A DNA stretch of 58,542 nt from a virus (lineage: Duplodnaviria; Caudoviricetes), in the IMG/VR virus record IMGVR_UViG_3300036768_001555, positions 1-58,542 of that record; one strand, 5' to 3'. Within the stretch, counting starts at the first letter, position 1. Every line of letters starts with the position of its first letter. The notes beneath the pieces are model-generated. The model made no database searches, was not told the origin of the DNA, and worked only from the letters and a program-made list of their open reading frames with translations. A program made the translations under genes and the position numbers. Below, piece by piece: positions 1 to 58,542 of this stretch.

Positions 1-1076
1 CGTGCGGCGCTCGCGGAGACGCAGCGCGAGACTGACCGTGCGGTGCGCAGCATTCAAGACCGATTGGATGCGGTCAAGCGCACGGGGAGCGACTTATTCA
101 GACCGCTCGTTGCAGGCGTCTTCGGTGCGGGCGGCGTGATCGCTGGGGTGCGCGCTGCGACGAAGGCGTTCTCTGAGTACGAGGACGCGGTCATCTCACT
201 CAGCAACAAGCTCAACAAGCCAGTAGATCAGATCAAGGATGTGACCGACGCCCTGGATGATCTGGCGCGTCGCCTGCCGATCACCCGTGAGCAAATGCTT
301 AAGATCGCTGAGGTCGGTGTAACATTCGGTGAGACCTCAGCAGCTGGTCTGGCGCGTTTCGTAGAGACGGTCGAGAAGTTCTCCAAGACGACCGGCGTCG
401 CTGCTGAAGAGGGAGCCACGGCGCTCGGTCGCTTGGCACGGGCGTTCAACATCCCTCTGGCAGAGGTAGATAAGCTCGCCTCAGCGATCAATGGAATCTC
501 CAACCAGTTCCCTGTAGACCTCAACGTGATGATAACGGGGATGCAGAGGTTCTCCGCAGCGGCGCAAGCCCTGGGGATACCTGTGGACAAGGTGCTCGCG
601 CTCTCAGGGGCGTTGGCGTCAACAGGGGCGCAGGCGCAGCGGCTCCTGCCCGCTGTTGCTGCGCTGCTCGATGACATTGCGATCAAGGCCGGAGATATGG
701 CGGCGGCCATCGGCATCTCGCTCGATGAGTTCACACGCCGCCTTAAGGAAGACCCCATTGAGTTTCTCGCGCAGATCGAGCCGCTCGTGGAGGGAAACAC
801 CGATGCGCTGAAGCTCTTCGGTGACCAAGGGGTCAAGGTCTTGCGCGAGTTGGCCGCGTCGCATGATCTCTACGGCAGAGCAGTCAAGATTGTCAATGAG
901 GAGCTGAAGACCGGTCAGGCGCTCCAAGAGGATTATACGAAGGTCGTAGCTTCAACGTCGTCTCAGATGACGATATTCGGGAACAAGCTGCGCATCCTGT
1001 GGCAGACCGTAGGGCAGCAGGTTGCTCCAGCGTTCACGGCGGCGCTGGGGGCGCTCACGCCGTTTGTGGATGAGCT
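1..1076 (+). repeat. Imperfect terminal direct repeat, copy 1 (matches 57467-58542)
   Basis: Colinear with no indels and many substitutions up to position 975; 976-1076 is identical to 58442-58542. Confidence 0.95.
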
Positions 1077-4000
1077 GACGGTGATGGTGCGCAACATCGG
1101 CCCAGTGCTGACGCAGCTAGAGCAAGTCGGGGAGTCCATCAAGGGGGTCTTCGCTGCACTCGTCGGCGGGCAAGAGAACCTTGACAAACTTGTTGGAATC
1201 ATTGCCAAGGGTGCTGCAGGCTTAGCGGCGTTCACCGCTGCGGTCGCGATGCTCAATGGTGCCTTCGGACTGCTGGGGAAGATTGGAGCGTTCGCTGTCG
1301 CGAATATCTCCCTCGTCGTCGGTGCCCTGGGAACGCTGGCCTCGCCGCTGGTGCTCATCTCCACGCTCTTGGTCACGCTGTACACGGCGTGGGTGAAAAA
1401 CTGGGGCGGGATACGCGACTTCACTGAGGGGATTACCCAGAAGCTCAGCGAGATGTTTGCAGGCATCCTTGCTGGCGCAAGCGAGGCTGGAAAGGCTGTA
1501 GCGAGCCTTGCGCAGGGGGCATTCCAGGGCACGATCGCTATCGGCAAGCTCGTGATAGACTTCGCCAGTGATGCAGCGAAGTCAGCCTATGACTGGCTGC
1601 GAGAGAACTCTGCGGAGCTGCGCGATCGTGGCATTCGTCTCGTCATTGGCCTTGCTGAGGGCGCGCAGGCGCTCTGGGAGAAGATTGCTTCGGGAGAGAT
1701 CGTCGTTTCGGTGAAGGGGGTGCTCGATGAGGCACTCGTCTGGGTGAGGGATGCTGCGGGGAAGACCCTGGAGGCAATCACAATTGTCGTGCGCTGGTCA
1801 GGAGAAAAGATCACTGAGCTGCTCGCATCTCTGCAACAGAATGAACTCGTCCTCTCGATCAAGGACACGGCGAGCGAGGTCTTGCAGCGAATCGTCGCGT
1901 GGTGGAAGAGCCTTGCTGAGGATTCGCGGCGCGTGCTGGAAGTCACAGTGCATGGCGGAGAAAAGGCGATCCAGGCCGTCGTAACTACAGGGAGGCTTGT
2001 GATAGACTTCGCCAGCGACGCGGCGCGGAGCGCCTACACCTGGCTCATGGAGCATGGGGACGCACTTCGCCAGCAGGGGATCGCCATCTCTGTCTCAGTT
2101 GCGGAAGAGGCACGACAGTTCATCGCTGGGATTCAGCAGAACCGGCTGGTAATCACAGTACAGGATCAAGCGAGCGAGGTCTTGCAACGCATCCAGCAGT
2201 TGTGGGCCGAGTTCGCCGCCGATCCTCAGCGGGCGCTCAAAGTCGTCGTGGAAGCCGGTGGGGGCGCCCTGGAGGCTCTTCAGCAAGGGGCAGCCTCGGC
2301 CACGGAGTCAGTCAAGGGATTGCTCGCTGGAGCGCAGCAGCTCGATCTGTCCCCACTGACGAACGTCTGGGAGACGATCCGCTCTGGGGCGGAGGCCGCA
2401 GGGAAGGCGCTGCTGGACTTCCTCTCTGGCATAGATAAAGCTGTCGCTTCAGGGGTTACGTTTGAGCAGCAGGTGCTCTCGCGCTGGGGAGAAGCCATTC
2501 GCACAAGCCTCTCGCAAGCAACGGAGTTTCTCCATCAGGGTGACTTTGTCCAGTCGTTCATCGCTGGGTTTTCGGATATTGCGCAGAAGGCGGCAGCGGC
2601 GTTCGTCGGCATTTTCAAGGGTGCGCTCGTCGGCGCGGAGTTTTTTGCGACGCTCGCGGGCGACTTTGCCAAGTTCATCGCGGACAATGCTAATGAATTT
2701 GCCAAGGTCATCATTGCCTGGCGGCAGCAGCTCGTCCAGGCGTTGCAGCAAGAGGACGTTGCCAAGGAAATCGTGCAGCTTGGGGGAGCTATCGCCAATG
2801 CGCTCTTTGAGGGCCTCCGCGCTGCTGGGGGGCTGTTCAACGTCTTTGTGCAGCTTGTGCAAACGGAAGTCCAGGGGTTCGTCACCCTGGGCACTCAGAT
2901 CGCTCAAGAGCTATGGAAAGGAATCTCTGGGTATCTCGGTCAGCAGCAGATTCTCCAGGTGTTGAACTTAAACTTCGGCATTGCCTTCCAGGATAAGACA
3001 GATGTATCGCAGGCGCAGCAGGCCATTAGCGACGCTATCGTGAAGGCGATCACTGGTGCTGTTTCTGGGGCTGTCCTCAAGCCGCTCATTGAAAAGGCGA
3101 TCCCTGGCTCGACGTGGATTGAGCGAGTTGCAGCAATCGGCATTCCAGTTGCGTTCGGGATCAACTTCATATTCGGCGGGGAGAAGGGTAACTGGGAAGA
3201 CGCAGTGCTGATCTCCGGTCTGGTGGCCGCCAACCTCGCGCCGATCTTGATCAAAAAGGTGCAGGAGCTTCTGGCAGGGCAGGCGGGTCTGGTGGGGATG
3301 AAGCTCGGCGGCGTGGCGACCGTCGGCGTTGGGATTGGAGCCTCACTGCTATTTAAGTTTATGAGGGCAGAGACTTCCGCAGATGAAGGATTTGCCGACA
3401 AGGTGAACCGCGCGCTCGTCGCTGGGATTCCTGCTGCGTTGGCAGGATTGCTCTCGCTCAAGTTCACGGGGAACGCCTGGGTCGCTACGATCACCGCTGG
3501 GCTGGTGCTGCAACTGCTGTGGGACAAGCTGGAAGCACCACAGAATCTGCCAGAGGAGTGGAAGCAGGTCTTGGCACCGCTCCAGGATGCCGTGAGTGTC
3601 ACACTCCCTGCGCTCCAGACGATGGTCACAAAGCTTGCCGAAGCTTTCGGTGCGCTCTTTGCGCTCCTGCGCGACGTCGGTGCGTTCAACGTCTTCAGTG
3701 CGGCTATCAAGGTTGTCGGCGAGGCCCTCAGCGGGATCGCTGGGGTGCTTCAGATGGTCACCGGTCTGCTCACCGGAGATTGGGTGCTTGCGTGGGAAGG
3801 TGCAAAGAAAGTCCTCGATAGCGTCATCTCCATCCTCAAGACCACCCTTGAAACCCTCGGCGGGATCGCCGCGAAGATTTGGGACATCATCTCTTCGCTG
3901 TTCGGCTTGAAGAATATTGGCGGGGCATTGGAGTCTCCGATCTCGCGCGCGTTCGCCTCTTCGCTGTTCGATCAGCTTCAGAAAGAACTCTCCTCGATGC

Positions 4001-7000
4001 AGCCGGAAGTCAAGGCCAAGCTCGTCCTTGATACGTCTGCTCTGCCCCCAGCAATCCTCGGCACACCGAGCATCCCTGGGATGCGTGACTTTGTCGCCGG
4101 TCTCCAGGCAACGCTCGCCAAGACGTTTGAGGAGCTGCAGCTCCCTGCGGAGCAACAGGGCGCGGTTGACCAGCTCGTGAAGACCGTGGCGAGTCTCTCG
4201 CAGTTGCTCGATGCCTACACGAAAGACCAAAAGCTCACCGCCGATGAGCTTCTCAGTCTCGTCGGTGTGCTGGCGAAGATCGAGCAGATGATGGTCGCTC
4301 TGCCGCAGGACTTGCAAAAGCTCGTGCAGCAGAACGCTGCGATCGCTTCCAACTGGCAGAGCATCGCCGCGAGCTTAGAGGCTCTTGTCGCGCAGATGAA
4401 GCTGCCGGTGGTGCACAAGCAAGCGGGCGGCTTTGTCCCTGGCGTCGGGCGCGGCGACAAGGTTCCGGCGTTGCTAGAGCCTGGGGAGTATGTAATCCCA
4501 CGAGAGATGATCGAGCGGCAGCCTGGCCTCCTGGCTGCATTGGAAGCGGCGCGTCTGGGGAAGCGCCGCTTGCCTGGGTTTGCCAAGGGTGGTCCTGTCT
4601 TGCCTGCGCCATTGTCACTTGATGAACGCGCTCCAGCGGGAGAAACTCTTCTGAATACACTACCAGCTGGTGTCTGGCAGGGGGTTCCAGAGGTCGTGCG
4701 CCGCGCGTTCAATGACGTTGTGTCCGTCCTCAGAGAGATCATCGTCTCGCTCAACCAGATGCTCACTCAGGCGTTCCCTGACCTTGGCCCAGCACAACAG
4801 CAATTGATGAAGTCCTTGCAACAGACGATCGAGAAAATCCACGAACTGGCCCACGAACTGACCACGGCGGTCTCTGCCCCCGAAGCCCCAGCAGCCACTG
4901 CTCCCGCGCCGAGCGGTGTGGGCTTGCCCCCAGCGAAGCAGCGCCTGATGCAATCGCTCTTGACGGAACCGACGACGCTTCCACCGCTTCAGATTGATCC
5001 GTTCATGCAATTTGTCTCCTCGTTAGGGAAGCGCCTGGAGGCAGCGTTCGACGTCTCGGCGTTAAAGACTCTGCGAGAGGAGATACTCGCCTGGGCAACA
5101 CAGATGCAAAATCAGCCGCAGAAGCTCTTCCTCCTGGGCCAAGGGATGGAGGACGTCATTCGTCGCGCGATCGTCTTGCAGAGCACATTCGCAGCGTTGG
5201 GGTTAGACGTCTCTGAGTTCCAGAAGTTTCTTGATGATGCCAAGGAAGCCCAAGTGCAAGCGACCAAGTCGTTCCAAGACGTCCTCAAGGAGATTCTGAA
5301 GGCGCAGCCAGTGGAGGCAGCGCAGCAGCTCAAAGCGCTCGGCGAGTCCATCGGTGACAACGTTGAGCAGATGGACGCCTGGCGCGCAGCAGTGCGCGAG
5401 CTTACGCGCGGGATCGAGACACGGATCGCTTTCTTCGAGGAGCTGGGCAAGACTGACCTGGCGCAGCAGTGGCGCGACACGCTCGCGCAAGTACAAGCGG
5501 TTTTCTCGCCGGATGCCCTGGCCGATCCTCTCGCAGCACTCAAACGCTCTCTGGAATCCCTGGACTTCTCCAATGCCCTCGAAGCTGGTGAACAGCTCCA
5601 CGGCCTAATGCAGCAGAACATTGACCTGGTGCTCAAGGATGTGCGCGCTGGGGAACTGCTCGTGGATGCTAAGCGCCAGCTCTTCCAGCACGTCCAGACG
5701 ATGATTGACGTCTACCGCGAGCTAGGGCTTCCCACTCAGCAGCTAGAGAGCACGCTGGAACAGCTCAATGTGATGTTCGGCTCCGTGGCTGATGCCTTGA
5801 AGCCCTTCCGTGAGGAGCTGGCAAAGCTCCGCGATCTTGAGCCTCTGGAGGCGGTACTGCGCATCCGCGAGATGGCCCGCGAGATCGTGCAGCCAAAGAA
5901 GATGCAGGCTGGTGGCCTCGTCCCAGGCAGCGGCGTTGGCGACAAGGTTCCGGCGTTGCTAGAGCCTGGGGAGTACGTGATTCGCCGCCAGGTTGCCCAG
6001 AAGATGTTGCCACAACTGGAGATGCTCAATGCGCGCGGGTACCAACAGGGTGGGGCAGTCCAGGGCGGCGGGGTCTTCCTCTCACCGTGGGAGATGTATT
6101 GGCAGAGGTGGGCAGAGTCGCTCACGCCGCTGGAGAATATCTCCGTTAGCGCTTATATCGGGGCGTATTATGAGGACATCAATAGCTTCTTGCGCAAACG
6201 CGTCCCTGGCACGAGAAAAATCCCTATATATCCTCCAGAAGGGGAGAGATACATAACCGTAAAAGAGCTTGCGAAACACGTGGAGTCGGCCGTGCAAAAG
6301 GCAAAATTGCCGATCTCCCGCATAGTGTACAGGGGATTCGGGTCGCTCGCGCTAGGGAATCTCGCTCTGGCCAAAGGCCCTGAAGCCTTGGAAGGGCTTA
6401 TCTTCCGTGATCCTGCGTTCCTCTCCACGAGCCTTGATCGAAATGTCGCATATGATTTTGCCCTCGGTAAGATTCAACAAGCTATATATGCGTCTAGCAA
6501 GGGGTACCCACGGTTGGCCTTCATCGGGAAGATGGTGTTGCCAGAGGGCTTTCCCGCTGCCTACCCGTCGGCAGTGTATGGTCCAGATAGCACATGGAGC
6601 TACCTGGAGCGCGAGATACTTGTGCAACGCAACATGCCGTTCCGCATTACGCAAGCCCGTTGGCTCGATGATGATCTTATCGAACTCGCATTAGAGCCGT
6701 TGCAGAAGCTGCCTGCGCGCGCATCCACGATCTTCTCGCTCCTTCTGCCCACGCCGCTGGATGTAGCCCAGGCGTTCCAAGAGGCGACGGCGGCTTGGCT
6801 CATCCAATCTGGTCGGCTCCCGCCTGCCTACGACTGGACGAAGCTCGGCGTCAACGAATACGGCGAACTGATGTACGGCGACAAGGTCATCCTGCGCAAA
6901 GGGGAGCCGATGCCAGGCTTCCAGCCCCCTGGCCTCTTCGATATGACACTGCGTCCGCTGCTGGAATCCTTGGGGTTTGTCAATACGCGCATCGAGCAAG

Positions 7001-10000
7001 CGGCGCTCGATGCGCTGGCGCAGGGATTCTCGCTGGACGAAGCCGAAAAGCTGCTGAATCGCTTGCAGGAGCAGGCATTCCGGCGCGGCGGGACGAGTAG
7101 GCCCAGCATCCCTGAGCGTGCCTCAATGGAGATGTTCCAGAAGGGCGGAGCAGTGGGGATCACGCCAGAGGAGATCGCGCGCACCGCGGAGATGCTCCGC
7201 GACCCACGGTTCGACCTCCCGCTCTCGGCGAAGGCGCTCAATCAAGCGATCGCCGAAGGAAGGTTCTATCCGCTCTTCTTACAAGCGCAACAAGAGCGCA
7301 TCCAAAACATTTTGAAGAACGCTTTGGCAGGCAAGGCAAGCGCCGAGAGGCTCTTCCGCGAGCAGCTCTTCAAAGGACTCTCCGTGGGGATCATCACCGC
7401 GAACGAAGGTGTCAAGATGAGCGAGCAGGATGTCTTGCGGTTTTTCCTGCGCGGCGAGTGGCCTAGTTACCTAGCGTCGCGGCGAGTGCAGGCATTGGAG
7501 TCCGCGGCACAGTATGCCCTCTCGGTAGATATTGCCAAGTTTGCAAGGATGAGTTCTGCCGAGCGGCTCGCAGACATTGCTGAAAACGTTTATGGATTGC
7601 AATACGTGAAGAGTGCATTCGGTTTAACAGTTGGCGGTTTTGAGAATTTAGGGACGCTGGATATTTGGATGAGCCGCGCCACGCTCGGCTCCGCAGCAAT
7701 CCCAAAGTTCTCCTCAGTGGATGAGTATCTTTCGGCACTGGAGAAGACCTTTGGTGCAGTGAGCCAGTCTGGAATCAGGCAGTGGAATGCGTTCTTTGAA
7801 CTAGGGCGGGGGGCTGCACCGCTCTTCGGCGAGGACAAGCTCGACGAGGTGTACACATTCATCGCCAAGGTCTTGCGAGAGCACTATGCGAAGGAGAAGG
7901 GGCTAGTGGCGGAGAGACTGCCTCTGGCGGACTTTCTCAAAGAGGTGCGGTCGCGGGTGCAGTCATTGGGAACGTTTGCGCAGTACAGCCACGCTGCGTT
8001 CTTCCAGGCCCTCGGCCTTACCCCAGATGACCTCCTGCAGGCGATGAACCTCCCGCCGGAGGTGTATGCCAAGGCCCAGAAGCTCTTGCAACGACCGATG
8101 TATGGGATTGAGGCATTGCCTGTCGCGCAGCGAGTGCAGAACTTGGCGCGGCTCCCGCAGGCTGCACGCGAGCTAGGGATCACCAAGACCACAGCCGTGA
8201 GCGAACTCTTCCAGGGAATGGCCTTGGCCTTGCCGACGCTGGCGGAGCCAGGACCGCTGGCATATCGGATCATGCTGCCGCAGGTGCCGGAGAACTTGAT
8301 GGACTTGGTTTCGCAGCATCTCCCTGGGGCAACAATCTACGATGATCTTGTTGGGCAGTTCAAAGGGATGGTGGAGTTCATCGGGGATGCTGCCAGTGCC
8401 ACGTCTATAGAATCCCTGGCAAGGGACTTGGCGAAGGCCGTGCGCTCCCCAGTGACGGTGATGACGGAGAATATTGCGACAGGGCAGGTCGTTGCTGAGA
8501 AGATCACCGAGGCCCTCTCCGAGGCAGGGGAGCAATTGCTGGACGTTCTCTCTGGACAGAATGTGGTGAAGCTCTACACAGAGCGGTTTGATAACCTCGC
8601 TGATTTGGCCAAGAAGTATTTTGAGAAGTTTTCCATCCAGAACGCGACGGGCGTTTGGCAAGGGGCGGTAGAGAAGAGCGCGGTGATCGAGATTCCCTTG
8701 ACGTCCGCAGATATGCTCGCCCGCGCGAGGAAGCTTGCGGAGGAAATCGCCTTGGTGAACAAGCAGCAAGCAGTGATGCTGGTGGGGCGGGACTTGGCCG
8801 GTCGCGGCTTGCAGGAATTTATCTCGGCGCCGCAGCAGGGCGTTGCCAAGGCGATTGCTGGTGCGGGCGAGCTATCGCTGGCCAAGCTGGGTGAGGCGCA
8901 AGCGATGCTCCCGCTCGAAGAGTATATCGCAAAGCTCTACCCGCGTGAGCGGTATCCGCAGCTGTGGGCTGATGAGCAGTTTGTCTCCAATCTCAAGAAA
9001 CTCTCCGCACTCGCCCAGGAGCTGCCTATACGTTCGTTCATTTCTGGATTAGCTGCGCAGAGGATATTCGAGCAGTCCCAGAGCATCATGGGAGCAGTGA
9101 TGGGGAAGACTGTTGAAGACCTCTCGCTTTATCTGAACCCTAATATCTTCGACGTTCCTTCGCTCCAGCAGGCTCTTCAATCCTATGCGGGGAGTGTCTC
9201 GCAAGGTATCTCAGATGTAATCGGGCACGAGCTGGGGCACGTCTTAGACATGATGACCAAGTATGCAGAGACGGGGATAGATGATCCGAGCTTCCGCTAC
9301 GTGAGTAGCGTGCTGACAGATGTTCTGAACACGAACGCTGAGGCTGCGCATGAGTTCATCTCCCTAGCGCTGGAGCGGCGCGGGGCACTCCCTAGCTATG
9401 ACTTTCCGCAGTGGCAGAGGCTCGTCAGCGAGTTGCGCCAACCGCACACGCTTGAGGAAATCTATGATCTCATTAACGAGACGCTGGACTTTGTCTTCTC
9501 CTTGCGCGATCAACCGAGGTTTGGCGGGTACTTCAAGAGCCTGGTGGAGTACAACAGTTTTACCGCGCAGCTTCGGAATCTCAGGGATTACACGCTCTCG
9601 CCGCATGAGCTGATGGCTGAGTTCTTTGCCCTCTACAAAGAGGGGCGCGAAGCTGCGCTGGCCAAGCTCCCCAAAGCGACGCAGGCGTTCGAGGCGCAGG
9701 TGCTCCCACGCATTGCGAAGGCGATCCCAGAGATTCAGCCATACTTTAAGGCCCTGGGTGGCGCGAAGGCATTCTTCGGCCTGGCGCTGCCTGACCCGCT
9801 CTCCGGCCTGATGGATCAATACGAGCGGCTCGCAGCGTTCCTCATTGCAGAGAAAGGGGTTTCTCCTCAAGACCTCTCGCAGCTCAATGTAGACGAGAAG
9901 GGCAACGTCTACATCGGTGAGCGGCTTGTGGTGAAGGCGGGGGAGAAGATACCGGAGAAGTATGCAGGATCGCCGTTTACGGTAGTGCGTCTGCTTGAGG

Positions 10001-13000
10001 CAGGGGTGCGCCCGTTCCTAGAGATGCTCGGCCTGGTAGAGAACCGCATCGAGGCGGCGATCAAAGAGCGGTATGGATCGGGTACGGAGTGGGATGAGGT
10101 GCTCAGCTATGTGTTCAACGCCTTGCGGGAGCAGGAGTACAAGGCACGCGGGTTCGAGTACCCCAAGCCGTTCGCGGCTGGTGGGTACACTGGCCCTGGC
10201 GGGGTGATGGAACCGGCGGGGATTGTGCACAAAGGGGAGTATGTCATCCCCGCGTGGATGGTGCGGGCTATGCCAGAGACCATCGCCGCACTGGAAGCAG
10301 TGCGGCGGCGTGGCTATGCCAGGGGCGGCCCCGCCGCGGGGATCATTCGCGCGGAGACCTTCACGGCAATTGACCGAGCCACGGCTGCGTTCGAGGCGCT
10401 CACCGAAGCAGTCGAGGGTGTGACCGACACCATCCAGGCACTGCCGCAGACGGTCGTTCAGCCAAAGCCTGTACCCCAGGCTTCTGTGCCTAATCCAGAG
10501 GAGGCCCTTAAGCTTTTGGCTGAAGAGCAACGTAAGATTTTCCGAGACTTGCAAGAGAAGATTCAGGTGCGCAAGGAACTCGGCTTAGAAGTGCCAGAGG
10601 AGTGGATGAGGCAGTTCCGCATCCTCTCGGCGATAATCGAGCGCGATCTCTCCCCTGCGGCACAAGAGCTTGCGAAACGGCTTATCGAGCTGGATTTGAA
10701 GCCGAGCGTCGAGGCGATCAAGACGATCAAGGAGTTAGGCGTAGCCGCAGGGATGGACTCAGAGCAACTTGGGCTGTTGGCGGAAGAGTCGCGCCGCCTC
10801 TTCTTGGAGCAGCAGCAGCTGGCATCGAGCCTGCGCGAGCTAGGGTTCACAGAAAAAGCCAAGGAGATCGAATCGGCGATGACGGAGATGCGCCTAGCGC
10901 TGCTCGAAGGCTCTGGAGAGGTTGCGGAGATTCTCAAGCTGCAATTCTCTAAGCTGGACTTCACGCGCCCGTCCGAGGAGCTGGCGCGCACGATCCAAGA
11001 GACCATCCCCCAGGCGCTCCAACAGGGGGGCGAAGCGATCTCCGTGGCCGCTGATGCCGTGGCAAAACTCATCTCCTCGGCGGAGCAGCGGGTGCGGGAC
11101 TTGCAAACCATTGGTGCGCCAGAGGAGATGATCCGCGCAGCTGAGGAGACGGTGTACACGATCAAGTCCATGTTCGCGGATGCGGCAACCCGCGCCAAGA
11201 TGGAGCTGGAACGGCAGCTCTCCGGCATTGGCGCAGAGCAGACGGTCTCGGAGTTTCTCGCCAATGTCGGCAAGAGCATAGAGCAGTTCCAGCAGCTCTG
11301 GGCCTCGCAGGGGGACAACATCGAGGGCCTGAAGATGGTGCGCAGCGCGATGGAGGCATACCGGCACAACTTGGAGGAGATCGTGTCCATCCTGCCGCCC
11401 TACACAGAGGCGCACCGGCAGGCGCAGGCAGCCTTAGAGCAGTATACCTTGGCAATGGCTCAAGCCAGCGGCGATGCCTTCACGGTGCTTCAGACGGCAC
11501 TGGGGAAGCTCGGCTCTCAGGAGACGGTCACCGACTTCCTCAACGCCGTTGAAGCGGATGTGCAGAGCCTGCTCAAGCTGCGCTCGCTCAACGAGGACAA
11601 CATCGCCTGGCTCAAGGCGATCCACAGCAAGTACCGCGAGATGATCAACACATTCGAGGAGATCATTGCGCTCCTGCCAGAGGGGTCACAGGAGCAACGC
11701 GCGGCGATGGAGCAGCTGACGCGAGTGCAGGAGATGTGGGCCAGCGCCACAGGCGCAGCGACCGATGTCGTGGCTGCGTTCACGCAAAAGCTCCAGGGTG
11801 TGACCATCGAGAAGTTCCTAAGCCCAGAGACGTTCTCCAGCGCAGTAACGCAGTTGCAAGGGTTCATCCAAGAGGCAATCACGAGCGGGAATATTCAGAT
11901 GCTGCGCGCGGTGGCGGATCAAAAGCGCAGCATCGAGTCTGCGTTCCAGGACTTGATCGCCAGCTTCGAAGCCTTGGGGCTGTCTACCGATGAGCTGCGC
12001 CAGCGGTTCGCGGAGTTTCAGAAGGCATTCGCTGGGGATGCGCAAGGGGCGCTAGCGGCGTTGCAGGCAGAGATCGAACGATTGAAAGCAGAACCTATCG
12101 GCACTGGCCTCTTCCGTGCCCAGACCGGCGGCCTCGTCCCTGGAAGCGGCGTTGGCGACAAGGTTCCGGCGTTGCTAGAGCCAGGAGAATTCGTCGTGCG
12201 ACGCGAGATTGCCCAGAAGATGCTCCCGTGGCTTCAGTGGATCAACGCGCGAGGCTACCAAGAGGGTGGGGCAGTGCCTGCGGGGACCATGCGGGTAGAG
12301 GTCGCTTCAACGCCTGTGCAAGCCGCGGCAGAATCTGCGCAGCGGGCCGCGGAAGCCGTTGCCGAAGCCGGAGAGCGCGTCTTAGACGAAATCCAGCAGG
12401 CATCTCTCCCCAAGACCGCCGACGCAACGCTTCTTAAGATCGCTGAAGACCAGAAGGAGCTGCTTCAGAAGACCTTCGAGGTCTTGAAAGAGATCAATGA
12501 GCGCCAGAAGCAGCAAGTGACCATCGCCTCGAAGCAAGCGCAGGATCAGAAGGAGAAGGGACAGCCGAAAGAGCAGTCGCCGAATGTCTTGGCAGGAATC
12601 ATCCAGAGGGCGCAGGAGCGCAGCGCGCAGATGGCGCAGCGCGGCGCGGAACTCCTCAAAGACCCACAAGCGTTGATGAACGCGCTCTTTGCGGAGTTCG
12701 CGGCTGAAGCGCAGCGCATCCCACAGATCATCCACGACGCGCTCGCTGAGGGCGGCCCACAGGCGCTCGCAGGCATCCAAGAGCTGCTGCGACTCTTCCA
12801 GCAGCAGCAAGAGGATTGGCTCTCTACGCTGGAGATGCTCGGTGTGAGCACTGAAGAGTTTGCACTGAAGCTGCGCAAGCTCAACGCCTCGCTCCTCGTA
12901 GAAGGCCCGCGCAAGAAGCTCGAAGAGCTGAAGATTTCTCTCGACGAGATGGTGCGCTCACTCAAGCCCGAAGACATCCTGGCGCGCAAGGACGAGATCA

Positions 13001-15777
13001 TCGCACAATTCCGTCAGCTTGCCCAGGACACCTTTGGCGATCCAGCGATGCGCAAAGAGGTCGTCTCGGCGATCTCGGCCTTCTCGTCCAATATTCGAGA
13101 GACTATTGATTCCATGAAGGCGATCCTTGGTGTGCTGCCGCAAGATGTGAAACCGCAGGTGCAAGCCTTAGAGCAATTTCTGGCAGACTTTGAAGACACC
13201 TTCACTGGGGCGAGCAAGTCCCTCGCTGAGCGCATCCGCCAGAAGCTCGACACGCTTCTGGACTTTGATGTCCTCTCACCGCAGGATGCACTCAATATTA
13301 TCATGCAGCAGTTTGCCGAGCTGATGCAAAACGCTGGCGGGAAGGACTGGTTCCAGCTCGGCCCAGCTATTGCCGAGATCGCCAGGGCAAAGGATGCACT
13401 CATCTCGCGGATCGAGGAGTCTGCGTCGGCTTTAGAGTCGCTTGGGTTTAGCGCAAATGACCTGCGCCAGCAGATGCTCTCCATCAATGCACAGTTTGCT
13501 GGTCTGCCCAAGGAAGTCCTCGATATAGTGAACTCCCTGGACTTCACGAAGCCCGTAGAGTCTGCACACAAGCTCCTCACCGCCTTCACGATGATTCCAC
13601 GGGAGAATAAGCTTGCGCAGGACTTCATCATCAAAGCACGCGAGGAGATGCTGGCATCGCTTGAACGAGAGATTGAGCGTCGTCGTGCGCTCGGCCTGAG
13701 CACCTACTTCTTAGAGAAAGAGCTAGAGCGAGCGCGGGCAGGCTTTGGCGCGCTCTCCCCAGCAATGCAGCGGTTCGCCGACGCGTTGCAGTCAGGGGTG
13801 AAGAGCTTCGTCGGGGAACTCTTCGGCCCGCTCGCTCCGGTCGTGAATGACATCATCTTCAATACCATTGGTGGGGCACTCGTCAATGCGTTGCAAGACC
13901 TGACACTGCCCAACCAAGCGCCTGCGGCGGAGACCGCTAATGGCTTGAAGGCCGTCACAGATTCATCCTACGAGGCCGCGCGTGCCTTGGCGGAACTCGT
14001 TACTTCCAGTTCTGCTGTCTCTGAAGAGCTTCGTGCTCGTGCGGCTAAGGTTCAGGAGTCGCTTGAGGCTCGTGCTCCAGGACAACTAGAGCAATTCGCT
14101 CGATCCATCACTGATGCACAGAAACTCTATCATCAGACACCTCAGACACCTCTCGCTGAGCCGGTGTGGAGGCCAGGGATGCGCGCAGGGCTGGCGCATC
14201 CCTTGTGGACGCCCCAGATGCCACGCGCTCAGCTCATGGAAGCAGCTCCAAAGACTCAGCAAGCGGCGGTGCAAGCGCAAGCGGAGCATATCACACGGGA
14301 CACAGAAGCAGTTGCTAAGCAGAGCGAGGCTGTCGCCCAAGCGACCGTTGAAGTTGGCCTCTTTGCTAAGGCGCTTCATATCGGGACAGAAACAATCCAG
14401 AGCGTCGCGAACTTCTTAGATTCTCTCGGAATCGGCCTGGACTCTGTTGCACAGTCATTTTTTGGCTTACTCATGCAATCGCAGTCGTACAAGCGCCTCA
14501 TGGAAGAGCTGCAGCCGATCATCCAGGCACTCGCTGATGCCCTGGGCTTGATCTTGGAACCCCTTGTGGACATCGTGCGTGCGCTGCGGGAGTTTCTGGG
14601 AATCACGAAAGATGTGAACGATGCGTTCAGTATGACCAGTGCGAACATCCCCACGGGGTTCAAGGCTGAGCGCCTGCGCTACGCCGCGGCGATCCCTGAT
14701 CAGCCTCCGCTGGGGCGAGGGGGCACGGGGGGCGGGGGCGGAATCTTTGCGCCGATTATCGAGTTCTTTAAGGCGCTCACGAAGATTCCCATCGTCGGGG
14801 AACTGCTCAAGTTTGCGTTCTGGGTGGCGCGGCTCACCCTGGCGTTCATTGTGCTGGACAAGATCATTCGTGCGATCCCGATCATCGGGCAGATATACGA
14901 TGAGCTTGTGAAAGCTATCGCCAAGCCTATTGCCAACTGGGTTTGGGAGACGATCCTCAAGCCAGGATGGGAGTGGTTCGTGCACAATGTTGCTGCGCCG
15001 CTATGGGGAGAACTGGTGGAAGCTGGAGAAAAGATGCTCGATTGGTTTTTTGAAAACATCGCTGCGCCATCGTGGAACTGGTTCGTACAGAGCGTGCTCA
15101 AGCCTGGATGGGAGTGGATTGCTGCTAACGTCGGCAAGTGGCTTGGCGATGCCTTGGCCAATATGAATTGGGGGGAGCTGACCATCGCGGCGGGGACGGT
15201 GTATCTCCTTGGAGAGATTGGGAAGTTCCTGGAACGCACAGGTGAGAACATTGCACAGCAAGGATTGGCAACGGGGAACCCTGTCCAGGTTGCGCTAGGG
15301 CGTGGAACACAGTTTGCGGGGACGGGGTTGAAGTGGGGAGCGATCCTAGGGGCAATCGCTGGCTTTTTCTTCGGCGGTCTACCTGGGGCTGCTCTAGGGG
15401 CGGCTATTGGTGCAGGGGCTGGAGCAACAACTGGGCTTGTCGCTGGCGTGGGCTATGGTGCCATTGAAGGGATGCATAGACAGCGGGAAGCCGCTGTGCC
15501 ACATCTCCAGATGGGTGGATATGTCGCACAGACAGGTCTTGCGGTCGTGCACGCTGGGGAGTACGTGATCCCTAAGTGGAAGGTGCCGGAATTGTCGGTA
15601 AGCGTGCCAGAGGTAACGGTGAACGTGCCGCAGGCGAGCGGCGGCGGCAACGAGCCAATCTACATCGGCCAGCTGGTCATAGACGATCCTGACCTCAGCC
15701 GCCGCCTGCGGGAGTACATCAAGACCAAAAACCTGCGGCAGCGTGGCTTGGGTGTGTCGCACACACTGCTCGACTGA
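1..15777 (+). CDS. Giant tape measure protein with internal enzyme-like domains (5' end lies across the circular junction; true ATG at 57404; about 5,279 aa in total)
   Basis: Open frame from position 1 to the TGA ending at 15777. The N-terminus is a TP901-type TMP core (AFSEYEDAV...LARRLPITREQMLKIAEVG). It also has Ala/Gly-rich hydrophobic stretches, Trp-spaced 11-aa repeats near the C-terminus (KPGWEWF...APSWNWF...KPGWEWI) and a terminal HLQMGGYV...VHAGEYVIP motif. On the circle it lies downstream of the tail tube and chaperone genes. Confidence 0.93.
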   Translation, partial: RAALAETQRETDRAVRSIQDRLDAVKRTGSDLFRPLVAGVFGAGGVIAGVRAATKAFSEYEDAVISLSNKLNKPVDQIKDVTDALDDLARRLPITREQMLKIAEVGVTFGETSAAGLARFVETVEKFSKTTGVAAEEGATALGRLARAFNIPLAEVDKLASAINGISNQFPVDLNVMITGMQRFSAAAQALGIPVDKVLALSGALASTGAQAQRLLPAVAALLDDIAIKAGDMAAAIGISLDEFTRRLKEDPIEFLAQIEPLVEGNTDALKLFGDQGVKVLRELAASHDLYGRAVKIVNEELKTGQALQEDYTKVVASTSSQMTIFGNKLRILWQTVGQQVAPAFTAALGALTPFVDELTVMVRNIGPVLTQLEQVGESIKGVFAALVGGQENLDKLVGIIAKGAAGLAAFTAAVAMLNGAFGLLGKIGAFAVANISLVVGALGTLASPLVLISTLLVTLYTAWVKNWGGIRDFTEGITQKLSEMFAGILAGASEAGKAVASLAQGAFQGTIAIGKLVIDFASDAAKSAYDWLRENSAELRDRGIRLVIGLAEGAQALWEKIASGEIVVSVKGVLDEALVWVRDAAGKTLEAITIVVRWSGEKITELLASLQQNELVLSIKDTASEVLQRIVAWWKSLAEDSRRVLEVTVHGGEKAIQAVVTTGRLVIDFASDAARSAYTWLMEHGDALRQQGIAISVSVAEEARQFIAGIQQNRLVITVQDQASEVLQRIQQLWAEFAADPQRALKVVVEAGGGALEALQQGAASATESVKGLLAGAQQLDLSPLTNVWETIRSGAEAAGKALLDFLSGIDKAVASGVTFEQQVLSRWGEAIRTSLSQATEFLHQGDFVQSFIAGFSDIAQKAAAAFVGIFKGALVGAEFFATLAGDFAKFIADNANEFAKVIIAWRQQLVQALQQEDVAKEIVQLGGAIANALFEGLRAAGGLFNVFVQLVQTEVQGFVTLGTQIAQELWKGISGYLGQQQILQVLNLNFGIAFQDKTDVSQAQQAISDAIVKAITGAVSGAVLKPLIEKAIPGSTWIERVAAIGIPVAFGINFIFGGEKGNWEDAVLISGLVAANLAPILIKKVQELLAGQAGLVGMKLGGVATVGVGIGASLLFKFMRAETSADEGFADKVNRALVAGIPAALAGLLSLKFTGNAWVATITAGLVLQLLWDKLEAPQNLPEEWKQVLAPLQDAVSVTLPALQTMVTKLAEAFGALFALLRDVGAFNVFSAAIKVVGEALSGIAGVLQMVTGLLTGDWVLAWEGAKKVLDSVISILKTTLETLGGIAAKIWDIISSLFGLKNIGGALESPISRAFASSLFDQLQKELSSMQPEVKAKLVLDTSALPPAILGTPSIPGMRDFVAGLQATLAKTFEELQLPAEQQGAVDQLVKTVASLSQLLDAYTKDQKLTADELLSLVGVLAKIEQMMVALPQDLQKLVQQNAAIASNWQSIAASLEALVAQMKLPVVHKQAGGFVPGVGRGDKVPALLEPGEYVIPREMIERQPGLLAALEAARLGKRRLPGFAKGGPVLPAPLSLDERAPAGETLLNTLPAGVWQGVPEVVRRAFNDVVSVLREIIVSLNQMLTQAFPDLGPAQQQLMKSLQQTIEKIHELAHELTTAVSAPEAPAATAPAPSGVGLPPAKQRLMQSLLTEPTTLPPLQIDPFMQFVSSLGKRLEAAFDVSALKTLREEILAWATQMQNQPQKLFLLGQGMEDVIRRAIVLQSTFAALGLDVSEFQKFLDDAKEAQVQATKSFQDVLKEILKAQPVEAAQQLKALGESIGDNVEQMDAWRAAVRELTRGIETRIAFFEELGKTDLAQQWRDTLAQVQAVFSPDALADPLAALKRSLESLDFSNALEAGEQLHGLMQQNIDLVLKDVRAGELLVDAKRQLFQHVQTMIDVYRELGLPTQQLESTLEQLNVMFGSVADALKPFREELAKLRDLEPLEAVLRIREMAREIVQPKKMQAGGLVPGSGVGDKVPALLEPGEYVIRRQVAQKMLPQLEMLNARGYQQGGAVQGGGVFLSPWEMYWQRWAESLTPLENISVSAYIGAYYEDINSFLRKRVPGTRKIPIYPPEGERYITVKELAKHVESAVQKAKLPISRIVYRGFGSLALGNLALAKGPEALEGLIFRDPAFLSTSLDRNVAYDFALGKIQQAIYASSKGYPRLAFIGKMVLPEGFPAAYPSAVYGPDSTWSYLEREILVQRNMPFRITQARWLDDDLIELALEPLQKLPARASTIFSLLLPTPLDVAQAFQEATAAWLIQSGRLPPAYDWTKLGVNEYGELMYGDKVILRKGEPMPGFQPPGLFDMTLRPLLESLGFVNTRIEQAALDALAQGFSLDEAEKLLNRLQEQAFRRGGTSRPSIPERASMEMFQKGGAVGITPEEIARTAEMLRDPRFDLPLSAKALNQAIAEGRFYPLFLQAQQERIQNILKNALAGKASAERLFREQLFKGLSVGIITANEGVKMSEQDVLRFFLRGEWPSYLASRRVQALESAAQYALSVDIAKFARMSSAERLADIAENVYGLQYVKSAFGLTVGGFENLGTLDIWMSRATLGSAAIPKFSSVDEYLSALEKTFGAVSQSGIRQWNAFFELGRGAAPLFGEDKLDEVYTFIAKVLREHYAKEKGLVAERLPLADFLKEVRSRVQSLGTFAQYSHAAFFQALGLTPDDLLQAMNLPPEVYAKAQKLLQRPMYGIEALPVAQRVQNLARLPQAARELGITKTTAVSELFQGMALALPTLAEPGPLAYRIMLPQVPENLMDLVSQHLPGATIYDDLVGQFKGMVEFIGDAASATSIESLARDLAKAVRSPVTVMTENIATGQVVAEKITEALSEAGEQLLDVLSGQNVVKLYTERFDNLADLAKKYFEKFSIQNATGVWQGAVEKSAVIEIPLTSADMLARARKLAEEIALVNKQQAVMLVGRDLAGRGLQEFISAPQQGVAKAIAGAGELSLAKLGEAQAMLPLEEYIAKLYPRERYPQLWADEQFVSNLKKLSALAQELPIRSFISGLAAQRIFEQSQSIMGAVMGKTVEDLSLYLNPNIFDVPSLQQALQSYAGSVSQGISDVIGHELGHVLDMMTKYAETGIDDPSFRYVSSVLTDVLNTNAEAAHEFISLALERRGALPSYDFPQWQRLVSELRQPHTLEEIYDLINETLDFVFSLRDQPRFGGYFKSLVEYNSFTAQLRNLRDYTLSPHELMAEFFALYKEGREAALAKLPKATQAFEAQVLPRIAKAIPEIQPYFKALGGAKAFFGLALPDPLSGLMDQYERLAAFLIAEKGVSPQDLSQLNVDEKGNVYIGERLVVKAGEKIPEKYAGSPFTVVRLLEAGVRPFLEMLGLVENRIEAAIKERYGSGTEWDEVLSYVFNALREQEYKARGFEYPKPFAAGGYTGPGGVMEPAGIVHKGEYVIPAWMVRAMPETIAALEAVRRRGYARGGPAAGIIRAETFTAIDRATAAFEALTEAVEGVTDTIQALPQTVVQPKPVPQASVPNPEEALKLLAEEQRKIFRDLQEKIQVRKELGLEVPEEWMRQFRILSAIIERDLSPAAQELAKRLIELDLKPSVEAIKTIKELGVAAGMDSEQLGLLAEESRRLFLEQQQLASSLRELGFTEKAKEIESAMTEMRLALLEGSGEVAEILKLQFSKLDFTRPSEELARTIQETIPQALQQGGEAISVAADAVAKLISSAEQRVRDLQTIGAPEEMIRAAEETVYTIKSMFADAATRAKMELERQLSGIGAEQTVSEFLANVGKSIEQFQQLWASQGDNIEGLKMVRSAMEAYRHNLEEIVSILPPYTEAHRQAQAALEQYTLAMAQASGDAFTVLQTALGKLGSQETVTDFLNAVEADVQSLLKLRSLNEDNIAWLKAIHSKYREMINTFEEIIALLPEGSQEQRAAMEQLTRVQEMWASATGAATDVVAAFTQKLQGVTIEKFLSPETFSSAVTQLQGFIQEAITSGNIQMLRAVADQKRSIESAFQDLIASFEALGLSTDELRQRFAEFQKAFAGDAQGALAALQAEIERLKAEPIGTGLFRAQTGGLVPGSGVGDKVPALLEPGEFVVRREIAQKMLPWLQWINARGYQEGGAVPAGTMRVEVASTPVQAAAESAQRAAEAVAEAGERVLDEIQQASLPKTADATLLKIAEDQKELLQKTFEVLKEINERQKQQVTIASKQAQDQKEKGQPKEQSPNVLAGIIQRAQERSAQMAQRGAELLKDPQALMNALFAEFAAEAQRIPQIIHDALAEGGPQALAGIQELLRLFQQQQEDWLSTLEMLGVSTEEFALKLRKLNASLLVEGPRKKLEELKISLDEMVRSLKPEDILARKDEIIAQFRQLAQDTFGDPAMRKEVVSAISAFSSNIRETIDSMKAILGVLPQDVKPQVQALEQFLADFEDTFTGASKSLAERIRQKLDTLLDFDVLSPQDALNIIMQQFAELMQNAGGKDWFQLGPAIAEIARAKDALISRIEESASALESLGFSANDLRQQMLSINAQFAGLPKEVLDIVNSLDFTKPVESAHKLLTAFTMIPRENKLAQDFIIKAREEMLASLEREIERRRALGLSTYFLEKELERARAGFGALSPAMQRFADALQSGVKSFVGELFGPLAPVVNDIIFNTIGGALVNALQDLTLPNQAPAAETANGLKAVTDSSYEAARALAELVTSSSAVSEELRARAAKVQESLEARAPGQLEQFARSITDAQKLYHQTPQTPLAEPVWRPGMRAGLAHPLWTPQMPRAQLMEAAPKTQQAAVQAQAEHITRDTEAVAKQSEAVAQATVEVGLFAKALHIGTETIQSVANFLDSLGIGLDSVAQSFFGLLMQSQSYKRLMEELQPIIQALADALGLILEPLVDIVRALREFLGITKDVNDAFSMTSANIPTGFKAERLRYAAAIPDQPPLGRGGTGGGGGIFAPIIEFFKALTKIPIVGELLKFAFWVARLTLAFIVLDKIIRAIPIIGQIYDELVKAIAKPIANWVWETILKPGWEWFVHNVAAPLWGELVEAGEKMLDWFFENIAAPSWNWFVQSVLKPGWEWIAANVGKWLGDALANMNWGELTIAAGTVYLLGEIGKFLERTGENIAQQGLATGNPVQVALGRGTQFAGTGLKWGAILGAIAGFFFGGLPGAALGAAIGAGAGATTGLVAGVGYGAIEGMHRQREAAVPHLQMGGYVAQTGLAVVHAGEYVIPKWKVPELSVSVPEVTVNVPQASGGGNEPIYIGQLVIDDPDLSRRLREYIKTKNLRQRGLGVSHTLLD
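6100..6700 (+). other. VIP2/C3/Alt-like ADP-ribosyltransferase domain inside the TMP
   Basis: Y...Y.DIN..LR helix, VYRG (YRG at 6328), FLSTS (STS at 6424) and E-R-E-ILVQRN (6607-6615): the complete R-S-E catalytic signature in the correct order. Confidence 0.88.
7340..8010 (+). other. HhH-superfamily DNA glycosylase-like domain inside the TMP
   Basis: LFKGLSVGIITAN ... ENVYGLQYVKSAFGLTVGGFENLGTLDIWMSR resembles Ogg2-type motifs (FKELCFCILTAN ... KGIGYKEASHFLRNVG..DVAIIDRH). Lys at 7609 and Asp at 7660 are in plausible catalytic positions. Confidence 0.6.
8260..8790 (+). other. Tandem small alpha/beta domains, PII-like/SAM-lyase(DUF3574)-like, inside the TMP
   Basis: KYFEKFSIQNATGVWQGAVEKSAVIEI...LAEEIALVNKQQAVMLV fits the F..FT.....G.W.G..E.S...A..I.....Q.AV pattern. 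A degenerate copy (HLPGATIYDDLVGQFKG...LARDLAKAV) precedes it. Confidence 0.45.
9000..9720 (+). other. Zincin (HExxH) metallopeptidase domain inside the TMP
   Basis: VIGHELGHVLD (His at 9226 and 9238), followed by the Y.LSPHELMAEFFALY helix that could supply the third zinc ligand (Glu at 9607). Confidence 0.75.
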
Positions 15778-16079
15778 TGGAGAACGGAGCGATCGTGCCG
15801 GAACTGCCATTCTATGGGCGCGTGCTCGAAGACGATGGTCTGCTGGGGATTGACTGGAGCAAGACTACGCTGGATGCGATCCCTTCGCGCTGCCCCTGGT
15901 GCGGCACAGCGTTTTGCCGAGGCACCCATTGCCCCAGCTGTGGGCGGAGGTATGTCGTATCCGTACGACATTATCTGCGCATGATCGCGTTGACTGACGC
16001 CGAGGTGCAGCGGTTGCGCGCGAAGAGTCGTGAGCGGCGCGAGCGCACGCGCAAGAAGGAGCGCACTCATGAGCAGTGA
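15777..16079 (+). CDS. Small zinc-ribbon protein
   Basis: TGATG coupling to the TMP stop; CPWC...CPSC motif. Confidence 0.65.
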   Translation: MENGAIVPELPFYGRVLEDDGLLGIDWSKTTLDAIPSRCPWCGTAFCRGTHCPSCGRRYVVSVRHYLRMIALTDAEVQRLRAKSRERRERTRKKERTHEQ

Positions 16080-16458
16080 GTTTTGGGTGATCTTGGTCGT
16101 GGCAGGATTGGCTGCCCTCGTCGGGGCAGGCGTGGGAAGCTACCTGGCGACAGAGAAGGCGATGCAGGGACTTTCGCATGATGCCAAGCCAGTGCTCGGC
16201 GGCCTTGAAGATGCAACGACGCTCTTGCGCGAGGAGGCCAAAGCGGTCACCGCGGCAAGCAAGGGCGTGGAGCGAATGAGCTGGATCGCTATCGCGTTTG
16301 TGGCCCTGAGCGTTTTAGCGATCTTCTCGTTGCTCCGTGTGGTCAAGTATGCGGTGATCAAGGACTTGCAAAACAACGAAGAGTTCCGCAAGGCGATCCG
16401 CCAGATCGCCAGCAGCAAACCTTCGCGGAAGCGAGTGATGCGTCGTGGAGCCGATTGA
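16069..16458 (+). CDS. Membrane protein (2 predicted TM helices)
   Basis: AAGGAG RBS before ATG 16069; two hydrophobic stretches (FWVILVVAGLAALVG; WIAIAFVALSVLAIFSLL). Confidence 0.65.
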   Translation: MSSEFWVILVVAGLAALVGAGVGSYLATEKAMQGLSHDAKPVLGGLEDATTLLREEAKAVTAASKGVERMSWIAIAFVALSVLAIFSLLRVVKYAVIKDLQNNEEFRKAIRQIASSKPSRKRVMRRGAD

Positions 16459-16765
16459 ACTGTTTTGGCAAAAGTACGGAGCATTGCTGCAATTCGTAGG
16501 TTTTCTCCTGGCGATCGCTGGGGCGGTTGGCGGGTTGTGGCGTGCGGCGCGAGATCGTTCGCGCGATGCGGAGGCAGCGATGGCACACATCAAGGCGAGC
16601 ACAGAGACGCTCAAAGCGCATACGGACGCAGTCAAAGGGTTGGCTGATGAGATCAAGCGGTACATGCGAGAGGCGACCGAGCGCGATGTGCAGCACCAGA
16701 AAGAGGTTCTGCAGCTGTACAAGGAGTTTCTGAGCGAGGTGCGTGGGCGACGGAGGCGACCATGA
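16445..16765 (+). CDS. Membrane protein with N-terminal TM and coiled coil (holin/antiholin-like)
   Basis: LLQFVGFLLAIAGAVGGLW followed by a charged helix; overlaps neighbours in operon fashion. Confidence 0.55.
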   Translation: MEPIELFWQKYGALLQFVGFLLAIAGAVGGLWRAARDRSRDAEAAMAHIKASTETLKAHTDAVKGLADEIKRYMREATERDVQHQKEVLQLYKEFLSEVRGRRRRP

Positions 16766-17040
16766 GCGTTTTGACTGCTGTATTTGCTGTGATCCTCTAC
16801 GGCATGGCGATCGGTCTGGCGCTCGCAGCAGTGCTCAAGATCGCCAAGGTGAAAAACGGGATCGAGAAGCGCAGCTTCGTCCTGTTGCTGGGGGCTATTG
16901 CCTGGGCAGCAGGGATGGACTTGCTGGGTAAGTTCATTCCACAAGCAGACTCCCTCTGGTGGCAGTATATCGCCTGGCTGCCGGTTATTATCGCGCTGGG
17001 ACTGATGAACCTGCTCATGCTTGGGTATTTTGAGGAGTAG
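16762..17040 (+). CDS. Small 3-TM membrane protein
   Basis: Three hydrophobic segments; GGAGG RBS; ATGA overlap with the upstream gene. Confidence 0.65.
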   Translation: MSVLTAVFAVILYGMAIGLALAAVLKIAKVKNGIEKRSFVLLLGAIAWAAGMDLLGKFIPQADSLWWQYIAWLPVIIALGLMNLLMLGYFEE

Positions 17041-17142
17041 CGATGCGTATCCTAGGGAATGGCTGCGGACGCACCGTGTGCGAGTTGCCCTGGCCAGGGT
17101 CGTCCCTGTGCCCGAACCATCCCTATAGAGAGGTGGTGTATT

Positions 17143-17388
17143 ATGGACAAACTGAAGTCTCGCAAGTTTCTCTTGGCCCTCGCCAGTGCTCTGGTGGTTT
17201 TGCTCAAGGGCTTGGGAGTTTTGGATTTTCGCGATGACGCAGTGTGGCAGTTGATCGCGATCGTGCTCGGCTGGATCGGCGTGGAAGGAGCCGTGGACTT
17301 TGTGCGTGCTTTGCGCAAGTACACGGTCGTCATCGAGGATGAAGCGCAAGACGAAGCACAAAATGTGGGGGCAGAGGAGTCGCCATGA
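17143..17388 (+). CDS. Probable holin
   Basis: MDKLKSRKFLLAL... N-terminus typical of 2-TM phage holins, a second TM ending in EGAVD, an acidic tail, and a GAGGTGG RBS. Confidence 0.7.
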   Translation: MDKLKSRKFLLALASALVVLLKGLGVLDFRDDAVWQLIAIVLGWIGVEGAVDFVRALRKYTVVIEDEAQDEAQNVGAEESP

Positions 17389-17846
17389 CAAGAGGGATCG
17401 TCATTCTTTTGAGCGTGCTGCTCGTTGGTGCATGGGCAGCGGCGGCACCGATCATCACGCCGAACTGCCCGCCCCAGGCGTGCATCGCTGCGGATGGTGT
17501 GCTCTCCGTGGCTGTGGGTGTGCCGGTGGCTTTCTCTGTTGCTGATCCACAGACCTCCGCGCGCGAGGTGATCTGGACGTTCGGAGATGGTGCGAAAGCC
17601 TATGGGTACACCGTTCAGCATGAGTTTGCTACGCCTGGGAAATACACAGTCGAGGCTCTCGTCGTCTACGATACGAACACAGTACCCCAGGTGGCGAAAG
17701 TGGACGTGCACGTGATTGCCGCCCCATCCCTTCTAGGGGAGCTAAAGCTCCCTGAGAAGATATTCGGGGTGAAGACGGGAGATATAGTCTTTTACACGAT
17801 TGTCGCGGTGATCTTGTACTTGCTCACTGGACAGGTGCCAGGGTGA
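17385..17846 (+). CDS. Secreted PKD-domain protein with C-terminal membrane anchor
   Basis: Signal peptide (GIVILLSVLLVGAWAAA), PKD signature WTFGDG...HEFATPGKYTV, C-terminal TM. Confidence 0.75.
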   Translation: MTRGIVILLSVLLVGAWAAAAPIITPNCPPQACIAADGVLSVAVGVPVAFSVADPQTSAREVIWTFGDGAKAYGYTVQHEFATPGKYTVEALVVYDTNTVPQVAKVDVHVIAAPSLLGELKLPEKIFGVKTGDIVFYTIVAVILYLLTGQVPG

Positions 17847-17850
17847 TCCT

Positions 17851-18702
17851 ATGGGGACTGCGCTGTGCAAGGACCTCTTCCGCCGCGAGCCAGATGAGCC
17901 AACGAACATCTCTCTGGACGATCTGGGAAACATTGACATAGCCTCTGGATGGAAGATACTGTTCCCCATGCTCCTCGTGGCTCTGGCGCTTGTCTCTTGT
18001 GTGCGCCCGACGATCCCTGATCCGCCGGAAACCGTGCCTATCAGGGTGATCTGTCCAGGCTGCATCGCTGGGCAGCAGGTCGGCTATGCCCCATTGACGC
18101 TTTACTTCTACGTGGACGTTACTGATGAGGCCACATGGGACTTCGGCGATGGGACACGTGGGATTGGCAAACTCGTCGAGCATACGTACACTGACGCAGG
18201 ATTGTACAAGGTGACAATGATTACTACGGCGGAGAGGCACCGCAGGAAGGTCACACTGAGGGCGCAAACGTATGTCAAGGTCTTGGAGCGAGCCACACCG
18301 GCGCAGCAGCAGGTCGCGATCCCTAATGCTCTGGCACAGATTACTGTGCTGGCGCCGAAGAGGCTTAGGCTTGGAGAGCAGGGCCTGTTCTGTGTGTACA
18401 TCTCGCCGAGACGAGATGTCGTCGTCGTGGACATGCAGGCAGCGGAGAACGATGCTTTGCTTGCGGACGGCGAACTCTTCCGCACGTGGCTTTATGTGCC
18501 CACAGGGGCGATCATCGAGCACTGTTTTTCGGTGCGCGGGTTCCGCGTTGGCGAAGGACGTGTGCAGTTTATCTTCTTTGTGGCTGACAACATGACAGGG
18601 AATCGTAGCGATGTCACTGTCACCATCGGAGTCGAGGATACTGGCGCTCGTGCGGAGAGAAGTGCAGACTATCGCAAACGTGTTGAGCGGTTTAGCCGAT
18701 GA
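17851..18702 (+). CDS. PKD-domain lipoprotein (start may be later, near 17968)
   Basis: Lipobox LALVS-C; APLTLYF...WDFGDG...HTYTDAGLYKV PKD signature; second beta-rich domain. Confidence 0.7.
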   Translation: MGTALCKDLFRREPDEPTNISLDDLGNIDIASGWKILFPMLLVALALVSCVRPTIPDPPETVPIRVICPGCIAGQQVGYAPLTLYFYVDVTDEATWDFGDGTRGIGKLVEHTYTDAGLYKVTMITTAERHRRKVTLRAQTYVKVLERATPAQQQVAIPNALAQITVLAPKRLRLGEQGLFCVYISPRRDVVVVDMQAAENDALLADGELFRTWLYVPTGAIIEHCFSVRGFRVGEGRVQFIFFVADNMTGNRSDVTVTIGVEDTGARAERSADYRKRVERFSR

Positions 18703-19201
18703 GCTTGTTGGGAACACAAATGCGACAGAGATCACAGAGATTGCTGAGCAGATTCGTTTGTGGGTGCATGATCTTGGCGATGCAGTCACTGTGTGCGGGT
18801 GTGCTCTATGCAAGGGGCTTTTCCCGCGGCGCCGCGCGATCCAGCTTGGCTCACAATGGCTTTGTGGTGACTGTTTTCGGAAGACACGACTCGAACCTTT
18901 CCTTGAGGAGGTGAAGACGACGAGCAATCGTCGAGGAGCACATGACACAACAAGAGCTAGACGAGCTACTCAAGCTTGTCAGGGAAGAAACGACGTTTCC
19001 GTGGGTGGTCAAGCCCTTGCTGGGGCAGTTCATCATCAAGGACAAGGACGGGAAAGACGTGCAGCCAACGCTGGCGCGGTGTCGCATGATCGAGCTGTTC
19101 ACAGTGGTAATGGGAAGCTCACTCAAGGAGCAACTCATCATCCCACACAAGGTGGAAGAGCCAACCAAGGCGGAAGGAAAACAAAGGAGAGCACGCTATG
19201 A
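18611..19201 (+). CDS. Hypothetical Zn-finger protein (extent uncertain; overlaps neighbours)
   Basis: CALC...CGDC motif; the C-terminal third overlaps the next ORF and looks low-complexity. Confidence 0.45.
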   Translation: MSLSPSESRILALVRREVQTIANVLSGLADELVGNTNATEITEIAEQIRLWVHDLGDAVTVCGCALCKGLFPRRRAIQLGSQWLCGDCFRKTRLEPFLEEVKTTSNRRGAHDTTRARRATQACQGRNDVSVGGQALAGAVHHQGQGRERRAANAGAVSHDRAVHSGNGKLTQGATHHPTQGGRANQGGRKTKESTL

Positions 19202-19274
19202 GGGCAGAAGTGACATTGGTGCTTTTGGTTCTTCTGACGCTCACGCTGGTTCTGATCGCTCAGATGAACTCTGA
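18942..19274 (+). CDS. Hypothetical protein
   Basis: GAGGAG RBS before ATG; phage-like codon usage. Confidence 0.55.
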   Translation: MTQQELDELLKLVREETTFPWVVKPLLGQFIIKDKDGKDVQPTLARCRMIELFTVVMGSSLKEQLIIPHKVEEPTKAEGKQRRARYEGRSDIGAFGSSDAHAGSDRSDEL

Positions 19275-19653
19275 GCGAATGGTCTATCAGGACGATGCGG
19301 TCACGGTCTACGAAAAAGGCGCGCGAGTGGTCGTTCCTGGCATTGCTCTGGGGGTTCCTGCGGGAAAGGTGGAGCTAGCAAAACTCGAACTGCGACGCTT
19401 GCGCATGGTCGTCGCTTCTGGGGATATGCTCGCGCGCGGGTATGTGTATCTCGGCAAAATTGCAAACGATCAGGTCGGGGCATGGCTGGAGATTGAGGCT
19501 CACGATGGCGATGCCTTACTGATCGCTGTTCCAAAGAAGTGGAAGCCATACCTGGAAGCGATCCTGGGGGCACTCGGAGCTGGGGATTCCCCAACGGAGA
19601 CGAAAGAGAATGCTCATTATGTGATCGCGGCGTTTTACGGGAAGCGAGAGTGA
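19198..19653 (+). CDS. Hypothetical secreted or membrane-anchored protein
   Basis: AAGGAG RBS; N-terminal hydrophobic helix. Confidence 0.6.
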   Translation: MRAEVTLVLLVLLTLTLVLIAQMNSERMVYQDDAVTVYEKGARVVVPGIALGVPAGKVELAKLELRRLRMVVASGDMLARGYVYLGKIANDQVGAWLEIEAHDGDALLIAVPKKWKPYLEAILGALGAGDSPTETKENAHYVIAAFYGKRE

Positions 19654-19786
19654 CCAACCCCTCTCATCACCTCCTTCCGGTGCAGGATTTTTCCCAGCCG
19701 AGCAAATCGGTATGGTTTTGCCTGCACCGGCAGCTCCTTGCTCTGCGCCGGACACCCTCCTCTCCGGCGCAGAGCTTCTTTTGAGC

Positions 19787-20068
19787 ATGAGAACGCCAGA
19801 GTCGCACGCGAAAGAGATCGCTTGCTGGATTGCGCGGCGCGTGATCCGCAAGTACCGACGCGGGCAGCGCGAGCATGGCGGGAAAGTCTGGGAGAGAGAA
19901 TGCTTCCGTGAGCTTCTGGACGAGATCACCGACCTGGTTGTGTATGCGCACATCGAGCGTGAGCGCCGCATGGAGATTCGCAAGCTCTGTCGTCGAGGGA
20001 TGAAAGGCGACATGATATCGGCGAAGGAAGCCTTGCAGCAGATCGAGAGGCTATTGCGTGCGGGGTAG
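19787..20068 (+). CDS. Hypothetical protein
   Basis: ORF containing KYRRGQREHGG...ELLDEITDLVVY (helical, MazG/dATP-diphosphohydrolase-like flavour, not certain). Confidence 0.45.
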   Translation: MRTPESHAKEIACWIARRVIRKYRRGQREHGGKVWERECFRELLDEITDLVVYAHIERERRMEIRKLCRRGMKGDMISAKEALQQIERLLRAG

Positions 20069-20134
20069 ATCAACAGGGAGATCGCCTGCCTCATACGCAG
20101 GAGGTTGCCGGTTCGAGTCCGGCCCCCGCTCCCA
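20059..20134 (+). tRNA. tRNA with CAU anticodon (Met; initiator-like acceptor and D arms)
   Basis: T-GCGGGG / CCCCGC-T acceptor; GATC/GATC D stem; CCTGC-CTCATAC-GCAGG anticodon arm; GCCGG-TTCGAGT-CCGGC T arm; encoded CCA at 20132-20134. Confidence 0.92.
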
Positions 20135-20160
20135 CGGCGTGTGGCATCAAGGAGAGCGCG

Positions 20161-20880
20161 ATGCGCTGGGACGACAGCGATGATGAAGAGCACACCAGCA
20201 TCCACGACAGGGAGATCGAGCGGGCACTACTAGAGTACGGCTTTCTCTTCTTTGATCAGCCGATCACACCGGCATCGGCGGCGGAGTTCCTCAAGCGCCT
20301 GCAACTGCTGGAACTCTTCTGGGAAGTGCGCTCTGAGAAAGACTTCGTGGTGTGCTACGTTTCATCGCCTGGCGGCGATGTCAATGCCATGCTCGCGATG
20401 CACGACGCCATTACCAACGCGAGCATTCCTCTGGTGGGGGTAGGGATGGGAGAGGTCGCCTCAGCAGCAGTGTGTCTGCTCGCATCGTTCCCGCGTCGCT
20501 TTGCATACCCCAACACACGGTTTCTCCTGCACAAGATGGAAGCCTCAAACCTGGGGGGCAACCCTGAGCAGGTTGAAAGCGTCTCCCAGGAGATCGCGTA
20601 TCTCAATGCTGTGCTGGTGCGCCTGTTGGCGAAGCAAACCTTCCAAAAAGAGAAGGTGATCAGGCAGCTCATCGAGCGTGAGAGTTACTTTGGCGTGGAT
20701 GAGGCCATCAAGCTGGGGATCATCCACGGAATTGTGGTACGCGAAGGAGCGAAGGATGCAGGAGCGTCATCGTCGCGTGTACGAACTCGCGCGACAGGGG
20801 AAAAGCATCGCGGAGATCGCTCGCATCTGCAACCTCAAGAGAAAAAGCGTGAGAAACCGCCTGCGCGAACTGGTAGATGA
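20161..20880 (+). CDS. clpP: ClpP-like (S14) protease
   Basis: SSPGGDV, GEVASAA (Ser), RFAYPNTRFLLH (His), EAIKLGII. The expected catalytic Asp reads as E (RESYF). Confidence 0.85.
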   Translation: MRWDDSDDEEHTSIHDREIERALLEYGFLFFDQPITPASAAEFLKRLQLLELFWEVRSEKDFVVCYVSSPGGDVNAMLAMHDAITNASIPLVGVGMGEVASAAVCLLASFPRRFAYPNTRFLLHKMEASNLGGNPEQVESVSQEIAYLNAVLVRLLAKQTFQKEKVIRQLIERESYFGVDEAIKLGIIHGIVVREGAKDAGASSSRVRTRATGEKHRGDRSHLQPQEKKREKPPARTGR

Positions 20881-22039
20881 AGGCATACTCACCGAGGAGG
20901 AGTATGAGGAGATTCGGCGCCGAGAGGAGCATCAGCGGGCATCGCCATCAACAACATCAACGATCAGTCTGGCGTGGGATGCACTCGCGCCAGAGGATGA
21001 ACCGAAGCATCATGCTGAGCAGAACAAGAAGTTGCGCGCAAAGCGGATGGACATCTACACTGCTGTCCTGGCAGTGCTTACCAGAGCCAAGGTACCTCTC
21101 CCCATTGCGGAACTCGCGCGCACCCTTGACGTTGCCGAAAGCGAGGCTGAGGAAGCTGTGCACTACTTGCGCTCGCAGGGGTTCAATATCTCCATCGAGG
21201 ATGGCCTGGTGGAACTCTTGCGGCACGTCCAGCCTGGCCAGAAGATCAAGGTCCGGCTGGATGAGTATACCCAGGGGCAGTGGAAGCGCATCGGCTTTGT
21301 TACGGATACACATCTGGGATCGCGCTACGCTCGCGAAGATGTGTTGCACACGATATACGACATCTACGCTCGCGAGGGCATCAAGCTTGTCCTGCACGGC
21401 GGGAATATTGTGGACGGCTACGCGAAGCGGATCAATCACTATGATCTGCTCCCAGGGTTGACGGGATATACCGCTCAGGTTGAGTACTTGATTGATCGCT
21501 ACCCCCGCAGAGAGGGCATTGAAACATGGTTTATCACTGGCGACGATCACGAGGGATGGTGGATCAAAGATGTCGGGATTAATATCGGGGAGTATATCGA
21601 GCTGAAGGCGCGGCAGAAGGGACGAGATGACCTCAAGTTCATTGGGCACATTGAATCCGACTTGGAGCTGAAAGCGCCGCGCGGGTGTGGCTGGCTCAAG
21701 GTGATGCACCCTGGCGGGGGCACTGCATACGCTACCAGCTACACCATCCAAAAGATCGTGGAGTCGTTCCAGGGCGGAGAAAAGCCGCACATTCTCCTGG
21801 CAGGGCACTATCACAAGTTCAACGTAGACTTCTCTCGCGAGGTCTATTCTGTGCAAGGCGGATGCGTGCAAGATCAGACGCCATTCATGCGCAAGAAAAA
21901 GCTCCAGGCGCACGTGGGAGGGTCTATCATCGAGTTCCACCAGTCTCCAACGGGGGAGATCAACCGCTTCCGCGTGGAGTGGTTCAGCTTCTACGATAAG
22001 AAGTTCTACGAGCATGGGAGGAGATTCGTCTCATGGTAA
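20756..22039 (+). CDS. HTH-containing calcineurin-like metallophosphoesterase
   Basis: N-terminal HTH (GKSIAEIARICNLKRKSV) and a second wHTH; metal-binding motifs DTH, GNIVDG, GDDHE, MHPGGG and GHYH. Confidence 0.82.
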   Translation: MQERHRRVYELARQGKSIAEIARICNLKRKSVRNRLRELVDEGILTEEEYEEIRRREEHQRASPSTTSTISLAWDALAPEDEPKHHAEQNKKLRAKRMDIYTAVLAVLTRAKVPLPIAELARTLDVAESEAEEAVHYLRSQGFNISIEDGLVELLRHVQPGQKIKVRLDEYTQGQWKRIGFVTDTHLGSRYAREDVLHTIYDIYAREGIKLVLHGGNIVDGYAKRINHYDLLPGLTGYTAQVEYLIDRYPRREGIETWFITGDDHEGWWIKDVGINIGEYIELKARQKGRDDLKFIGHIESDLELKAPRGCGWLKVMHPGGGTAYATSYTIQKIVESFQGGEKPHILLAGHYHKFNVDFSREVYSVQGGCVQDQTPFMRKKKLQAHVGGSIIEFHQSPTGEINRFRVEWFSFYDKKFYEHGRRFVSW

Positions 22040-22539
22040 GGCTGCTCGAAGCGCTGCTCGCGGAAGGGCGGCGCATGAACATCCGCGACGTCTATATAAC
22101 AGGCAACACCATCCTGCTCATCGTCCAGAACGATCATCGCCAAGGCTGGCTCGACCAGGCGGATTTAGAGCAGTTTGTGAAGGGGATTTTGGATTCCTTG
22201 CAAGTCAAAGGGCAAGTCAAAGGTCGGTTTCGGGTGGAATGGGCACCGGCTCCGCGCGAGAGCCTGTTCGCTCCAGGGACGAACGCCGAGGTCTTTTGCA
22301 CATTCCTGGCTGACCCTAACGCAAGGGAAGACCCTCTGGCGCTCGATGCGCAGGTAATCCACTTGGCCCCTGACGTCCTGATGGGGTGGTGTCCTGGTGT
22401 GGTTAAGGATGCCTCGGAGACAACAGTCACCGCTTCGCTCATACGAAGGCTTGTGACAATTACTGAGGACTACCGGCTGCACATTGGCTCGGATGAAGTA
22501 CGCGTAGGACGGCAAAGCAAGTACTTGAGAGCACGCTGA
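22033..22539 (+). CDS. Hypothetical protein
   Basis: ORF coupled to both neighbours; immediately upstream of the tail tip gene. Confidence 0.55.
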   Translation: MVRLLEALLAEGRRMNIRDVYITGNTILLIVQNDHRQGWLDQADLEQFVKGILDSLQVKGQVKGRFRVEWAPAPRESLFAPGTNAEVFCTFLADPNAREDPLALDAQVIHLAPDVLMGWCPGVVKDASETTVTASLIRRLVTITEDYRLHIGSDEVRVGRQSKYLRAR

Positions 22540-22541
22540 TT

Positions 22542-24632
22542 ATGGCTTGGAAATGGTATTACCCGAACATCACTATCGGAGGCATAGACGTCACCGACAG
22601 GGCGTTTCGGGTCTCGCTCAGCTCTGATGTAGATATGCACGGCTGGCAGTGCGAGATCGAGATGCACAATCATCCTGATCAGTCTCCTGACCTCTCTCAG
22701 GTCATTGAGCCTGGCCAGGTCGTGCAAGTGCGCATCGTTGAGACGACAACGCATCATAACCCTGGCGGGGGCACGCTCGTCTTTGAAGGCTTGACTGGCG
22801 ACTCTATCGCGTCCAACAGAGTTGTGGATCAGAATGACGTGGTGATTGTGCGTTGTCGCGGGAAGAGCCAAAAAATCTTACAGGACTTTTTCATCCTCGA
22901 CGAGCGAGTCTACCCCATTGCTGCACGTGATCCCGACAAGCCCTGGGTGGTCAAGAACGAGAACGCCTTCGCCTCGGCGGTGCAAGTGGCAAATGAAATT
23001 CTCTCTGAGAACTTTATCCCTGTGACGCTCACGGTACTGCATGATCCGAACTTCATGGTCTACCCGTACAAGGTCGCGGAGATTTCTGCGTGGGATGCCC
23101 TGCAAAACCTCTTTGCTCCCACGGGGTTTGTGATCGTAGACATGATGACCAGCTCTGGGTCACAGCTCACCCTGCTCGATCCACTCGCCGCTGGCTCGAC
23201 GTATACCCTGGATGAGTACTCGGCGACGAGCCTGGACAAGAGTGATGCCAACGTGCGCAATCGCGTGCGGGTGTACTGGCGCAGTCGTGATCCCGATGCA
23301 GACAAGGCCGCGGGCGCGCTCGTCCCGCCTGGGGCGCCGGAAGGCATCTTCTACGTCGAGGTAAATGATGCAGCCTCGCAAGCGAAGTATGGCGTGCGCC
23401 CGATGAAGATCGCTGAGGAGCAATCATCGCTCATTGACACGTATGCTGAGGCACTGGCATTTGCAAACTCTGTGCTCAATGACCTTGCAGAGATCGCCCC
23501 ATCAGATCAGGTTGAGGCTCCAGGAGCACTCTACCAGATCAAGCCCTACGACAAGGTCACTCTGACAAAGACCCAGGGCGGGACAGTGCAAGTGACAGGG
23601 GTGCAGTACGAACTCTCGCCAGGCGGCATTGCCCGCACGACGATCTCTGGCGTGAGAAAACCGATCCGTGAGTACGAGACGCACATCACCCGCGAGGCCC
23701 GCGCTCGCGCAAAGGCGAGCAACGAGACCGCGCAGACGCAATTCCGCGTTGGTGCACGCGAGCGCGCGGCGATGGCTCAAATCGGCAAACGCATGGACGG
23801 CTCTGGCATTGTAGACCCGCCGGAGGCCCACGGGGGCATCCTCGAAGTTTCGTTCACTTTCCCCAGGGTGAAAAAAGACGAGCGAGGAAAGCCCAACGAG
23901 TCACTCGCAAGGTACAAGGTTTACTACAAGTATGACATCGAAGAAAATTCTCCAATTCCTGAGATAGACGTGGAGGATAAAAATACATACGACGGGACGG
24001 TCTACGTAGACAATGAGATCGTGACCATCCCTGTCAAGCGCGTCAAGGATGATCAGGGGAACTATCACAACCAGATCGTCGCGGTGAAGATCACGGCGCT
24101 GGACAGAATGGGACGCGAAAACGTGCCCTCGCTCCAAGCCGAGGGTAAGGCGCTGGCCTACCGCGTCCCCGTGGCCATTGATGCAGGGGTCATCCGCAAC
24201 CCAACGAGCGGATACACATTCGTCTGGCAGGGGAAGCAAGTGACCGTGCCAGAAGATCACTTCTGGGTGGTTCAAGTCGTGCCAATGGAGCCGTATGCGA
24301 TCATTGCAGACCCCCTCATGGGCGAAGTCAACTCGATCGTGAGCAAGCAATATGGCATCTTCGAGGCACATGATCAGCAGGGGAACTCTGTAGTAGACAC
24401 TGTGTTAGAGCCAGGGACGTACACGACTGATCTGAGGATTTATCACGAGATCGCCCTGGGGGGCATCGAAGACCCTGGCTGGGGTGAGCATCAGTTTCTC
24501 CAGGGCGGTGACCTCATGATAAAGGGGAATGTGACGACAAAGGCCGATGACTTCGGGTTCGTCTGGCCCCAGATCGTAGACAAGAAGGCATACCCCTCAG
24601 TGTTCTGGATCGTCTGGCAGGTGCCGAAGTAA
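22542..24632 (+). CDS. Tail tip / baseplate hub (Tal-like) protein with FN3-like C-terminal part
   Basis: ITIGGIDVTD N-terminus, SAWDALQNL, NVRNRVRVY, SQAKYGVR and QIKPYDKVTL hub-protein pattern; YKVYY...VKITALDRMGRE FN3-like segment. Confidence 0.7.
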   Translation: MAWKWYYPNITIGGIDVTDRAFRVSLSSDVDMHGWQCEIEMHNHPDQSPDLSQVIEPGQVVQVRIVETTTHHNPGGGTLVFEGLTGDSIASNRVVDQNDVVIVRCRGKSQKILQDFFILDERVYPIAARDPDKPWVVKNENAFASAVQVANEILSENFIPVTLTVLHDPNFMVYPYKVAEISAWDALQNLFAPTGFVIVDMMTSSGSQLTLLDPLAAGSTYTLDEYSATSLDKSDANVRNRVRVYWRSRDPDADKAAGALVPPGAPEGIFYVEVNDAASQAKYGVRPMKIAEEQSSLIDTYAEALAFANSVLNDLAEIAPSDQVEAPGALYQIKPYDKVTLTKTQGGTVQVTGVQYELSPGGIARTTISGVRKPIREYETHITREARARAKASNETAQTQFRVGARERAAMAQIGKRMDGSGIVDPPEAHGGILEVSFTFPRVKKDERGKPNESLARYKVYYKYDIEENSPIPEIDVEDKNTYDGTVYVDNEIVTIPVKRVKDDQGNYHNQIVAVKITALDRMGRENVPSLQAEGKALAYRVPVAIDAGVIRNPTSGYTFVWQGKQVTVPEDHFWVVQVVPMEPYAIIADPLMGEVNSIVSKQYGIFEAHDQQGNSVVDTVLEPGTYTTDLRIYHEIALGGIEDPGWGEHQFLQGGDLMIKGNVTTKADDFGFVWPQIVDKKAYPSVFWIVWQVPK

Positions 24633-24641
24633 AATATCGTT

Positions 24642-25052
24642 ATGGCGAAGAAAGAGTTCGTTGTGAAAGAGATCGCGGTGGGCAAAGATGTCCAGGGCGA
24701 GTTCGTGCGTCTGGTGGTCGAGCTACCGTACTCAGCGGCGTGGTCAAAGAACATCATGTGGCGGCACAGCAAGGGCAAGACGTTCCTCAATGAAGAGAGC
24801 AAGGTCTTGCGGGACAAGCTTGCCGCGTTCATCAAGCTGCGCAGGCTGCCGTGGCGTGCTAAGAAGAAGACGCATATATACATAGACGTTCACCGCTCAG
24901 ACATGCGTGCAGATGTGCAAAACTTTATTGATCTCCTCTGCGACGCGGTGAGCGCGGGGACAGGCATCGGTGACAATTACTTCGCAGGTGCTTGGGAGTG
25001 GGAGAAAGTTCCAAAAGGCAAGGAGAAGATCATTCTGGAAATCCTGCAATAG
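24642..25052 (+). CDS. rusA: RusA-like Holliday junction resolvase
   Basis: LPYSAAWSKN.MWR N-terminus and the RADVQNFIDLLCDAV..GIGDN acidic motif. Confidence 0.72.
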   Translation: MAKKEFVVKEIAVGKDVQGEFVRLVVELPYSAAWSKNIMWRHSKGKTFLNEESKVLRDKLAAFIKLRRLPWRAKKKTHIYIDVHRSDMRADVQNFIDLLCDAVSAGTGIGDNYFAGAWEWEKVPKGKEKIILEILQ

Positions 25053-25080
25053 TTTGACTTTCGCTCCTGGAGGTACAACA

Positions 25081-25461
25081 ATGAAGACAGTGCAGCTGCA
25101 AGACATTGTGGACGTGGAGCTGATCCTAGCGGCGCTGTATGCCAAGCCGATCAGTGGGTTGGAGCAGCTCCGGCTCTTCGACAAGGTGCTGTCGGCGCTG
25201 GAGGGCATTGCCAACATCAAGTATGACGAAAACGGCAACGTCATGGTGTTCGAGATGGAGAACGGCAAGGTGGTCTTCGATGAGAACAATCGTCCCAGGC
25301 GAGCGATCACCTGGAAGTCGGACAAGCGTGAGCTGCGCCTTGAGGACGGGCACGCGGAGTTTCTCAAGGCGCGGCTGACGGCAACTGAGTGGACGGGGGC
25401 AGCGGCGCGACGCGCCCTGCGCATCGTGGAAGACTTGAGCAAAGATGGAGCGGATCACTGA
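25081..25461 (+). CDS. Hypothetical protein (possible fibre assembly factor)
   Basis: GGAGG RBS; directly precedes the fibre genes. Confidence 0.55.
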   Translation: MKTVQLQDIVDVELILAALYAKPISGLEQLRLFDKVLSALEGIANIKYDENGNVMVFEMENGKVVFDENNRPRRAITWKSDKRELRLEDGHAEFLKARLTATEWTGAAARRALRIVEDLSKDGADH

Positions 25462-26866
25462 TCCCGTTGACCTGCGCGACTACAATGAAGACTATGACAT
25501 CGCGCTGAGACTCTTCCGCCAGCCTGGGCTTACACAAGCTGACCTGTCGTTTTCCGTGTACGACGCTGACAATAGCGTGCCCATTCTCAGAGCACGGAAA
25601 AATACACTTCTCTTCGGGGATGGCACGACAGCCGAGGACAAGTACATCTACGCGCGCACTGGCGCGGCCCAGGAGCCATTCATAAAGTATAATGTCACCT
25701 CTGGGAAATGGGAGATTTACCCTGCTCCTAGCGGCGGGGGAGGGGCAGAGCCGATCCTCGCCGCGCATAAGATTCTCCAGGCCGATGTGCACACGGACAC
25801 CGAGAGCGGCGACCCTGTTCAAGGCGACCTGATCGTAGCGAATGCCACGCCGAAGTGGGCGCGCTTCCCCAAAGGCGCAGCGAACCAGATCCTGGGTGTG
25901 CAAGCCTCCGGCGCGACGCTGGAGTGGAAAAACATCATTTCGCTGCTTGCAGCTGGAGCGGGGATCAGCATCTCCGGCTCAACCGTTGCCACGATTACGA
26001 ACACTGGGGTTCTGTCGGTCAATGCGATGGCCGGAGCGGTCTCCATCGTGGGGACGACAAACCAGGTGAACGTGAGCAGTGGTGGGGGCACGGTGACACT
26101 CTCGCTCCCGCAGAACATTCACACCTCAGCTGCGCCGACATTCGGCGGCTTGATTTTGGGTTCTACCGCCAAAAGGGTCGGGAGCACTGGTATCTTCATT
26201 GGGCTAGAACACATTGCGAGCTACATAGAGTTTCTCACTTCCGCATACGATGTTGGATATGGAGCAAAGATCTATGGCGTAGACAGCGGTGGAGGGGTGA
26301 CCTCTGTCCGCTTGGCTGTGCGTGGGCAGTCGGTCTCTTGGACTGATGCGATCACGGTACTGGCGCAAAACGGCGCTGGGAATGGCTGGGTGGGGATAGG
26401 GATTTCCCCGACCAGCCGACTCGATGTCAATGGACAGATCACTATCCGTGGCGGCACCCCAGCAGTGGGCAAGATATTGCGATGCTCCTCAGCGACCGGT
26501 CTTGCAGAATGGTCAAATCTCAAGCGTATGCTTGTCTTTCCAATTCCTGGAAACCCTGCTGCTGGCGCTCCGGTCTCTGTGCGAATCGTTGCTCCAACAT
26601 CAGGGACGATCACGGCGGTCAAGCATATCTGCACCGTGGCAGCTTCGACAACATATACATACGACATCAACAAAAACGGCACGACAATCTACACAACTCA
26701 GAGCAATCGCCCACAGCGCACCAGCGCGCATGGGACAAGCCTTATCACGGCAGCGATGCCCGACGTGACTTCTATCGCTGCTGGTGATGTGTTCGAGATT
26801 GATCTGGACGTCCAGGGCACAGGCGTCAAGGATGTGGTGTTCTTCATCGAATACGTGGAGACCTAG
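25445..26866 (+). CDS. Tail fibre protein
   Basis: G/S/T/A-rich; fibre motifs QGDLIVA..KWARFPKG.ANQIL, AGAGISISG, GVLSVN, GWVGIGISPTSRLDVNG; C-terminal beta domain (DINKNGTTI...IAAGDVFEIDLD). Confidence 0.8.
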   Translation: MERITDPVDLRDYNEDYDIALRLFRQPGLTQADLSFSVYDADNSVPILRARKNTLLFGDGTTAEDKYIYARTGAAQEPFIKYNVTSGKWEIYPAPSGGGGAEPILAAHKILQADVHTDTESGDPVQGDLIVANATPKWARFPKGAANQILGVQASGATLEWKNIISLLAAGAGISISGSTVATITNTGVLSVNAMAGAVSIVGTTNQVNVSSGGGTVTLSLPQNIHTSAAPTFGGLILGSTAKRVGSTGIFIGLEHIASYIEFLTSAYDVGYGAKIYGVDSGGGVTSVRLAVRGQSVSWTDAITVLAQNGAGNGWVGIGISPTSRLDVNGQITIRGGTPAVGKILRCSSATGLAEWSNLKRMLVFPIPGNPAAGAPVSVRIVAPTSGTITAVKHICTVAASTTYTYDINKNGTTIYTTQSNRPQRTSAHGTSLITAAMPDVTSIAAGDVFEIDLDVQGTGVKDVVFFIEYVET

Positions 26867-26875
26867 GAGGGAACA

Positions 26876-28537
26876 ATGGCGCGAGTGAACTTCCCAAAGC
26901 GGTTCACAAACTCTCCAGCCGCACCGCCGCATGATCCAACACTGACGTACAAGGTGTGGGCGGAGGATATTCTGCCAACCCTGTCAGCATTGCAGGATGC
27001 AACATCGGGTATCAATACTGAGCAGGTTGAAGTTAGAGGGGCGCTCACGGTAGACTCGCAGCGCAACATTTTCGCGCAGGCTGGTCAGTTTGCTGGCCCT
27101 GTGGCCATTGGTGGGAGTGCCCATCCTGCAGCTATCCTCGATGTGCAGTCTACAGGGAAAGGTGTGCGCTTTCCCTCGATGACGACTGCACAGCGCGATG
27201 CTATCCCTACCCCGCCCCCAGGTCTCATCATCTACAATACTGACAGAAACAAATATGAGTTCTTTTCAGGATTGAGATGGGGGCAGCTTGGGGGAATGCC
27301 GTGGTACAACGTGCTTGACTATGGAGCCAAAGGGGATGGCACAACAGATGATACTGCTGCTATTCAAGCAGCTATTGACGCATGTGCAGCAAATGGCGGC
27401 GGAACAGTGTACTTCCCACCTGGAACATACAAGATAACCAACACGATCACGGTGAAGAAAAAAGTCAACCTTGTGGGGGATCACAGCAGCGATACGTTCA
27501 CGGAAGTCAGCGGGGAAATCGCTGTCACAAAGCTGGTCTGGGGCAGCTCCACGGCGGGCAAGATGATGATAACAGAGTCGCTGTGGGGATCAGTTATGCG
27601 AGGGCTGCTTCTCGATGGGAATTGGGTTGCCGACCAGGGTTTGGAAGTGTTTGAAGCACAGGGAGGACTCTTTGAGGACATTCACATAAAACACATCGCT
27701 GGGAACAAGCAGGCGCTCTTGTTAAATGCTGTAACGAAGAGCACGGTCATGAATACCTTCATCAAATGTGTGATACGCGATAATCTGCGGATCGGCGTGG
27801 AGCTGAGAGGGGCTGGGGGATCAGCATTTACCACTCTCAATACATTCGTTGGGTGTTTGTTTCACGGTCGGTTCATCTCGCTGCGTCTGTCGCAGTGCAC
27901 GGATACAAACACCTTTGTCGGCGGAAGAGTGGAAGCCAACAAATACGGGATCGTCTTAGGAGAGAATGACAATGTTGAAGTGTATAACAACGTGTTCATT
28001 AACGTTCCGATAGACTTGTACACCTGGCCCCTGGCGCCAGGGGAAGATTACTGCGGCATAATCGTTAGAACAGATCAAACTCTAGAAACAAGGAGTTTGT
28101 TCATCGGCGGTATTTTTGGCGGAGACATAGCGCCGGACTCGCAACGCGACAGAAGGGTGCGCTTGTATCCGAACGCGCGCGTGAAGTTCATCGAATACTC
28201 AGGGGCCGAGGTGTTATTCATCAAAAACATCACCGGCGACTACACCTTGCAGGCAGACGATCGAGACAGATTGCTCATTGTGCAGAGTGCGACTCCAGTG
28301 ACTATTTACGCGCCGCACTCAGATACACTCAAGCTCGAAGATGGGTTTACAGTAGACATCATGCAAGGTGGTTCTGGGCAAGTTACCATAGCAGGTGAGG
28401 TTGGGAAAGAGGTGCATATTTTGAACAGGATTGGCACGAAGACAGCAGGGCCGAGCGCGAAGGTGACGCTTACAAAGTACTATGGTCCAAGCGGGGCACC
28501 TAACTGGTGGGTGCTTTCAGGAGATACAGCAGCTTAA
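26876..28537 (+). CDS. Tailspike / depolymerase-type receptor-binding protein (pectate-lyase-3 beta-helix)
   Basis: NVLDYGAKGDGTTDDTAAIQAAID...GGTVYFPPGTY signature followed by Asn-rich beta-helix rungs; SAILDVQSTGKG.RFP.MT..QRDAI shaft motif. Confidence 0.85.
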   Translation: MARVNFPKRFTNSPAAPPHDPTLTYKVWAEDILPTLSALQDATSGINTEQVEVRGALTVDSQRNIFAQAGQFAGPVAIGGSAHPAAILDVQSTGKGVRFPSMTTAQRDAIPTPPPGLIIYNTDRNKYEFFSGLRWGQLGGMPWYNVLDYGAKGDGTTDDTAAIQAAIDACAANGGGTVYFPPGTYKITNTITVKKKVNLVGDHSSDTFTEVSGEIAVTKLVWGSSTAGKMMITESLWGSVMRGLLLDGNWVADQGLEVFEAQGGLFEDIHIKHIAGNKQALLLNAVTKSTVMNTFIKCVIRDNLRIGVELRGAGGSAFTTLNTFVGCLFHGRFISLRLSQCTDTNTFVGGRVEANKYGIVLGENDNVEVYNNVFINVPIDLYTWPLAPGEDYCGIIVRTDQTLETRSLFIGGIFGGDIAPDSQRDRRVRLYPNARVKFIEYSGAEVLFIKNITGDYTLQADDRDRLLIVQSATPVTIYAPHSDTLKLEDGFTVDIMQGGSGQVTIAGEVGKEVHILNRIGTKTAGPSAKVTLTKYYGPSGAPNWWVLSGDTAA

Positions 28538-28552
28538 TCTAATTCCACTTGC

Positions 28553-28599
28553 GGCGGCTGTGCTGGCGTGCGCAGGCGATGCACGCCAGCACAGCCGCC
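28553..28599. terminator. Perfect 19-bp hairpin between convergent operons (probable bidirectional terminator)
   Basis: GGCGGCTGTGCTGGCGTGC-9nt-GCACGCCAGCACAGCCGCC, lying between stops at 28537 (+) and 28622 (-). Confidence 0.7.
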
Positions 28600-28621
28600 C
28601 AAAGACGACACAAGAGCTTCA

Positions 28622-29308
28622 TCATAGCAAGCTTCCGACCGCAAAGTCGTCCTTCTTGCGCGCGACGACATGACTCGTCACCTCGACGAGGGCATGGTCG
28701 CCAGATATGTCTATAACGTCTTGATCGAGGTCTTCGATTCTCATCAGCCCGCGCGTGAATGGTGCAGCGAGCGCGCGCGGCGGGGCATAGACCTTGCGCA
28801 GCCTTCCTTGAATCATCACGTTGAAGCGCTGCCCCGCCGCGATTTCGAAGGCAATCTCTGCGATCTGGGCAATTGTCGTCCTCTCTGACACGATTATACT
28901 GCCGCTTTCGACGTAGTACCCGCATGCCCTGCGCACCATCTTGCCAGGGCTATCGTGCACTTCCTTGATCAGCCCTTGCTCGCGCAGTCGTCGCTGCACC
29001 GCGACGTTGATCTCGCGATCCTCGATCACGATGCGGTCAATCGTGAACATCGCGAAGATTTCTGCGCGCCCTTCCTGGAACTTGCCAACGCCTTTGCTTT
29101 CTCCCCCGAAGCCTTCCATGATGTTGATCCCGTTCTTTGAGAGCGAGGAGAGCGAGCCTTCCCACGTCGCACAGTAGACCTTATCTCCCCATGAGATGGA
29201 TTTTAAGAGCCTCGCAGGGATGCGCCGCGAGACCCCATGCTTGCGCGCCTCGATCACAAATCTTCTTGGCGTGTAGTTGCCGCCAATGTAGTGCAACCAC
29301 GCGGCCAT
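28622..29308 (-). CDS. Hypothetical protein
   Basis: 228-aa ORF, last gene of the leftward operon, with an RBS. Confidence 0.65.
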   Translation of the reverse strand: MAAWLHYIGGNYTPRRFVIEARKHGVSRRIPARLLKSISWGDKVYCATWEGSLSSLSKNGINIMEGFGGESKGVGKFQEGRAEIFAMFTIDRIVIEDREINVAVQRRLREQGLIKEVHDSPGKMVRRACGYYVESGSIIVSERTTIAQIAEIAFEIAAGQRFNVMIQGRLRKVYAPPRALAAPFTRGLMRIEDLDQDVIDISGDHALVEVTSHVVARKKDDFAVGSLL

Positions 29309-29311
29309 TAT

Positions 29312-29728
29312 TTAGTCCACCCCCACGGCAATATGGAGACGCTTCGTTAGGTAGTCTTTGAGAAACTCCTGCACTTTCGTGCTCTCGACGACCTTCATCA
29401 CTTCGCTATCAACTTCGTACCATCCACTGATGTTCACTGCTCCACCTTGACGCTCAACAGCAGCGATGAGGATATTTCTCTCGCGCGGCGTTAGCTCGTC
29501 AGTGGGGAAGACAGCGATGGCTTCAATCGTGTCGAGCGGAATGAAAAACGCCAGCGAGACTTCGCGGTCGAAGACATTGATGAACGGGCGTGGCTGAAGC
29601 TCGATCTCGCGCCTACCGACAGGGACGATAGCCGCCTGCGGGAACTGGCTCTGAATTTGGGCAACGTCACAGTACGGAACGTCGAAGCTGATGCGATACA
29701 TCGGTGCGAGCATTTTGTACGTAATCAT
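29312..29728 (-). CDS. Hypothetical protein
   Basis: GGAGG RBS; ATGA overlap. Confidence 0.65.
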   Translation of the reverse strand: MITYKMLAPMYRISFDVPYCDVAQIQSQFPQAAIVPVGRREIELQPRPFINVFDREVSLAFFIPLDTIEAIAVFPTDELTPRERNILIAAVERQGGAVNISGWYEVDSEVMKVVESTKVQEFLKDYLTKRLHIAVGVD

Positions 29729-29973
29729 GCTTGTCCTCCTGTCAAGTGTGTTTCATAGAGGGTGACAGCCCTGCTGCCCTGGAGGACGATGACTGCTTTT
29801 CCAGGGAAGAACACGACGTAATCATCGTCCCTCCAAGCCGCGCGCTGGGTGCACCTGTGCACGCATGGTGTGGCCTGACACGTCGCGTGTGCGCGCATGG
29901 CCTGGTCGAGTCGCACCTTTGCGAGATGCGACAGCCGAGAACGCTCAGTGATCCTCTTCATCTTCATACTCAA
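29725..29973 (-). CDS. Hypothetical protein (start uncertain)
   Basis: Coupled ORF ending ...AVTLYETHLTGGQA; the HLAKVRL...VTLY pattern is reminiscent of small RNase-toxin folds but weak. Confidence 0.45.
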   Translation of the reverse strand: MSMKMKRITERSRLSHLAKVRLDQAMRAHATCQATPCVHRCTQRAAWRDDDYVVFFPGKAVIVLQGSRAVTLYETHLTGGQA

Positions 29974-30121
29974 GGTAGATTCCTTGCAACAGGCGCTCTT
30001 GCTCTTGTGCGCGCGTCCTTGGGTCTTCGTACAGGGCGCGCATCTTCTTTCTCTTCTCTAGCCATGCCTTGTCCGCGACCTCCCATTTTACTCTTGCGAT
30101 TTCCCCAGCTTCTACCTTCAC
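29945..30121 (-). CDS. Small hypothetical protein (58 aa; below the ORF-track cutoff)
   Basis: GGAGG RBS; GTGA overlap with the upstream gene; MKVEAGEIARVKWEVADKAW...YEDEEDH. Confidence 0.55.
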   Translation of the reverse strand: MKVEAGEIARVKWEVADKAWLEKRKKMRALYEDPRTRAQEQERLLQGIYLEYEDEEDH

Positions 30122-30405
30122 GCGACCTCCTTTACGGTCCTAGAGGTATATATATATCTCCCCACGTCTTCGCCAAGGGAAGTGACTTCCACGGCGTCAA
30201 CAGTCACATTCCCCGCGATCCCCTTGCTGATATTATTGAGCGTTGATTCATCGCGCGAGTATATTGTTACGACAGCAACACCATAGTACAGCTTCAACAC
30301 GAAGCTATCCTCTGTTGCTAGTTTTGCGATCTGGCAAACCGGAGGTGTGCCTTGAAGGACAACCGTGTTGCCCTTTCTGTCACTGATACGTTGAACCATG
30401 ATCAT
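30118..30405 (-). CDS. Hypothetical protein
   Basis: AAAGGAG RBS before ATG 30405. Confidence 0.6.
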   Translation of the reverse strand: MIMVQRISDRKGNTVVLQGTPPVCQIAKLATEDSFVLKLYYGVAVVTIYSRDESTLNNISKGIAGNVTVDAVEVTSLGEDVGRYIYTSRTVKEVA

Positions 30406-30461
30406 CTCCTTTCCTGGGCCACTCGCCCTTAACACCCGCATTGGTGAATCGCTTCATGTTC

Positions 30462-30761
30462 TCACCAACTAACTGTTATACTGACTGGCTCAATGGTATA
30501 AGAGCAATTATTATATGACTTGGCTCGCCCATTAGTTAGGGCGATAATCTCATCAATGATCTTTCTGTCCCGAAATGTAAGTGTTGCGGCGATTGAGTCT
30601 GTGTATATGATCAGATAGTACAAACCTGGATCATTTTCTTCCACGAGCGAACCCGTTTTGGGGTGGAGAGCAACCTCAAGCGCTCGTATGTGCTCGATTG
30701 GAAGGTACAACTCTCGCGAAAGAACATCCAATCCTTTGCACTTGAACTTAAGAATCTTCAT
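30462..30761 (-). CDS. Hypothetical protein (low GC)
   Basis: AAGGAGGT RBS; AT-rich ORF. Confidence 0.6.
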   Translation of the reverse strand: MKILKFKCKGLDVLSRELYLPIEHIRALEVALHPKTGSLVEENDPGLYYLIIYTDSIAATLTFRDRKIIDEIIALTNGRAKSYNNCSYTIEPVSITVSW

Positions 30762-30846
30762 TATACCTCCTTCTATTAAGCGTGTCTCTCATCCTCAAGC
30801 GGGAGCCAGTATTCAAGATCGTGTAGTACGTCCGATAGTCTTCTTT

Positions 30847-31164
30847 TCATTGTAGCCCCCTTCTGGAGCACTTCTTTTTTAGATACTCTAGTGCCCCCTC
30901 CAGGTCATCGAATTCCTCCTCGACGTGAAAACGCAATCTGAAAATCTCGACCGCCTCGAAGCACACTACCTGATGGGTTTCAGGGTCTATGACATACACC
31001 AACTCGGCTGAGGCGCACGCCTCTGGGTCGTCGTAGGACGGCCCGAAATCCACGACTGCTGGGATGGACACCTGGCGACCATCGCTAAGCTCATACTCGA
31101 AGCAATCCACATACTGGTACTGCTTTTTGATGTCTCCTGGCGGCCTGTCACTAGCCTTAAACAT
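30847..31164 (-). CDS. Hypothetical acidic protein
   Basis: AAGGAG RBS before ATG 31164. Confidence 0.6.
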   Translation of the reverse strand: MFKASDRPPGDIKKQYQYVDCFEYELSDGRQVSIPAVVDFGPSYDDPEACASAELVYVIDPETHQVVCFEAVEIFRLRFHVEEEFDDLEGALEYLKKKCSRRGLQ

Positions 31165-31211
31165 CTTGAGTCTCCTTCTGTCATCGTTCGGGTCCATGCC
31201 CTACTGTGATG

Positions 31212-31262
31212 ACTGAGGGCGCGCGGGGAGTCGAACCCCGCTTCCGGCCACTGCGCCCTTAG
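31212..31262 (-). ncRNA. tRNA-like minihelix element (acceptor-like stem plus T arm, no anticodon arm)
   Basis: Minus strand reads CTAAGGGCGC-AGTGGCCGGAAG-CGGGG-TTCGACT-CCCCG-C-GCGCCCTCAG. Confidence 0.4.
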
Positions 31263-31933
31263 CACCCGCAATAAAAGAGCCTATCCACTTCCCACTGCGC
31301 CGTTCCCGCCTTGACGAGAGCTATAGCCTCTTCAATGCTAAACTCCCGTCCACACTCCCAGCAGCGCACTCTCGTGCTCGTGGGCTGCTTGGGTGCGGCT
31401 TGCAGCTCCTTGCGGCGCTTGTACTCTGCAACGAACTTTTCAGTTATATCCTCACCCTCTACGCCAGGGCAATAATGATACATCCCCAACTTCTCGATGA
31501 GATTATAGAAGATATCCCAAGCCCTAAGGCCGCGGTACTCCTTAATTGAGATTCCCGCGACGAGCTTGGGATTATCTATGCCTACACGGTTTATATGAAC
31601 CCGTATCTTCCCTTCTAGCAGATCTCTCTCGAAGGCCTCGTAGATTTCACGTAAGTATTGATATATTTGCTCTTTCTGCTCATCTGTGAGTGCGAACGTC
31701 AACGTCTGCCCATCTTTGATTTTTAGCCCACGCTCGCGCGCAAGACGTAGGAGCGCAGGGTAAGCATCGCTATACTTAGAAACCTCGATGCCGTTGATGG
31801 CTGGGCGCTCCGGCCTCATACTTGCCCATGCCAATTGTCCACCCCCATAGCCCTCTATCTCTACAGTTCTAAGATCATCCTTTATGTATGCCTTGAGGCC
31901 TCCTAGCGCTCTTGCTACTGTAATTTCTATCAT
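31259..31933 (-). CDS. Hypothetical protein with C-terminal Cys motif (CWEC...YCGC); first gene of the leftward early operon
   Basis: GAGGAG RBS; follows a consensus leftward promoter. Confidence 0.7.
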   Translation of the reverse strand: MIEITVARALGGLKAYIKDDLRTVEIEGYGGGQLAWASMRPERPAINGIEVSKYSDAYPALLRLARERGLKIKDGQTLTFALTDEQKEQIYQYLREIYEAFERDLLEGKIRVHINRVGIDNPKLVAGISIKEYRGLRAWDIFYNLIEKLGMYHYCPGVEGEDITEKFVAEYKRRKELQAAPKQPTSTRVRCWECGREFSIEEAIALVKAGTAQWEVDRLFYCGC

Positions 31934-31984
31934 CTTTGTCTCCTCTTTTGCGTTTCGGGTCGTACCCTACTCCGCGACACCTGA

Positions 31985-32013
31985 AGTATAGCTCACTGAC
32001 AAATACTTGTCAA
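31985..32013 (-). promoter_or_regulatory. Leftward sigma70-type promoter TTGACA-17-TATACT with overlapping palindrome TGACAA-N4-TTGTCA
   Basis: Top strand TGTCAA at 32008-32013 and AGTATA at 31985-31990. Confidence 0.85.
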
Positions 32014-32134
32014 GTGCAGCCCTTTGAAAAGCACGAATTAGCCACGCGTCTTGTGGTGACGAATGTCCAATGTCCATATGGACATTTGTCATGCTGCGCG
32101 CATCGAATAATTCATGCGGTCCGAGATGTGGTAC

Positions 32135-32163
32135 TTGACAAACAATTGTCGGTTATATATACT
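32135..32163 (+). promoter_or_regulatory. Rightward sigma70-type promoter TTGACA-17-TATACT with overlapping palindrome GACAA-N4-TTGTC
   Basis: TTGACA at 32135-32140, TATACT at 32158-32163. Confidence 0.85.
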
Positions 32164-32187
32164 AGATGGAAGAAGGGAGGCTCAGGA

Positions 32188-32442
32188 ATGACAAGAGAGA
32201 AGAGTGTTGGTATCGGTGAGGCGCTCTACGAGAAGATCATAAAGCTGATGGGCGTTGTGGACGAGTACGACGACGGTGATGCCCTTGTAGCAGAGACACG
32301 TTGCGATGGGCTTGTTACCAAAGTTTTCCTCGATCACGGCACTGGTAGGGTCACGGTTTACAGCCAAGACCCGCGCTTTATGATCAAGCTGGCAGAAATG
32401 GCTGATGGTATGCGGTACGCCGAGTTCAGTGCCACCTTCTAA
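32188..32442 (+). CDS. Hypothetical protein, first rightward early gene
   Basis: GGAGG RBS before ATG 32188. Confidence 0.65.
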   Translation: MTREKSVGIGEALYEKIIKLMGVVDEYDDGDALVAETRCDGLVTKVFLDHGTGRVTVYSQDPRFMIKLAEMADGMRYAEFSATF

Positions 32443-32463
32443 TCTAAAAAAGGGGGATGAACC

Positions 32464-33219
32464 ATGTGGGCATTGCCGAACCTCGCAGCGCTCAACGAAG
32501 AGGCGCATCGGAAGGCGGTGAGCGGAGAGTTTGAGCGGGCCATAGAGGAGCTGGTTGATCCAGGCACTGGGGAACCGGCTCAATGCATGTACGCGAGCGA
32601 AGAGTGCGAGGGCGAGCTGCGTGGCGAGCTGTACTACGACATCTTCTCCGAAGACCCTAAAGGGGTCATCTTCCTGTGCGAGCGGCATTGGGGCTATTAC
32701 GGCTTTCCCGCGGAAGGATACTTCTATTGCGATGGCTGCGGACGAATCTTCATCGAGAACTACACATGGGAGCTGTACTGGCACAATGGGGAAGACGGAA
32801 CGATATGCTTGAACTGCTATGCGCAGCGGGTGATCAACGACGCTTCGCGATGGATCGAGCTGACTGAAGAGGCCATCGAGAGCGTGGACTTTGAAACTCT
32901 GCGCAAGGCACCGCACATCTTCGCGGTGGGCGGGCCACGGCATGGGCTTGAACGCATTGGCTTCGTCACATTCGATTCCATGACTGGCGGGCGCGTCACG
33001 GGCTTGACCAGTTGCGAATCGTCACCGGACGGCGGTGTCAAGGAGATCAAGGATATTTTGCGGCGTGCAATGGAGATGGGGTATCAACGCGCCCTTCTGG
33101 TGTTGGACGGGGCATATCAGTTCGCTGTGGACATTGGCGTTTATGTTGACCCCAAGGATCGCCGGACAACCTACGGCGTGCGTGGCGGGGGAAGACGCAG
33201 GGTGCGCGCGCGGGGGTGA
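32464..33219 (+). CDS. Cys-rich (Zn-binding) hypothetical protein
   Basis: C...C...LCERH, CDGC...CLNC motifs; GGGGG RBS. Confidence 0.7.
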   Translation: MWALPNLAALNEEAHRKAVSGEFERAIEELVDPGTGEPAQCMYASEECEGELRGELYYDIFSEDPKGVIFLCERHWGYYGFPAEGYFYCDGCGRIFIENYTWELYWHNGEDGTICLNCYAQRVINDASRWIELTEEAIESVDFETLRKAPHIFAVGGPRHGLERIGFVTFDSMTGGRVTGLTSCESSPDGGVKEIKDILRRAMEMGYQRALLVLDGAYQFAVDIGVYVDPKDRRTTYGVRGGGRRRVRARG

Positions 33220-33224
33220 TCAGC

Positions 33225-33461
33225 ATGAGAGAACTTCCAGTATTCATCGTCGAAGTTGGGGACAACTACGCTGTCGTTCGTGTGGACAGTGACTGGGGCG
33301 GCATCCGCGAGGTGAAGATCACCCGCGACGACTTGAACGCATACTTCGCATGGGATGCACATGATCTCTCTTCTGGTGTCAGGCGGCTTGGCCCAGTCGT
33401 CGGCGACTGGCGACCAATAGACAACCTAGCTCACATTCTCAGCGAGGTGATTCCTGCATGA
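33225..33461 (+). CDS. Hypothetical protein
   Basis: Coupled ORF. Confidence 0.55.
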   Translation: MRELPVFIVEVGDNYAVVRVDSDWGGIREVKITRDDLNAYFAWDAHDLSSGVRRLGPVVGDWRPIDNLAHILSEVIPA

Positions 33462-33715
33462 TCGAGATGAAGACCCCAACGCTGTACGCGGTGCGGCTTG
33501 ACGAGCTGATTGGCCATCCGATGCTGGCCTTCCTGCCGCTGGAGCTTTATCGCAAGCTCAAGGGCGGCATGGTAGTCACGCTTGGGAAGAACATCAACGA
33601 TATTGGCGTGGCAGCATATCTTGACGAGAATGAGTTATATGTGGTAAAGTTGCTGAAGTTGCAGCTCTACAAGTTGCGTGGCAACAAGTTCGTGAGAGTG
33701 AACACAGACGGCTAA
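33458..33715 (+). CDS. Hypothetical protein
   Basis: GAGGTG RBS; ATGA overlap. Confidence 0.55.
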   Translation: MIEMKTPTLYAVRLDELIGHPMLAFLPLELYRKLKGGMVVTLGKNINDIGVAAYLDENELYVVKLLKLQLYKLRGNKFVRVNTDG

Positions 33716-33745
33716 CGCCGTCGCGGAAACCTCCTACTCGGTGCG

Positions 33746-33782
33746 GCCGTGGGCGGGCTACCATGCCCGCCCACGGCTTTTT
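33746..33782 (+). terminator. Rho-independent terminator
   Basis: GCCGTGGGCGGGC-TACCAT-GCCCGCCCACGGC-TTTTT. Confidence 0.85.
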
Positions 33783-33883
33783 GACAGGGCACGGGACACT
33801 TTTGCCCAAGCATCACCGCGAAGTGGGTACACATGTCCCTGCTTTCGCGATCTCTATTATTATAATATACTCGCGAGGTGATC

Positions 33884-34072
33884 ATGATGGCGAAGGGCGT
33901 GTTATCGGTTTCGGTGCCGCTCGATCTGGCAGTTCAGATTGAGCGGATGGCTCGGAAGCAGGGATGTTCTATCAGCTTTATGGTCGAGCAGCTTCTGAAA
34001 AAAGCTTTAAAGCTTGAAGAGGAGAGTGACCAGCGTGACTCAGAGCCTCTTGCTATCGCAGCAGAAGACTAG
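33884..34072 (+). CDS. Ribbon-helix-helix (CopG/Arc-like) regulator
   Basis: VLSVSVPLDLAVQIERMARKQGCSISFMVEQLLKKAL; TATAAT upstream at 33861. Confidence 0.8.
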   Translation: MMAKGVLSVSVPLDLAVQIERMARKQGCSISFMVEQLLKKALKLEEESDQRDSEPLAIAAED

Positions 34073-34310
34073 TTTCACGACACGGGAAGAGCTGATCCGG
34101 CGTGCGGAGCACATAGACGAAGTTCTGTCGCGCGAGCGCAAGGCGATGATGTTCTACCTGTCGCGCTCCTTGGAGATCAATTACCGAGACAACTTTGAGA
34201 CCATTGACGCTGTGCGCTTGGATGGCGAGACCGTGCGCGCGTGGCGCGCAGGTAAGGCGTGCATCACCGACCGGCAGCTCTATAGCTACTTTGACAGGCA
34301 CGGTACATGA
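34026..34310 (+). CDS. Hypothetical protein
   Basis: GAGGAG RBS before GTG. Confidence 0.5.
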   Translation: MTSVTQSLLLSQQKTSFTTREELIRRAEHIDEVLSRERKAMMFYLSRSLEINYRDNFETIDAVRLDGETVRAWRAGKACITDRQLYSYFDRHGT

Positions 34311-34508
34311 GCAGAAGCTCTTCGAGATCGAGGTGGCCCTGAAGGCTGCGATCTCGAAGCTGGAGAGGCTCGCGCGGCAGGCCGATGATGAAAATCTTCA
34401 AAGAGCGATCGTCAATGTCTGCGTTCATGCGAGACAAAATCTCGAAAGCATCCAGCTCATCGTGAGCGCGCCAGTCATTGAACTTCAAGCACAAAAGGAG
34501 TGATGATG

Positions 34509-35504
34509 ATGGCAGAGTGGAGAAAGATACATACAAAGTTCTGGGTGGACCCTGAATGGCTCGACTTCACGCCGGAAGACCGCTACTTTTACCTCTGCCT
34601 CCTGACCAACCCCAAGACGACCGCGTGCGGAGTGTACGAAGTCCACATCAAAGAGTTCGCGATGTGGACGGGCTACAACACCGAGACAATTGTGAAGCTC
34701 TTGGAACACTTCGTGAGTGCTGGGAAGATCGAGTACGACGAGAAGACCCACGAGGTCTTCATCAGGAACTGGTTTCGGTACAATAGTCCCAAAAGCCCAA
34801 AGCTCCAGGCCCTCATCCTTGACCAAATCGAGCAGATCAAATCCCCGCGCATCCGCGAGATGGTCCTCAAACAGCTCAAACTCTCCCTTGGCGATACTGT
34901 ATCCATACCGTATCGCAATGGTATGGAAACCGTATCGGAGACAGTATCAGATACGGTATCCGATACAGTATCGAAAAAAAGCGCCGGAGACTATAGAGAC
35001 ATAGAGACTATAGAGACTAGAGACTATAGAGACATAGAGACTAAAGACTTAAAGTCTAAGCCGCAAGATTCTCAAGAGAATCTTGCGGCACCATCGGATG
35101 GGGTAACAGCTTCAACAAAGAAAAAGAAGGCGAAGGCCGAGGTGCCGGTCGAGTATGCGAAGCCGATCCTCGATGCCTGGCAAACGATCCATCGCCTGCC
35201 AGATGGGAGTGACCCGCTCACCGAAGGGGACTACGCGATCCTGCGCAAGGTGATCCGCCAGCTCTGGCGGGATAGCGTGATCCTCGATGATGTGCTGGGG
35301 ACGATCAAGGCCATCGGCGAACTAAAGAAGCTCGACCCAAACTGGGCTATCGCCAAAGCCCCAAGCATCCTCAAGCACATCTCCAGCTACCGAGATGGCA
35401 CGTTGCAAAAGCATATCGAGGCGCTCAAGCGCCGCCGCCCTATGAAGGAGGTGTTCCATGAGCCAGTCGCCGCTGAAGACTTCCGCCGACGCAAAGTGCC
35501 CTAA
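34509..35504 (+). CDS. Phage replication initiator (N-terminal wHTH, internal origin)
   Basis: WRKIHTKFWVDP...EDRYFYLCLLTNP.TTACGVYE...GKIEYDEKTHEVFIRNW.RYN initiator N-domain; iterons mid-gene; followed by a DnaC-like gene. Confidence 0.85.
   Translation: MAEWRKIHTKFWVDPEWLDFTPEDRYFYLCLLTNPKTTACGVYEVHIKEFAMWTGYNTETIVKLLEHFVSAGKIEYDEKTHEVFIRNWFRYNSPKSPKLQALILDQIEQIKSPRIREMVLKQLKLSLGDTVSIPYRNGMETVSETVSDTVSDTVSKKSAGDYRDIETIETRDYRDIETKDLKSKPQDSQENLAAPSDGVTASTKKKKAKAEVPVEYAKPILDAWQTIHRLPDGSDPLTEGDYAILRKVIRQLWRDSVILDDVLGTIKAIGELKKLDPNWAIAKAPSILKHISSYRDGTLQKHIEALKRRRPMKEVFHEPVAAEDFRRRKVP
34893..35057. repeat. Replication origin iterons
   Basis: GATACNGTATC-type palindromic units (34893, 34904, then a 12-bp period at 34926, 34938, 34950, 34962), an A7 tract, then about seven GAGAC(T)A(T)A units from 34987. 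Confidence 0.8.
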
Positions 35505-36195
35505 ATGCTTGAAGCCATACCGTAGCGAGATCATGCAGCTCGGCGATCTCCCGTTTGAGCTGCACGTGCCAACGTGCACATGCCTCGCTGAAGCCGAAGA
35601 GCAGCAGCGCCAGCGCGACCGTGTCGAGCGCGCAAATGAGTACGCTCAGGCGCTGGCGAAGCAGGTCGGCCCGCGCCTGTGGCGCGAAGCGACCTTCGAA
35701 GACTTCATAGAGACCCCCTCAAACGCAGCGATGCTCCGCGCGGCGCAGGAGTACAGCATCCACGGCCCGCCTCCCCCACGGTGCCTGGTGCTCTCAGGCC
35801 CGTCGGGGTGTGGCAAGACGCGCCTGGCCCTTGCCGCTGCGCGCCGCCAGATCGAGCGATTTGTGATAAAGGCGCGCTTCATCACCGCCACGGAGTTCCT
35901 GAGAGCTATGCGGGGGTGCTTCCCAAGCGAAGCCCTTGACCTCATCAAGGCTCTCAAATCCGTGCCGCTGCTCATCCTCGACGATGTGCAGCCACTAACC
36001 GATCGCGAGCGCATTGACCTGCTTGAACTCATTGACGCACGCTACCGCGCCGAAGCCCCCCTGATCGTCACGACGAATATCCGCGTGCAGGACTTCGACG
36101 CTGCACTGGGAATGCAGATTAGCTCACGATTGCAAGACGCTCTCTACAGCAAAGTAACGACTGTGCAGCAGCCTGCTGGGGACATATGGAGTTGA
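35458..36195 (+). CDS. DnaC/IstB-like AAA+ helicase loader
   Basis: CPKC...CTC Zn site, ATFEDF, GPSGCGKT Walker A, LLILDD Walker B, IVTTN, ISSRL. Confidence 0.9.
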   Translation: MSQSPLKTSADAKCPKCLKPYRSEIMQLGDLPFELHVPTCTCLAEAEEQQRQRDRVERANEYAQALAKQVGPRLWREATFEDFIETPSNAAMLRAAQEYSIHGPPPPRCLVLSGPSGCGKTRLALAAARRQIERFVIKARFITATEFLRAMRGCFPSEALDLIKALKSVPLLILDDVQPLTDRERIDLLELIDARYRAEAPLIVTTNIRVQDFDAALGMQISSRLQDALYSKVTTVQQPAGDIWS

Positions 36196-36226
36196 CATAT
36201 ACTTGCCGTCATTGGAAAATAGAGGC

Positions 36227-36484
36227 ATGGAACGAATATCAGTGGTGGTCAAGCGCCCAGGGAGGTTTGTGAATGAGCGGTTGCAGCAAGACATTCTCAA
36301 CGCGATGCGCGCGCGTAAGCTCTCCGTGCTCGGCGTGTGCACTTACTTGGCGCGCGAGGGATTGTACCTGACGCCGCAAGCGTTTCACGATATCTTCGCG
36401 GGGCGCGTCAAGCCAACCTCTGTCAGGCCGGCAACGAGAAAGATTTTTCTCGAAGCGCTCGGCATTGACTTGTATGATTATTAG
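36227..36484 (+). CDS. Probable HTH (Cro/XRE-like) regulator
   Basis: AMRARKLSV...LTPQAFHDIFAGRVKP...EALGID pattern; TTGACA at 36192 upstream. Confidence 0.55.
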   Translation: MERISVVVKRPGRFVNERLQQDILNAMRARKLSVLGVCTYLAREGLYLTPQAFHDIFAGRVKPTSVRPATRKIFLEALGIDLYDY

Positions 36485-36486
36485 CC

Positions 36487-36831
36487 ATGCGGCTCATCTT
36501 AGAGTATGATCGCAACGGCGATATTCTCGAAGTGTCGCTCAATAATCGGGCGCCTACCATTGTGCGTGATTTCGGCGATGACGTTTGGGTGAAGGTTGAT
36601 GCAGAGACTGGTGCGTGGCGCGGGTTCATCGTCCTCAACTTGACCAAGCACCAACGCCCTGCGAGACTGGAATCCACCTCAGCAGGCATCTCTAGCTGCC
36701 AATTATTGAGGGATTGGTCCTGTCATCAAGGAAGGATAAAATATGCTCTATCAGTGCCATCGGTGCGGATGGCACGGGACAGAAAATCAACTGCTCCTGC
36801 GACGGTTCGAGAACGAGAAAGAAATCTCTAA
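36487..36831 (+). CDS. DUF2283-like protein
   Basis: LEYDRNGDILEVSL...DDVWVKVDAETGAWRGFIVLN. Confidence 0.6.
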   Translation: MRLILEYDRNGDILEVSLNNRAPTIVRDFGDDVWVKVDAETGAWRGFIVLNLTKHQRPARLESTSAGISSCQLLRDWSCHQGRIKYALSVPSVRMARDRKSTAPATVRERERNL

Positions 36832-36877
36832 ACTCTGCCCTAACTGCCGCTGGTTGCATTCATCGCCGCAGCCATGC

Positions 36878-36906
36878 TTGACTCCAGATGTTGCTGATGG
36901 TATAAT
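36878..36906 (+). promoter_or_regulatory. Strong sigma70-type promoter TTGACT-17-(TGn)TATAAT
   Basis: TTGACT at 36878, TG at 36898-36899, TATAAT at 36901. Confidence 0.75.
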
Positions 36907-36911
36907 CCCAT

Positions 36912-37068
36912 CTTGCAGGTCTGAGACTCGCACAAGGCCACCGCGCGCTTAGGAATAGGAACGGTGGACGGCGCGAGGGGTAGGTTCTGCACACGGCGGG
37001 CGGATGATTCATCCAGCGCGGTGTGAGCGCCTTCGGCGAATAGACGCCGAGCCTGTCTTCTTTTTTTA
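36912..37068 (+). ncRNA. Candidate structured small RNA (about 155 nt)
   Basis: Lies between a consensus promoter and a T7 tract; several hairpins; no convincing ORF. Confidence 0.45.
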
Positions 37069-37127
37069 CATTATCCCCTCCTCCCCAACCAAAGCACACC
37101 CATGCCGTCAGGATTGCCCTGGTAAAG

Positions 37128-37157
37128 TTGCCATTTGCAGATTCTTGCGAGTATAAT
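37128..37157 (+). promoter_or_regulatory. Promoter for the terminase operon, TTGCCA-18-TATAAT
   Basis: TATAAT at 37152-37157, only 10 nt before the ATG at 37168. Confidence 0.6.
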
Positions 37158-37167
37158 GCTCATTGCT

Positions 37168-37770
37168 ATGGGACGACGCACCATTCCGTGGGATCAAGTG
37201 AAGCAGGAGTACACATGTGGCACAGTCAACGAGCAGGGGCAGCGCGTTTGGCCCTCGGAGATCGAGCTTGCGAAAAAATATCGAATTAGTAGATCAACGC
37301 TATGGAAGCGGAGAACCTCTGAAAAGTGGGACGAGCTTCGCGAGCAGAATCGAGCAGAAATCGAACAGAAATCGAGCAGAAAGATCATCGAAAAAGTTGC
37401 TGACGAGCAAGCCGAGGTCAACACTGTTGGCTTGCGTGTGGCGCGTCAGCTCATTGACGATGTCGTAGCTGGTCTGGAGCGGTATCGCCAGCAGGTGGCG
37501 CAGGTCTTCGCGGACGAGACTATAGACACGGCGGAGCGCACCAGGCAGCTCCGTGAGGTTTCGCAGGCGCTGCGAAACTATGCCCAGGCGTTTGCGGTCG
37601 CGTATGACAAGGCGCGGCTGGCGGTCGGTGAACCCAGCGAGATCACTGAGGAGCGGATGACGCTGGAGCGTCTGATCCGCGAGACGCTGGTGTATATCGA
37701 GGCAGAGGCAAAGGATGATCATCACGGAGGAGACCAAGCGGGCGTTCTTGACGTGGCGCGAGCGGCCTGA
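37168..37770 (+). CDS. terS: Terminase small subunit
   Basis: WDQVKQEY...ELAKKYRISRSTLWKR...EKW HTH; RLAVGEPSEITE C-terminal motif; directly upstream of terL. Confidence 0.8.
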   Translation: MGRRTIPWDQVKQEYTCGTVNEQGQRVWPSEIELAKKYRISRSTLWKRRTSEKWDELREQNRAEIEQKSSRKIIEKVADEQAEVNTVGLRVARQLIDDVVAGLERYRQQVAQVFADETIDTAERTRQLREVSQALRNYAQAFAVAYDKARLAVGEPSEITEERMTLERLIRETLVYIEAEAKDDHHGGDQAGVLDVARAA

Positions 37771-39103
37771 CGTCTTTTTGAAGGTTTGCTTTGGGGTAGA
37801 GCTGTGGCCCAAGCAGCTGGAGATTCTCCAGGCTGTGGCAGCGGGGGAGAAGCGGATTGCGGTCCGCGCGGCGAACGACGTGGGGAAGTCGTTCGCGCTG
37901 GCGTGTCTTGCGCTCTGGTTCCTCTATGCCTTCCCGCCCAATGCCGTTGTGACGACTGCGCCGACGTGGAACCAGGTTACAGTGATCTTATGGCGGGAGA
38001 TCGCAAAACTCTGGGAGCGGCGGCGGTTCAGTTCTGATGCGGAGTCACTGAAGACCCAGCTGCGGGTGACGTCGGATCAGTTTGCGATGGGGCTGGCGAC
38101 GGACGAGACAGAGCGTTTTCAGGGGTTCCGTGAGCGGAATTCGCTGTTCATTGTGGATGAGGCGTCCGGCGTAGACGAGGGGATCATCGAGGCGATCGAG
38201 GGATCGCTCCAGGGGTCAGGGGCGCACCTGGTGATGGTAGGGAACCCTACGCGGACGAGCGGGCCGCTGTGGAATGCGTTTCACGGACGGCAGAGCGCGC
38301 TGTATAAGAAGATGCACATCTCCGCATTCGATTACATCAACTATGTAAAATCCGGCGGGAGGTATATCGCGCCGCTGGTGACCGAGGCAGACATTGAGGA
38401 GAAGCGGCTGCTATGGGGGGAGGACTCGGTGCTGTGGGCAGTGCGGGTGTTGGGGGAGTTCCCCAGAGAGCCAGAGGGGACGATCATCCCGCTGTGGGCG
38501 GTGGAGCGTGCGCGGCAGGTTAGTCTAGAGCCTTCTGGGGAGAAGGAGTTCGGGATTGACGTGGCGGACGTGGGTAGCAACGAAACGGTCGTTGTCTGTC
38601 GTCAGGGGGATGTGGTATTGTGGCTGGAGGCATGGCGAGGCAGGCCGAGCGGGGAGACCTGGGGCAAGGTGGTACAGCTCATTGAGCGTGATCGTCCGGC
38701 GCGGGTGAAGGTAGACTACCCAGGCGTGGGCGTTGGGTTGTACACGCATCTATTGGAGATGAGGCGTGCGCGCGGGTGGAAGACGGAGATCATCAAGATC
38801 GAGCCTGGGGCGAAAGCACAGGATCAAGATCGGTACCTTCTTGTTGCGGATGAGCTATGGTACACATTGGCCGATCGGTTTCGCGAGGGACGGATTGATC
38901 TGACGCGGCTGAGCGAGCGCGACTACAGCATCTTGAGCGCGCAGCTCACAGCAAGGATGGGCAAGCTGGATGCGTTCGGGCGGCAACGTGTGGAGAGCAA
39001 GAGCAAGCTGAGTGAGTCCCCTGACAGGGCCGACGCTCTGGCCTTGGCGTTCTATTCCGCCAAACAGAGCTGGTCCATGCTGGAGTACTACCTTGCTCTG
39101 TGA
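37715..39103 (+). CDS. terL: Terminase large subunit
   Basis: WPKQ, RAANDVGKS, LFIVDEA, GNPT, VLGEFP, GIDVA, SPDRADAL. Confidence 0.95.
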   Translation: MIITEETKRAFLTWRERPDVFLKVCFGVELWPKQLEILQAVAAGEKRIAVRAANDVGKSFALACLALWFLYAFPPNAVVTTAPTWNQVTVILWREIAKLWERRRFSSDAESLKTQLRVTSDQFAMGLATDETERFQGFRERNSLFIVDEASGVDEGIIEAIEGSLQGSGAHLVMVGNPTRTSGPLWNAFHGRQSALYKKMHISAFDYINYVKSGGRYIAPLVTEADIEEKRLLWGEDSVLWAVRVLGEFPREPEGTIIPLWAVERARQVSLEPSGEKEFGIDVADVGSNETVVVCRQGDVVLWLEAWRGRPSGETWGKVVQLIERDRPARVKVDYPGVGVGLYTHLLEMRRARGWKTEIIKIEPGAKAQDQDRYLLVADELWYTLADRFREGRIDLTRLSERDYSILSAQLTARMGKLDAFGRQRVESKSKLSESPDRADALALAFYSAKQSWSMLEYYLAL

Positions 39104-39107
39104 AAAT

Positions 39108-39137
39108 TTGACTTTCGGTCTTCGGTCTGTATATAAT
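39108..39137 (+). promoter_or_regulatory. Promoter TTGACT-18-TATAAT upstream of the head genes
   Basis: TTGACT at 39108, TATAAT at 39132. Confidence 0.65.
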
Positions 39138-39198
39138 GCCGTGACCTGCAAGGATTGACGCAGGCTGTCTCGGAAGAGACACGCGCGGGTGCGAACTC

Positions 39199-39573
39199 GT
39201 GCTCCGTGGGGAAGAGGGGGTTATATTGCCTCGAAGAGAGCGGAGCATTTGGTGGCATTGGGTCAAATACTTGCCGCCGCGTGGCGCGCACGGGGGACGG
39301 GCACACTATGATCCGGTGCCTGTGCAGGCGATGCGTCAACTATTTTTGTCTGCATTGATGCGCGCGTGGCGCACGGTCGGCAAAAAACTCCCGCGGATGC
39401 ACTACAAGGAGTTGCTGCGGCGTGCGGGCTGGACTGGGATCTGGGTGGACTTGCCCAAGCAGCTCCTGGCCAAAGAGCTTGATTTGTCCCATCCGGTATT
39501 GTCCTGGCTGAATGGGCAACGAGCGTTGTGGTACTTGATCTTATGGCAACTGGCGAGAGAAAAGAGAATTTAG
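39199..39573 (+). CDS. Hypothetical protein
   Basis: ORF between the promoter and the portal gene. Confidence 0.45.
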   Translation: MLRGEEGVILPRRERSIWWHWVKYLPPRGAHGGRAHYDPVPVQAMRQLFLSALMRAWRTVGKKLPRMHYKELLRRAGWTGIWVDLPKQLLAKELDLSHPVLSWLNGQRALWYLILWQLAREKRI

Positions 39574-40970
39574 CATCTCGGCTGCGGCGTGCCTTTGGGT
39601 ACGTGGTGCGCGGCGACCGCGTGGATAGTGCCTTCGGCACCTTCAAGGACCCTTTTGGCACGAAGCAGTCGAGCATTGATCCCTATGCGGGGATGTCCAT
39701 CCTGGTCAACCGGCGCCGGTTGACGGAGCTGGAGGTGTTCGAGCTATACCGCTCGTTCGGGATCGCTGCGAACGCTGTGGACGTCCCTGCTGAAGACATG
39801 ACCCGCGCGGGGTTCCGGTTCTGTTGCCCAAGCGACAGCACCCTTGAGGACGCGGTCGAGAAGAAGCTGCGCGACTTAAATGCGCAGAGCGTTCTGCATG
39901 ACGTCTGCCGGTATGAGTTTCTCACCGGCGACGGGTTTGCCCTCATTGGGGTTGAGGGTGGCGGGGCATCGTTAGAGACGGACGTCTTGGAGCTGGCGCA
40001 GGCGGGGCGGCTCCAGCGGGTCGCGTTCCTGCACCCGTTCCACGGCTACAAGGTGGAAGACATCGAGTTAGAGGAAGACATTCTCTCTCCGCACTATGGC
40101 GAGGACAAGTTCATCGTTCTGCGTGTGGGGGAAGAGCGGGTGCGGGTGCATGCCAGTCGGGTGCTCCATCTCCAGATGCGTGCCTTCCACGGGGAGAAGT
40201 TCGGGCGGAGCATCTATGAGCGATTGCTCTCGACCTTGCAGGTCATAGACACGACGCACTGGTCAGTCGGACAGCTGATGTACTCGCTCTTCTTCAAGGT
40301 TATCAAGTCCCCGCGGTTTGATGGGATGACGGAAGAGCAGCGCCAGGCTGTCTTGAGAAGGCTCTCCGCTTCGCTCAATGCGCTTACATATTTTGTGCTT
40401 GGCATGGACGAGGAGATGGAGATTGTCTCGCCGAGCGCGCGGCTCTCAGGGTTCGAGGGGTTGACAAACTTTCTCTGGGACATGCTCGCAGCCGCGACGC
40501 GCATCCCTAAGCACCATCTCCTGGGGCAACGGCAGGGGGTGCTCGCAGGAGCGGAGTGGGACACGCGCACGTACTTTGCGCGGATCAAAGCGTTGCAGGA
40601 GTCGTATCTGCGCGAGTTGATCGAGCATCTTGTGCGCCTGATCCTGCTCTCGCACGAGTTCGGTGTTGACCCTGAGTCTGTGGAATGGAGAATAGAGTTC
40701 AATCCGCTATTCGTAGAGAGCGAGCAAGAGCGGAATGAGCGAGACTTCAAGCGTGCGCAGATGCACGCCATCTACCTGCAGTATGGCGTTGTGGCCCCTG
40801 ATGAAGTGCGCGAGGAGCTGGACTGGGTCGAAGGAGCAGAGACGCCGCTGGAGCGAGTTGCTCCTGAAAACCCAGACATCGTCTCCCCTGGCAAGGAACC
40901 GACGCCGCCGCGTCCAGGGGCGACGACGCCTACGGCGGGGATACACTCCCCCAGCGCGTTCAAGCTATGA
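39543..40970 (+). CDS. Portal protein (DUF1073/HI1409 type)
   Basis: LYRSFGIAANAVDVPAEDMTRAG, VHASRV, GRSIYE, AAATRIP..LLG, IEFNPL; located after terL. Confidence 0.9.
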   Translation: MATGERKENLASRLRRAFGYVVRGDRVDSAFGTFKDPFGTKQSSIDPYAGMSILVNRRRLTELEVFELYRSFGIAANAVDVPAEDMTRAGFRFCCPSDSTLEDAVEKKLRDLNAQSVLHDVCRYEFLTGDGFALIGVEGGGASLETDVLELAQAGRLQRVAFLHPFHGYKVEDIELEEDILSPHYGEDKFIVLRVGEERVRVHASRVLHLQMRAFHGEKFGRSIYERLLSTLQVIDTTHWSVGQLMYSLFFKVIKSPRFDGMTEEQRQAVLRRLSASLNALTYFVLGMDEEMEIVSPSARLSGFEGLTNFLWDMLAAATRIPKHHLLGQRQGVLAGAEWDTRTYFARIKALQESYLRELIEHLVRLILLSHEFGVDPESVEWRIEFNPLFVESEQERNERDFKRAQMHAIYLQYGVVAPDEVREELDWVEGAETPLERVAPENPDIVSPGKEPTPPRPGATTPTAGIHSPSAFKL

Positions 40971-41818
40971 TCGTCACGGATGCGGCGCGGCAGCGGTTGC
41001 GGCGACGACGGCGGGTGTCGCACTTCCCCGCTGGAGCGGCGTTGGCGTTCCAGCGCGAGCTGCTTACCTACATCCGCGCGCTCGTGGCGTTGGTGCAGCA
41101 GTATCTGGACAAAAACGTGCAGCCGCTGATGCTGCGCGAAGGTCGCTTGGAGAGCTTGCGAGCCGATCTCTCCCCGCGCGAGGTCAAGGCGCTCATGGCC
41201 GATCTCTACCGACAGATGGTAGAGCTTTTGCCAGAGACGAAGATGGAAGAGATGGCGCAGCGGTACGTCACCCAAGCGATCCTGCATGCCACAGAGCATC
41301 TGCGGCGGGAGCTGAATGCCGTGCGGCTGCCAGGGAACATCTCCGGTATAGGGGTGGAGCTTTTGTTGCCCCCAGGGAGGATGCACGAGATTTCTGAGGC
41401 GCGCGTCGCGGAGATCGTCCGGCTCATCAAGACGATCCCTGACCACTTGAGCGAGGATGTAGAGCGCCTGGTGTTCGAGGCAGTTTCGTCAGGGAAGAGC
41501 TACCGCGCGCTCGCGCAGGAGATCGCGGAGCTGGCGGATGCGACGCAGCAGCGGGCGCGGGCGATCGCGGTAGACCAGCTCAACAGGGCATATAGCGCGA
41601 TCACACAAGAGCGACTGAGCGCGCTCGGTGTGACCAAGGCGATCTGGTTGACGGCAGAGGATGAGCGCACATGTCCCAGGTGCGGGCCGCTCCACGGGCG
41701 GATCTTTGACTTGGAAGACCTGCGCGCGCGGGGACAGCCGCCCTTGCATCCCTCGTGCCGATGTACGATCATTGCGGAAGAGACAGAGCTTCGAGAACTC
41801 GTCAAGGAGATGATTTGA
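40967..41818 (+). CDS. MuF / SPP1 gp7-like minor head protein
   Basis: RARAIAVDQ, WLTAEDERTCPRC..LHG, PPLHPSCRC. Confidence 0.9.
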   Translation: MIVTDAARQRLRRRRRVSHFPAGAALAFQRELLTYIRALVALVQQYLDKNVQPLMLREGRLESLRADLSPREVKALMADLYRQMVELLPETKMEEMAQRYVTQAILHATEHLRRELNAVRLPGNISGIGVELLLPPGRMHEISEARVAEIVRLIKTIPDHLSEDVERLVFEAVSSGKSYRALAQEIAELADATQQRARAIAVDQLNRAYSAITQERLSALGVTKAIWLTAEDERTCPRCGPLHGRIFDLEDLRARGQPPLHPSCRCTIIAEETELRELVKEMI

Positions 41819-42192
41819 TGACGCCAATGCCGCAAGCGCCAGGGGCGCAGATGTCTCAGTCGAACAAGTGGGAGAACTTTGCCAAGGGGATCGTGATGCT
41901 GGCGGCGTGGCTGGCGTTCGTAGCGCTGCTGGTGCAAACAGCGGTGAACGCGCTGGCCGCGTGGCTTGGGTTTTCTTATGTGGACTACATGACGGCGCTC
42001 TATGTGATGCTCGCCCTGGCGGGCGTGCGGATCACCTGGGGCATCCTGGGCGCCTTGAGCAAAACGCAGCAACAATTGCCGAGCGATCTTCCGGCAATCT
42101 TCGGGCAGGCGTTTGCTCAAGGGTTTGTGATGCACAAGATGCTCCAGGATATGCCGTCCAGCTTCAAAGATGCGGGAATCCGCCCAAGTTGA
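41818..42192 (+). CDS. Membrane protein (2-3 TM)
   Basis: AAGGAG RBS; hydrophobic helices. Confidence 0.6.
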   Translation: MTPMPQAPGAQMSQSNKWENFAKGIVMLAAWLAFVALLVQTAVNALAAWLGFSYVDYMTALYVMLALAGVRITWGILGALSKTQQQLPSDLPAIFGQAFAQGFVMHKMLQDMPSSFKDAGIRPS

Positions 42193-42343
42193 CAAGCGGC
42201 TTGTTTTGGAGAACGGCGTGGAGGAGCTTGAGATTGACTTGAGCGAGCCTCGCGTCGTGCGGGTCATTGGGAAGACCGAAGACGGGCGCACGCGTGAGTG
42301 GCTTCTCAAGGTGACCAACAATCAGAAGCTTGTACTCGTGTAG
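42170..42343 (+). CDS. Small hypothetical protein (57 aa)
   Basis: MRESAQVDKRLVLENG...QKLVLV fills the gap before the terminator. Confidence 0.45.
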   Translation: MRESAQVDKRLVLENGVEELEIDLSEPRVVRVIGKTEDGRTREWLLKVTNNQKLVLV

Positions 42344-42392
42344 TACGGTCTGGCGCGAGCAAAGCCTCCCTCGCGTGAGGGAGCGTCAGCGA

Positions 42393-42433
42393 AGCCCAGA
42401 GGGATAGAGTCCCTCTGGGCTGATTTCTTTTTT
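42393..42433 (+). terminator. Rho-independent terminator
   Basis: AGCCCAGAGGGA-TAGAG-TCCCTCTGGGCT followed by GATTTCTTTTTT. Confidence 0.7.
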
Positions 42434-42796
42434 ATGGCCATGCGAATCCCGTGGAAGACGATCCAGTCCTGGCAGGACGAGATGGCAGTCTCGCGGCTGC
42501 GTGGGTGTTTGCTCTGTCTGCTAGAGGCATTGCAGCAGCAGTATCTCCCTGACGCGGCGGCGCGGTTTTCGTTCAATGAGTTTACGTTCACCTGCCCGCG
42601 TCATGGGTTTGCGACCTTCCCCGCGCGGGAGTTTATGATCCGCTTTGCGGAGATGCTCGATGTGCCGGTCATTCTGCCGCCAGACTGCCCTGATCCCGCG
42701 CGTGAGCTTCAGCGCATTTTCCTCGCGCTCCAGCGGTACTTCGAGTCTGGGACACACTATCGCGTGGAGCGGGCGCGCATCCCTCGGAGGAGATAA
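42434..42796 (+). CDS. Hypothetical protein
   Basis: CLLC...CPRH motif; TAATG coupling to the next gene. Confidence 0.5.
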   Translation: MAMRIPWKTIQSWQDEMAVSRLRGCLLCLLEALQQQYLPDAAARFSFNEFTFTCPRHGFATFPAREFMIRFAEMLDVPVILPPDCPDPARELQRIFLALQRYFESGTHYRVERARIPRRR

Positions 42797-43323
42797 TGCC
42801 GAGCCAGACGCGCTCCCCTGGGACGATTGTGGATGATGCTTCTTACGGGACTGTTGCATGGCGCAACCCAGGGAACGCTGCTGCAAGCGATGACCTCTAC
42901 GCGGATACCTCTCTGGCATTTGCCAGTCCCATGCAGACGCACTACCTTAAGGCGACGAACTTCGGGTTTACAATCCCTGCGGGAATGACGATCACGGGGA
43001 TCAAAGTGGAGATCGAGCGACATGCTTTAAACTATGTCGTGGACAACCGTGTGCGACTGGTGAAGGCCGGTGCGGTGCAGTCCACTGACAAAGCGTCGAG
43101 CACTCCCTGGCCGAGCGCGGATGCCTACGCCTCCTATGGCGGCGATGGCGACACCTGGGGAGCTGCCTGGGCGGTGCAGGATATAAACGACAGTGGTTTT
43201 GGCGTGGTTCTGGCAGCGACGATCGGCGATGGTATTGATGCGGCGAGGCCGTTTGTGGATCACATTCAGATTACGGTGTACTACGCGGAGAGCAGTCAGC
43301 ATGTGGCAGCACAGTGCGTGTAA
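42796..43323 (+). CDS. Probable virion beta-sandwich (decoration/appendage) protein
   Basis: AWRNPGNA...LKATNFGFTIP.G.TITGIKVEI...YGGDGDTWG...VDHIQITVYY, a pattern seen in phage structural proteins. Confidence 0.6.
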   Translation: MPSQTRSPGTIVDDASYGTVAWRNPGNAAASDDLYADTSLAFASPMQTHYLKATNFGFTIPAGMTITGIKVEIERHALNYVVDNRVRLVKAGAVQSTDKASSTPWPSADAYASYGGDGDTWGAAWAVQDINDSGFGVVLAATIGDGIDAARPFVDHIQITVYYAESSQHVAAQCV

Positions 43324-43334
43324 GAGGTGAGACG

Positions 43335-45092
43335 ATGCCCTGGACGGTCGCGGATGTGGAGCGGTTCAAGAAGGGTCTCTCGGACGAAGAGAAGCAGAAG
43401 TGGGTCGAGCTTGCTAATGCGATCTTCGAGTCATGCATGGAGCAAGAGGGCGCAAAGCAGAGCGAGTGTGAGCGGCTTGCTATTGCCACAGCATCCTCAA
43501 AGGTTGGGAATCATGAGGATAGCATGGCATTCACAGAGAAGCCGTGGGATGGTGACAAGTCGCGGTTCACAATTGAGCAGCTTCTGAATGCTGTGCCCAA
43601 GGCAATTGCGGCATGGGCGCGCAAGAAAGCAAAAGAAAATCCCTCTGGCGAGGTGATCAAGGAGCACTTGAAGCTGCCGTACCGCGAGCCGGACGGGACG
43701 ATCAACATCAATGCGGTGCGCAATGCTCTGGCACGTCTCCCACAGACGGAGGACTTGCCTGATGACGTCAAGGCCGCTGCCAAAGCGGAATTGGAGCGCA
43801 TTTTGGAGGAGTATCGCAAGCGTAAGGGAGATTCATTTGTGATGAGGTACGACCAGGCGGACGTCACGCTGCGCGAGGAGAACGGTCTTCTCATCGGGGA
43901 GATCGCCCTGGCGAAGCCGGACGTCTACCCGTACTATGACCCGACGGACGGGAAGGTGCACTATGAGTTCAAGCCCCCAGAGGAGATTCTCACCGATGAG
44001 TTTTTGCAGCAGACGTGTCTGCTGCCGATCACCGATGAGCATCCCCCTGAGGGCGAAGTGAACGATCGGAACATCCAGAGAGTGATCAAGGGCATGACAG
44101 GGACGAGTCCCCGCATCGAGGGGAACCTCGTCATGAACGTCGGAGCGGTGTACGATCCAGCGTTGAAGGAGCAGATCAAGCGCGGCGACAAGCGCCAAGT
44201 GTCCATCGGCTTCCGAACTGTCGTCGTAGATCGCGAGGGCGAGTTCAACGGGAAGAAGTATGATCGTGTGCAGACGCAAATCCGGCTGAACCACCTCGCA
44301 TTCACCAAGGCGGGTCGCTGCGGAGAACAGTGTGCGATCAAAGTAGATGGAGGACAACAGATGTTCACTCTGAAGATCGGGAAGGACACGGTGACGTTCG
44401 AGTGCCCCGCACAAGACCAGGCGCTCATCGAGAAGATGAAGCCGGTCTTCGCGGAGGCGCAGGCCAAGATTGACGCGATCGTAGCCAAGGCCCTGGAAGT
44501 GGCCGAGGCCGGAGAAAAGCTCGATGCGGAGAACAAGGCGCTGAGGCAAAAGCTGGAATCGCTGTCCAAGAGCGATGTTGCGGTCGTGGACGCGATGCGG
44601 CAGCGTGCGGAGGCGCGTGCGGCGGAGCTGCAAAAGCAGTTAGACTCCACCAAGGCTGAGCTGGAGCGAGCGCAAGCAGAGCTGAGCGCTCTTAAGGGCC
44701 AGCTCAAGGCACAGCAAGACCTCAAGGACGCCCTTGCCAAACAAGCCCAGGAGATCATGGCTAAGGCCGATGCCATCGTGGACGAGCGGCTCAAGCTGAT
44801 CCAGTACGCGCGCTCTAAGCAGCCGTACTATCAGTACACGGGGAAGAGCAACCTGGAGATCAAGCGTGATCTTGCCAAGATGCTCAACCCGCAGCTTGCC
44901 ACAGACAGCGTTTCGGAAACGGAACTCGATGCGTATTTGAAGGCGTGGATGGACTTGGATGAGCAGATTGAGCGAGCCAAGGAGACGGCGCTTCAGAACG
45001 TGGCGCGGCGTGTTGGACTGGATGCTCGCCCACGCTCCGAAGCCAGTGAACTCCGCGAGAGGACGCTCAAGCTCTACCAAGGGAACAAGTAG
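43335..45092 (+). CDS. Prohead protease-scaffold fusion (DUF2213) with ChaB-like N-terminal domain
   Basis: LPITDEHP, QVSIGF and NHLAFTKAGRCG DUF2213 motifs; long coiled-coil C-terminus; N-terminal MPWT...KQKWVELAN...AIATA. Confidence 0.85.
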   Translation: MPWTVADVERFKKGLSDEEKQKWVELANAIFESCMEQEGAKQSECERLAIATASSKVGNHEDSMAFTEKPWDGDKSRFTIEQLLNAVPKAIAAWARKKAKENPSGEVIKEHLKLPYREPDGTININAVRNALARLPQTEDLPDDVKAAAKAELERILEEYRKRKGDSFVMRYDQADVTLREENGLLIGEIALAKPDVYPYYDPTDGKVHYEFKPPEEILTDEFLQQTCLLPITDEHPPEGEVNDRNIQRVIKGMTGTSPRIEGNLVMNVGAVYDPALKEQIKRGDKRQVSIGFRTVVVDREGEFNGKKYDRVQTQIRLNHLAFTKAGRCGEQCAIKVDGGQQMFTLKIGKDTVTFECPAQDQALIEKMKPVFAEAQAKIDAIVAKALEVAEAGEKLDAENKALRQKLESLSKSDVAVVDAMRQRAEARAAELQKQLDSTKAELERAQAELSALKGQLKAQQDLKDALAKQAQEIMAKADAIVDERLKLIQYARSKQPYYQYTGKSNLEIKRDLAKMLNPQLATDSVSETELDAYLKAWMDLDEQIERAKETALQNVARRVGLDARPRSEASELRERTLKLYQGNK

Positions 45093-45112
45093 TGGACTGA
45101 GGGAGGACAACT

Positions 45113-45556
45113 ATGCCAGTGAGCGGAATTGCAGGGAAGCTCGCGCGTGGCGGGCCGGTGCGCATCTTCGGGAGCTTCATCGCTGAGGGGGACATCCCCT
45201 TCGGCAAGGTGGTCATGCTCGGCACTGACCCCACGCGTCAGGTGAAGGCGTACTCTGGCTCTGCGGTGCCTATCGGGATTGCCCTTGTGGATGACACGAA
45301 GGGGTTCACTCGCGACGCCAACGGGAACCCCGTCCAGACGTTCACCTATAAAAACGGCGATCCCGTGCAGGTGCTCAAGCAGGGCACGGTCTTTGTCACC
45401 GTTGCGGCCAACGTCACCGCGGGGAAAGCTGCGAAGGTCAAGACCGATGGCGACATTGTGGACGAGAGTGGCACAGGCACGACGATCCCTGGCTCGATCT
45501 TCCGCACCAGCGCGTCTGCTGGGCAGATCGCGGAGCTGGAGATCAACCTGCCATGA
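45113..45556 (+). CDS. Head decoration/cement protein
   Basis: IPFGKVV...GDPVQVLKQG.VFV; lies between scaffold and capsid genes. Confidence 0.8.
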   Translation: MPVSGIAGKLARGGPVRIFGSFIAEGDIPFGKVVMLGTDPTRQVKAYSGSAVPIGIALVDDTKGFTRDANGNPVQTFTYKNGDPVQVLKQGTVFVTVAANVTAGKAAKVKTDGDIVDESGTGTTIPGSIFRTSASAGQIAELEINLP

Positions 45557-45567
45557 AGGAGAGAACC

Positions 45568-46494
45568 ATGAAAGAACTGATCGGAACGAGCGGCGTCTTC
45601 CACACTGACTTGCGCGGGGATGCCATCATTTTCCCCGAAGACCTGGAGTCGTTGGACAAACAGGTTTACGAAGAGCTGTTGCAGAACCTTGTCGCCCGCC
45701 AGGTGGTCACCCTCAAGACCGACGATCCCCCTGGCGCGGAGACCGTCACCTACGAGTTCTATACGCTCGCGGGTGACTCCAACAAGGCCGTGTATAACTG
45801 GGGTGCGGGCGGGGACATCCCCCTGGCCGATGCCAACGTGATCCGTGTGCCCCAGCGAGTGCTCTCGCTGGTGTATGGGATCACCATCAACCCGCAGGAG
45901 TTGCGTGCGGCGCGGCTTGTCGGCAAGCCCATCGAGTCTATCAAGGCTCGTGCGGCAGGGTACTTCATTGCCAAGAAGGAGAACGACTTGTTCTTCGTGG
46001 GCGACCCTGCCACGGGGCACTACGGCATCTTCACGCACCCCAACATCACCCAGGTTGCCATTCCCTATGGGGGATGGGCTACAGCAACGGGCGACAAAAT
46101 CCTCGCAGACATCCGTGCGCTCCGTGCGGCGATCAACCAATATGACGGCCTTGAGGCCCGCGCGGTCGTCTTCCCCAAGAGCGTGCAGGAGTACTTGGAG
46201 AAGTTTGTCTCCGACACCTATCCAGTGCGAACCGTGATGGAGGCGATCAAAGCGTACAACTGGTTCCCTGGAGGCATCTTCTTCAGTCAATCGGTGCCCC
46301 CTGGGAAGTTCGCGGTGCTGGACAACTCTCCGCGCGTGGTGCAGCTCTCCGTACCGATGAACGTCACGCGCTTGGAGCCTGTGGTCATCACACCCAACAA
46401 CACCTACCAGGTGAACTATGAGGAGCGATGCGCCGGTGCGATCATCCGCTACCCGCAAGGGATCGCGATCAACGACAACACCAAGAGCATCTAG
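45568..46494 (+). CDS. Major capsid protein (DUF2184/encapsulin-like HK97 fold)
   Basis: LESLDKQVYE, DIPLAD, ELRAA, FFVGD..GHYGIFTHPN, GAIIRYP. Confidence 0.9.
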   Translation: MKELIGTSGVFHTDLRGDAIIFPEDLESLDKQVYEELLQNLVARQVVTLKTDDPPGAETVTYEFYTLAGDSNKAVYNWGAGGDIPLADANVIRVPQRVLSLVYGITINPQELRAARLVGKPIESIKARAAGYFIAKKENDLFFVGDPATGHYGIFTHPNITQVAIPYGGWATATGDKILADIRALRAAINQYDGLEARAVVFPKSVQEYLEKFVSDTYPVRTVMEAIKAYNWFPGGIFFSQSVPPGKFAVLDNSPRVVQLSVPMNVTRLEPVVITPNNTYQVNYEERCAGAIIRYPQGIAINDNTKSI

Positions 46495-46495
46495 C

Positions 46496-46918
46496 ATGAT
46501 CCTGTGCAACCTAACTGCTGGGGACATCATGATCGTTGCTGACGATGGGGAGCGCATGAGCTTCCCCCCTGGGCCGACGCATGTCCCCGCAGCGCGCATG
46601 GCGAAACTAGAGGCTCTAGCGGTGTTTGCGTCTCTGCGCGAGCAAGGAAAGATCGCTGTTGTGGATCGTGAGGCGCACATCCCTTGGGAGCGCATGGCGG
46701 AACCGGTGCGCCGCGAGCGGGAACGGCAGCTCTCTGAGGAGCAAGACCGCTTGCGGCAGCAGGAGCGCCAGGCGCAGTTCCGTAAGTTCGCGGAGGACGC
46801 CTGGAGCCGTGTTCTGCAACCGGTGAAGCCTGCACCAGTTGGAAAGACCCAGGTGCCTGAAGACCTGCGACGCTTCGAGGTCGAGCAGTACCGTCGTGTG
46901 GGAACCCCGAAGGCATAA
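46496..46918 (+). CDS. Hypothetical head-associated protein
   Basis: Coupled ORF after the capsid gene. Confidence 0.55.
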   Translation: MILCNLTAGDIMIVADDGERMSFPPGPTHVPAARMAKLEALAVFASLREQGKIAVVDREAHIPWERMAEPVRRERERQLSEEQDRLRQQERQAQFRKFAEDAWSRVLQPVKPAPVGKTQVPEDLRRFEVEQYRRVGTPKA

Positions 46919-47271
46919 TGGCGTACAACACTGTTGCTGAAGTAAAGGACTACGGGCGGTTTAAGAACTCCTCAGACAGCGTGATCCAGATCTGTATTGA
47001 TGCGGGTGATCGCGAGGTAGACCGTCTGGGGGAGATCATTCCGCCTGAAGACCGGAAGTTTCTGGCGCTCCTGGCATCGTGTCATTTTGTGGCGCTGTCG
47101 GAGCGCCAGGCGACAGACAAGACCCGTGCGGGCCTGTCTGTCAGCTATGCTTCGCCGACGGGGAAGGATGCTTGGTGTCAGACGACCTGGGGGGAGCAGT
47201 TCTGGGAGATGGTGCAGCGGCGACGCGGCCCACTGTTTGACATCTGGCCGCGCGCGAATGAGCGTGCGTAA
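46918..47271 (+). CDS. Head-tail connector (DUF4054-like)
   Basis: LLASCHFVAL...LSVSY...QTTWGEQFWEM. Confidence 0.75.
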   Translation: MAYNTVAEVKDYGRFKNSSDSVIQICIDAGDREVDRLGEIIPPEDRKFLALLASCHFVALSERQATDKTRAGLSVSYASPTGKDAWCQTTWGEQFWEMVQRRRGPLFDIWPRANERA

Positions 47272-47292
47272 CGCGTGGAGCAAGGAGTCATC

Positions 47293-47523
47293 ATGCAGCC
47301 ATTGACCAAAGCAGAGCTTGCGGAATTGATGGAAGACGCGAAGGTTGGCTTCCTCCCGCCGAACGCCAAAGAGCTGGCGGAGCGAGCGGAGGCCGCGGCT
47401 AAGGCGGAGCAGTACGGTCACGCGATGCAGGCGTTCAAGGCGATTGCCAATGGCCTGCGTCGCGGCGATGCGAAGATCGTCTACGACTTCGCGGAGAAGC
47501 TCGTGAACTACTACCTGCCGTAA
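47293..47523 (+). CDS. Hypothetical protein
   Basis: AAGGAG RBS. Confidence 0.55.
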   Translation: MQPLTKAELAELMEDAKVGFLPPNAKELAERAEAAAKAEQYGHAMQAFKAIANGLRRGDAKIVYDFAEKLVNYYLP

Positions 47524-47524
47524 G

Positions 47525-47932
47525 ATGCACGAGCTGACGGACGTGATCGCGGCTGATGAGACCATCGCGACGCTCACGCGTTTTTCAGAGAGCGTCGTGG
47601 ATGGGTTTGTCTCTTCAGGGGAGAGCTTCTACGAGCTTCCTGTTCTCATAGACACATCTCGCATATATTCTGAGGAGCTGAACCTGAACACTTTGCTGGT
47701 CAGTGGGCAGGCCGTGGGGTACATCCGCAGCGAAGCAATGGCTACGCCTGTGGATAGCAACGGGAATCCCATTGGCCCAGCGGTTCCGGTCGCGTCCGTC
47801 GGCGTGCACACGAACGATCAGCTGGTCGTCGCCAGCGAGCGATACCTTGTTGAGGACATCTTTGATATGTCTGACGAGGGTTTCTGGATGCTTACGCTGC
47901 GGCGACAGCCGACCGTCGGAGGCGGTGTGTAA
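47525..47932 (+). CDS. Head closure/adaptor protein
   Basis: Position in the neck module; DQLVV..RYLVEDI beta pattern. Confidence 0.6.
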   Translation: MHELTDVIAADETIATLTRFSESVVDGFVSSGESFYELPVLIDTSRIYSEELNLNTLLVSGQAVGYIRSEAMATPVDSNGNPIGPAVPVASVGVHTNDQLVVASERYLVEDIFDMSDEGFWMLTLRRQPTVGGGV

Positions 47933-48264
47933 TGCCTGGGGTAGGGTACTCCCTGAAGTGGCACGGCGACCGTGTCGAGCGCGCGGTGCACGAGCACGTG
48001 GCCTCGCGCCTCGCCGTGCTCGGCGAGTTTCTGGTGAGCGAGGCCAAGCGTCGTGCCCCTGTGGACACGGGAAACCTCAGAAACTCCATTGATTGGTATG
48101 CCGACGAGCGTGAGCTGACGCTCGTCTACGGCACGCCGGTAGATTACGGGGTCTATCAAGAGCTGGGGTTCCTCACGCCTACGGGGAAGTTCGTGCAGAA
48201 CCCGTATCTTCTGCCAGCGTTGCTGGAAAACTCCCAGCGCATCGTGGAGCTGCTGCGGCCATGA
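47932..48264 (+). CDS. HK97 gp10-like neck protein
   Basis: AKRRAPVDTGNLRNSI...YGVYQELG...PYLLPA. Confidence 0.9.
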   Translation: MPGVGYSLKWHGDRVERAVHEHVASRLAVLGEFLVSEAKRRAPVDTGNLRNSIDWYADERELTLVYGTPVDYGVYQELGFLTPTGKFVQNPYLLPALLENSQRIVELLRP

Positions 48265-48701
48265 AGTCCATTGACGTCACGGAAATCCTCAAGGGCATCT
48301 ATGCGCAGTTTGCCAACGATGCTGCCTTGAAGGCGAAGGTGAACTATTCGCCGCAGTTTCCAGGGTGCTATATTCTCCAGCCAAAACAGGGCGCGCCGAT
48401 GCCATACATCGTCATTGCACCACAAGCCGATGAGCCGTGGGACTGCCTTGGCGAGGATGGCGCGACAGGGGAGTACTTCTACTACCAGCTGTCGGTCTTC
48501 TCTGCGAAGTATCCTGACCCGCGTGAGGCGCTGGACATCGTAAAAGAGATCACGCGGGTCTACGACGATCAGTTCCTCACTATTGCAGGCTACGCGACAG
48601 TTCGGAACGAGCGACTGGACTCGATGATTCCAGTCCCGCAACCAGACAGAAATCTAATACACGCCCTGGTGCGGTATCGGCTCTTTTTGCATCGGCAGTA
48701 A
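48261..48701 (+). CDS. Tail terminator / completion protein (DUF3168-like)
   Basis: APMPYIVI, QLSVFS, HALVRYR; immediately before the tail tube gene. Confidence 0.75.
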   Translation: MKSIDVTEILKGIYAQFANDAALKAKVNYSPQFPGCYILQPKQGAPMPYIVIAPQADEPWDCLGEDGATGEYFYYQLSVFSAKYPDPREALDIVKEITRVYDDQFLTIAGYATVRNERLDSMIPVPQPDRNLIHALVRYRLFLHRQ

Positions 48702-48800
48702 TCCTTTCGCTGGCGTGGCGGAAGGCGCACTTATCCCGTTGAGGGCGGCTGGTGCGACCGCCCTCAACGCGGCCTCTTTAGTGGATCGCACGGGGATCAC

Positions 48801-49220
48801 ATGCCAGTTTCGGTAATCCACGGGAAGCGTGGCACGGTGACCATTGGGAGCACGGTCGGCGTTGCGCGCAGCTGGACGCTCAACGTCACAATTGACGCAG
48901 CCGATATCTCTCACTTCGGGACGGAATGGCGCGAGTTCATTCCTGGTTTGGGAAGCTGGACGGCGCGTGTGGAGGCACTGTTCGATTCCGGTGACGCCGG
49001 TCTAGGTGCGGTGCAAAACTCGGTCTTCCAGACTCCTGTCGGCGGCAGTGCGCCGATTTCCGTGAGTCTGGTGACCGGAAGCGCGCAATGGGGCGGGGCT
49101 TCATCCAAGACTTACTCCGGTTCTGGGCTGATCACTGGCTACAGCCACACGACTGATGTCGGCGACGCCCAGGTTGTCACCCTGGACATCCAGGGCACCG
49201 GAGCACTGAGCGTCAGCTAG
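48801..49220 (+). CDS. Major tail tube protein
   Basis: GKRGTV...SWTLNV..D.S....WREFIPGL.SWT...YSGSGLIT...DIQGTGAL. Confidence 0.88.
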   Translation: MPVSVIHGKRGTVTIGSTVGVARSWTLNVTIDAADISHFGTEWREFIPGLGSWTARVEALFDSGDAGLGAVQNSVFQTPVGGSAPISVSLVTGSAQWGGASSKTYSGSGLITGYSHTTDVGDAQVVTLDIQGTGALSVS

Positions 49221-49223
49221 TGG

Positions 49224-49255
49224 GAAGAGGGGCTGTTTCAGCCCCTCTTCTTTTT
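49224..49255 (+). terminator. Rho-independent terminator after the tail tube gene
   Basis: GAAGAGGGGCTG-TTT-CAGCCCCTCTTC-TTTTT. Confidence 0.88.
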
Positions 49256-49263
49256 CTTTTCTC

Positions 49264-50391
49264 ATGTCTTGGCAAGTTTTGCACGGCAAGCGCGGCAGAG
49301 TAATCTTCCTCGAAGAGCCGTTCTCTGGCTCAGAGTTAGGCTTGCTCACCCTTGGGGAGTCGTTGTTAGGCTTTGACGAGGCTGATGCGAATGGGCTGGA
49401 GCGGTTCATTGAATTCATCCGCGCGTACAACTGGCGTTTGCTCGTCTCTGTGGACGCTGCAGACGTCTCTCGCCTGGGCACGGACTGGCGCGAGTTTATC
49501 CCTGGCTTGGGGTCATTCACCGGTCGTATTGAGGGATTTGTCTCGAACGAGGACGAAGGCGAGGAGATTCTCAACAAGGTTCTTGCGGGTGAGCGACATT
49601 TCGTTGAAGCGCACCTCTACGGCGCGCTCGAACATGGCTACATCAAGGCAGGTCTGATGGTCACCTCGCGCGATCACGAGATCGTCGTAGACCGTGCGGA
49701 GCGCGTCGGGTTCGAGTTCGTCAACTTTGGCTATCCCCAGTGGATTGACATTTCCACCTTAGATCGCCTCAGCTTCGGTTTGATTGCTTACTGGAACCTC
49801 GACGAGGGCAGTGGCTCTGTAGCTAATGACAGCGTGCCGTACAACAACGACGGCACGCTCGTCGGAGGGCCGATGTGGGTGACCGGACGAACGAACTCCG
49901 GCTTGCAGGTCTCCGGCGGTGCACACGTCTCGGTACCGAAGGCTCATCCTCTGGCCTATCGGTACTTCCTTTCTGTCTCTATTTGGTTCAAGCCCAACGG
50001 CGCAGGGCCGCACGGGCTGATCGGCGACTCCTCTGGCACCGATGGTTGGCGACTCATCGTGGAAGCGAACGATAAAGTCTCATGGACGATCGGGAATGTC
50101 ACGATCACGTCAGTCGAAACTATAGACTCCAGCGGATGGAACCACATCGTGGCCACGTATCACCCTGTGGCCGGACGGATGCGCATTTATATCAACAACG
50201 TCGAGGACATGGCGACTGGCTCGCGCACCGGCGCGGTGCCACAGAACACAAACCCCATCACCATTGGCAAGGTTGGAACGACGAACGCAAACGGGATCAT
50301 TGACCAGGTTCGGATATATGGCCTCGAACTTTCCCAAGACCCGATCCAAAACGGCGGGATCATTGATCAGCTCTACCAGCAGGGGTTGTGA
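49264..50391 (+). CDS. Tail-tube paralog fused to a LamG/concanavalin-A-like domain
   Basis: N-half shares HGKRG and DAAD.S..GT.WREFIPGLGS with the tube protein; C-half has LIAYWNLDEGSG...WNHIVATY...IYIN...GIIDQVRIY. Confidence 0.85.
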   Translation: MSWQVLHGKRGRVIFLEEPFSGSELGLLTLGESLLGFDEADANGLERFIEFIRAYNWRLLVSVDAADVSRLGTDWREFIPGLGSFTGRIEGFVSNEDEGEEILNKVLAGERHFVEAHLYGALEHGYIKAGLMVTSRDHEIVVDRAERVGFEFVNFGYPQWIDISTLDRLSFGLIAYWNLDEGSGSVANDSVPYNNDGTLVGGPMWVTGRTNSGLQVSGGAHVSVPKAHPLAYRYFLSVSIWFKPNGAGPHGLIGDSSGTDGWRLIVEANDKVSWTIGNVTITSVETIDSSGWNHIVATYHPVAGRMRIYINNVEDMATGSRTGAVPQNTNPITIGKVGTTNANGIIDQVRIYGLELSQDPIQNGGIIDQLYQQGL

Positions 50392-50927
50392 TGCTTCAGA
50401 GCAAGCCAGTGGCTCCCGCAGCGCCGATTGCCCAAGCAGAGCCGGTGGAGTTTCAAGGCGGGGTCGGGGGATTGTTCATCGTTGATGGGCAATCCTTCCG
50501 ACAGGTGGGAACGCTCCTTCAGTGGAAGCTCACCTATGAGTTTGCCCAAGCGGAGATGCTTGGGGTGTGGCAGCAGGTGACGATCGAGGCGGAGCAGCTC
50601 TGGCTACGTGAGATGCCTCAGCAGACCATGAACATTCTGCTCTTCCGGAACAACTTGATCTACGTGATCGCGCGGGCGTTCATCGAAGGGATCAAGGACG
50701 TGGAGGAGCAGAAGTGGATGGAGCAGCCGACGCCGTGGGATGGGTTCCAGCCTGGCCCGTGGATCATCCGATCAGACTTGATGGTGCCGCCGATCCCAGG
50801 GATGAAGTCTGGCTCTTGGGATAGGGCGGTCAAGGAGAACGATCTCGCGAAGCAGCTGGAGATTCTCACGCTGGCTGAGGCGTGGGAGCGGATGCAGAAG
50901 GAGCGGATGCAGAATGCACAACAGTAA
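50388..50927 (+). CDS. Hypothetical tail-region protein
   Basis: Coupled ORF; FQGGVGGL...VGTLLQWKL could be a very degenerate tube-like N-terminus. Confidence 0.55.
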   Translation: MMLQSKPVAPAAPIAQAEPVEFQGGVGGLFIVDGQSFRQVGTLLQWKLTYEFAQAEMLGVWQQVTIEAEQLWLREMPQQTMNILLFRNNLIYVIARAFIEGIKDVEEQKWMEQPTPWDGFQPGPWIIRSDLMVPPIPGMKSGSWDRAVKENDLAKQLEILTLAEAWERMQKERMQNAQQ

Positions 50928-51462
50928 CCCTGCTGTCATCGGTGAAGTGCGTGGCGCGTTCACGGAAGGGTTTCGTGCAGGCTGGAACTTCGAGTTTGTC
51001 GTCGGCGCGCACAACAAAGACACGGCGCTGTTTCTGCTCCATAACCCTGATGACAAAGGTGAAGCGATCCCTGCACAGGTGGTGAAGGTCAACTTTGGGA
51101 CGCTCGCGGTGAAGATGATCGAAATCTTCCGCAGCGAGCAGGATGGCCTCGACAGGGAAGACCCTTGCCTGCGCTTCGTCGGATACAGCGATGGCAAGGC
51201 TGTGTACAAGGCTCTCTCCAAGGGGGTGGTCGAACGAGCAGAGATCGCATCGCGTCACGTGATGGTGTTGGTTGGGAAGGCTATCGGGTTTGAGCAGCGG
51301 TTGGTCACAGTGCACGGGCAGCCGCTGCCTGGGCTGTCGTATGTCTCTCTCGTCTGCGATGCGCGTAAGGGGATGCCCATGCTGCGCATGGAGACGATCC
51401 TGTTGTCGCGCAGACGGTTACACGAGCTTCAAGAGGAGATGCAGAAGCTCTCCACATTCTAA
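50914..51462 (+). CDS. Hypothetical tail-region protein
   Basis: Coupled ORF. Confidence 0.55.
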   Translation: MHNSNPAVIGEVRGAFTEGFRAGWNFEFVVGAHNKDTALFLLHNPDDKGEAIPAQVVKVNFGTLAVKMIEIFRSEQDGLDREDPCLRFVGYSDGKAVYKALSKGVVERAEIASRHVMVLVGKAIGFEQRLVTVHGQPLPGLSYVSLVCDARKGMPMLRMETILLSRRRLHELQEEMQKLSTF

Positions 51463-51490
51463 GCCACGCCAACGAAAGGGGTGAACCTGC

Positions 51491-51913
51491 ATGGCTTCGA
51501 TCAAAGAGAAGCTGCAAAAGATTATCCCACAGTCCAAGCAAATTGTCATCGGAGGCGAACCATTCGAGTTCAAGCGGCTCAACCAAAAGGATTACAACTA
51601 CATCAAGCAGAAGCACGGGGTGGACTTCGCTTCCACAAACCCTCAAGACTTGAAGATAACCCTAGATGTACTTAGCACGATGATCTTCCTTTCGTTGCGG
51701 AAGACCTACAGCGACGTGACGGAGGACGACGTGCAGGAGTACATTATGACGACAGACTTCATGACCTCAGAAAACCTAACGGCGGCACTTGCATGGATGC
51801 AGGGGGCGTCGCACGAAGAGGTACAGCGCCAGGTAGAGCGCGTGCGTGCGGACATGGAAAAGCGGCGGCGCGAGGCCGAACAAGCCCTCGCCGAAGCAGC
51901 GAAGGCTCCATAG
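51491..51913 (+). CDS. Tail assembly chaperone (gpG-like)
   Basis: IVIGGEPFEFKRL N-terminus and helical body; lies between the tube and TMP genes. Confidence 0.7.
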   Translation: MASIKEKLQKIIPQSKQIVIGGEPFEFKRLNQKDYNYIKQKHGVDFASTNPQDLKITLDVLSTMIFLSLRKTYSDVTEDDVQEYIMTTDFMTSENLTAALAWMQGASHEEVQRQVERVRADMEKRRREAEQALAEAAKAP

Positions 51914-51928
51914 TGCAGGCATATTGCC

Positions 51929-52426
51929 ATGCAGCGCATTGAGCATCCAGAAGGCGAAGGGGTGCTGGTTCGCACCTACAATTGGAGCGTGATCATTCCG
52001 CTCTTAACGCACTTCTACCCAGGGGTATTTTCTGGTCTGCGCACGGTGCATCGGACGATAGAGCATCTCCTAGAGAGTTCTCTGCGCTTGGAGAAGTGGC
52101 AAGAGGTGCATGCCTTGCTCGTCTTGGGGCAGCGCAAGCAGGCGGAGCAGCTCATGGCGCTCCTGCGCGCGGAGCGGAACGGCGCGGAGGCGAACATCGA
52201 GCCGAACGCGCCGTTGGAAAACGACGTCATGGAGCTGACACCGGATCAGCTTAGGATGTACATCGAGGGGATCACAGAGCTGATGAAGCTCAATCCCCTG
52301 GTGGATCAGCGGAAGGTAAGCCGCCCGAAGCTGTTTGAGGTCTACTGGGAGCAGGACTGGCAGGGGATACTCCGCGAGGCCGAGCGGCATGGGCTGCTCA
52401 TGCCTCATGCTCAGCCGAGGGTGTGA
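51929..52426 (+). CDS. Probable second tail chaperone segment (gpT-like)
   Basis: Follows the chaperone in the same frame; contains DVMELTPDQL..Y, a gpT-like motif. Confidence 0.55.
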   Translation: MQRIEHPEGEGVLVRTYNWSVIIPLLTHFYPGVFSGLRTVHRTIEHLLESSLRLEKWQEVHALLVLGQRKQAEQLMALLRAERNGAEANIEPNAPLENDVMELTPDQLRMYIEGITELMKLNPLVDQRKVSRPKLFEVYWEQDWQGILREAERHGLLMPHAQPRV

Positions 52427-52427
52427 C

Positions 52428-53042
52428 ATGGCGACCGTCGCGTACTGGGAAGAATACCATGAGCGGCACTGGGGGCCACGGGGCGGGCCGGAGCAGAGCC
52501 GGTACTTCGCCTCACTGATCCTCTCACACCTGCCGGAGCGTATCCGTGGGGAGATGCAGCGATGCGCGACGGTATGCGACTTCGGCTGTGCGCAAGGGGA
52601 CGGCACGGCAGTCTTCGCCTCAGCCTGTTCCAATGCTCGCGTCACGGGGATAGACTTCGCTGCGAACGCCATTGCCAAGGCAAAGGAGAAATTTCCCGAC
52701 ATTGAGTTTCTCTGCGCGAGCGTGCCTGACCATGCCTACGATGTGGTCATCTCCTCGAACGTGCTGGAGCACTATTCCGACTGGCAAGGAGTGCTTCGAA
52801 CGCTCATGGCGAGCGCGCGCAGGTTTATCATCCTGCTCGTGCCCTACCGCGAGCAGTATCCCCTGTGCGAGGATCATCGCGCAACGTTCGATGAGTTTAC
52901 ATTCCCCGACATCGTCCAGACCGTTCCCTCCGTGGAGCAGTATCGTTCGGAGAGATGGAGGCTCGCATTCCAGAAGATCATCCCCACAGAGCGGTTCTGG
53001 GATGGGGCGCAGCTGCTTGTAGTATACGAGCGAGAAGCATGA
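52428..53042 (+). CDS. Class I SAM-dependent methyltransferase
   Basis: VCDFGCAQGDG, VTGIDFA, YDVVISSNVLEH, ILLVP. Confidence 0.9.
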   Translation: MATVAYWEEYHERHWGPRGGPEQSRYFASLILSHLPERIRGEMQRCATVCDFGCAQGDGTAVFASACSNARVTGIDFAANAIAKAKEKFPDIEFLCASVPDHAYDVVISSNVLEHYSDWQGVLRTLMASARRFIILLVPYREQYPLCEDHRATFDEFTFPDIVQTVPSVEQYRSERWRLAFQKIIPTERFWDGAQLLVVYEREA

Positions 53043-53977
53043 CCATCACGATCTTTTCCGGCGTAAGCTATGCGAGGATGGTGCAGCGTCCAACGATGCT
53101 CGCGCGGGCGCTGGCGCGCTTAGGACATCGCGTGACGTATGTCACGCCAGAGAGCAGAGAGCACGGGATGAGTGACCTTGATGGGGCGATCGCGATCCAG
53201 AAACTCGTTCCGCGCGAGCAGGACATCTTGTGGGTCTTCTCCGGTTGGGCTGCCTCAATCATCTCGCGGGTGCGCTACGCCGCCCTGGTGCTCGATGTGC
53301 TCGATGATGAGTCCGTCATGGGGTGCCCCACGGGGAGTACGCGGTTCGTCGCGGATCATGCGGATTGCATCTTCGCCGTGAGTGTGCCGCTGTATGAGCA
53401 GTTCCGCGCGAGGTATGAGCATGTCTTCCTGCTCCCCAATGCGTTCGAGAGCGATTGGGCGAGCCTTGGCAGCGATGCCTCGCGTCGCGATGCCGCGATC
53501 TACGCTGGGGCTTGGCCTGCTCCGTGGTTGACAACAAAAGCGTTGGACAACGCTTCTGTTGCGACCGAGGTCTGGATCGCTGGGGGACATGGATTTCTCC
53601 CAGGATATGCTATAACAAACAGGCCACGGATCATGCACCTGGGCGAGGTGCCGTATGCGCAGCTTCCAGGGGTGCTCAAGGGGGCGAAGGTAGGGCTGAT
53701 CCCCTTTCGGGACTGTGCAGCGAGCCGATATGCTGACCCCATCAAGTTCTACCAATACCTTGGGTGTGGCCTGGCGGTGCTCGTGACTCCCTACGTGCCG
53801 GTGCCGTTTGTGCACCCCCAGGTGCACGTGGCTCGTGAGGACGACTGGGCAGAGGCCGTGCGTGCGGCCATTGCGAATCACGATCCTGACGCCTGCCGCG
53901 AGGCGGTGCGCGCGCACACGTGGGAGCATCGCTCGCTACAGATCACGGAAGCATTTACAAAAGTGGGTATTCTATGA
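53039..53977 (+). CDS. GT-B glycosyltransferase (GT4/TuaH-like)
   Basis: QRP..LARALARLGHRV, ADCIFAVS..L, LLPNA, LGEVPY..LP, VGLIPF, DPIKFYQYL..GL.V, HTWE.R. Confidence 0.88.
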   Translation: MTITIFSGVSYARMVQRPTMLARALARLGHRVTYVTPESREHGMSDLDGAIAIQKLVPREQDILWVFSGWAASIISRVRYAALVLDVLDDESVMGCPTGSTRFVADHADCIFAVSVPLYEQFRARYEHVFLLPNAFESDWASLGSDASRRDAAIYAGAWPAPWLTTKALDNASVATEVWIAGGHGFLPGYAITNRPRIMHLGEVPYAQLPGVLKGAKVGLIPFRDCAASRYADPIKFYQYLGCGLAVLVTPYVPVPFVHPQVHVAREDDWAEAVRAAIANHDPDACREAVRAHTWEHRSLQITEAFTKVGIL

Positions 53978-55044
53978 AGATTCTCTTTGTCGCGAACGTC
54001 CCTAGCGATTGCTTGGTGGGGGTGGCTCCAGTCAGCGGTGGGGAGCGCCAGTTGCTGGGACTGCTCGAAGCACTCCGCGCTCAAGGTCATGACGTTGAAC
54101 TGGTGAACGTCTTTCACGAGGCATTGCCATTCGACAGACTTGAAGACTATGACGTGGTGCACATCTTCGGATCGGCGGCCCCCAAGGGAGTTCTTCTCAC
54201 TTGCGTCGAGGCCATCCAACGCTTCTATATGAAGCCGGTCTTCTTTACGCCGGTATGGTGGCCCAAGGACGAAGTCGTTCTGGAAGCGCAGCGGCTGTCC
54301 ACGGAGCAGACTAGGGTCTATGTGGTAGACGACATCGGTGACACATACGCGCTCGCGGAACTCTGCCGCAAGGCGTTTCTCCTGCCAAGCTCGCACGCGG
54401 AGTACGGGCAGATCAAGAAGCACCTGCTGCTGGGGAAGGATCGTCCCTATGCGGTTTTGCGCAATGCCGTGGACGTGCGCGAGCTTGAGGAGCTGACCCC
54501 GACGATCTTGGTGACGACAGACTATATCCTCTGCGTAGGCAGGATTGAGCTTCGCAAGAACCAGCACAATCTCGTGCGCGCAGTGCAGCTCCTGCGGGAG
54601 CGCGGGCGACAGATCGGGCTTGTTCTGCTCGGTGCAGCTGACGAGGCGTATGTGAAGCTCTGGTGGGAGAAGGAGACGATGGGGAAGTTTGTGCAGTTTC
54701 TTCCGCACAGCTCTCCACTGGTCGTCTATGCGTTGATGAAGGGCTGTCGGGTGTACGCGCAGCCGAGCTTCTACGAGACGCCAGGCTTGGCGTCGCTGGA
54801 GGCAGCGGCGCTGGGATGCCCTCTGGTCGTAGGAAGCCTCGGTGCGGAGAGGGAATACTTCGACGATATGGCCTACTATTGCGATCCGCGCTCGCCGGAG
54901 AACATTGCTGACGCCTTGGAGCAGGCGCTCACTGGCGGGGCGAACCCATTGCTCCGTGCTATCGTCCGTGAAAAGTATACGTACTTGCAGGCAGCTGAGG
55001 ATGCTCTAGCACAATATACTCAATCTCTTCAGGGGGTCGTATGA
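53974..55044 (+). CDS. GT4 glycosyltransferase
   Basis: MKILFV..SGGE, YDVVHIF, NAVD, VGRIELRKNQ, PSFYETPGLASLEAAALGCP. Confidence 0.92.
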   Translation: MKILFVANVPSDCLVGVAPVSGGERQLLGLLEALRAQGHDVELVNVFHEALPFDRLEDYDVVHIFGSAAPKGVLLTCVEAIQRFYMKPVFFTPVWWPKDEVVLEAQRLSTEQTRVYVVDDIGDTYALAELCRKAFLLPSSHAEYGQIKKHLLLGKDRPYAVLRNAVDVRELEELTPTILVTTDYILCVGRIELRKNQHNLVRAVQLLRERGRQIGLVLLGAADEAYVKLWWEKETMGKFVQFLPHSSPLVVYALMKGCRVYAQPSFYETPGLASLEAAALGCPLVVGSLGAEREYFDDMAYYCDPRSPENIADALEQALTGGANPLLRAIVREKYTYLQAAEDALAQYTQSLQGVV

Positions 55045-55715
55045 GCTTCATCCACGCTTCGCTCCTCACGCATGATCACGAGCGTTTGTTGCAGAATGAA
55101 CTGGCGATTCTCGATGGCCTTTCAGAGACGCACAAGGTTGTGCTCCCTGGGTCGTTCGCGATGGTGTCTTCCGCGTGGGCACTCCACGAGCTTGTGCCGG
55201 AACCGCATGAGAGCTTGACCGTCCTCGAAGTAGGGTCACCGGCTTCGCTGTTGGCACTGGCGCTTGCGGACAGGGGGGACAGGGTCGCCGTCGTGAACGA
55301 AAAGTTTCATGGTGAGTTTCTCTCAGCAGCTACACAGAAGGAGATCACCGTCTTCCCCAGGCCGATCTCCGTCCCGTGGTCAAAGTTCTTTCGCGAGATC
55401 GCTGACGCGGTCGTCTGCTTCAATATAGACGACTTGGTGACGTCAGAGATGCCCCTGTATCAGGTTATGCAGCATCTGCTTGTGCCTGTTCGATCTGGAG
55501 GCAGGCTGCTTGCAACAGCGAAGGTGTGCCTCGCGCCTGATGCGATGGTCGGCTTTGAGGTAGATGAGCTTGAGGGCGCCTTAGAGTATGTTGCGGGAGT
55601 AGTAGACGCGAGCGGGATGAGGCAAATGGTAGATACCTGCGGCTTGAAGGCCGAGAACTGCTGGCGTGCACAGGAAGGGTTCGGCTGTGCCTTGATCAGG
55701 GTATATAAACCGTAG
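55041..55715 (+). CDS. Degenerate methyltransferase-fold protein
   Basis: VLEVGS...LA.RG.RVAVVN, ADAVVC, VRSGGRLL. Confidence 0.5.
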   Translation: MSFIHASLLTHDHERLLQNELAILDGLSETHKVVLPGSFAMVSSAWALHELVPEPHESLTVLEVGSPASLLALALADRGDRVAVVNEKFHGEFLSAATQKEITVFPRPISVPWSKFFREIADAVVCFNIDDLVTSEMPLYQVMQHLLVPVRSGGRLLATAKVCLAPDAMVGFEVDELEGALEYVAGVVDASGMRQMVDTCGLKAENCWRAQEGFGCALIRVYKP

Positions 55716-55740
55716 CGGACACTTGTCCGCGTTGTGAGTA

Positions 55741-55789
55741 GACATGCATCACCACGTTTCCAAAATTTGGAAACGTGGTGATGCATGTC
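55741..55789. repeat. Perfect 24-bp inverted repeat with 1-nt centre (49-bp palindrome)
   Basis: GACATGCATCACCACGTTTCCAAA-A-TTTGGAAACGTGGTGATGCATGTC. Confidence 0.95.
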
Positions 55790-55819
55790 CGTGTTGCTGG
55801 TGGACAAGGGGGATGAGTC

Positions 55820-56251
55820 ATGCGAACAGTGCGTTGGGCAACGGCTGTGATCCTCGCGCTCTATGGCGCGATTGCGCTCTTTGGGCTGGGGCAATTCCCG
55901 CCAGGGACGCCTCAGGTCACTCAGTGTCGGTTGTTCAGTACCGACTATGAGCGGTCTTTAGACGATGTGCACTTGAGCACATCTTCGTACTTCGTCAAGA
56001 TTGGGGCCAAGCCGGTGTTGCTTCACTTGGAGTTCACTGCCTATGCAGTGGCAGGCCTCAAGCCGGAGCATGCTTTGGTTACGGTACAGAGTCGCATTGG
56101 CTCTGGTTCAGTCTCTGGTCGTCCGGCGTTAGTGGGCCAAGATCGCTATGCCATAGACCTTCCATTGACGGGGCTTTCTCAGCCATACTACACACTGATC
56201 TCGTTCCGCTCCAAGGGCGTGTGGTGGGAGTTTTCTCCCAAATGCGAGTGA
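55820..56251 (+). CDS. Secreted or membrane-anchored hypothetical protein
   Basis: GGGGG RBS; N-terminal hydrophobic helix. Confidence 0.6.
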   Translation: MRTVRWATAVILALYGAIALFGLGQFPPGTPQVTQCRLFSTDYERSLDDVHLSTSSYFVKIGAKPVLLHLEFTAYAVAGLKPEHALVTVQSRIGSGSVSGRPALVGQDRYAIDLPLTGLSQPYYTLISFRSKGVWWEFSPKCE

Positions 56252-56254
56252 GCC

Positions 56255-57199
56255 ATGAGATGGGTGCTGCTGACAGCGAGCGTCACGGCGTTGGCCGCGC
56301 TGGGGATCATCCACGATGATCTTGTGGCGTGGGAGTTTCGAGATCGGCTAGGAACGATCTGGCTTCAGCGGTTGCAAGCGCCGCCACTGGCAGGAGATGA
56401 ACTTTGCGAAGATGTGCCCAGGATAGACTATGAGCGTGTCAGCTGGCTCCCGTTGCCAGAGGGACAGACAAGCTCCGAAGAAGCTATGCCTCTGGAAGAG
56501 CTTTTTCGCGTGGGCGAGCGGAGCGTACGGCCATTGCACATCTGGGGTGTGTACACAGATATAGGGTGCAAGGAGCCTCTCGGATGGGGCACCGCAGCGC
56601 TCGTTGGCATCTACAAAGGCGCATATATCTGGCAAACTGTGGAGCATAATGTCAAAACTTCAAAGTATTTCAGTGGCATCTTCGGGCGCGAAGTGGCCAC
56701 GAACTGGTTTGTCCAAGACGCTGATGGGAACTTCAGAGAGCTGTTTCTCGTGGGGTGCAAAGATGACAAGTTCTGCATCCTTGTCAGCTCATACATCTCT
56801 GGGGCGTTTCCATTCACGCTGGAGACGGATCGGATCACGAACGACGTGCAGCTTTTTGAGAAGACTTACCTATACGGATGCTCGCTCACAGCGAAGGCCG
56901 TCCGCAGGTATGAGCACTACAAGGTGATGTTCTTTTGTCTAGGTAACGTGGGACAGGTGCACTCGCGCGACCGGATCGAGGCGCTTGATGGCGGGGACGT
57001 CTTGGTCTCGAATCCAGCCATGCCAGGGTTTTCCGGCTCGCCGGTGTTTGTGTTTCGCGACGGGAAGCCACATCTCGTGGGAACGGTGAACGCTGGCGTC
57101 GAGGGCGTCTTTACTGCTGTGAACTTCGTGGCTCCTGATGCTGTCGAGAAAGTGCAAGCGTGGCTTGCCCAAGGAGAAAGCCTATGGTCGGCACCATGA
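56255..57199 (+). CDS. Trypsin-like (S1) serine protease with N-terminal hydrophobic segment
   Basis: GWGTA, QTVEHNV (His), DDKFCIL (candidate Asp), PGFSGSPVF...LVG (Ser). Confidence 0.78.
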   Translation: MRWVLLTASVTALAALGIIHDDLVAWEFRDRLGTIWLQRLQAPPLAGDELCEDVPRIDYERVSWLPLPEGQTSSEEAMPLEELFRVGERSVRPLHIWGVYTDIGCKEPLGWGTAALVGIYKGAYIWQTVEHNVKTSKYFSGIFGREVATNWFVQDADGNFRELFLVGCKDDKFCILVSSYISGAFPFTLETDRITNDVQLFEKTYLYGCSLTAKAVRRYEHYKVMFFCLGNVGQVHSRDRIEALDGGDVLVSNPAMPGFSGSPVFVFRDGKPHLVGTVNAGVEGVFTAVNFVAPDAVEKVQAWLAQGESLWSAP

Positions 57200-57429
57200 T
57201 TCCTTTCATCAATGAGCTGATACGTCCGGCTTCGACGACGTCGCATTTCTCCATCTGTCCGTGGTGCTTGAGCTGGCCGTGCAAGTGCCGAACATCTTCC
57301 CCTGCATTCCCCGCATCGCCGCCGTTGCTGATGGGATGGCGATGTCCCGTGTGTGGGCGTGTTTACTCTCCGTTTGTGATGGAGTGTCTGAACTGCAACC
57401 GACATGGCTCTGAATCTTCAGCTAGCTGA
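57184..57429 (+). CDS. Small Zn-finger protein
   Basis: CPWC..C.C and GWRCPVCGRVYSP....C..C. Confidence 0.65.
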   Translation: MVGTMIPFINELIRPASTTSHFSICPWCLSWPCKCRTSSPAFPASPPLLMGWRCPVCGRVYSPFVMECLNCNRHGSESSAS

Positions 57430-58542
57430 GGCATACGTTCAGATCACGGCGCGGAATGAGCAGTTCCGCGCAGCGCTCGCGGAGACGCAGCGCGAAACCG
57501 ATCGTGCGGTGCGCAGCATCCAAGACCGATTGGAAGCAGTCAAACGCACGGGGAGCGACTTATTCAGGCCGCTTGTTGCAGGCATCTTCGGTGCGGGCGG
57601 CGTGATCGCTGGGGTGCGCGCTGCGACGAAGGCGTTCTCTGAGTACGAGGACGCGGTCATCTCCCTCAGCAACAGGCTCAACAAGCCGGTAGACCAGATC
57701 AAGGATGTGACGGATGCCCTGGATGATCTGGCGCGCCGCCTGCCGATGACTCGCGAGCAGATGCTCAAGATCGCTGAGATTGGTGTGACGTTCGGCGAGA
57801 CCTCAGCGGCGGGTCTGGCGCGTTTCGTAGAGACGGTCGAGAAATTTTCCAAGACGACCGGCGTCGCTGCCGAAGAGGGAGCCACGGCGCTCGGCCGATT
57901 GGCACGGGCATTCAACATCCCCCTGGCGGAAGTGGACAAGCTTGCCTCAGCGATCAATGGAATCGCTAACCAGTTCCCCGTAGACCTCAATGTGATGATA
58001 ACGGGGATGCAGCGGTTCTCTGCAGCAGCGCAAGCTCTGGGGCTGCCTGTGGATAAAGTGCTCGCGCTCTCAGGGGCGTTGGCATCAACAGGGGCGCAGG
58101 CACAACGGCTCCTGCCTGCTGTTGCTGCGCTGCTTGATGACATTGCGATCAAGGCCGAAGATATGGCGGCGGCCATCGGCATCTCGCTCGATGAGTTCAC
58201 ACGCCGCCTCAAGGAAGACCCCATCGAGTTTCTCGCGCAGATTGCGCCGCTCGTGGAGGGAAACACTGAGGCACTGAAGCTCTTCGGTGACCAAGGGGTC
58301 AGGGTCTTGCGCGAGTTGGCAGCGTCGCATGATCTCTATGGCAGAGCGGTCAAGATCGTCAATGAGGAGCTGAAGACCGGTCAGGCGCTCCAAGAGGATT
58401 ACGCGAAGATCGCAGCTTCGACGTCGTCTCAGATGACGATCTTCGGGAACAAGCTGCGCATCCTGTGGCAGACCGTAGGGCAGCAGGTTGCTCCAGCGTT
58501 CACGGCGGCGCTGGGGGCGCTCACGCCGTTTGTGGATGAGCT
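57404..58542 (+). CDS. 5' end of the tape measure protein gene (variant allele; runs off the window and continues at 1077 on the circle)
   Basis: ATG at 57404 gives MALNLQLAEAYVQITARNEQFRAALAETQRETDRAVRSIQD..., a typical TMP N-terminus colinear with position 1 onward. Confidence 0.92.
   Translation, partial: MALNLQLAEAYVQITARNEQFRAALAETQRETDRAVRSIQDRLEAVKRTGSDLFRPLVAGIFGAGGVIAGVRAATKAFSEYEDAVISLSNRLNKPVDQIKDVTDALDDLARRLPMTREQMLKIAEIGVTFGETSAAGLARFVETVEKFSKTTGVAAEEGATALGRLARAFNIPLAEVDKLASAINGIANQFPVDLNVMITGMQRFSAAAQALGLPVDKVLALSGALASTGAQAQRLLPAVAALLDDIAIKAEDMAAAIGISLDEFTRRLKEDPIEFLAQIAPLVEGNTEALKLFGDQGVRVLRELAASHDLYGRAVKIVNEELKTGQALQEDYAKIAASTSSQMTIFGNKLRILWQTVGQQVAPAFTAALGALTPFVDE
57467..58542 (+). 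repeat. Imperfect terminal direct repeat, copy 2 (matches 1-1076)
   Basis: See copy 1; offset 57,466 bp. Confidence 0.95.

Follow-up and report, generated by a model that had tools for sequence, protein, structure and literature searches.

The window, the 58,542-nt stretch of tailed-phage DNA analysed here, encodes a folded, all-helical HhH-GPD domain at nt ~7228-8016 (+ strand, aa ~2410-2672), whose nearest solved relatives are small Ogg2-type 8-oxoguanine glycosylase/AP-lyases. The domain is not a true Ogg2, having a shifted Lys, no free C-terminal Lys and, in the window's own sequence, no Pfam match. Its place within a giant tape measure protein (TMP) suggests an enzyme acting on DNA that the phage would bring along, ready-made, in its tail.

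A giant tape measure protein with a cargo region

The domain lies in an open frame at nt 1..15777 (+ strand, frame 1, 5258 codons), whose 5′ end is open in the ORF scan of the window. The two ends of the contig repeat each other, with the 3′ end carrying a variant copy of the 5′ end (nt 57467-58542 against nt 1-1076; 92.7% nucleotide and 96% amino acid identity), and the true start of the gene, an ATG, is found there, in a segment (nt 57404..58542, + strand) that itself matches PHROG tape measure families (best E 1.6e-36). With the 21 codons upstream at that other contig end, the protein comes to ~5279 aa (~5280). A Pfam search placed PF10145 (PhageMin_Tail) at aa 83-269 (E 4.6e-13), and PHROG TMP families matched ORF 1..15777 (best E 7.9e-36). 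Judged by these sequence matches, the product is a phage tail tape measure protein, in agreement with the initial annotation, which had assigned the domain to a virion tail protein. Terminase, portal, protease and major head genes occupy nt 37.7-46.5 kb, upstream of the TMP gene, and a tail-spike-like gene lies downstream of it.

A second giant TMP (P0002, 5302 aa) is 56% identical to the window TMP along its full length. Comparison of the two identified the cargo third (aa 2000-3400) as the least conserved, fastest-evolving part, with identities of 58-63% in the HhH-GPD core, 38-39% in the region of an ADP-ribosyltransferase (ART) domain and 29-33% in a region containing a HExxH motif. The G+C content at nt 6001-10000 is 0.575-0.580, slightly below that of the flanks (0.606 and 0.612). 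Against GenBank phages, no match was obtained by megablast of nt 6000-10000, or by tblastn with either the HhH-GPD domain or the whole cargo region (nt 5983-10200).

The HhH-GPD domain lies between these two other cargo regions. The ART domain (nt 6100..6660, + strand) is of the R-S-E type, with YRGF at nt 6328, STS at nt 6424 and ExE at nt 6607, and matches PF03496 (ADPrib_exo_Tox) at E 9.2e-15, scoring 54.9 bits where the cut-off is 23.4. On the other side, HELGH at nt 9226..9240 (+ strand) marks a putative zincin-like metallopeptidase region, and P0002 has HELSH at the matching place. No Pfam family matched this region, and the Atlas leads for it (IrrE-like, zincin-like, LPD1 and LPD23) all scored <0.9; its alignment with full-length P0002 (A5) was scattered and was not used. 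A “post-enzyme tail” follows the ART domain at nt 6811..7125, and a second one follows the HExxH region at nt 9856..10185 (both + strand); the two are homologous, with 31.6% identity over 98 aa (blastp, E 1.8e-14). These repeats were seen by regex and MAFFT, and self-blastp of the TMP at E 1e-4 showed none. The TMP also contains five GG..E[YF]V[IV] motifs.

Sequence relatives of the domain

A 400-aa query covering the domain (P0001, nt 7111-8310) was searched with phmmer against 1.84 billion representative proteins. Thirteen of the 15 matches were true relatives (E 1.3e-94 to 3e-4), namely the giant TMP P0002 (E 1.3e-94) and 12 stand-alone proteins of 154-223 aa, which cover P0001 residues ~80-235 with E-values of 5.9e-17 to 3e-4. 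The recovery of 13 true relatives from so large a set indicates that the motifs of the domain are more than chance. A phmmer match to a fish epiplakin (P0003) was not a relative of the domain and was left out of all alignments. Also left out was a 1516-aa hypothetical protein of Stella vacuolata (P0014), whose match to P0001 (residues 237-372) extends in part beyond the domain.

The window sequence, P0002 and the 12 stand-alone relatives were combined in a 14-sequence alignment (A1), and its profile was compared with 177,635 PDB sequences. Ten rows were returned at E<=10, and the six with E<0.01 were all of the Ogg2 type (3knt/3fhf at 5e-5, followed by 9o02, 9o00, 3n0u and 9o01), with the Asp of the domain aligned with their catalytic Asp. 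The Pfam family PF22175 (Ogg-HhH) matched 7/10 relatives and 4/7 sequences in two scans, all below the gathering cut-off (11.6-21.6 bits for the relatives, against 27 bits). The cut-off is passed by a single sub-clade, represented by a 254-aa phage protein at locus L016 (34.8 bits against 27), and almost the whole of this bridging protein can be matched to MjaOgg (E 2.6e-5). Beyond Ogg-HhH and obvious noise, no Pfam family matched the relatives at E<=1.

PF22175 gave no match to the window at E<=10. Searched alone, the domain or P0001 found nothing in Pfam, in PHROGs or among single PDB sequences, where DNA polymerase alpha (E 0.4) was the sole row and a chance match. PF23802 (DUF7178), suggested by Atlas at 0.95, likewise had no match in the window at E<=10. 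The HhH-GPD assignment rests on profiles, relatives and predicted structure.

Motifs and invariant residues

The four motifs quoted in the initial annotation were all found where it had placed them, on the + strand in frame 1 and inside the 5258-codon frame: LFKGLSVGIITAN at nt 7366-7404, ENVYGLQYVKSAF at nt 7582-7620, GFENLGTLDIWMSR at nt 7636-7677 and FAQYSHAAFF, a C-terminal helix containing His2664 (nt 7990-7992), at nt 7975-8004. The first of these is the first core helix and the counterpart of the Ogg2 “ILTAN” helix. Its original reading as an LTAN helix is supported by two alignments: CILTANFTAE of MjaOgg pairs with AICSVHTTWE of a homologue, and the latter falls in the same column as GIITANEGVK of the window. 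The Lys and Asp codons that had been singled out, at nt 7609 and nt 7660, encode Lys2537 and Asp2554. The proposed bounds of 7340-8010 fit the domain almost exactly, apart from an extra N-terminal helix (from ~nt 7228-7264) that belongs to it too.

Invariance in A1 is limited to the hairpin G-L, the Lys and Asp, one Tyr and His2664. The hairpin G and L, Lys2537 and Asp2554 are invariant in each of three alignments (14/14, 9/9 and 19/19 sequences). His2664 (H220 in the model) is invariant in 14/14 sequences of A1, and the shorter sub-clade of L002 and L016 does not conserve it.

The helix-hairpin-helix motif (nt 7555..7632, + strand) consists of a helix, the hairpin V-Y-G-L-Q and the helix Y-V-K-S-A-F-G-L-T-V. 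Hairpin residues G88 and L89 (model numbering) are shared by 14/14 sequences, and the second Gly is replaced by Gln in the window; among the 13 other sequences, 10 have Gly there and 3 have Ser. Lys2537 (nt 7609..7611, + strand), a candidate Schiff-base nucleophile, sits one residue past the canonical position. This offset is visible in the ungapped alignment to MjaOgg: the position of the canonical Lys (G-x-G-x-K, two after the second Gly) is occupied by V, A, P or C, and the invariant Lys is the next residue. A one-residue gap in the alignment would restore K-x-A, so that Lys2537 may be functionally equivalent to the canonical Lys. The divergent hairpin with a Lys described in the initial annotation is corrected as to the location of the Lys, and because of this displacement the role of Lys2537 as a nucleophile is uncertain.

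Downstream, the Gly-rich loop GGFENLGTL and Asp2554 form the “GPD” element (nt 7633..7662, Asp at nt 7660-7662, + strand). The MjaOgg residue that lines up with Asp2554 is the Asp in IIDRH, and Asp2554 caps the helix that follows (111-118 in the model). Two residues before Asp2554, a Cys is invariant in 12/12 stand-alone relatives and is Thr in both TMP copies. The C-terminal part of the domain is interrupted by an insertion of ~51 aa (nt 7819..7971, + strand; A1 columns 207-257), which is confined to the TMP copies, being absent from 12/12 stand-alone relatives and shorter in P0002; pLDDT across it is 48-89 in AF2 model 1.

Predicted fold

Two AlphaFold models were obtained, model 1 with a pLDDT of 81.3 and a pTM of 0.70, and model 2, based on a deeper alignment and an N-terminal extension, with a pLDDT of 79.0 and a pTM of 0.72. 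The predicted fold has an HhH motif, with helix 75-85, hairpin 86-90 and helix 91-100 (DSSP of model 1; pLDDT 91-97), so the initial annotation's first refuting outcome, a fold lacking that motif, did not occur. The motif is among the most confident parts of model 1, in which pLDDT exceeds 90 over the HhH-GPD core.

In the Foldseek comparison that the initial annotation had proposed, Ogg2 was the best match for both models, its chains taking ranks 1-6 with probabilities of 0.99-1.00 and E-values of 1e-2 to 3e-1, the best of which (~1e-2) is weak. VIA-align gave Z-scores of 12.1, 11.3 and 10.6 for TmOgg and MjaOgg, and all 50 matches listed were HhH-GPD glycosylases. An unbiased VIA-align search of 48,161 chains again placed TmOgg at the top (Z 12.0, rmsd 3.2 Å, 156 residues), followed by a row at 9.8; a Z of ~12 falls short of what the note supplied with the tool considers safe when proteins are helical. 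Rows 1-23 of this search all fall within the HhH-GPD superfamily, and unrelated rows begin at Z 5.2. The structural ranking was reproduced with model 2. As modelled, the fold is of the two-lobed, all-helical HhH-GPD type. The Ogg2-like HhH-GPD identity first proposed from the motifs is thus corroborated by the profile match to PDB sequences (E 5e-5), the two AF2 models and the sub-threshold or passing Ogg-HhH matches of the homologues.

A clade of stand-alone relatives

The nearest sequence relatives form a rare clade of stand-alone proteins of ~150-260 aa (P0004-P0020; loci L002-L020), whose visible contexts are phage or phage-like contigs. They are 22-33% identical to the domain over its whole length and have in common with it the invariant G-L, K, D, Y and H and a K-to-D spacing of 17 residues. 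In contrast to the TMP copies, with their insertion and their Thr, they are free proteins from DNA-metabolism gene blocks that lack the insertion and keep the Cys. The L016 relative is encoded near an ATP-dependent DNA ligase gene and the L002 relative near RecA-like and radical-SAM genes, and gp118 of Haloarcula tailed virus 2, annotated as “endonuclease III”, is also a member. The clade is absent from PHROGs, where 0/9 sequences had a match at E<=1. C-termini are mostly varied among the stand-alone relatives, a terminal K being found only in P0008/L008 and the L002 type.

Scans of viral contigs confirmed no relative with P0001 or A1 and five loci with a further alignment, A2. A scan of genome contigs that covered 185,579 species, each by a single genome, yielded four pattern matches and none was confirmed; the absence of the clade from cellular genomes is only weakly supported by this result, since a single degenerate pattern was used. 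A word-index search with A2 recovered only 5 proteins, and fused forms of 409-2000 aa were not found by such a search, which is weak evidence by the tool's own account.

Discussion

TMPs are usually viewed as length rulers, possibly carrying cell-wall hydrolases. On balance, we lean towards the view that the domain described here is a tail-delivered, DNA-acting HhH-GPD enzyme, for which we infer both catalysis and delivery into the cell. During infection, the TMP would leave the tail tube before the DNA does, and its cargo region would reach the cytoplasm, possibly freed by the neighbouring metallopeptidase-like region. Because the cargo would precede the DNA, the enzyme would act before any phage gene expression. 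The domain would bind duplex DNA through its hairpin and flip a base into its pocket, whereupon Asp2554 would cleave the N-glycosidic bond and Lys2537 would either form a Schiff base (glycosylase and AP lyase) or hold the DNA backbone. Early processing of the incoming phage genome and action on host DNA appear about equally likely. At ~260 aa, the domain may be too large for the lumen of the tail tube when folded, and would then have to pass through it in unfolded form. A bolder extension, which we regard as doubtful, makes the TMP a vehicle for a cytoplasmic effector cassette of ART, glycosylase/lyase and releasing peptidase. The glycosylase would then be an ejected anti-host or counter-defence weapon that, seconds after adsorption, nicks the host chromosome at a base that phage DNA lacks or protects, or strips a host-imposed mark from the entering genome.

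As to the substrate, the initial annotation had listed 8-oxoG for glycosylase/AP-lyase assays. The review PMC3397491 describes the C-terminal Lys of Ogg2 as strictly conserved and needed for the excision of 8-oxoG, with a carboxylate that senses the N7-H of this base. Such a C-terminal Lys cannot exist in the domain, because it is internal and the polypeptide continues for ~2600 aa beyond it. Since the free C-terminal Lys, Ogg2's determinant for 8-oxoG, is absent, 8-oxoG would not be expected as the substrate, and recognition of the substrate in the manner of Ogg2 is unlikely.

Several other readings compete with a delivered enzyme. HhH-GPD homologues without glycosylase activity exist, and the domain could be a module of this kind, binding DNA at abasic or distorted sites or at the leading genome end, and tethering or piloting it at the TMP pore without excision. 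In favour of this, the Lys lies off its canonical position, Gln replaces a hairpin Gly, and neither TMP copy retains the family Cys. Mag2, a glycosylase homologue on abasic DNA according to its PDB title, is among the structural matches (Z 9.4-9.7), and the authors of the P23-45 study propose that the TMP-fused enzyme of that phage works at the TMP pore during DNA passage (PMC10770324). We nevertheless judge a purely binding role unlikely, as every relative keeps the Asp and the Lys, even the two TMP copies with an overall identity of only 56%, and mere binding would not require the helix-capping Asp. This conservation also bears on the idea of a decaying passenger, an Ogg2-like phage gene that the TMP acquired and that provides only length or filler. 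In its favour, the cargo third is the least conserved part of the TMP, the TMP copies carry a TMP-specific insertion as well as three substitutions at family-conserved positions, and G+C is slightly lower at nt 6001-10000. The domain core is, however, the best conserved of the cargo region (58-63% against 29-39%), the invariant residues are all kept in two diverged TMPs, and the confident AF2 fold (pLDDT >90 over the core) argues for a maintained structure, so that decay seems quite improbable.

We hold it to be very unlikely that the domain is not a repair-type glycosylase but a DNA base-modifying transferase (Pplase2-like, for thymidine hypermodification) or a free-nucleoside hydrolase (like the queuine-salvage DUF2419). 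In its treatment of Pplase2, PMC13458397 describes an HhH-containing protein that is profile-related to the helical glycosylase superfamily and has a catalytic Cys and a metal site. A Cys is invariant in the stand-alone relatives, and the structural search also matched DUF2419, at Z 5.8 and 5.1. Yet the TMP copies carry Thr instead of Cys, the relatives match only Ogg-HhH plus noise in Pfam at E<=1, Ogg2 outranks all else in both sequence and fold, and no hydroxymethylase, kinase or other hypermodification gene was present among the 30 window ORFs scanned. The last alternative, that the motifs arose by chance in the helical filler of a tape measure, could appeal to the failure of the window domain alone to match any curated family. 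Given thirteen independent relatives that share the invariant residues, a significant Ogg2 profile match to the PDB and a compact predicted fold for which Ogg2 was best in the unbiased search, we regard it as refuted and assign it a negligible probability.

The TMP-fused RNA polymerase of P23-45 showed that TMPs can carry cytoplasmic enzymes. The window TMP, read as carrying a delivered HhH-GPD enzyme, would add a second, unrelated example, with a three-part cargo of which one part is an enzyme of the DNA base-excision type. In the Creative Commons literature of PMC and bioRxiv, we found no description of a virion tail protein with an HhH-GPD glycosylase domain. If the domain is active, base-excising enzymes would join the proteins that phages inject ahead of their genes. 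The stand-alone clade, made up of rare, unannotated phage proteins of Ogg2-like type in which the Lys is displaced and a Cys is invariant, offers a compact target for biochemistry.

Comparison with known systems

Ogg2 (MjaOgg 3FHF/3KNT, TmOgg 3N0U; PF22175) resembles the domain in its size of ~200 aa without the OGG1 A-domain, its two-lobed, all-helical fold (Z 12.0-12.1), its N-terminal ILTAN-like helix, its HhH hairpin G-h-G, and its Gly-rich loop and catalytic Asp at matching positions. It differs in having G-x-G-x-K where the domain has G-L-x-x-x-K, with the Lys one residue later. Unlike Ogg2, the domain also has a 51-aa insertion, is embedded in a 5280-aa protein and lies out of the Pfam model's reach.

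The polyvalent proteins that Iyer et al. 2017 described from phages and conjugative elements, which have been proposed to be injected and possibly self-processed (PMC5512222), likewise join unrelated enzymatic domains, including ART and zincin-like peptidase, in one virion-associated polypeptide. The window TMP combines ART, HhH-GPD and HExxH parts, and its ART clade differs from that of PMC5512222, the main text of which contains neither “glycosylase” nor “tape measure”.

The precedent from which we draw delivery is gp96 of Thermus phage P23-45, a 5,002-aa TMP fused to a virion RNA polymerase by which pre-early genes are transcribed (PMC10770324). Both proteins are giant TMPs of ~5000 aa with a metallopeptidase region (putative in the window TMP), and the P23-45 enzyme acts on nucleic acid in the cell at the very start of infection, as is proposed here for the HhH-GPD domain. 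They differ in the cargo itself, which in P23-45 is a two-barrel RNA polymerase at the N-terminus and in the window TMP comprises ART, HhH-GPD and HExxH parts in the middle of the protein.

A giant tape measure gene joins the contig ends

The 58.5-kb viral contig begins within a plus-strand open frame (frame 1, nt 1-15777; 5258 aa, open at its 5′ end). Residues 83-269 match PF10145 in Pfam (E 4.6e-13) and numerous PHROG families named 'tail length tape measure' match as well (best E 7.9e-36), identifying the product by homology as a tape measure protein (TMP). The final 1076 nt of the contig (57467-58542) duplicate nt 1-1076 with 92.7% nucleotide identity (96% at the protein level). Because the ends are near-identical copies, the true start of the gene is the ATG at nt 57404, which gives a protein of about 5279 aa. 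The contig probably represents a circular or permuted genome in which the assembly joined two strain variants. The TMP takes up about 27% of the ~57.5-kb genome. The region at 37.7-46.5 kb holds the terminase, portal, protease and major head genes, and a tail-spike-like gene follows the TMP. A glycosyltransferase-like gene (53920-55041; phrog_2170, E 4e-12) was also observed among the tail genes just upstream of the TMP, and a ClpP-like or head-protease-like gene (20161-20877; phrog_94, E 1.6e-16) occurs after it, besides the head protease at 43314-45089. A related giant TMP of 5302 aa (P0002) shares 56% identity with that of the window over the whole length.

An HhH-GPD domain near Ogg2

The initial annotation had proposed an Ogg2-like helix-hairpin-helix (HhH) glycosylase domain within this protein at nt 7340-8010; the domain as delimited here covers about nt 7228-8016. 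The four motifs that it quoted were all found in the TMP frame where it had placed them, and the residues that it singled out at nt 7609 and 7660 are Lys2537 and Asp2554. The domain stretch by itself had no match in Pfam, PHROGs or the PDB. A full phmmer pass over 1.84 billion representative proteins, with a 400-aa query (nt 7111-8310), returned 15 matches: P0002, 12 stand-alone proteins of 154-223 aa, each spanning query residues ~80-235, and two proteins, a fish epiplakin and a Stella vacuolata protein, that matched other parts of the query and were dropped. In the alignment of the remaining 13 segments with the window domain (14 sequences), the hairpin G-L, Lys2537, Asp2554, a Tyr and the His of FAQYSHAAFF are invariant. 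The invariance of this His identifies the third motif of the initial annotation as the closing helix of this domain, parted from the remainder by a 51-aa insertion that is absent from the small proteins. The stretch at ~7820-8225, which covers the insertion, the last helix and the linker after it, is matched several times by the Stella vacuolata protein, a hypothetical bacterial repeat protein of 1516 aa (phmmer E 1.2e-4; blastp 29%).

A profile of the 14 sequences, compared with 177,635 PDB sequences, produced 10 rows at E<=10, of which the six with E<0.01 were all Ogg2-type enzymes, namely Methanocaldococcus jannaschii 3KNT and 3FHF (MjaOgg; 5e-5 and 6e-5), three 9O0x entries and Thermotoga maritima 3N0U (TmOgg), and in the profile alignment the family Asp coincides with the Asp of IIDRH. 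PF22175 (Ogg-HhH) was the only glycosylase family touched by the relatives, in 7 of 10 in one scan and 4 of 7 in another, all scoring under its cut-off of 27 bits. One 254-aa member from marine-type metagenome contigs (locus L016) exceeded this cut-off with 34.8 bits; its residues 55-225 align to MjaOgg 18-187 (E 2.6e-5), including the CILTANFTAE helix of Ogg2. GIITANEGVK of the window corresponds to that helix, in agreement with the LTAN helix proposed earlier. A distant GenBank relative, gp118 of Haloarcula tailed virus 2, is annotated as 'endonuclease III'.

The structural ranking, with Ogg2 first, concurs with this independent sequence result. Two AlphaFold2 models were obtained, one of 233 aa from 14 sequences (pLDDT 81.3, pTM 0.70) and one of 283 aa from 19 sequences (pLDDT 79.0, pTM 0.72). 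The first is most confident from the HhH to the Asp (pLDDT 91-97) and comprises a helix (75-85), a five-residue hairpin (86-90), a second helix (91-100), the loop GGFENLGTL, and Asp110 (Asp2554) capping helix 111-118. The HhH that the initial annotation predicted is thus present in the model, and Ogg2 chains occupied Foldseek ranks 1-6 with both models, at probabilities of 0.99-1.00 but with weak E-values (1e-2 to 3e-1). VIA-align placed TmOgg and MjaOgg at Z 12.1, 11.3 and 10.6, followed by AlkA, Mag1, Mag2, OGG1 and EndoIII at Z 8-10, values that helical models may attain by arrangement alone according to the tool's own warning. A Foldseek-independent search of 48,161 representative chains likewise ranked TmOgg top (Z 12.0, rmsd 3.2 Å, 156 residues aligned); its ranks 1-23 were taken entirely by HhH-GPD superfamily proteins, with unrelated rows from Z 5.2.

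Several features set the domain apart from Ogg2. The catalytic Lys of Ogg2 lies at G-x-G-x-K, whereas the domain and its relatives have V, A, P or C there in ungapped alignments, with the invariant Lys one residue further on; this offset depends on the ungapped alignment, since a one-residue gap would bring back a K-x-A pattern. The displacement is consistent with the first model, in which the second HhH helix is predicted to begin directly after the hairpin. According to a review of OGG families, the C-terminal Lys of Ogg2 is strictly conserved and reads N7-H of 8-oxoG through its carboxylate, and truncated enzymes lose 8-oxoG excision but keep AP-lyase activity (PMC3397491). Such a residue is impossible in the window because the domain is internal, and most small relatives lack it. 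The second hairpin Gly of the family is Gln in the window, and the Cys two residues before the Asp in 12/12 small proteins is Thr in both TMP copies. Given the displaced Lys, the missing C-terminal Lys and the Gln and Thr substitutions, the domain was filed near Ogg2, not as Ogg2. On sequence and predicted fold it is a member of the HhH-GPD superfamily with Ogg2 nearest; the earlier assignment stands to that extent, and does not extend to Ogg2 proper.

Cargo region and alternative readings

Upstream of the domain lies an ADP-ribosyltransferase (ART) domain (nt 6100-6660; PF03496, E 9.2e-15) with the R-S-E signature YRGF, STS and ExE. Downstream, a HELGH motif (nt 9226-9240; HELSH in P0002) falls within a region (8848-9870) that matched no Pfam or PHROG family and is the least conserved stretch relative to P0002 (29-33% identity). 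Language-model leads for it, all scoring below 0.9, were IrrE-like, zincin-like, LPD1 and LPD23, and we regard it as a putative zincin-like metallopeptidase. Homologous ~100-aa tails follow the ART (6811-7125) and the HExxH region (9856-10185), with 31.6% identity (E 1.8e-14); their position, each behind an enzymatic region, suggests cargo cassettes of shared origin. The protein is divided by five copies of a GG..(PG)..E[YF]V[IV] motif, which PHROG TMP profiles put near TMP C-termini; they start at 4426, 5911, 10180, 12127 and 15514, the last copy lying at the true C-terminus. The giant TMP resembles a chain of several TMP-like modules, and the motifs could also be processing sites.

The TMP carries an HhH-GPD domain, its Asp and nearby Lys under constraint, beside the ART and the HExxH region. 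With those residues invariant, a non-catalytic DNA-binding module is an unlikely reading, and it is most improbable that the motifs arose by chance. A decaying passenger is quite unlikely. Relative to P0002 the TMP is least conserved in its cargo third (aa 2000-3400), but within that third the glycosylase-like core is the best conserved part (58-63% vs 29-39%). A Pplase2-like enzyme, base-modifying or nucleoside-hydrolysing (described in PMC13458397), finds a point in its favour in DUF2419, which appeared at Z 5.8 in the 48,161-chain search; we give this reading only a slim chance.

Distribution of relatives

Confirmed loci of relatives lie on 5 IMG/VR contigs and 13 metagenome contigs, and the TMP-embedded form was seen only in the window and P0002. 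GenBank phages had no match to the domain or the cargo region, none of 9 clade sequences matched a PHROG family, and a single-pattern scan of the genomes of 185,579 prokaryotic species yielded no confirmed relative. The nameable neighbours of stand-alone relatives are DNA-metabolism genes: an ATP-dependent DNA ligase and a GHKL ATPase at L016 (relative at 7530-8291), a RecA-like and a radical-SAM gene at L002 (relative at 5644-6294), and a terminase at L008. A low-G+C sub-clade of free proteins (L016, L002, L003-L006, L013-L020) has a K-to-D spacing of 19 rather than 17 and a short C-terminus, and one type within it ends in Lys, as true Ogg2 does.

Proposed action and comparison with known systems

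The TMP would exit the tail first and carry the cargo region into the cytoplasm, where the peptidase-like region may cut the cargo free and the domain could excise a base, and perhaps nick DNA, ahead of any phage gene expression. The ligase and RecA neighbours of free relatives suggest phage DNA repair; the ART neighbour in the TMP suggests host takeover. The fold and chemistry are already familiar. What is new is the embedding in a TMP, the three-part cargo and a phage clade with a displaced Lys and a Cys, none of which was found in the full texts of Creative Commons PMC papers and bioRxiv; no paper among the best 15 matches listed there combined 'tape measure' with glycosylase terms.

The polyvalent-protein concept also fits a cargo-bearing TMP; the text of the paper on it contains neither 'glycosylase' nor 'tape measure' (PMC5512222). 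In the same text R-S-E ARTs are described as absent from genuine polyvalent proteins, whereas the window TMP has one (PMC5512222). In actinophages, VIP2-type ARTs carried in the virion as fusions to MuF proteins have been reported (PMC7302621). For delivery, the best precedent is the 5,002-aa TMP of Thermus phage P23-45, whose fused RNA polymerase transcribes pre-early genes; in the description given by its authors, TMPs are metastable while they are in the tube and become injected into the envelope (PMC10770324).
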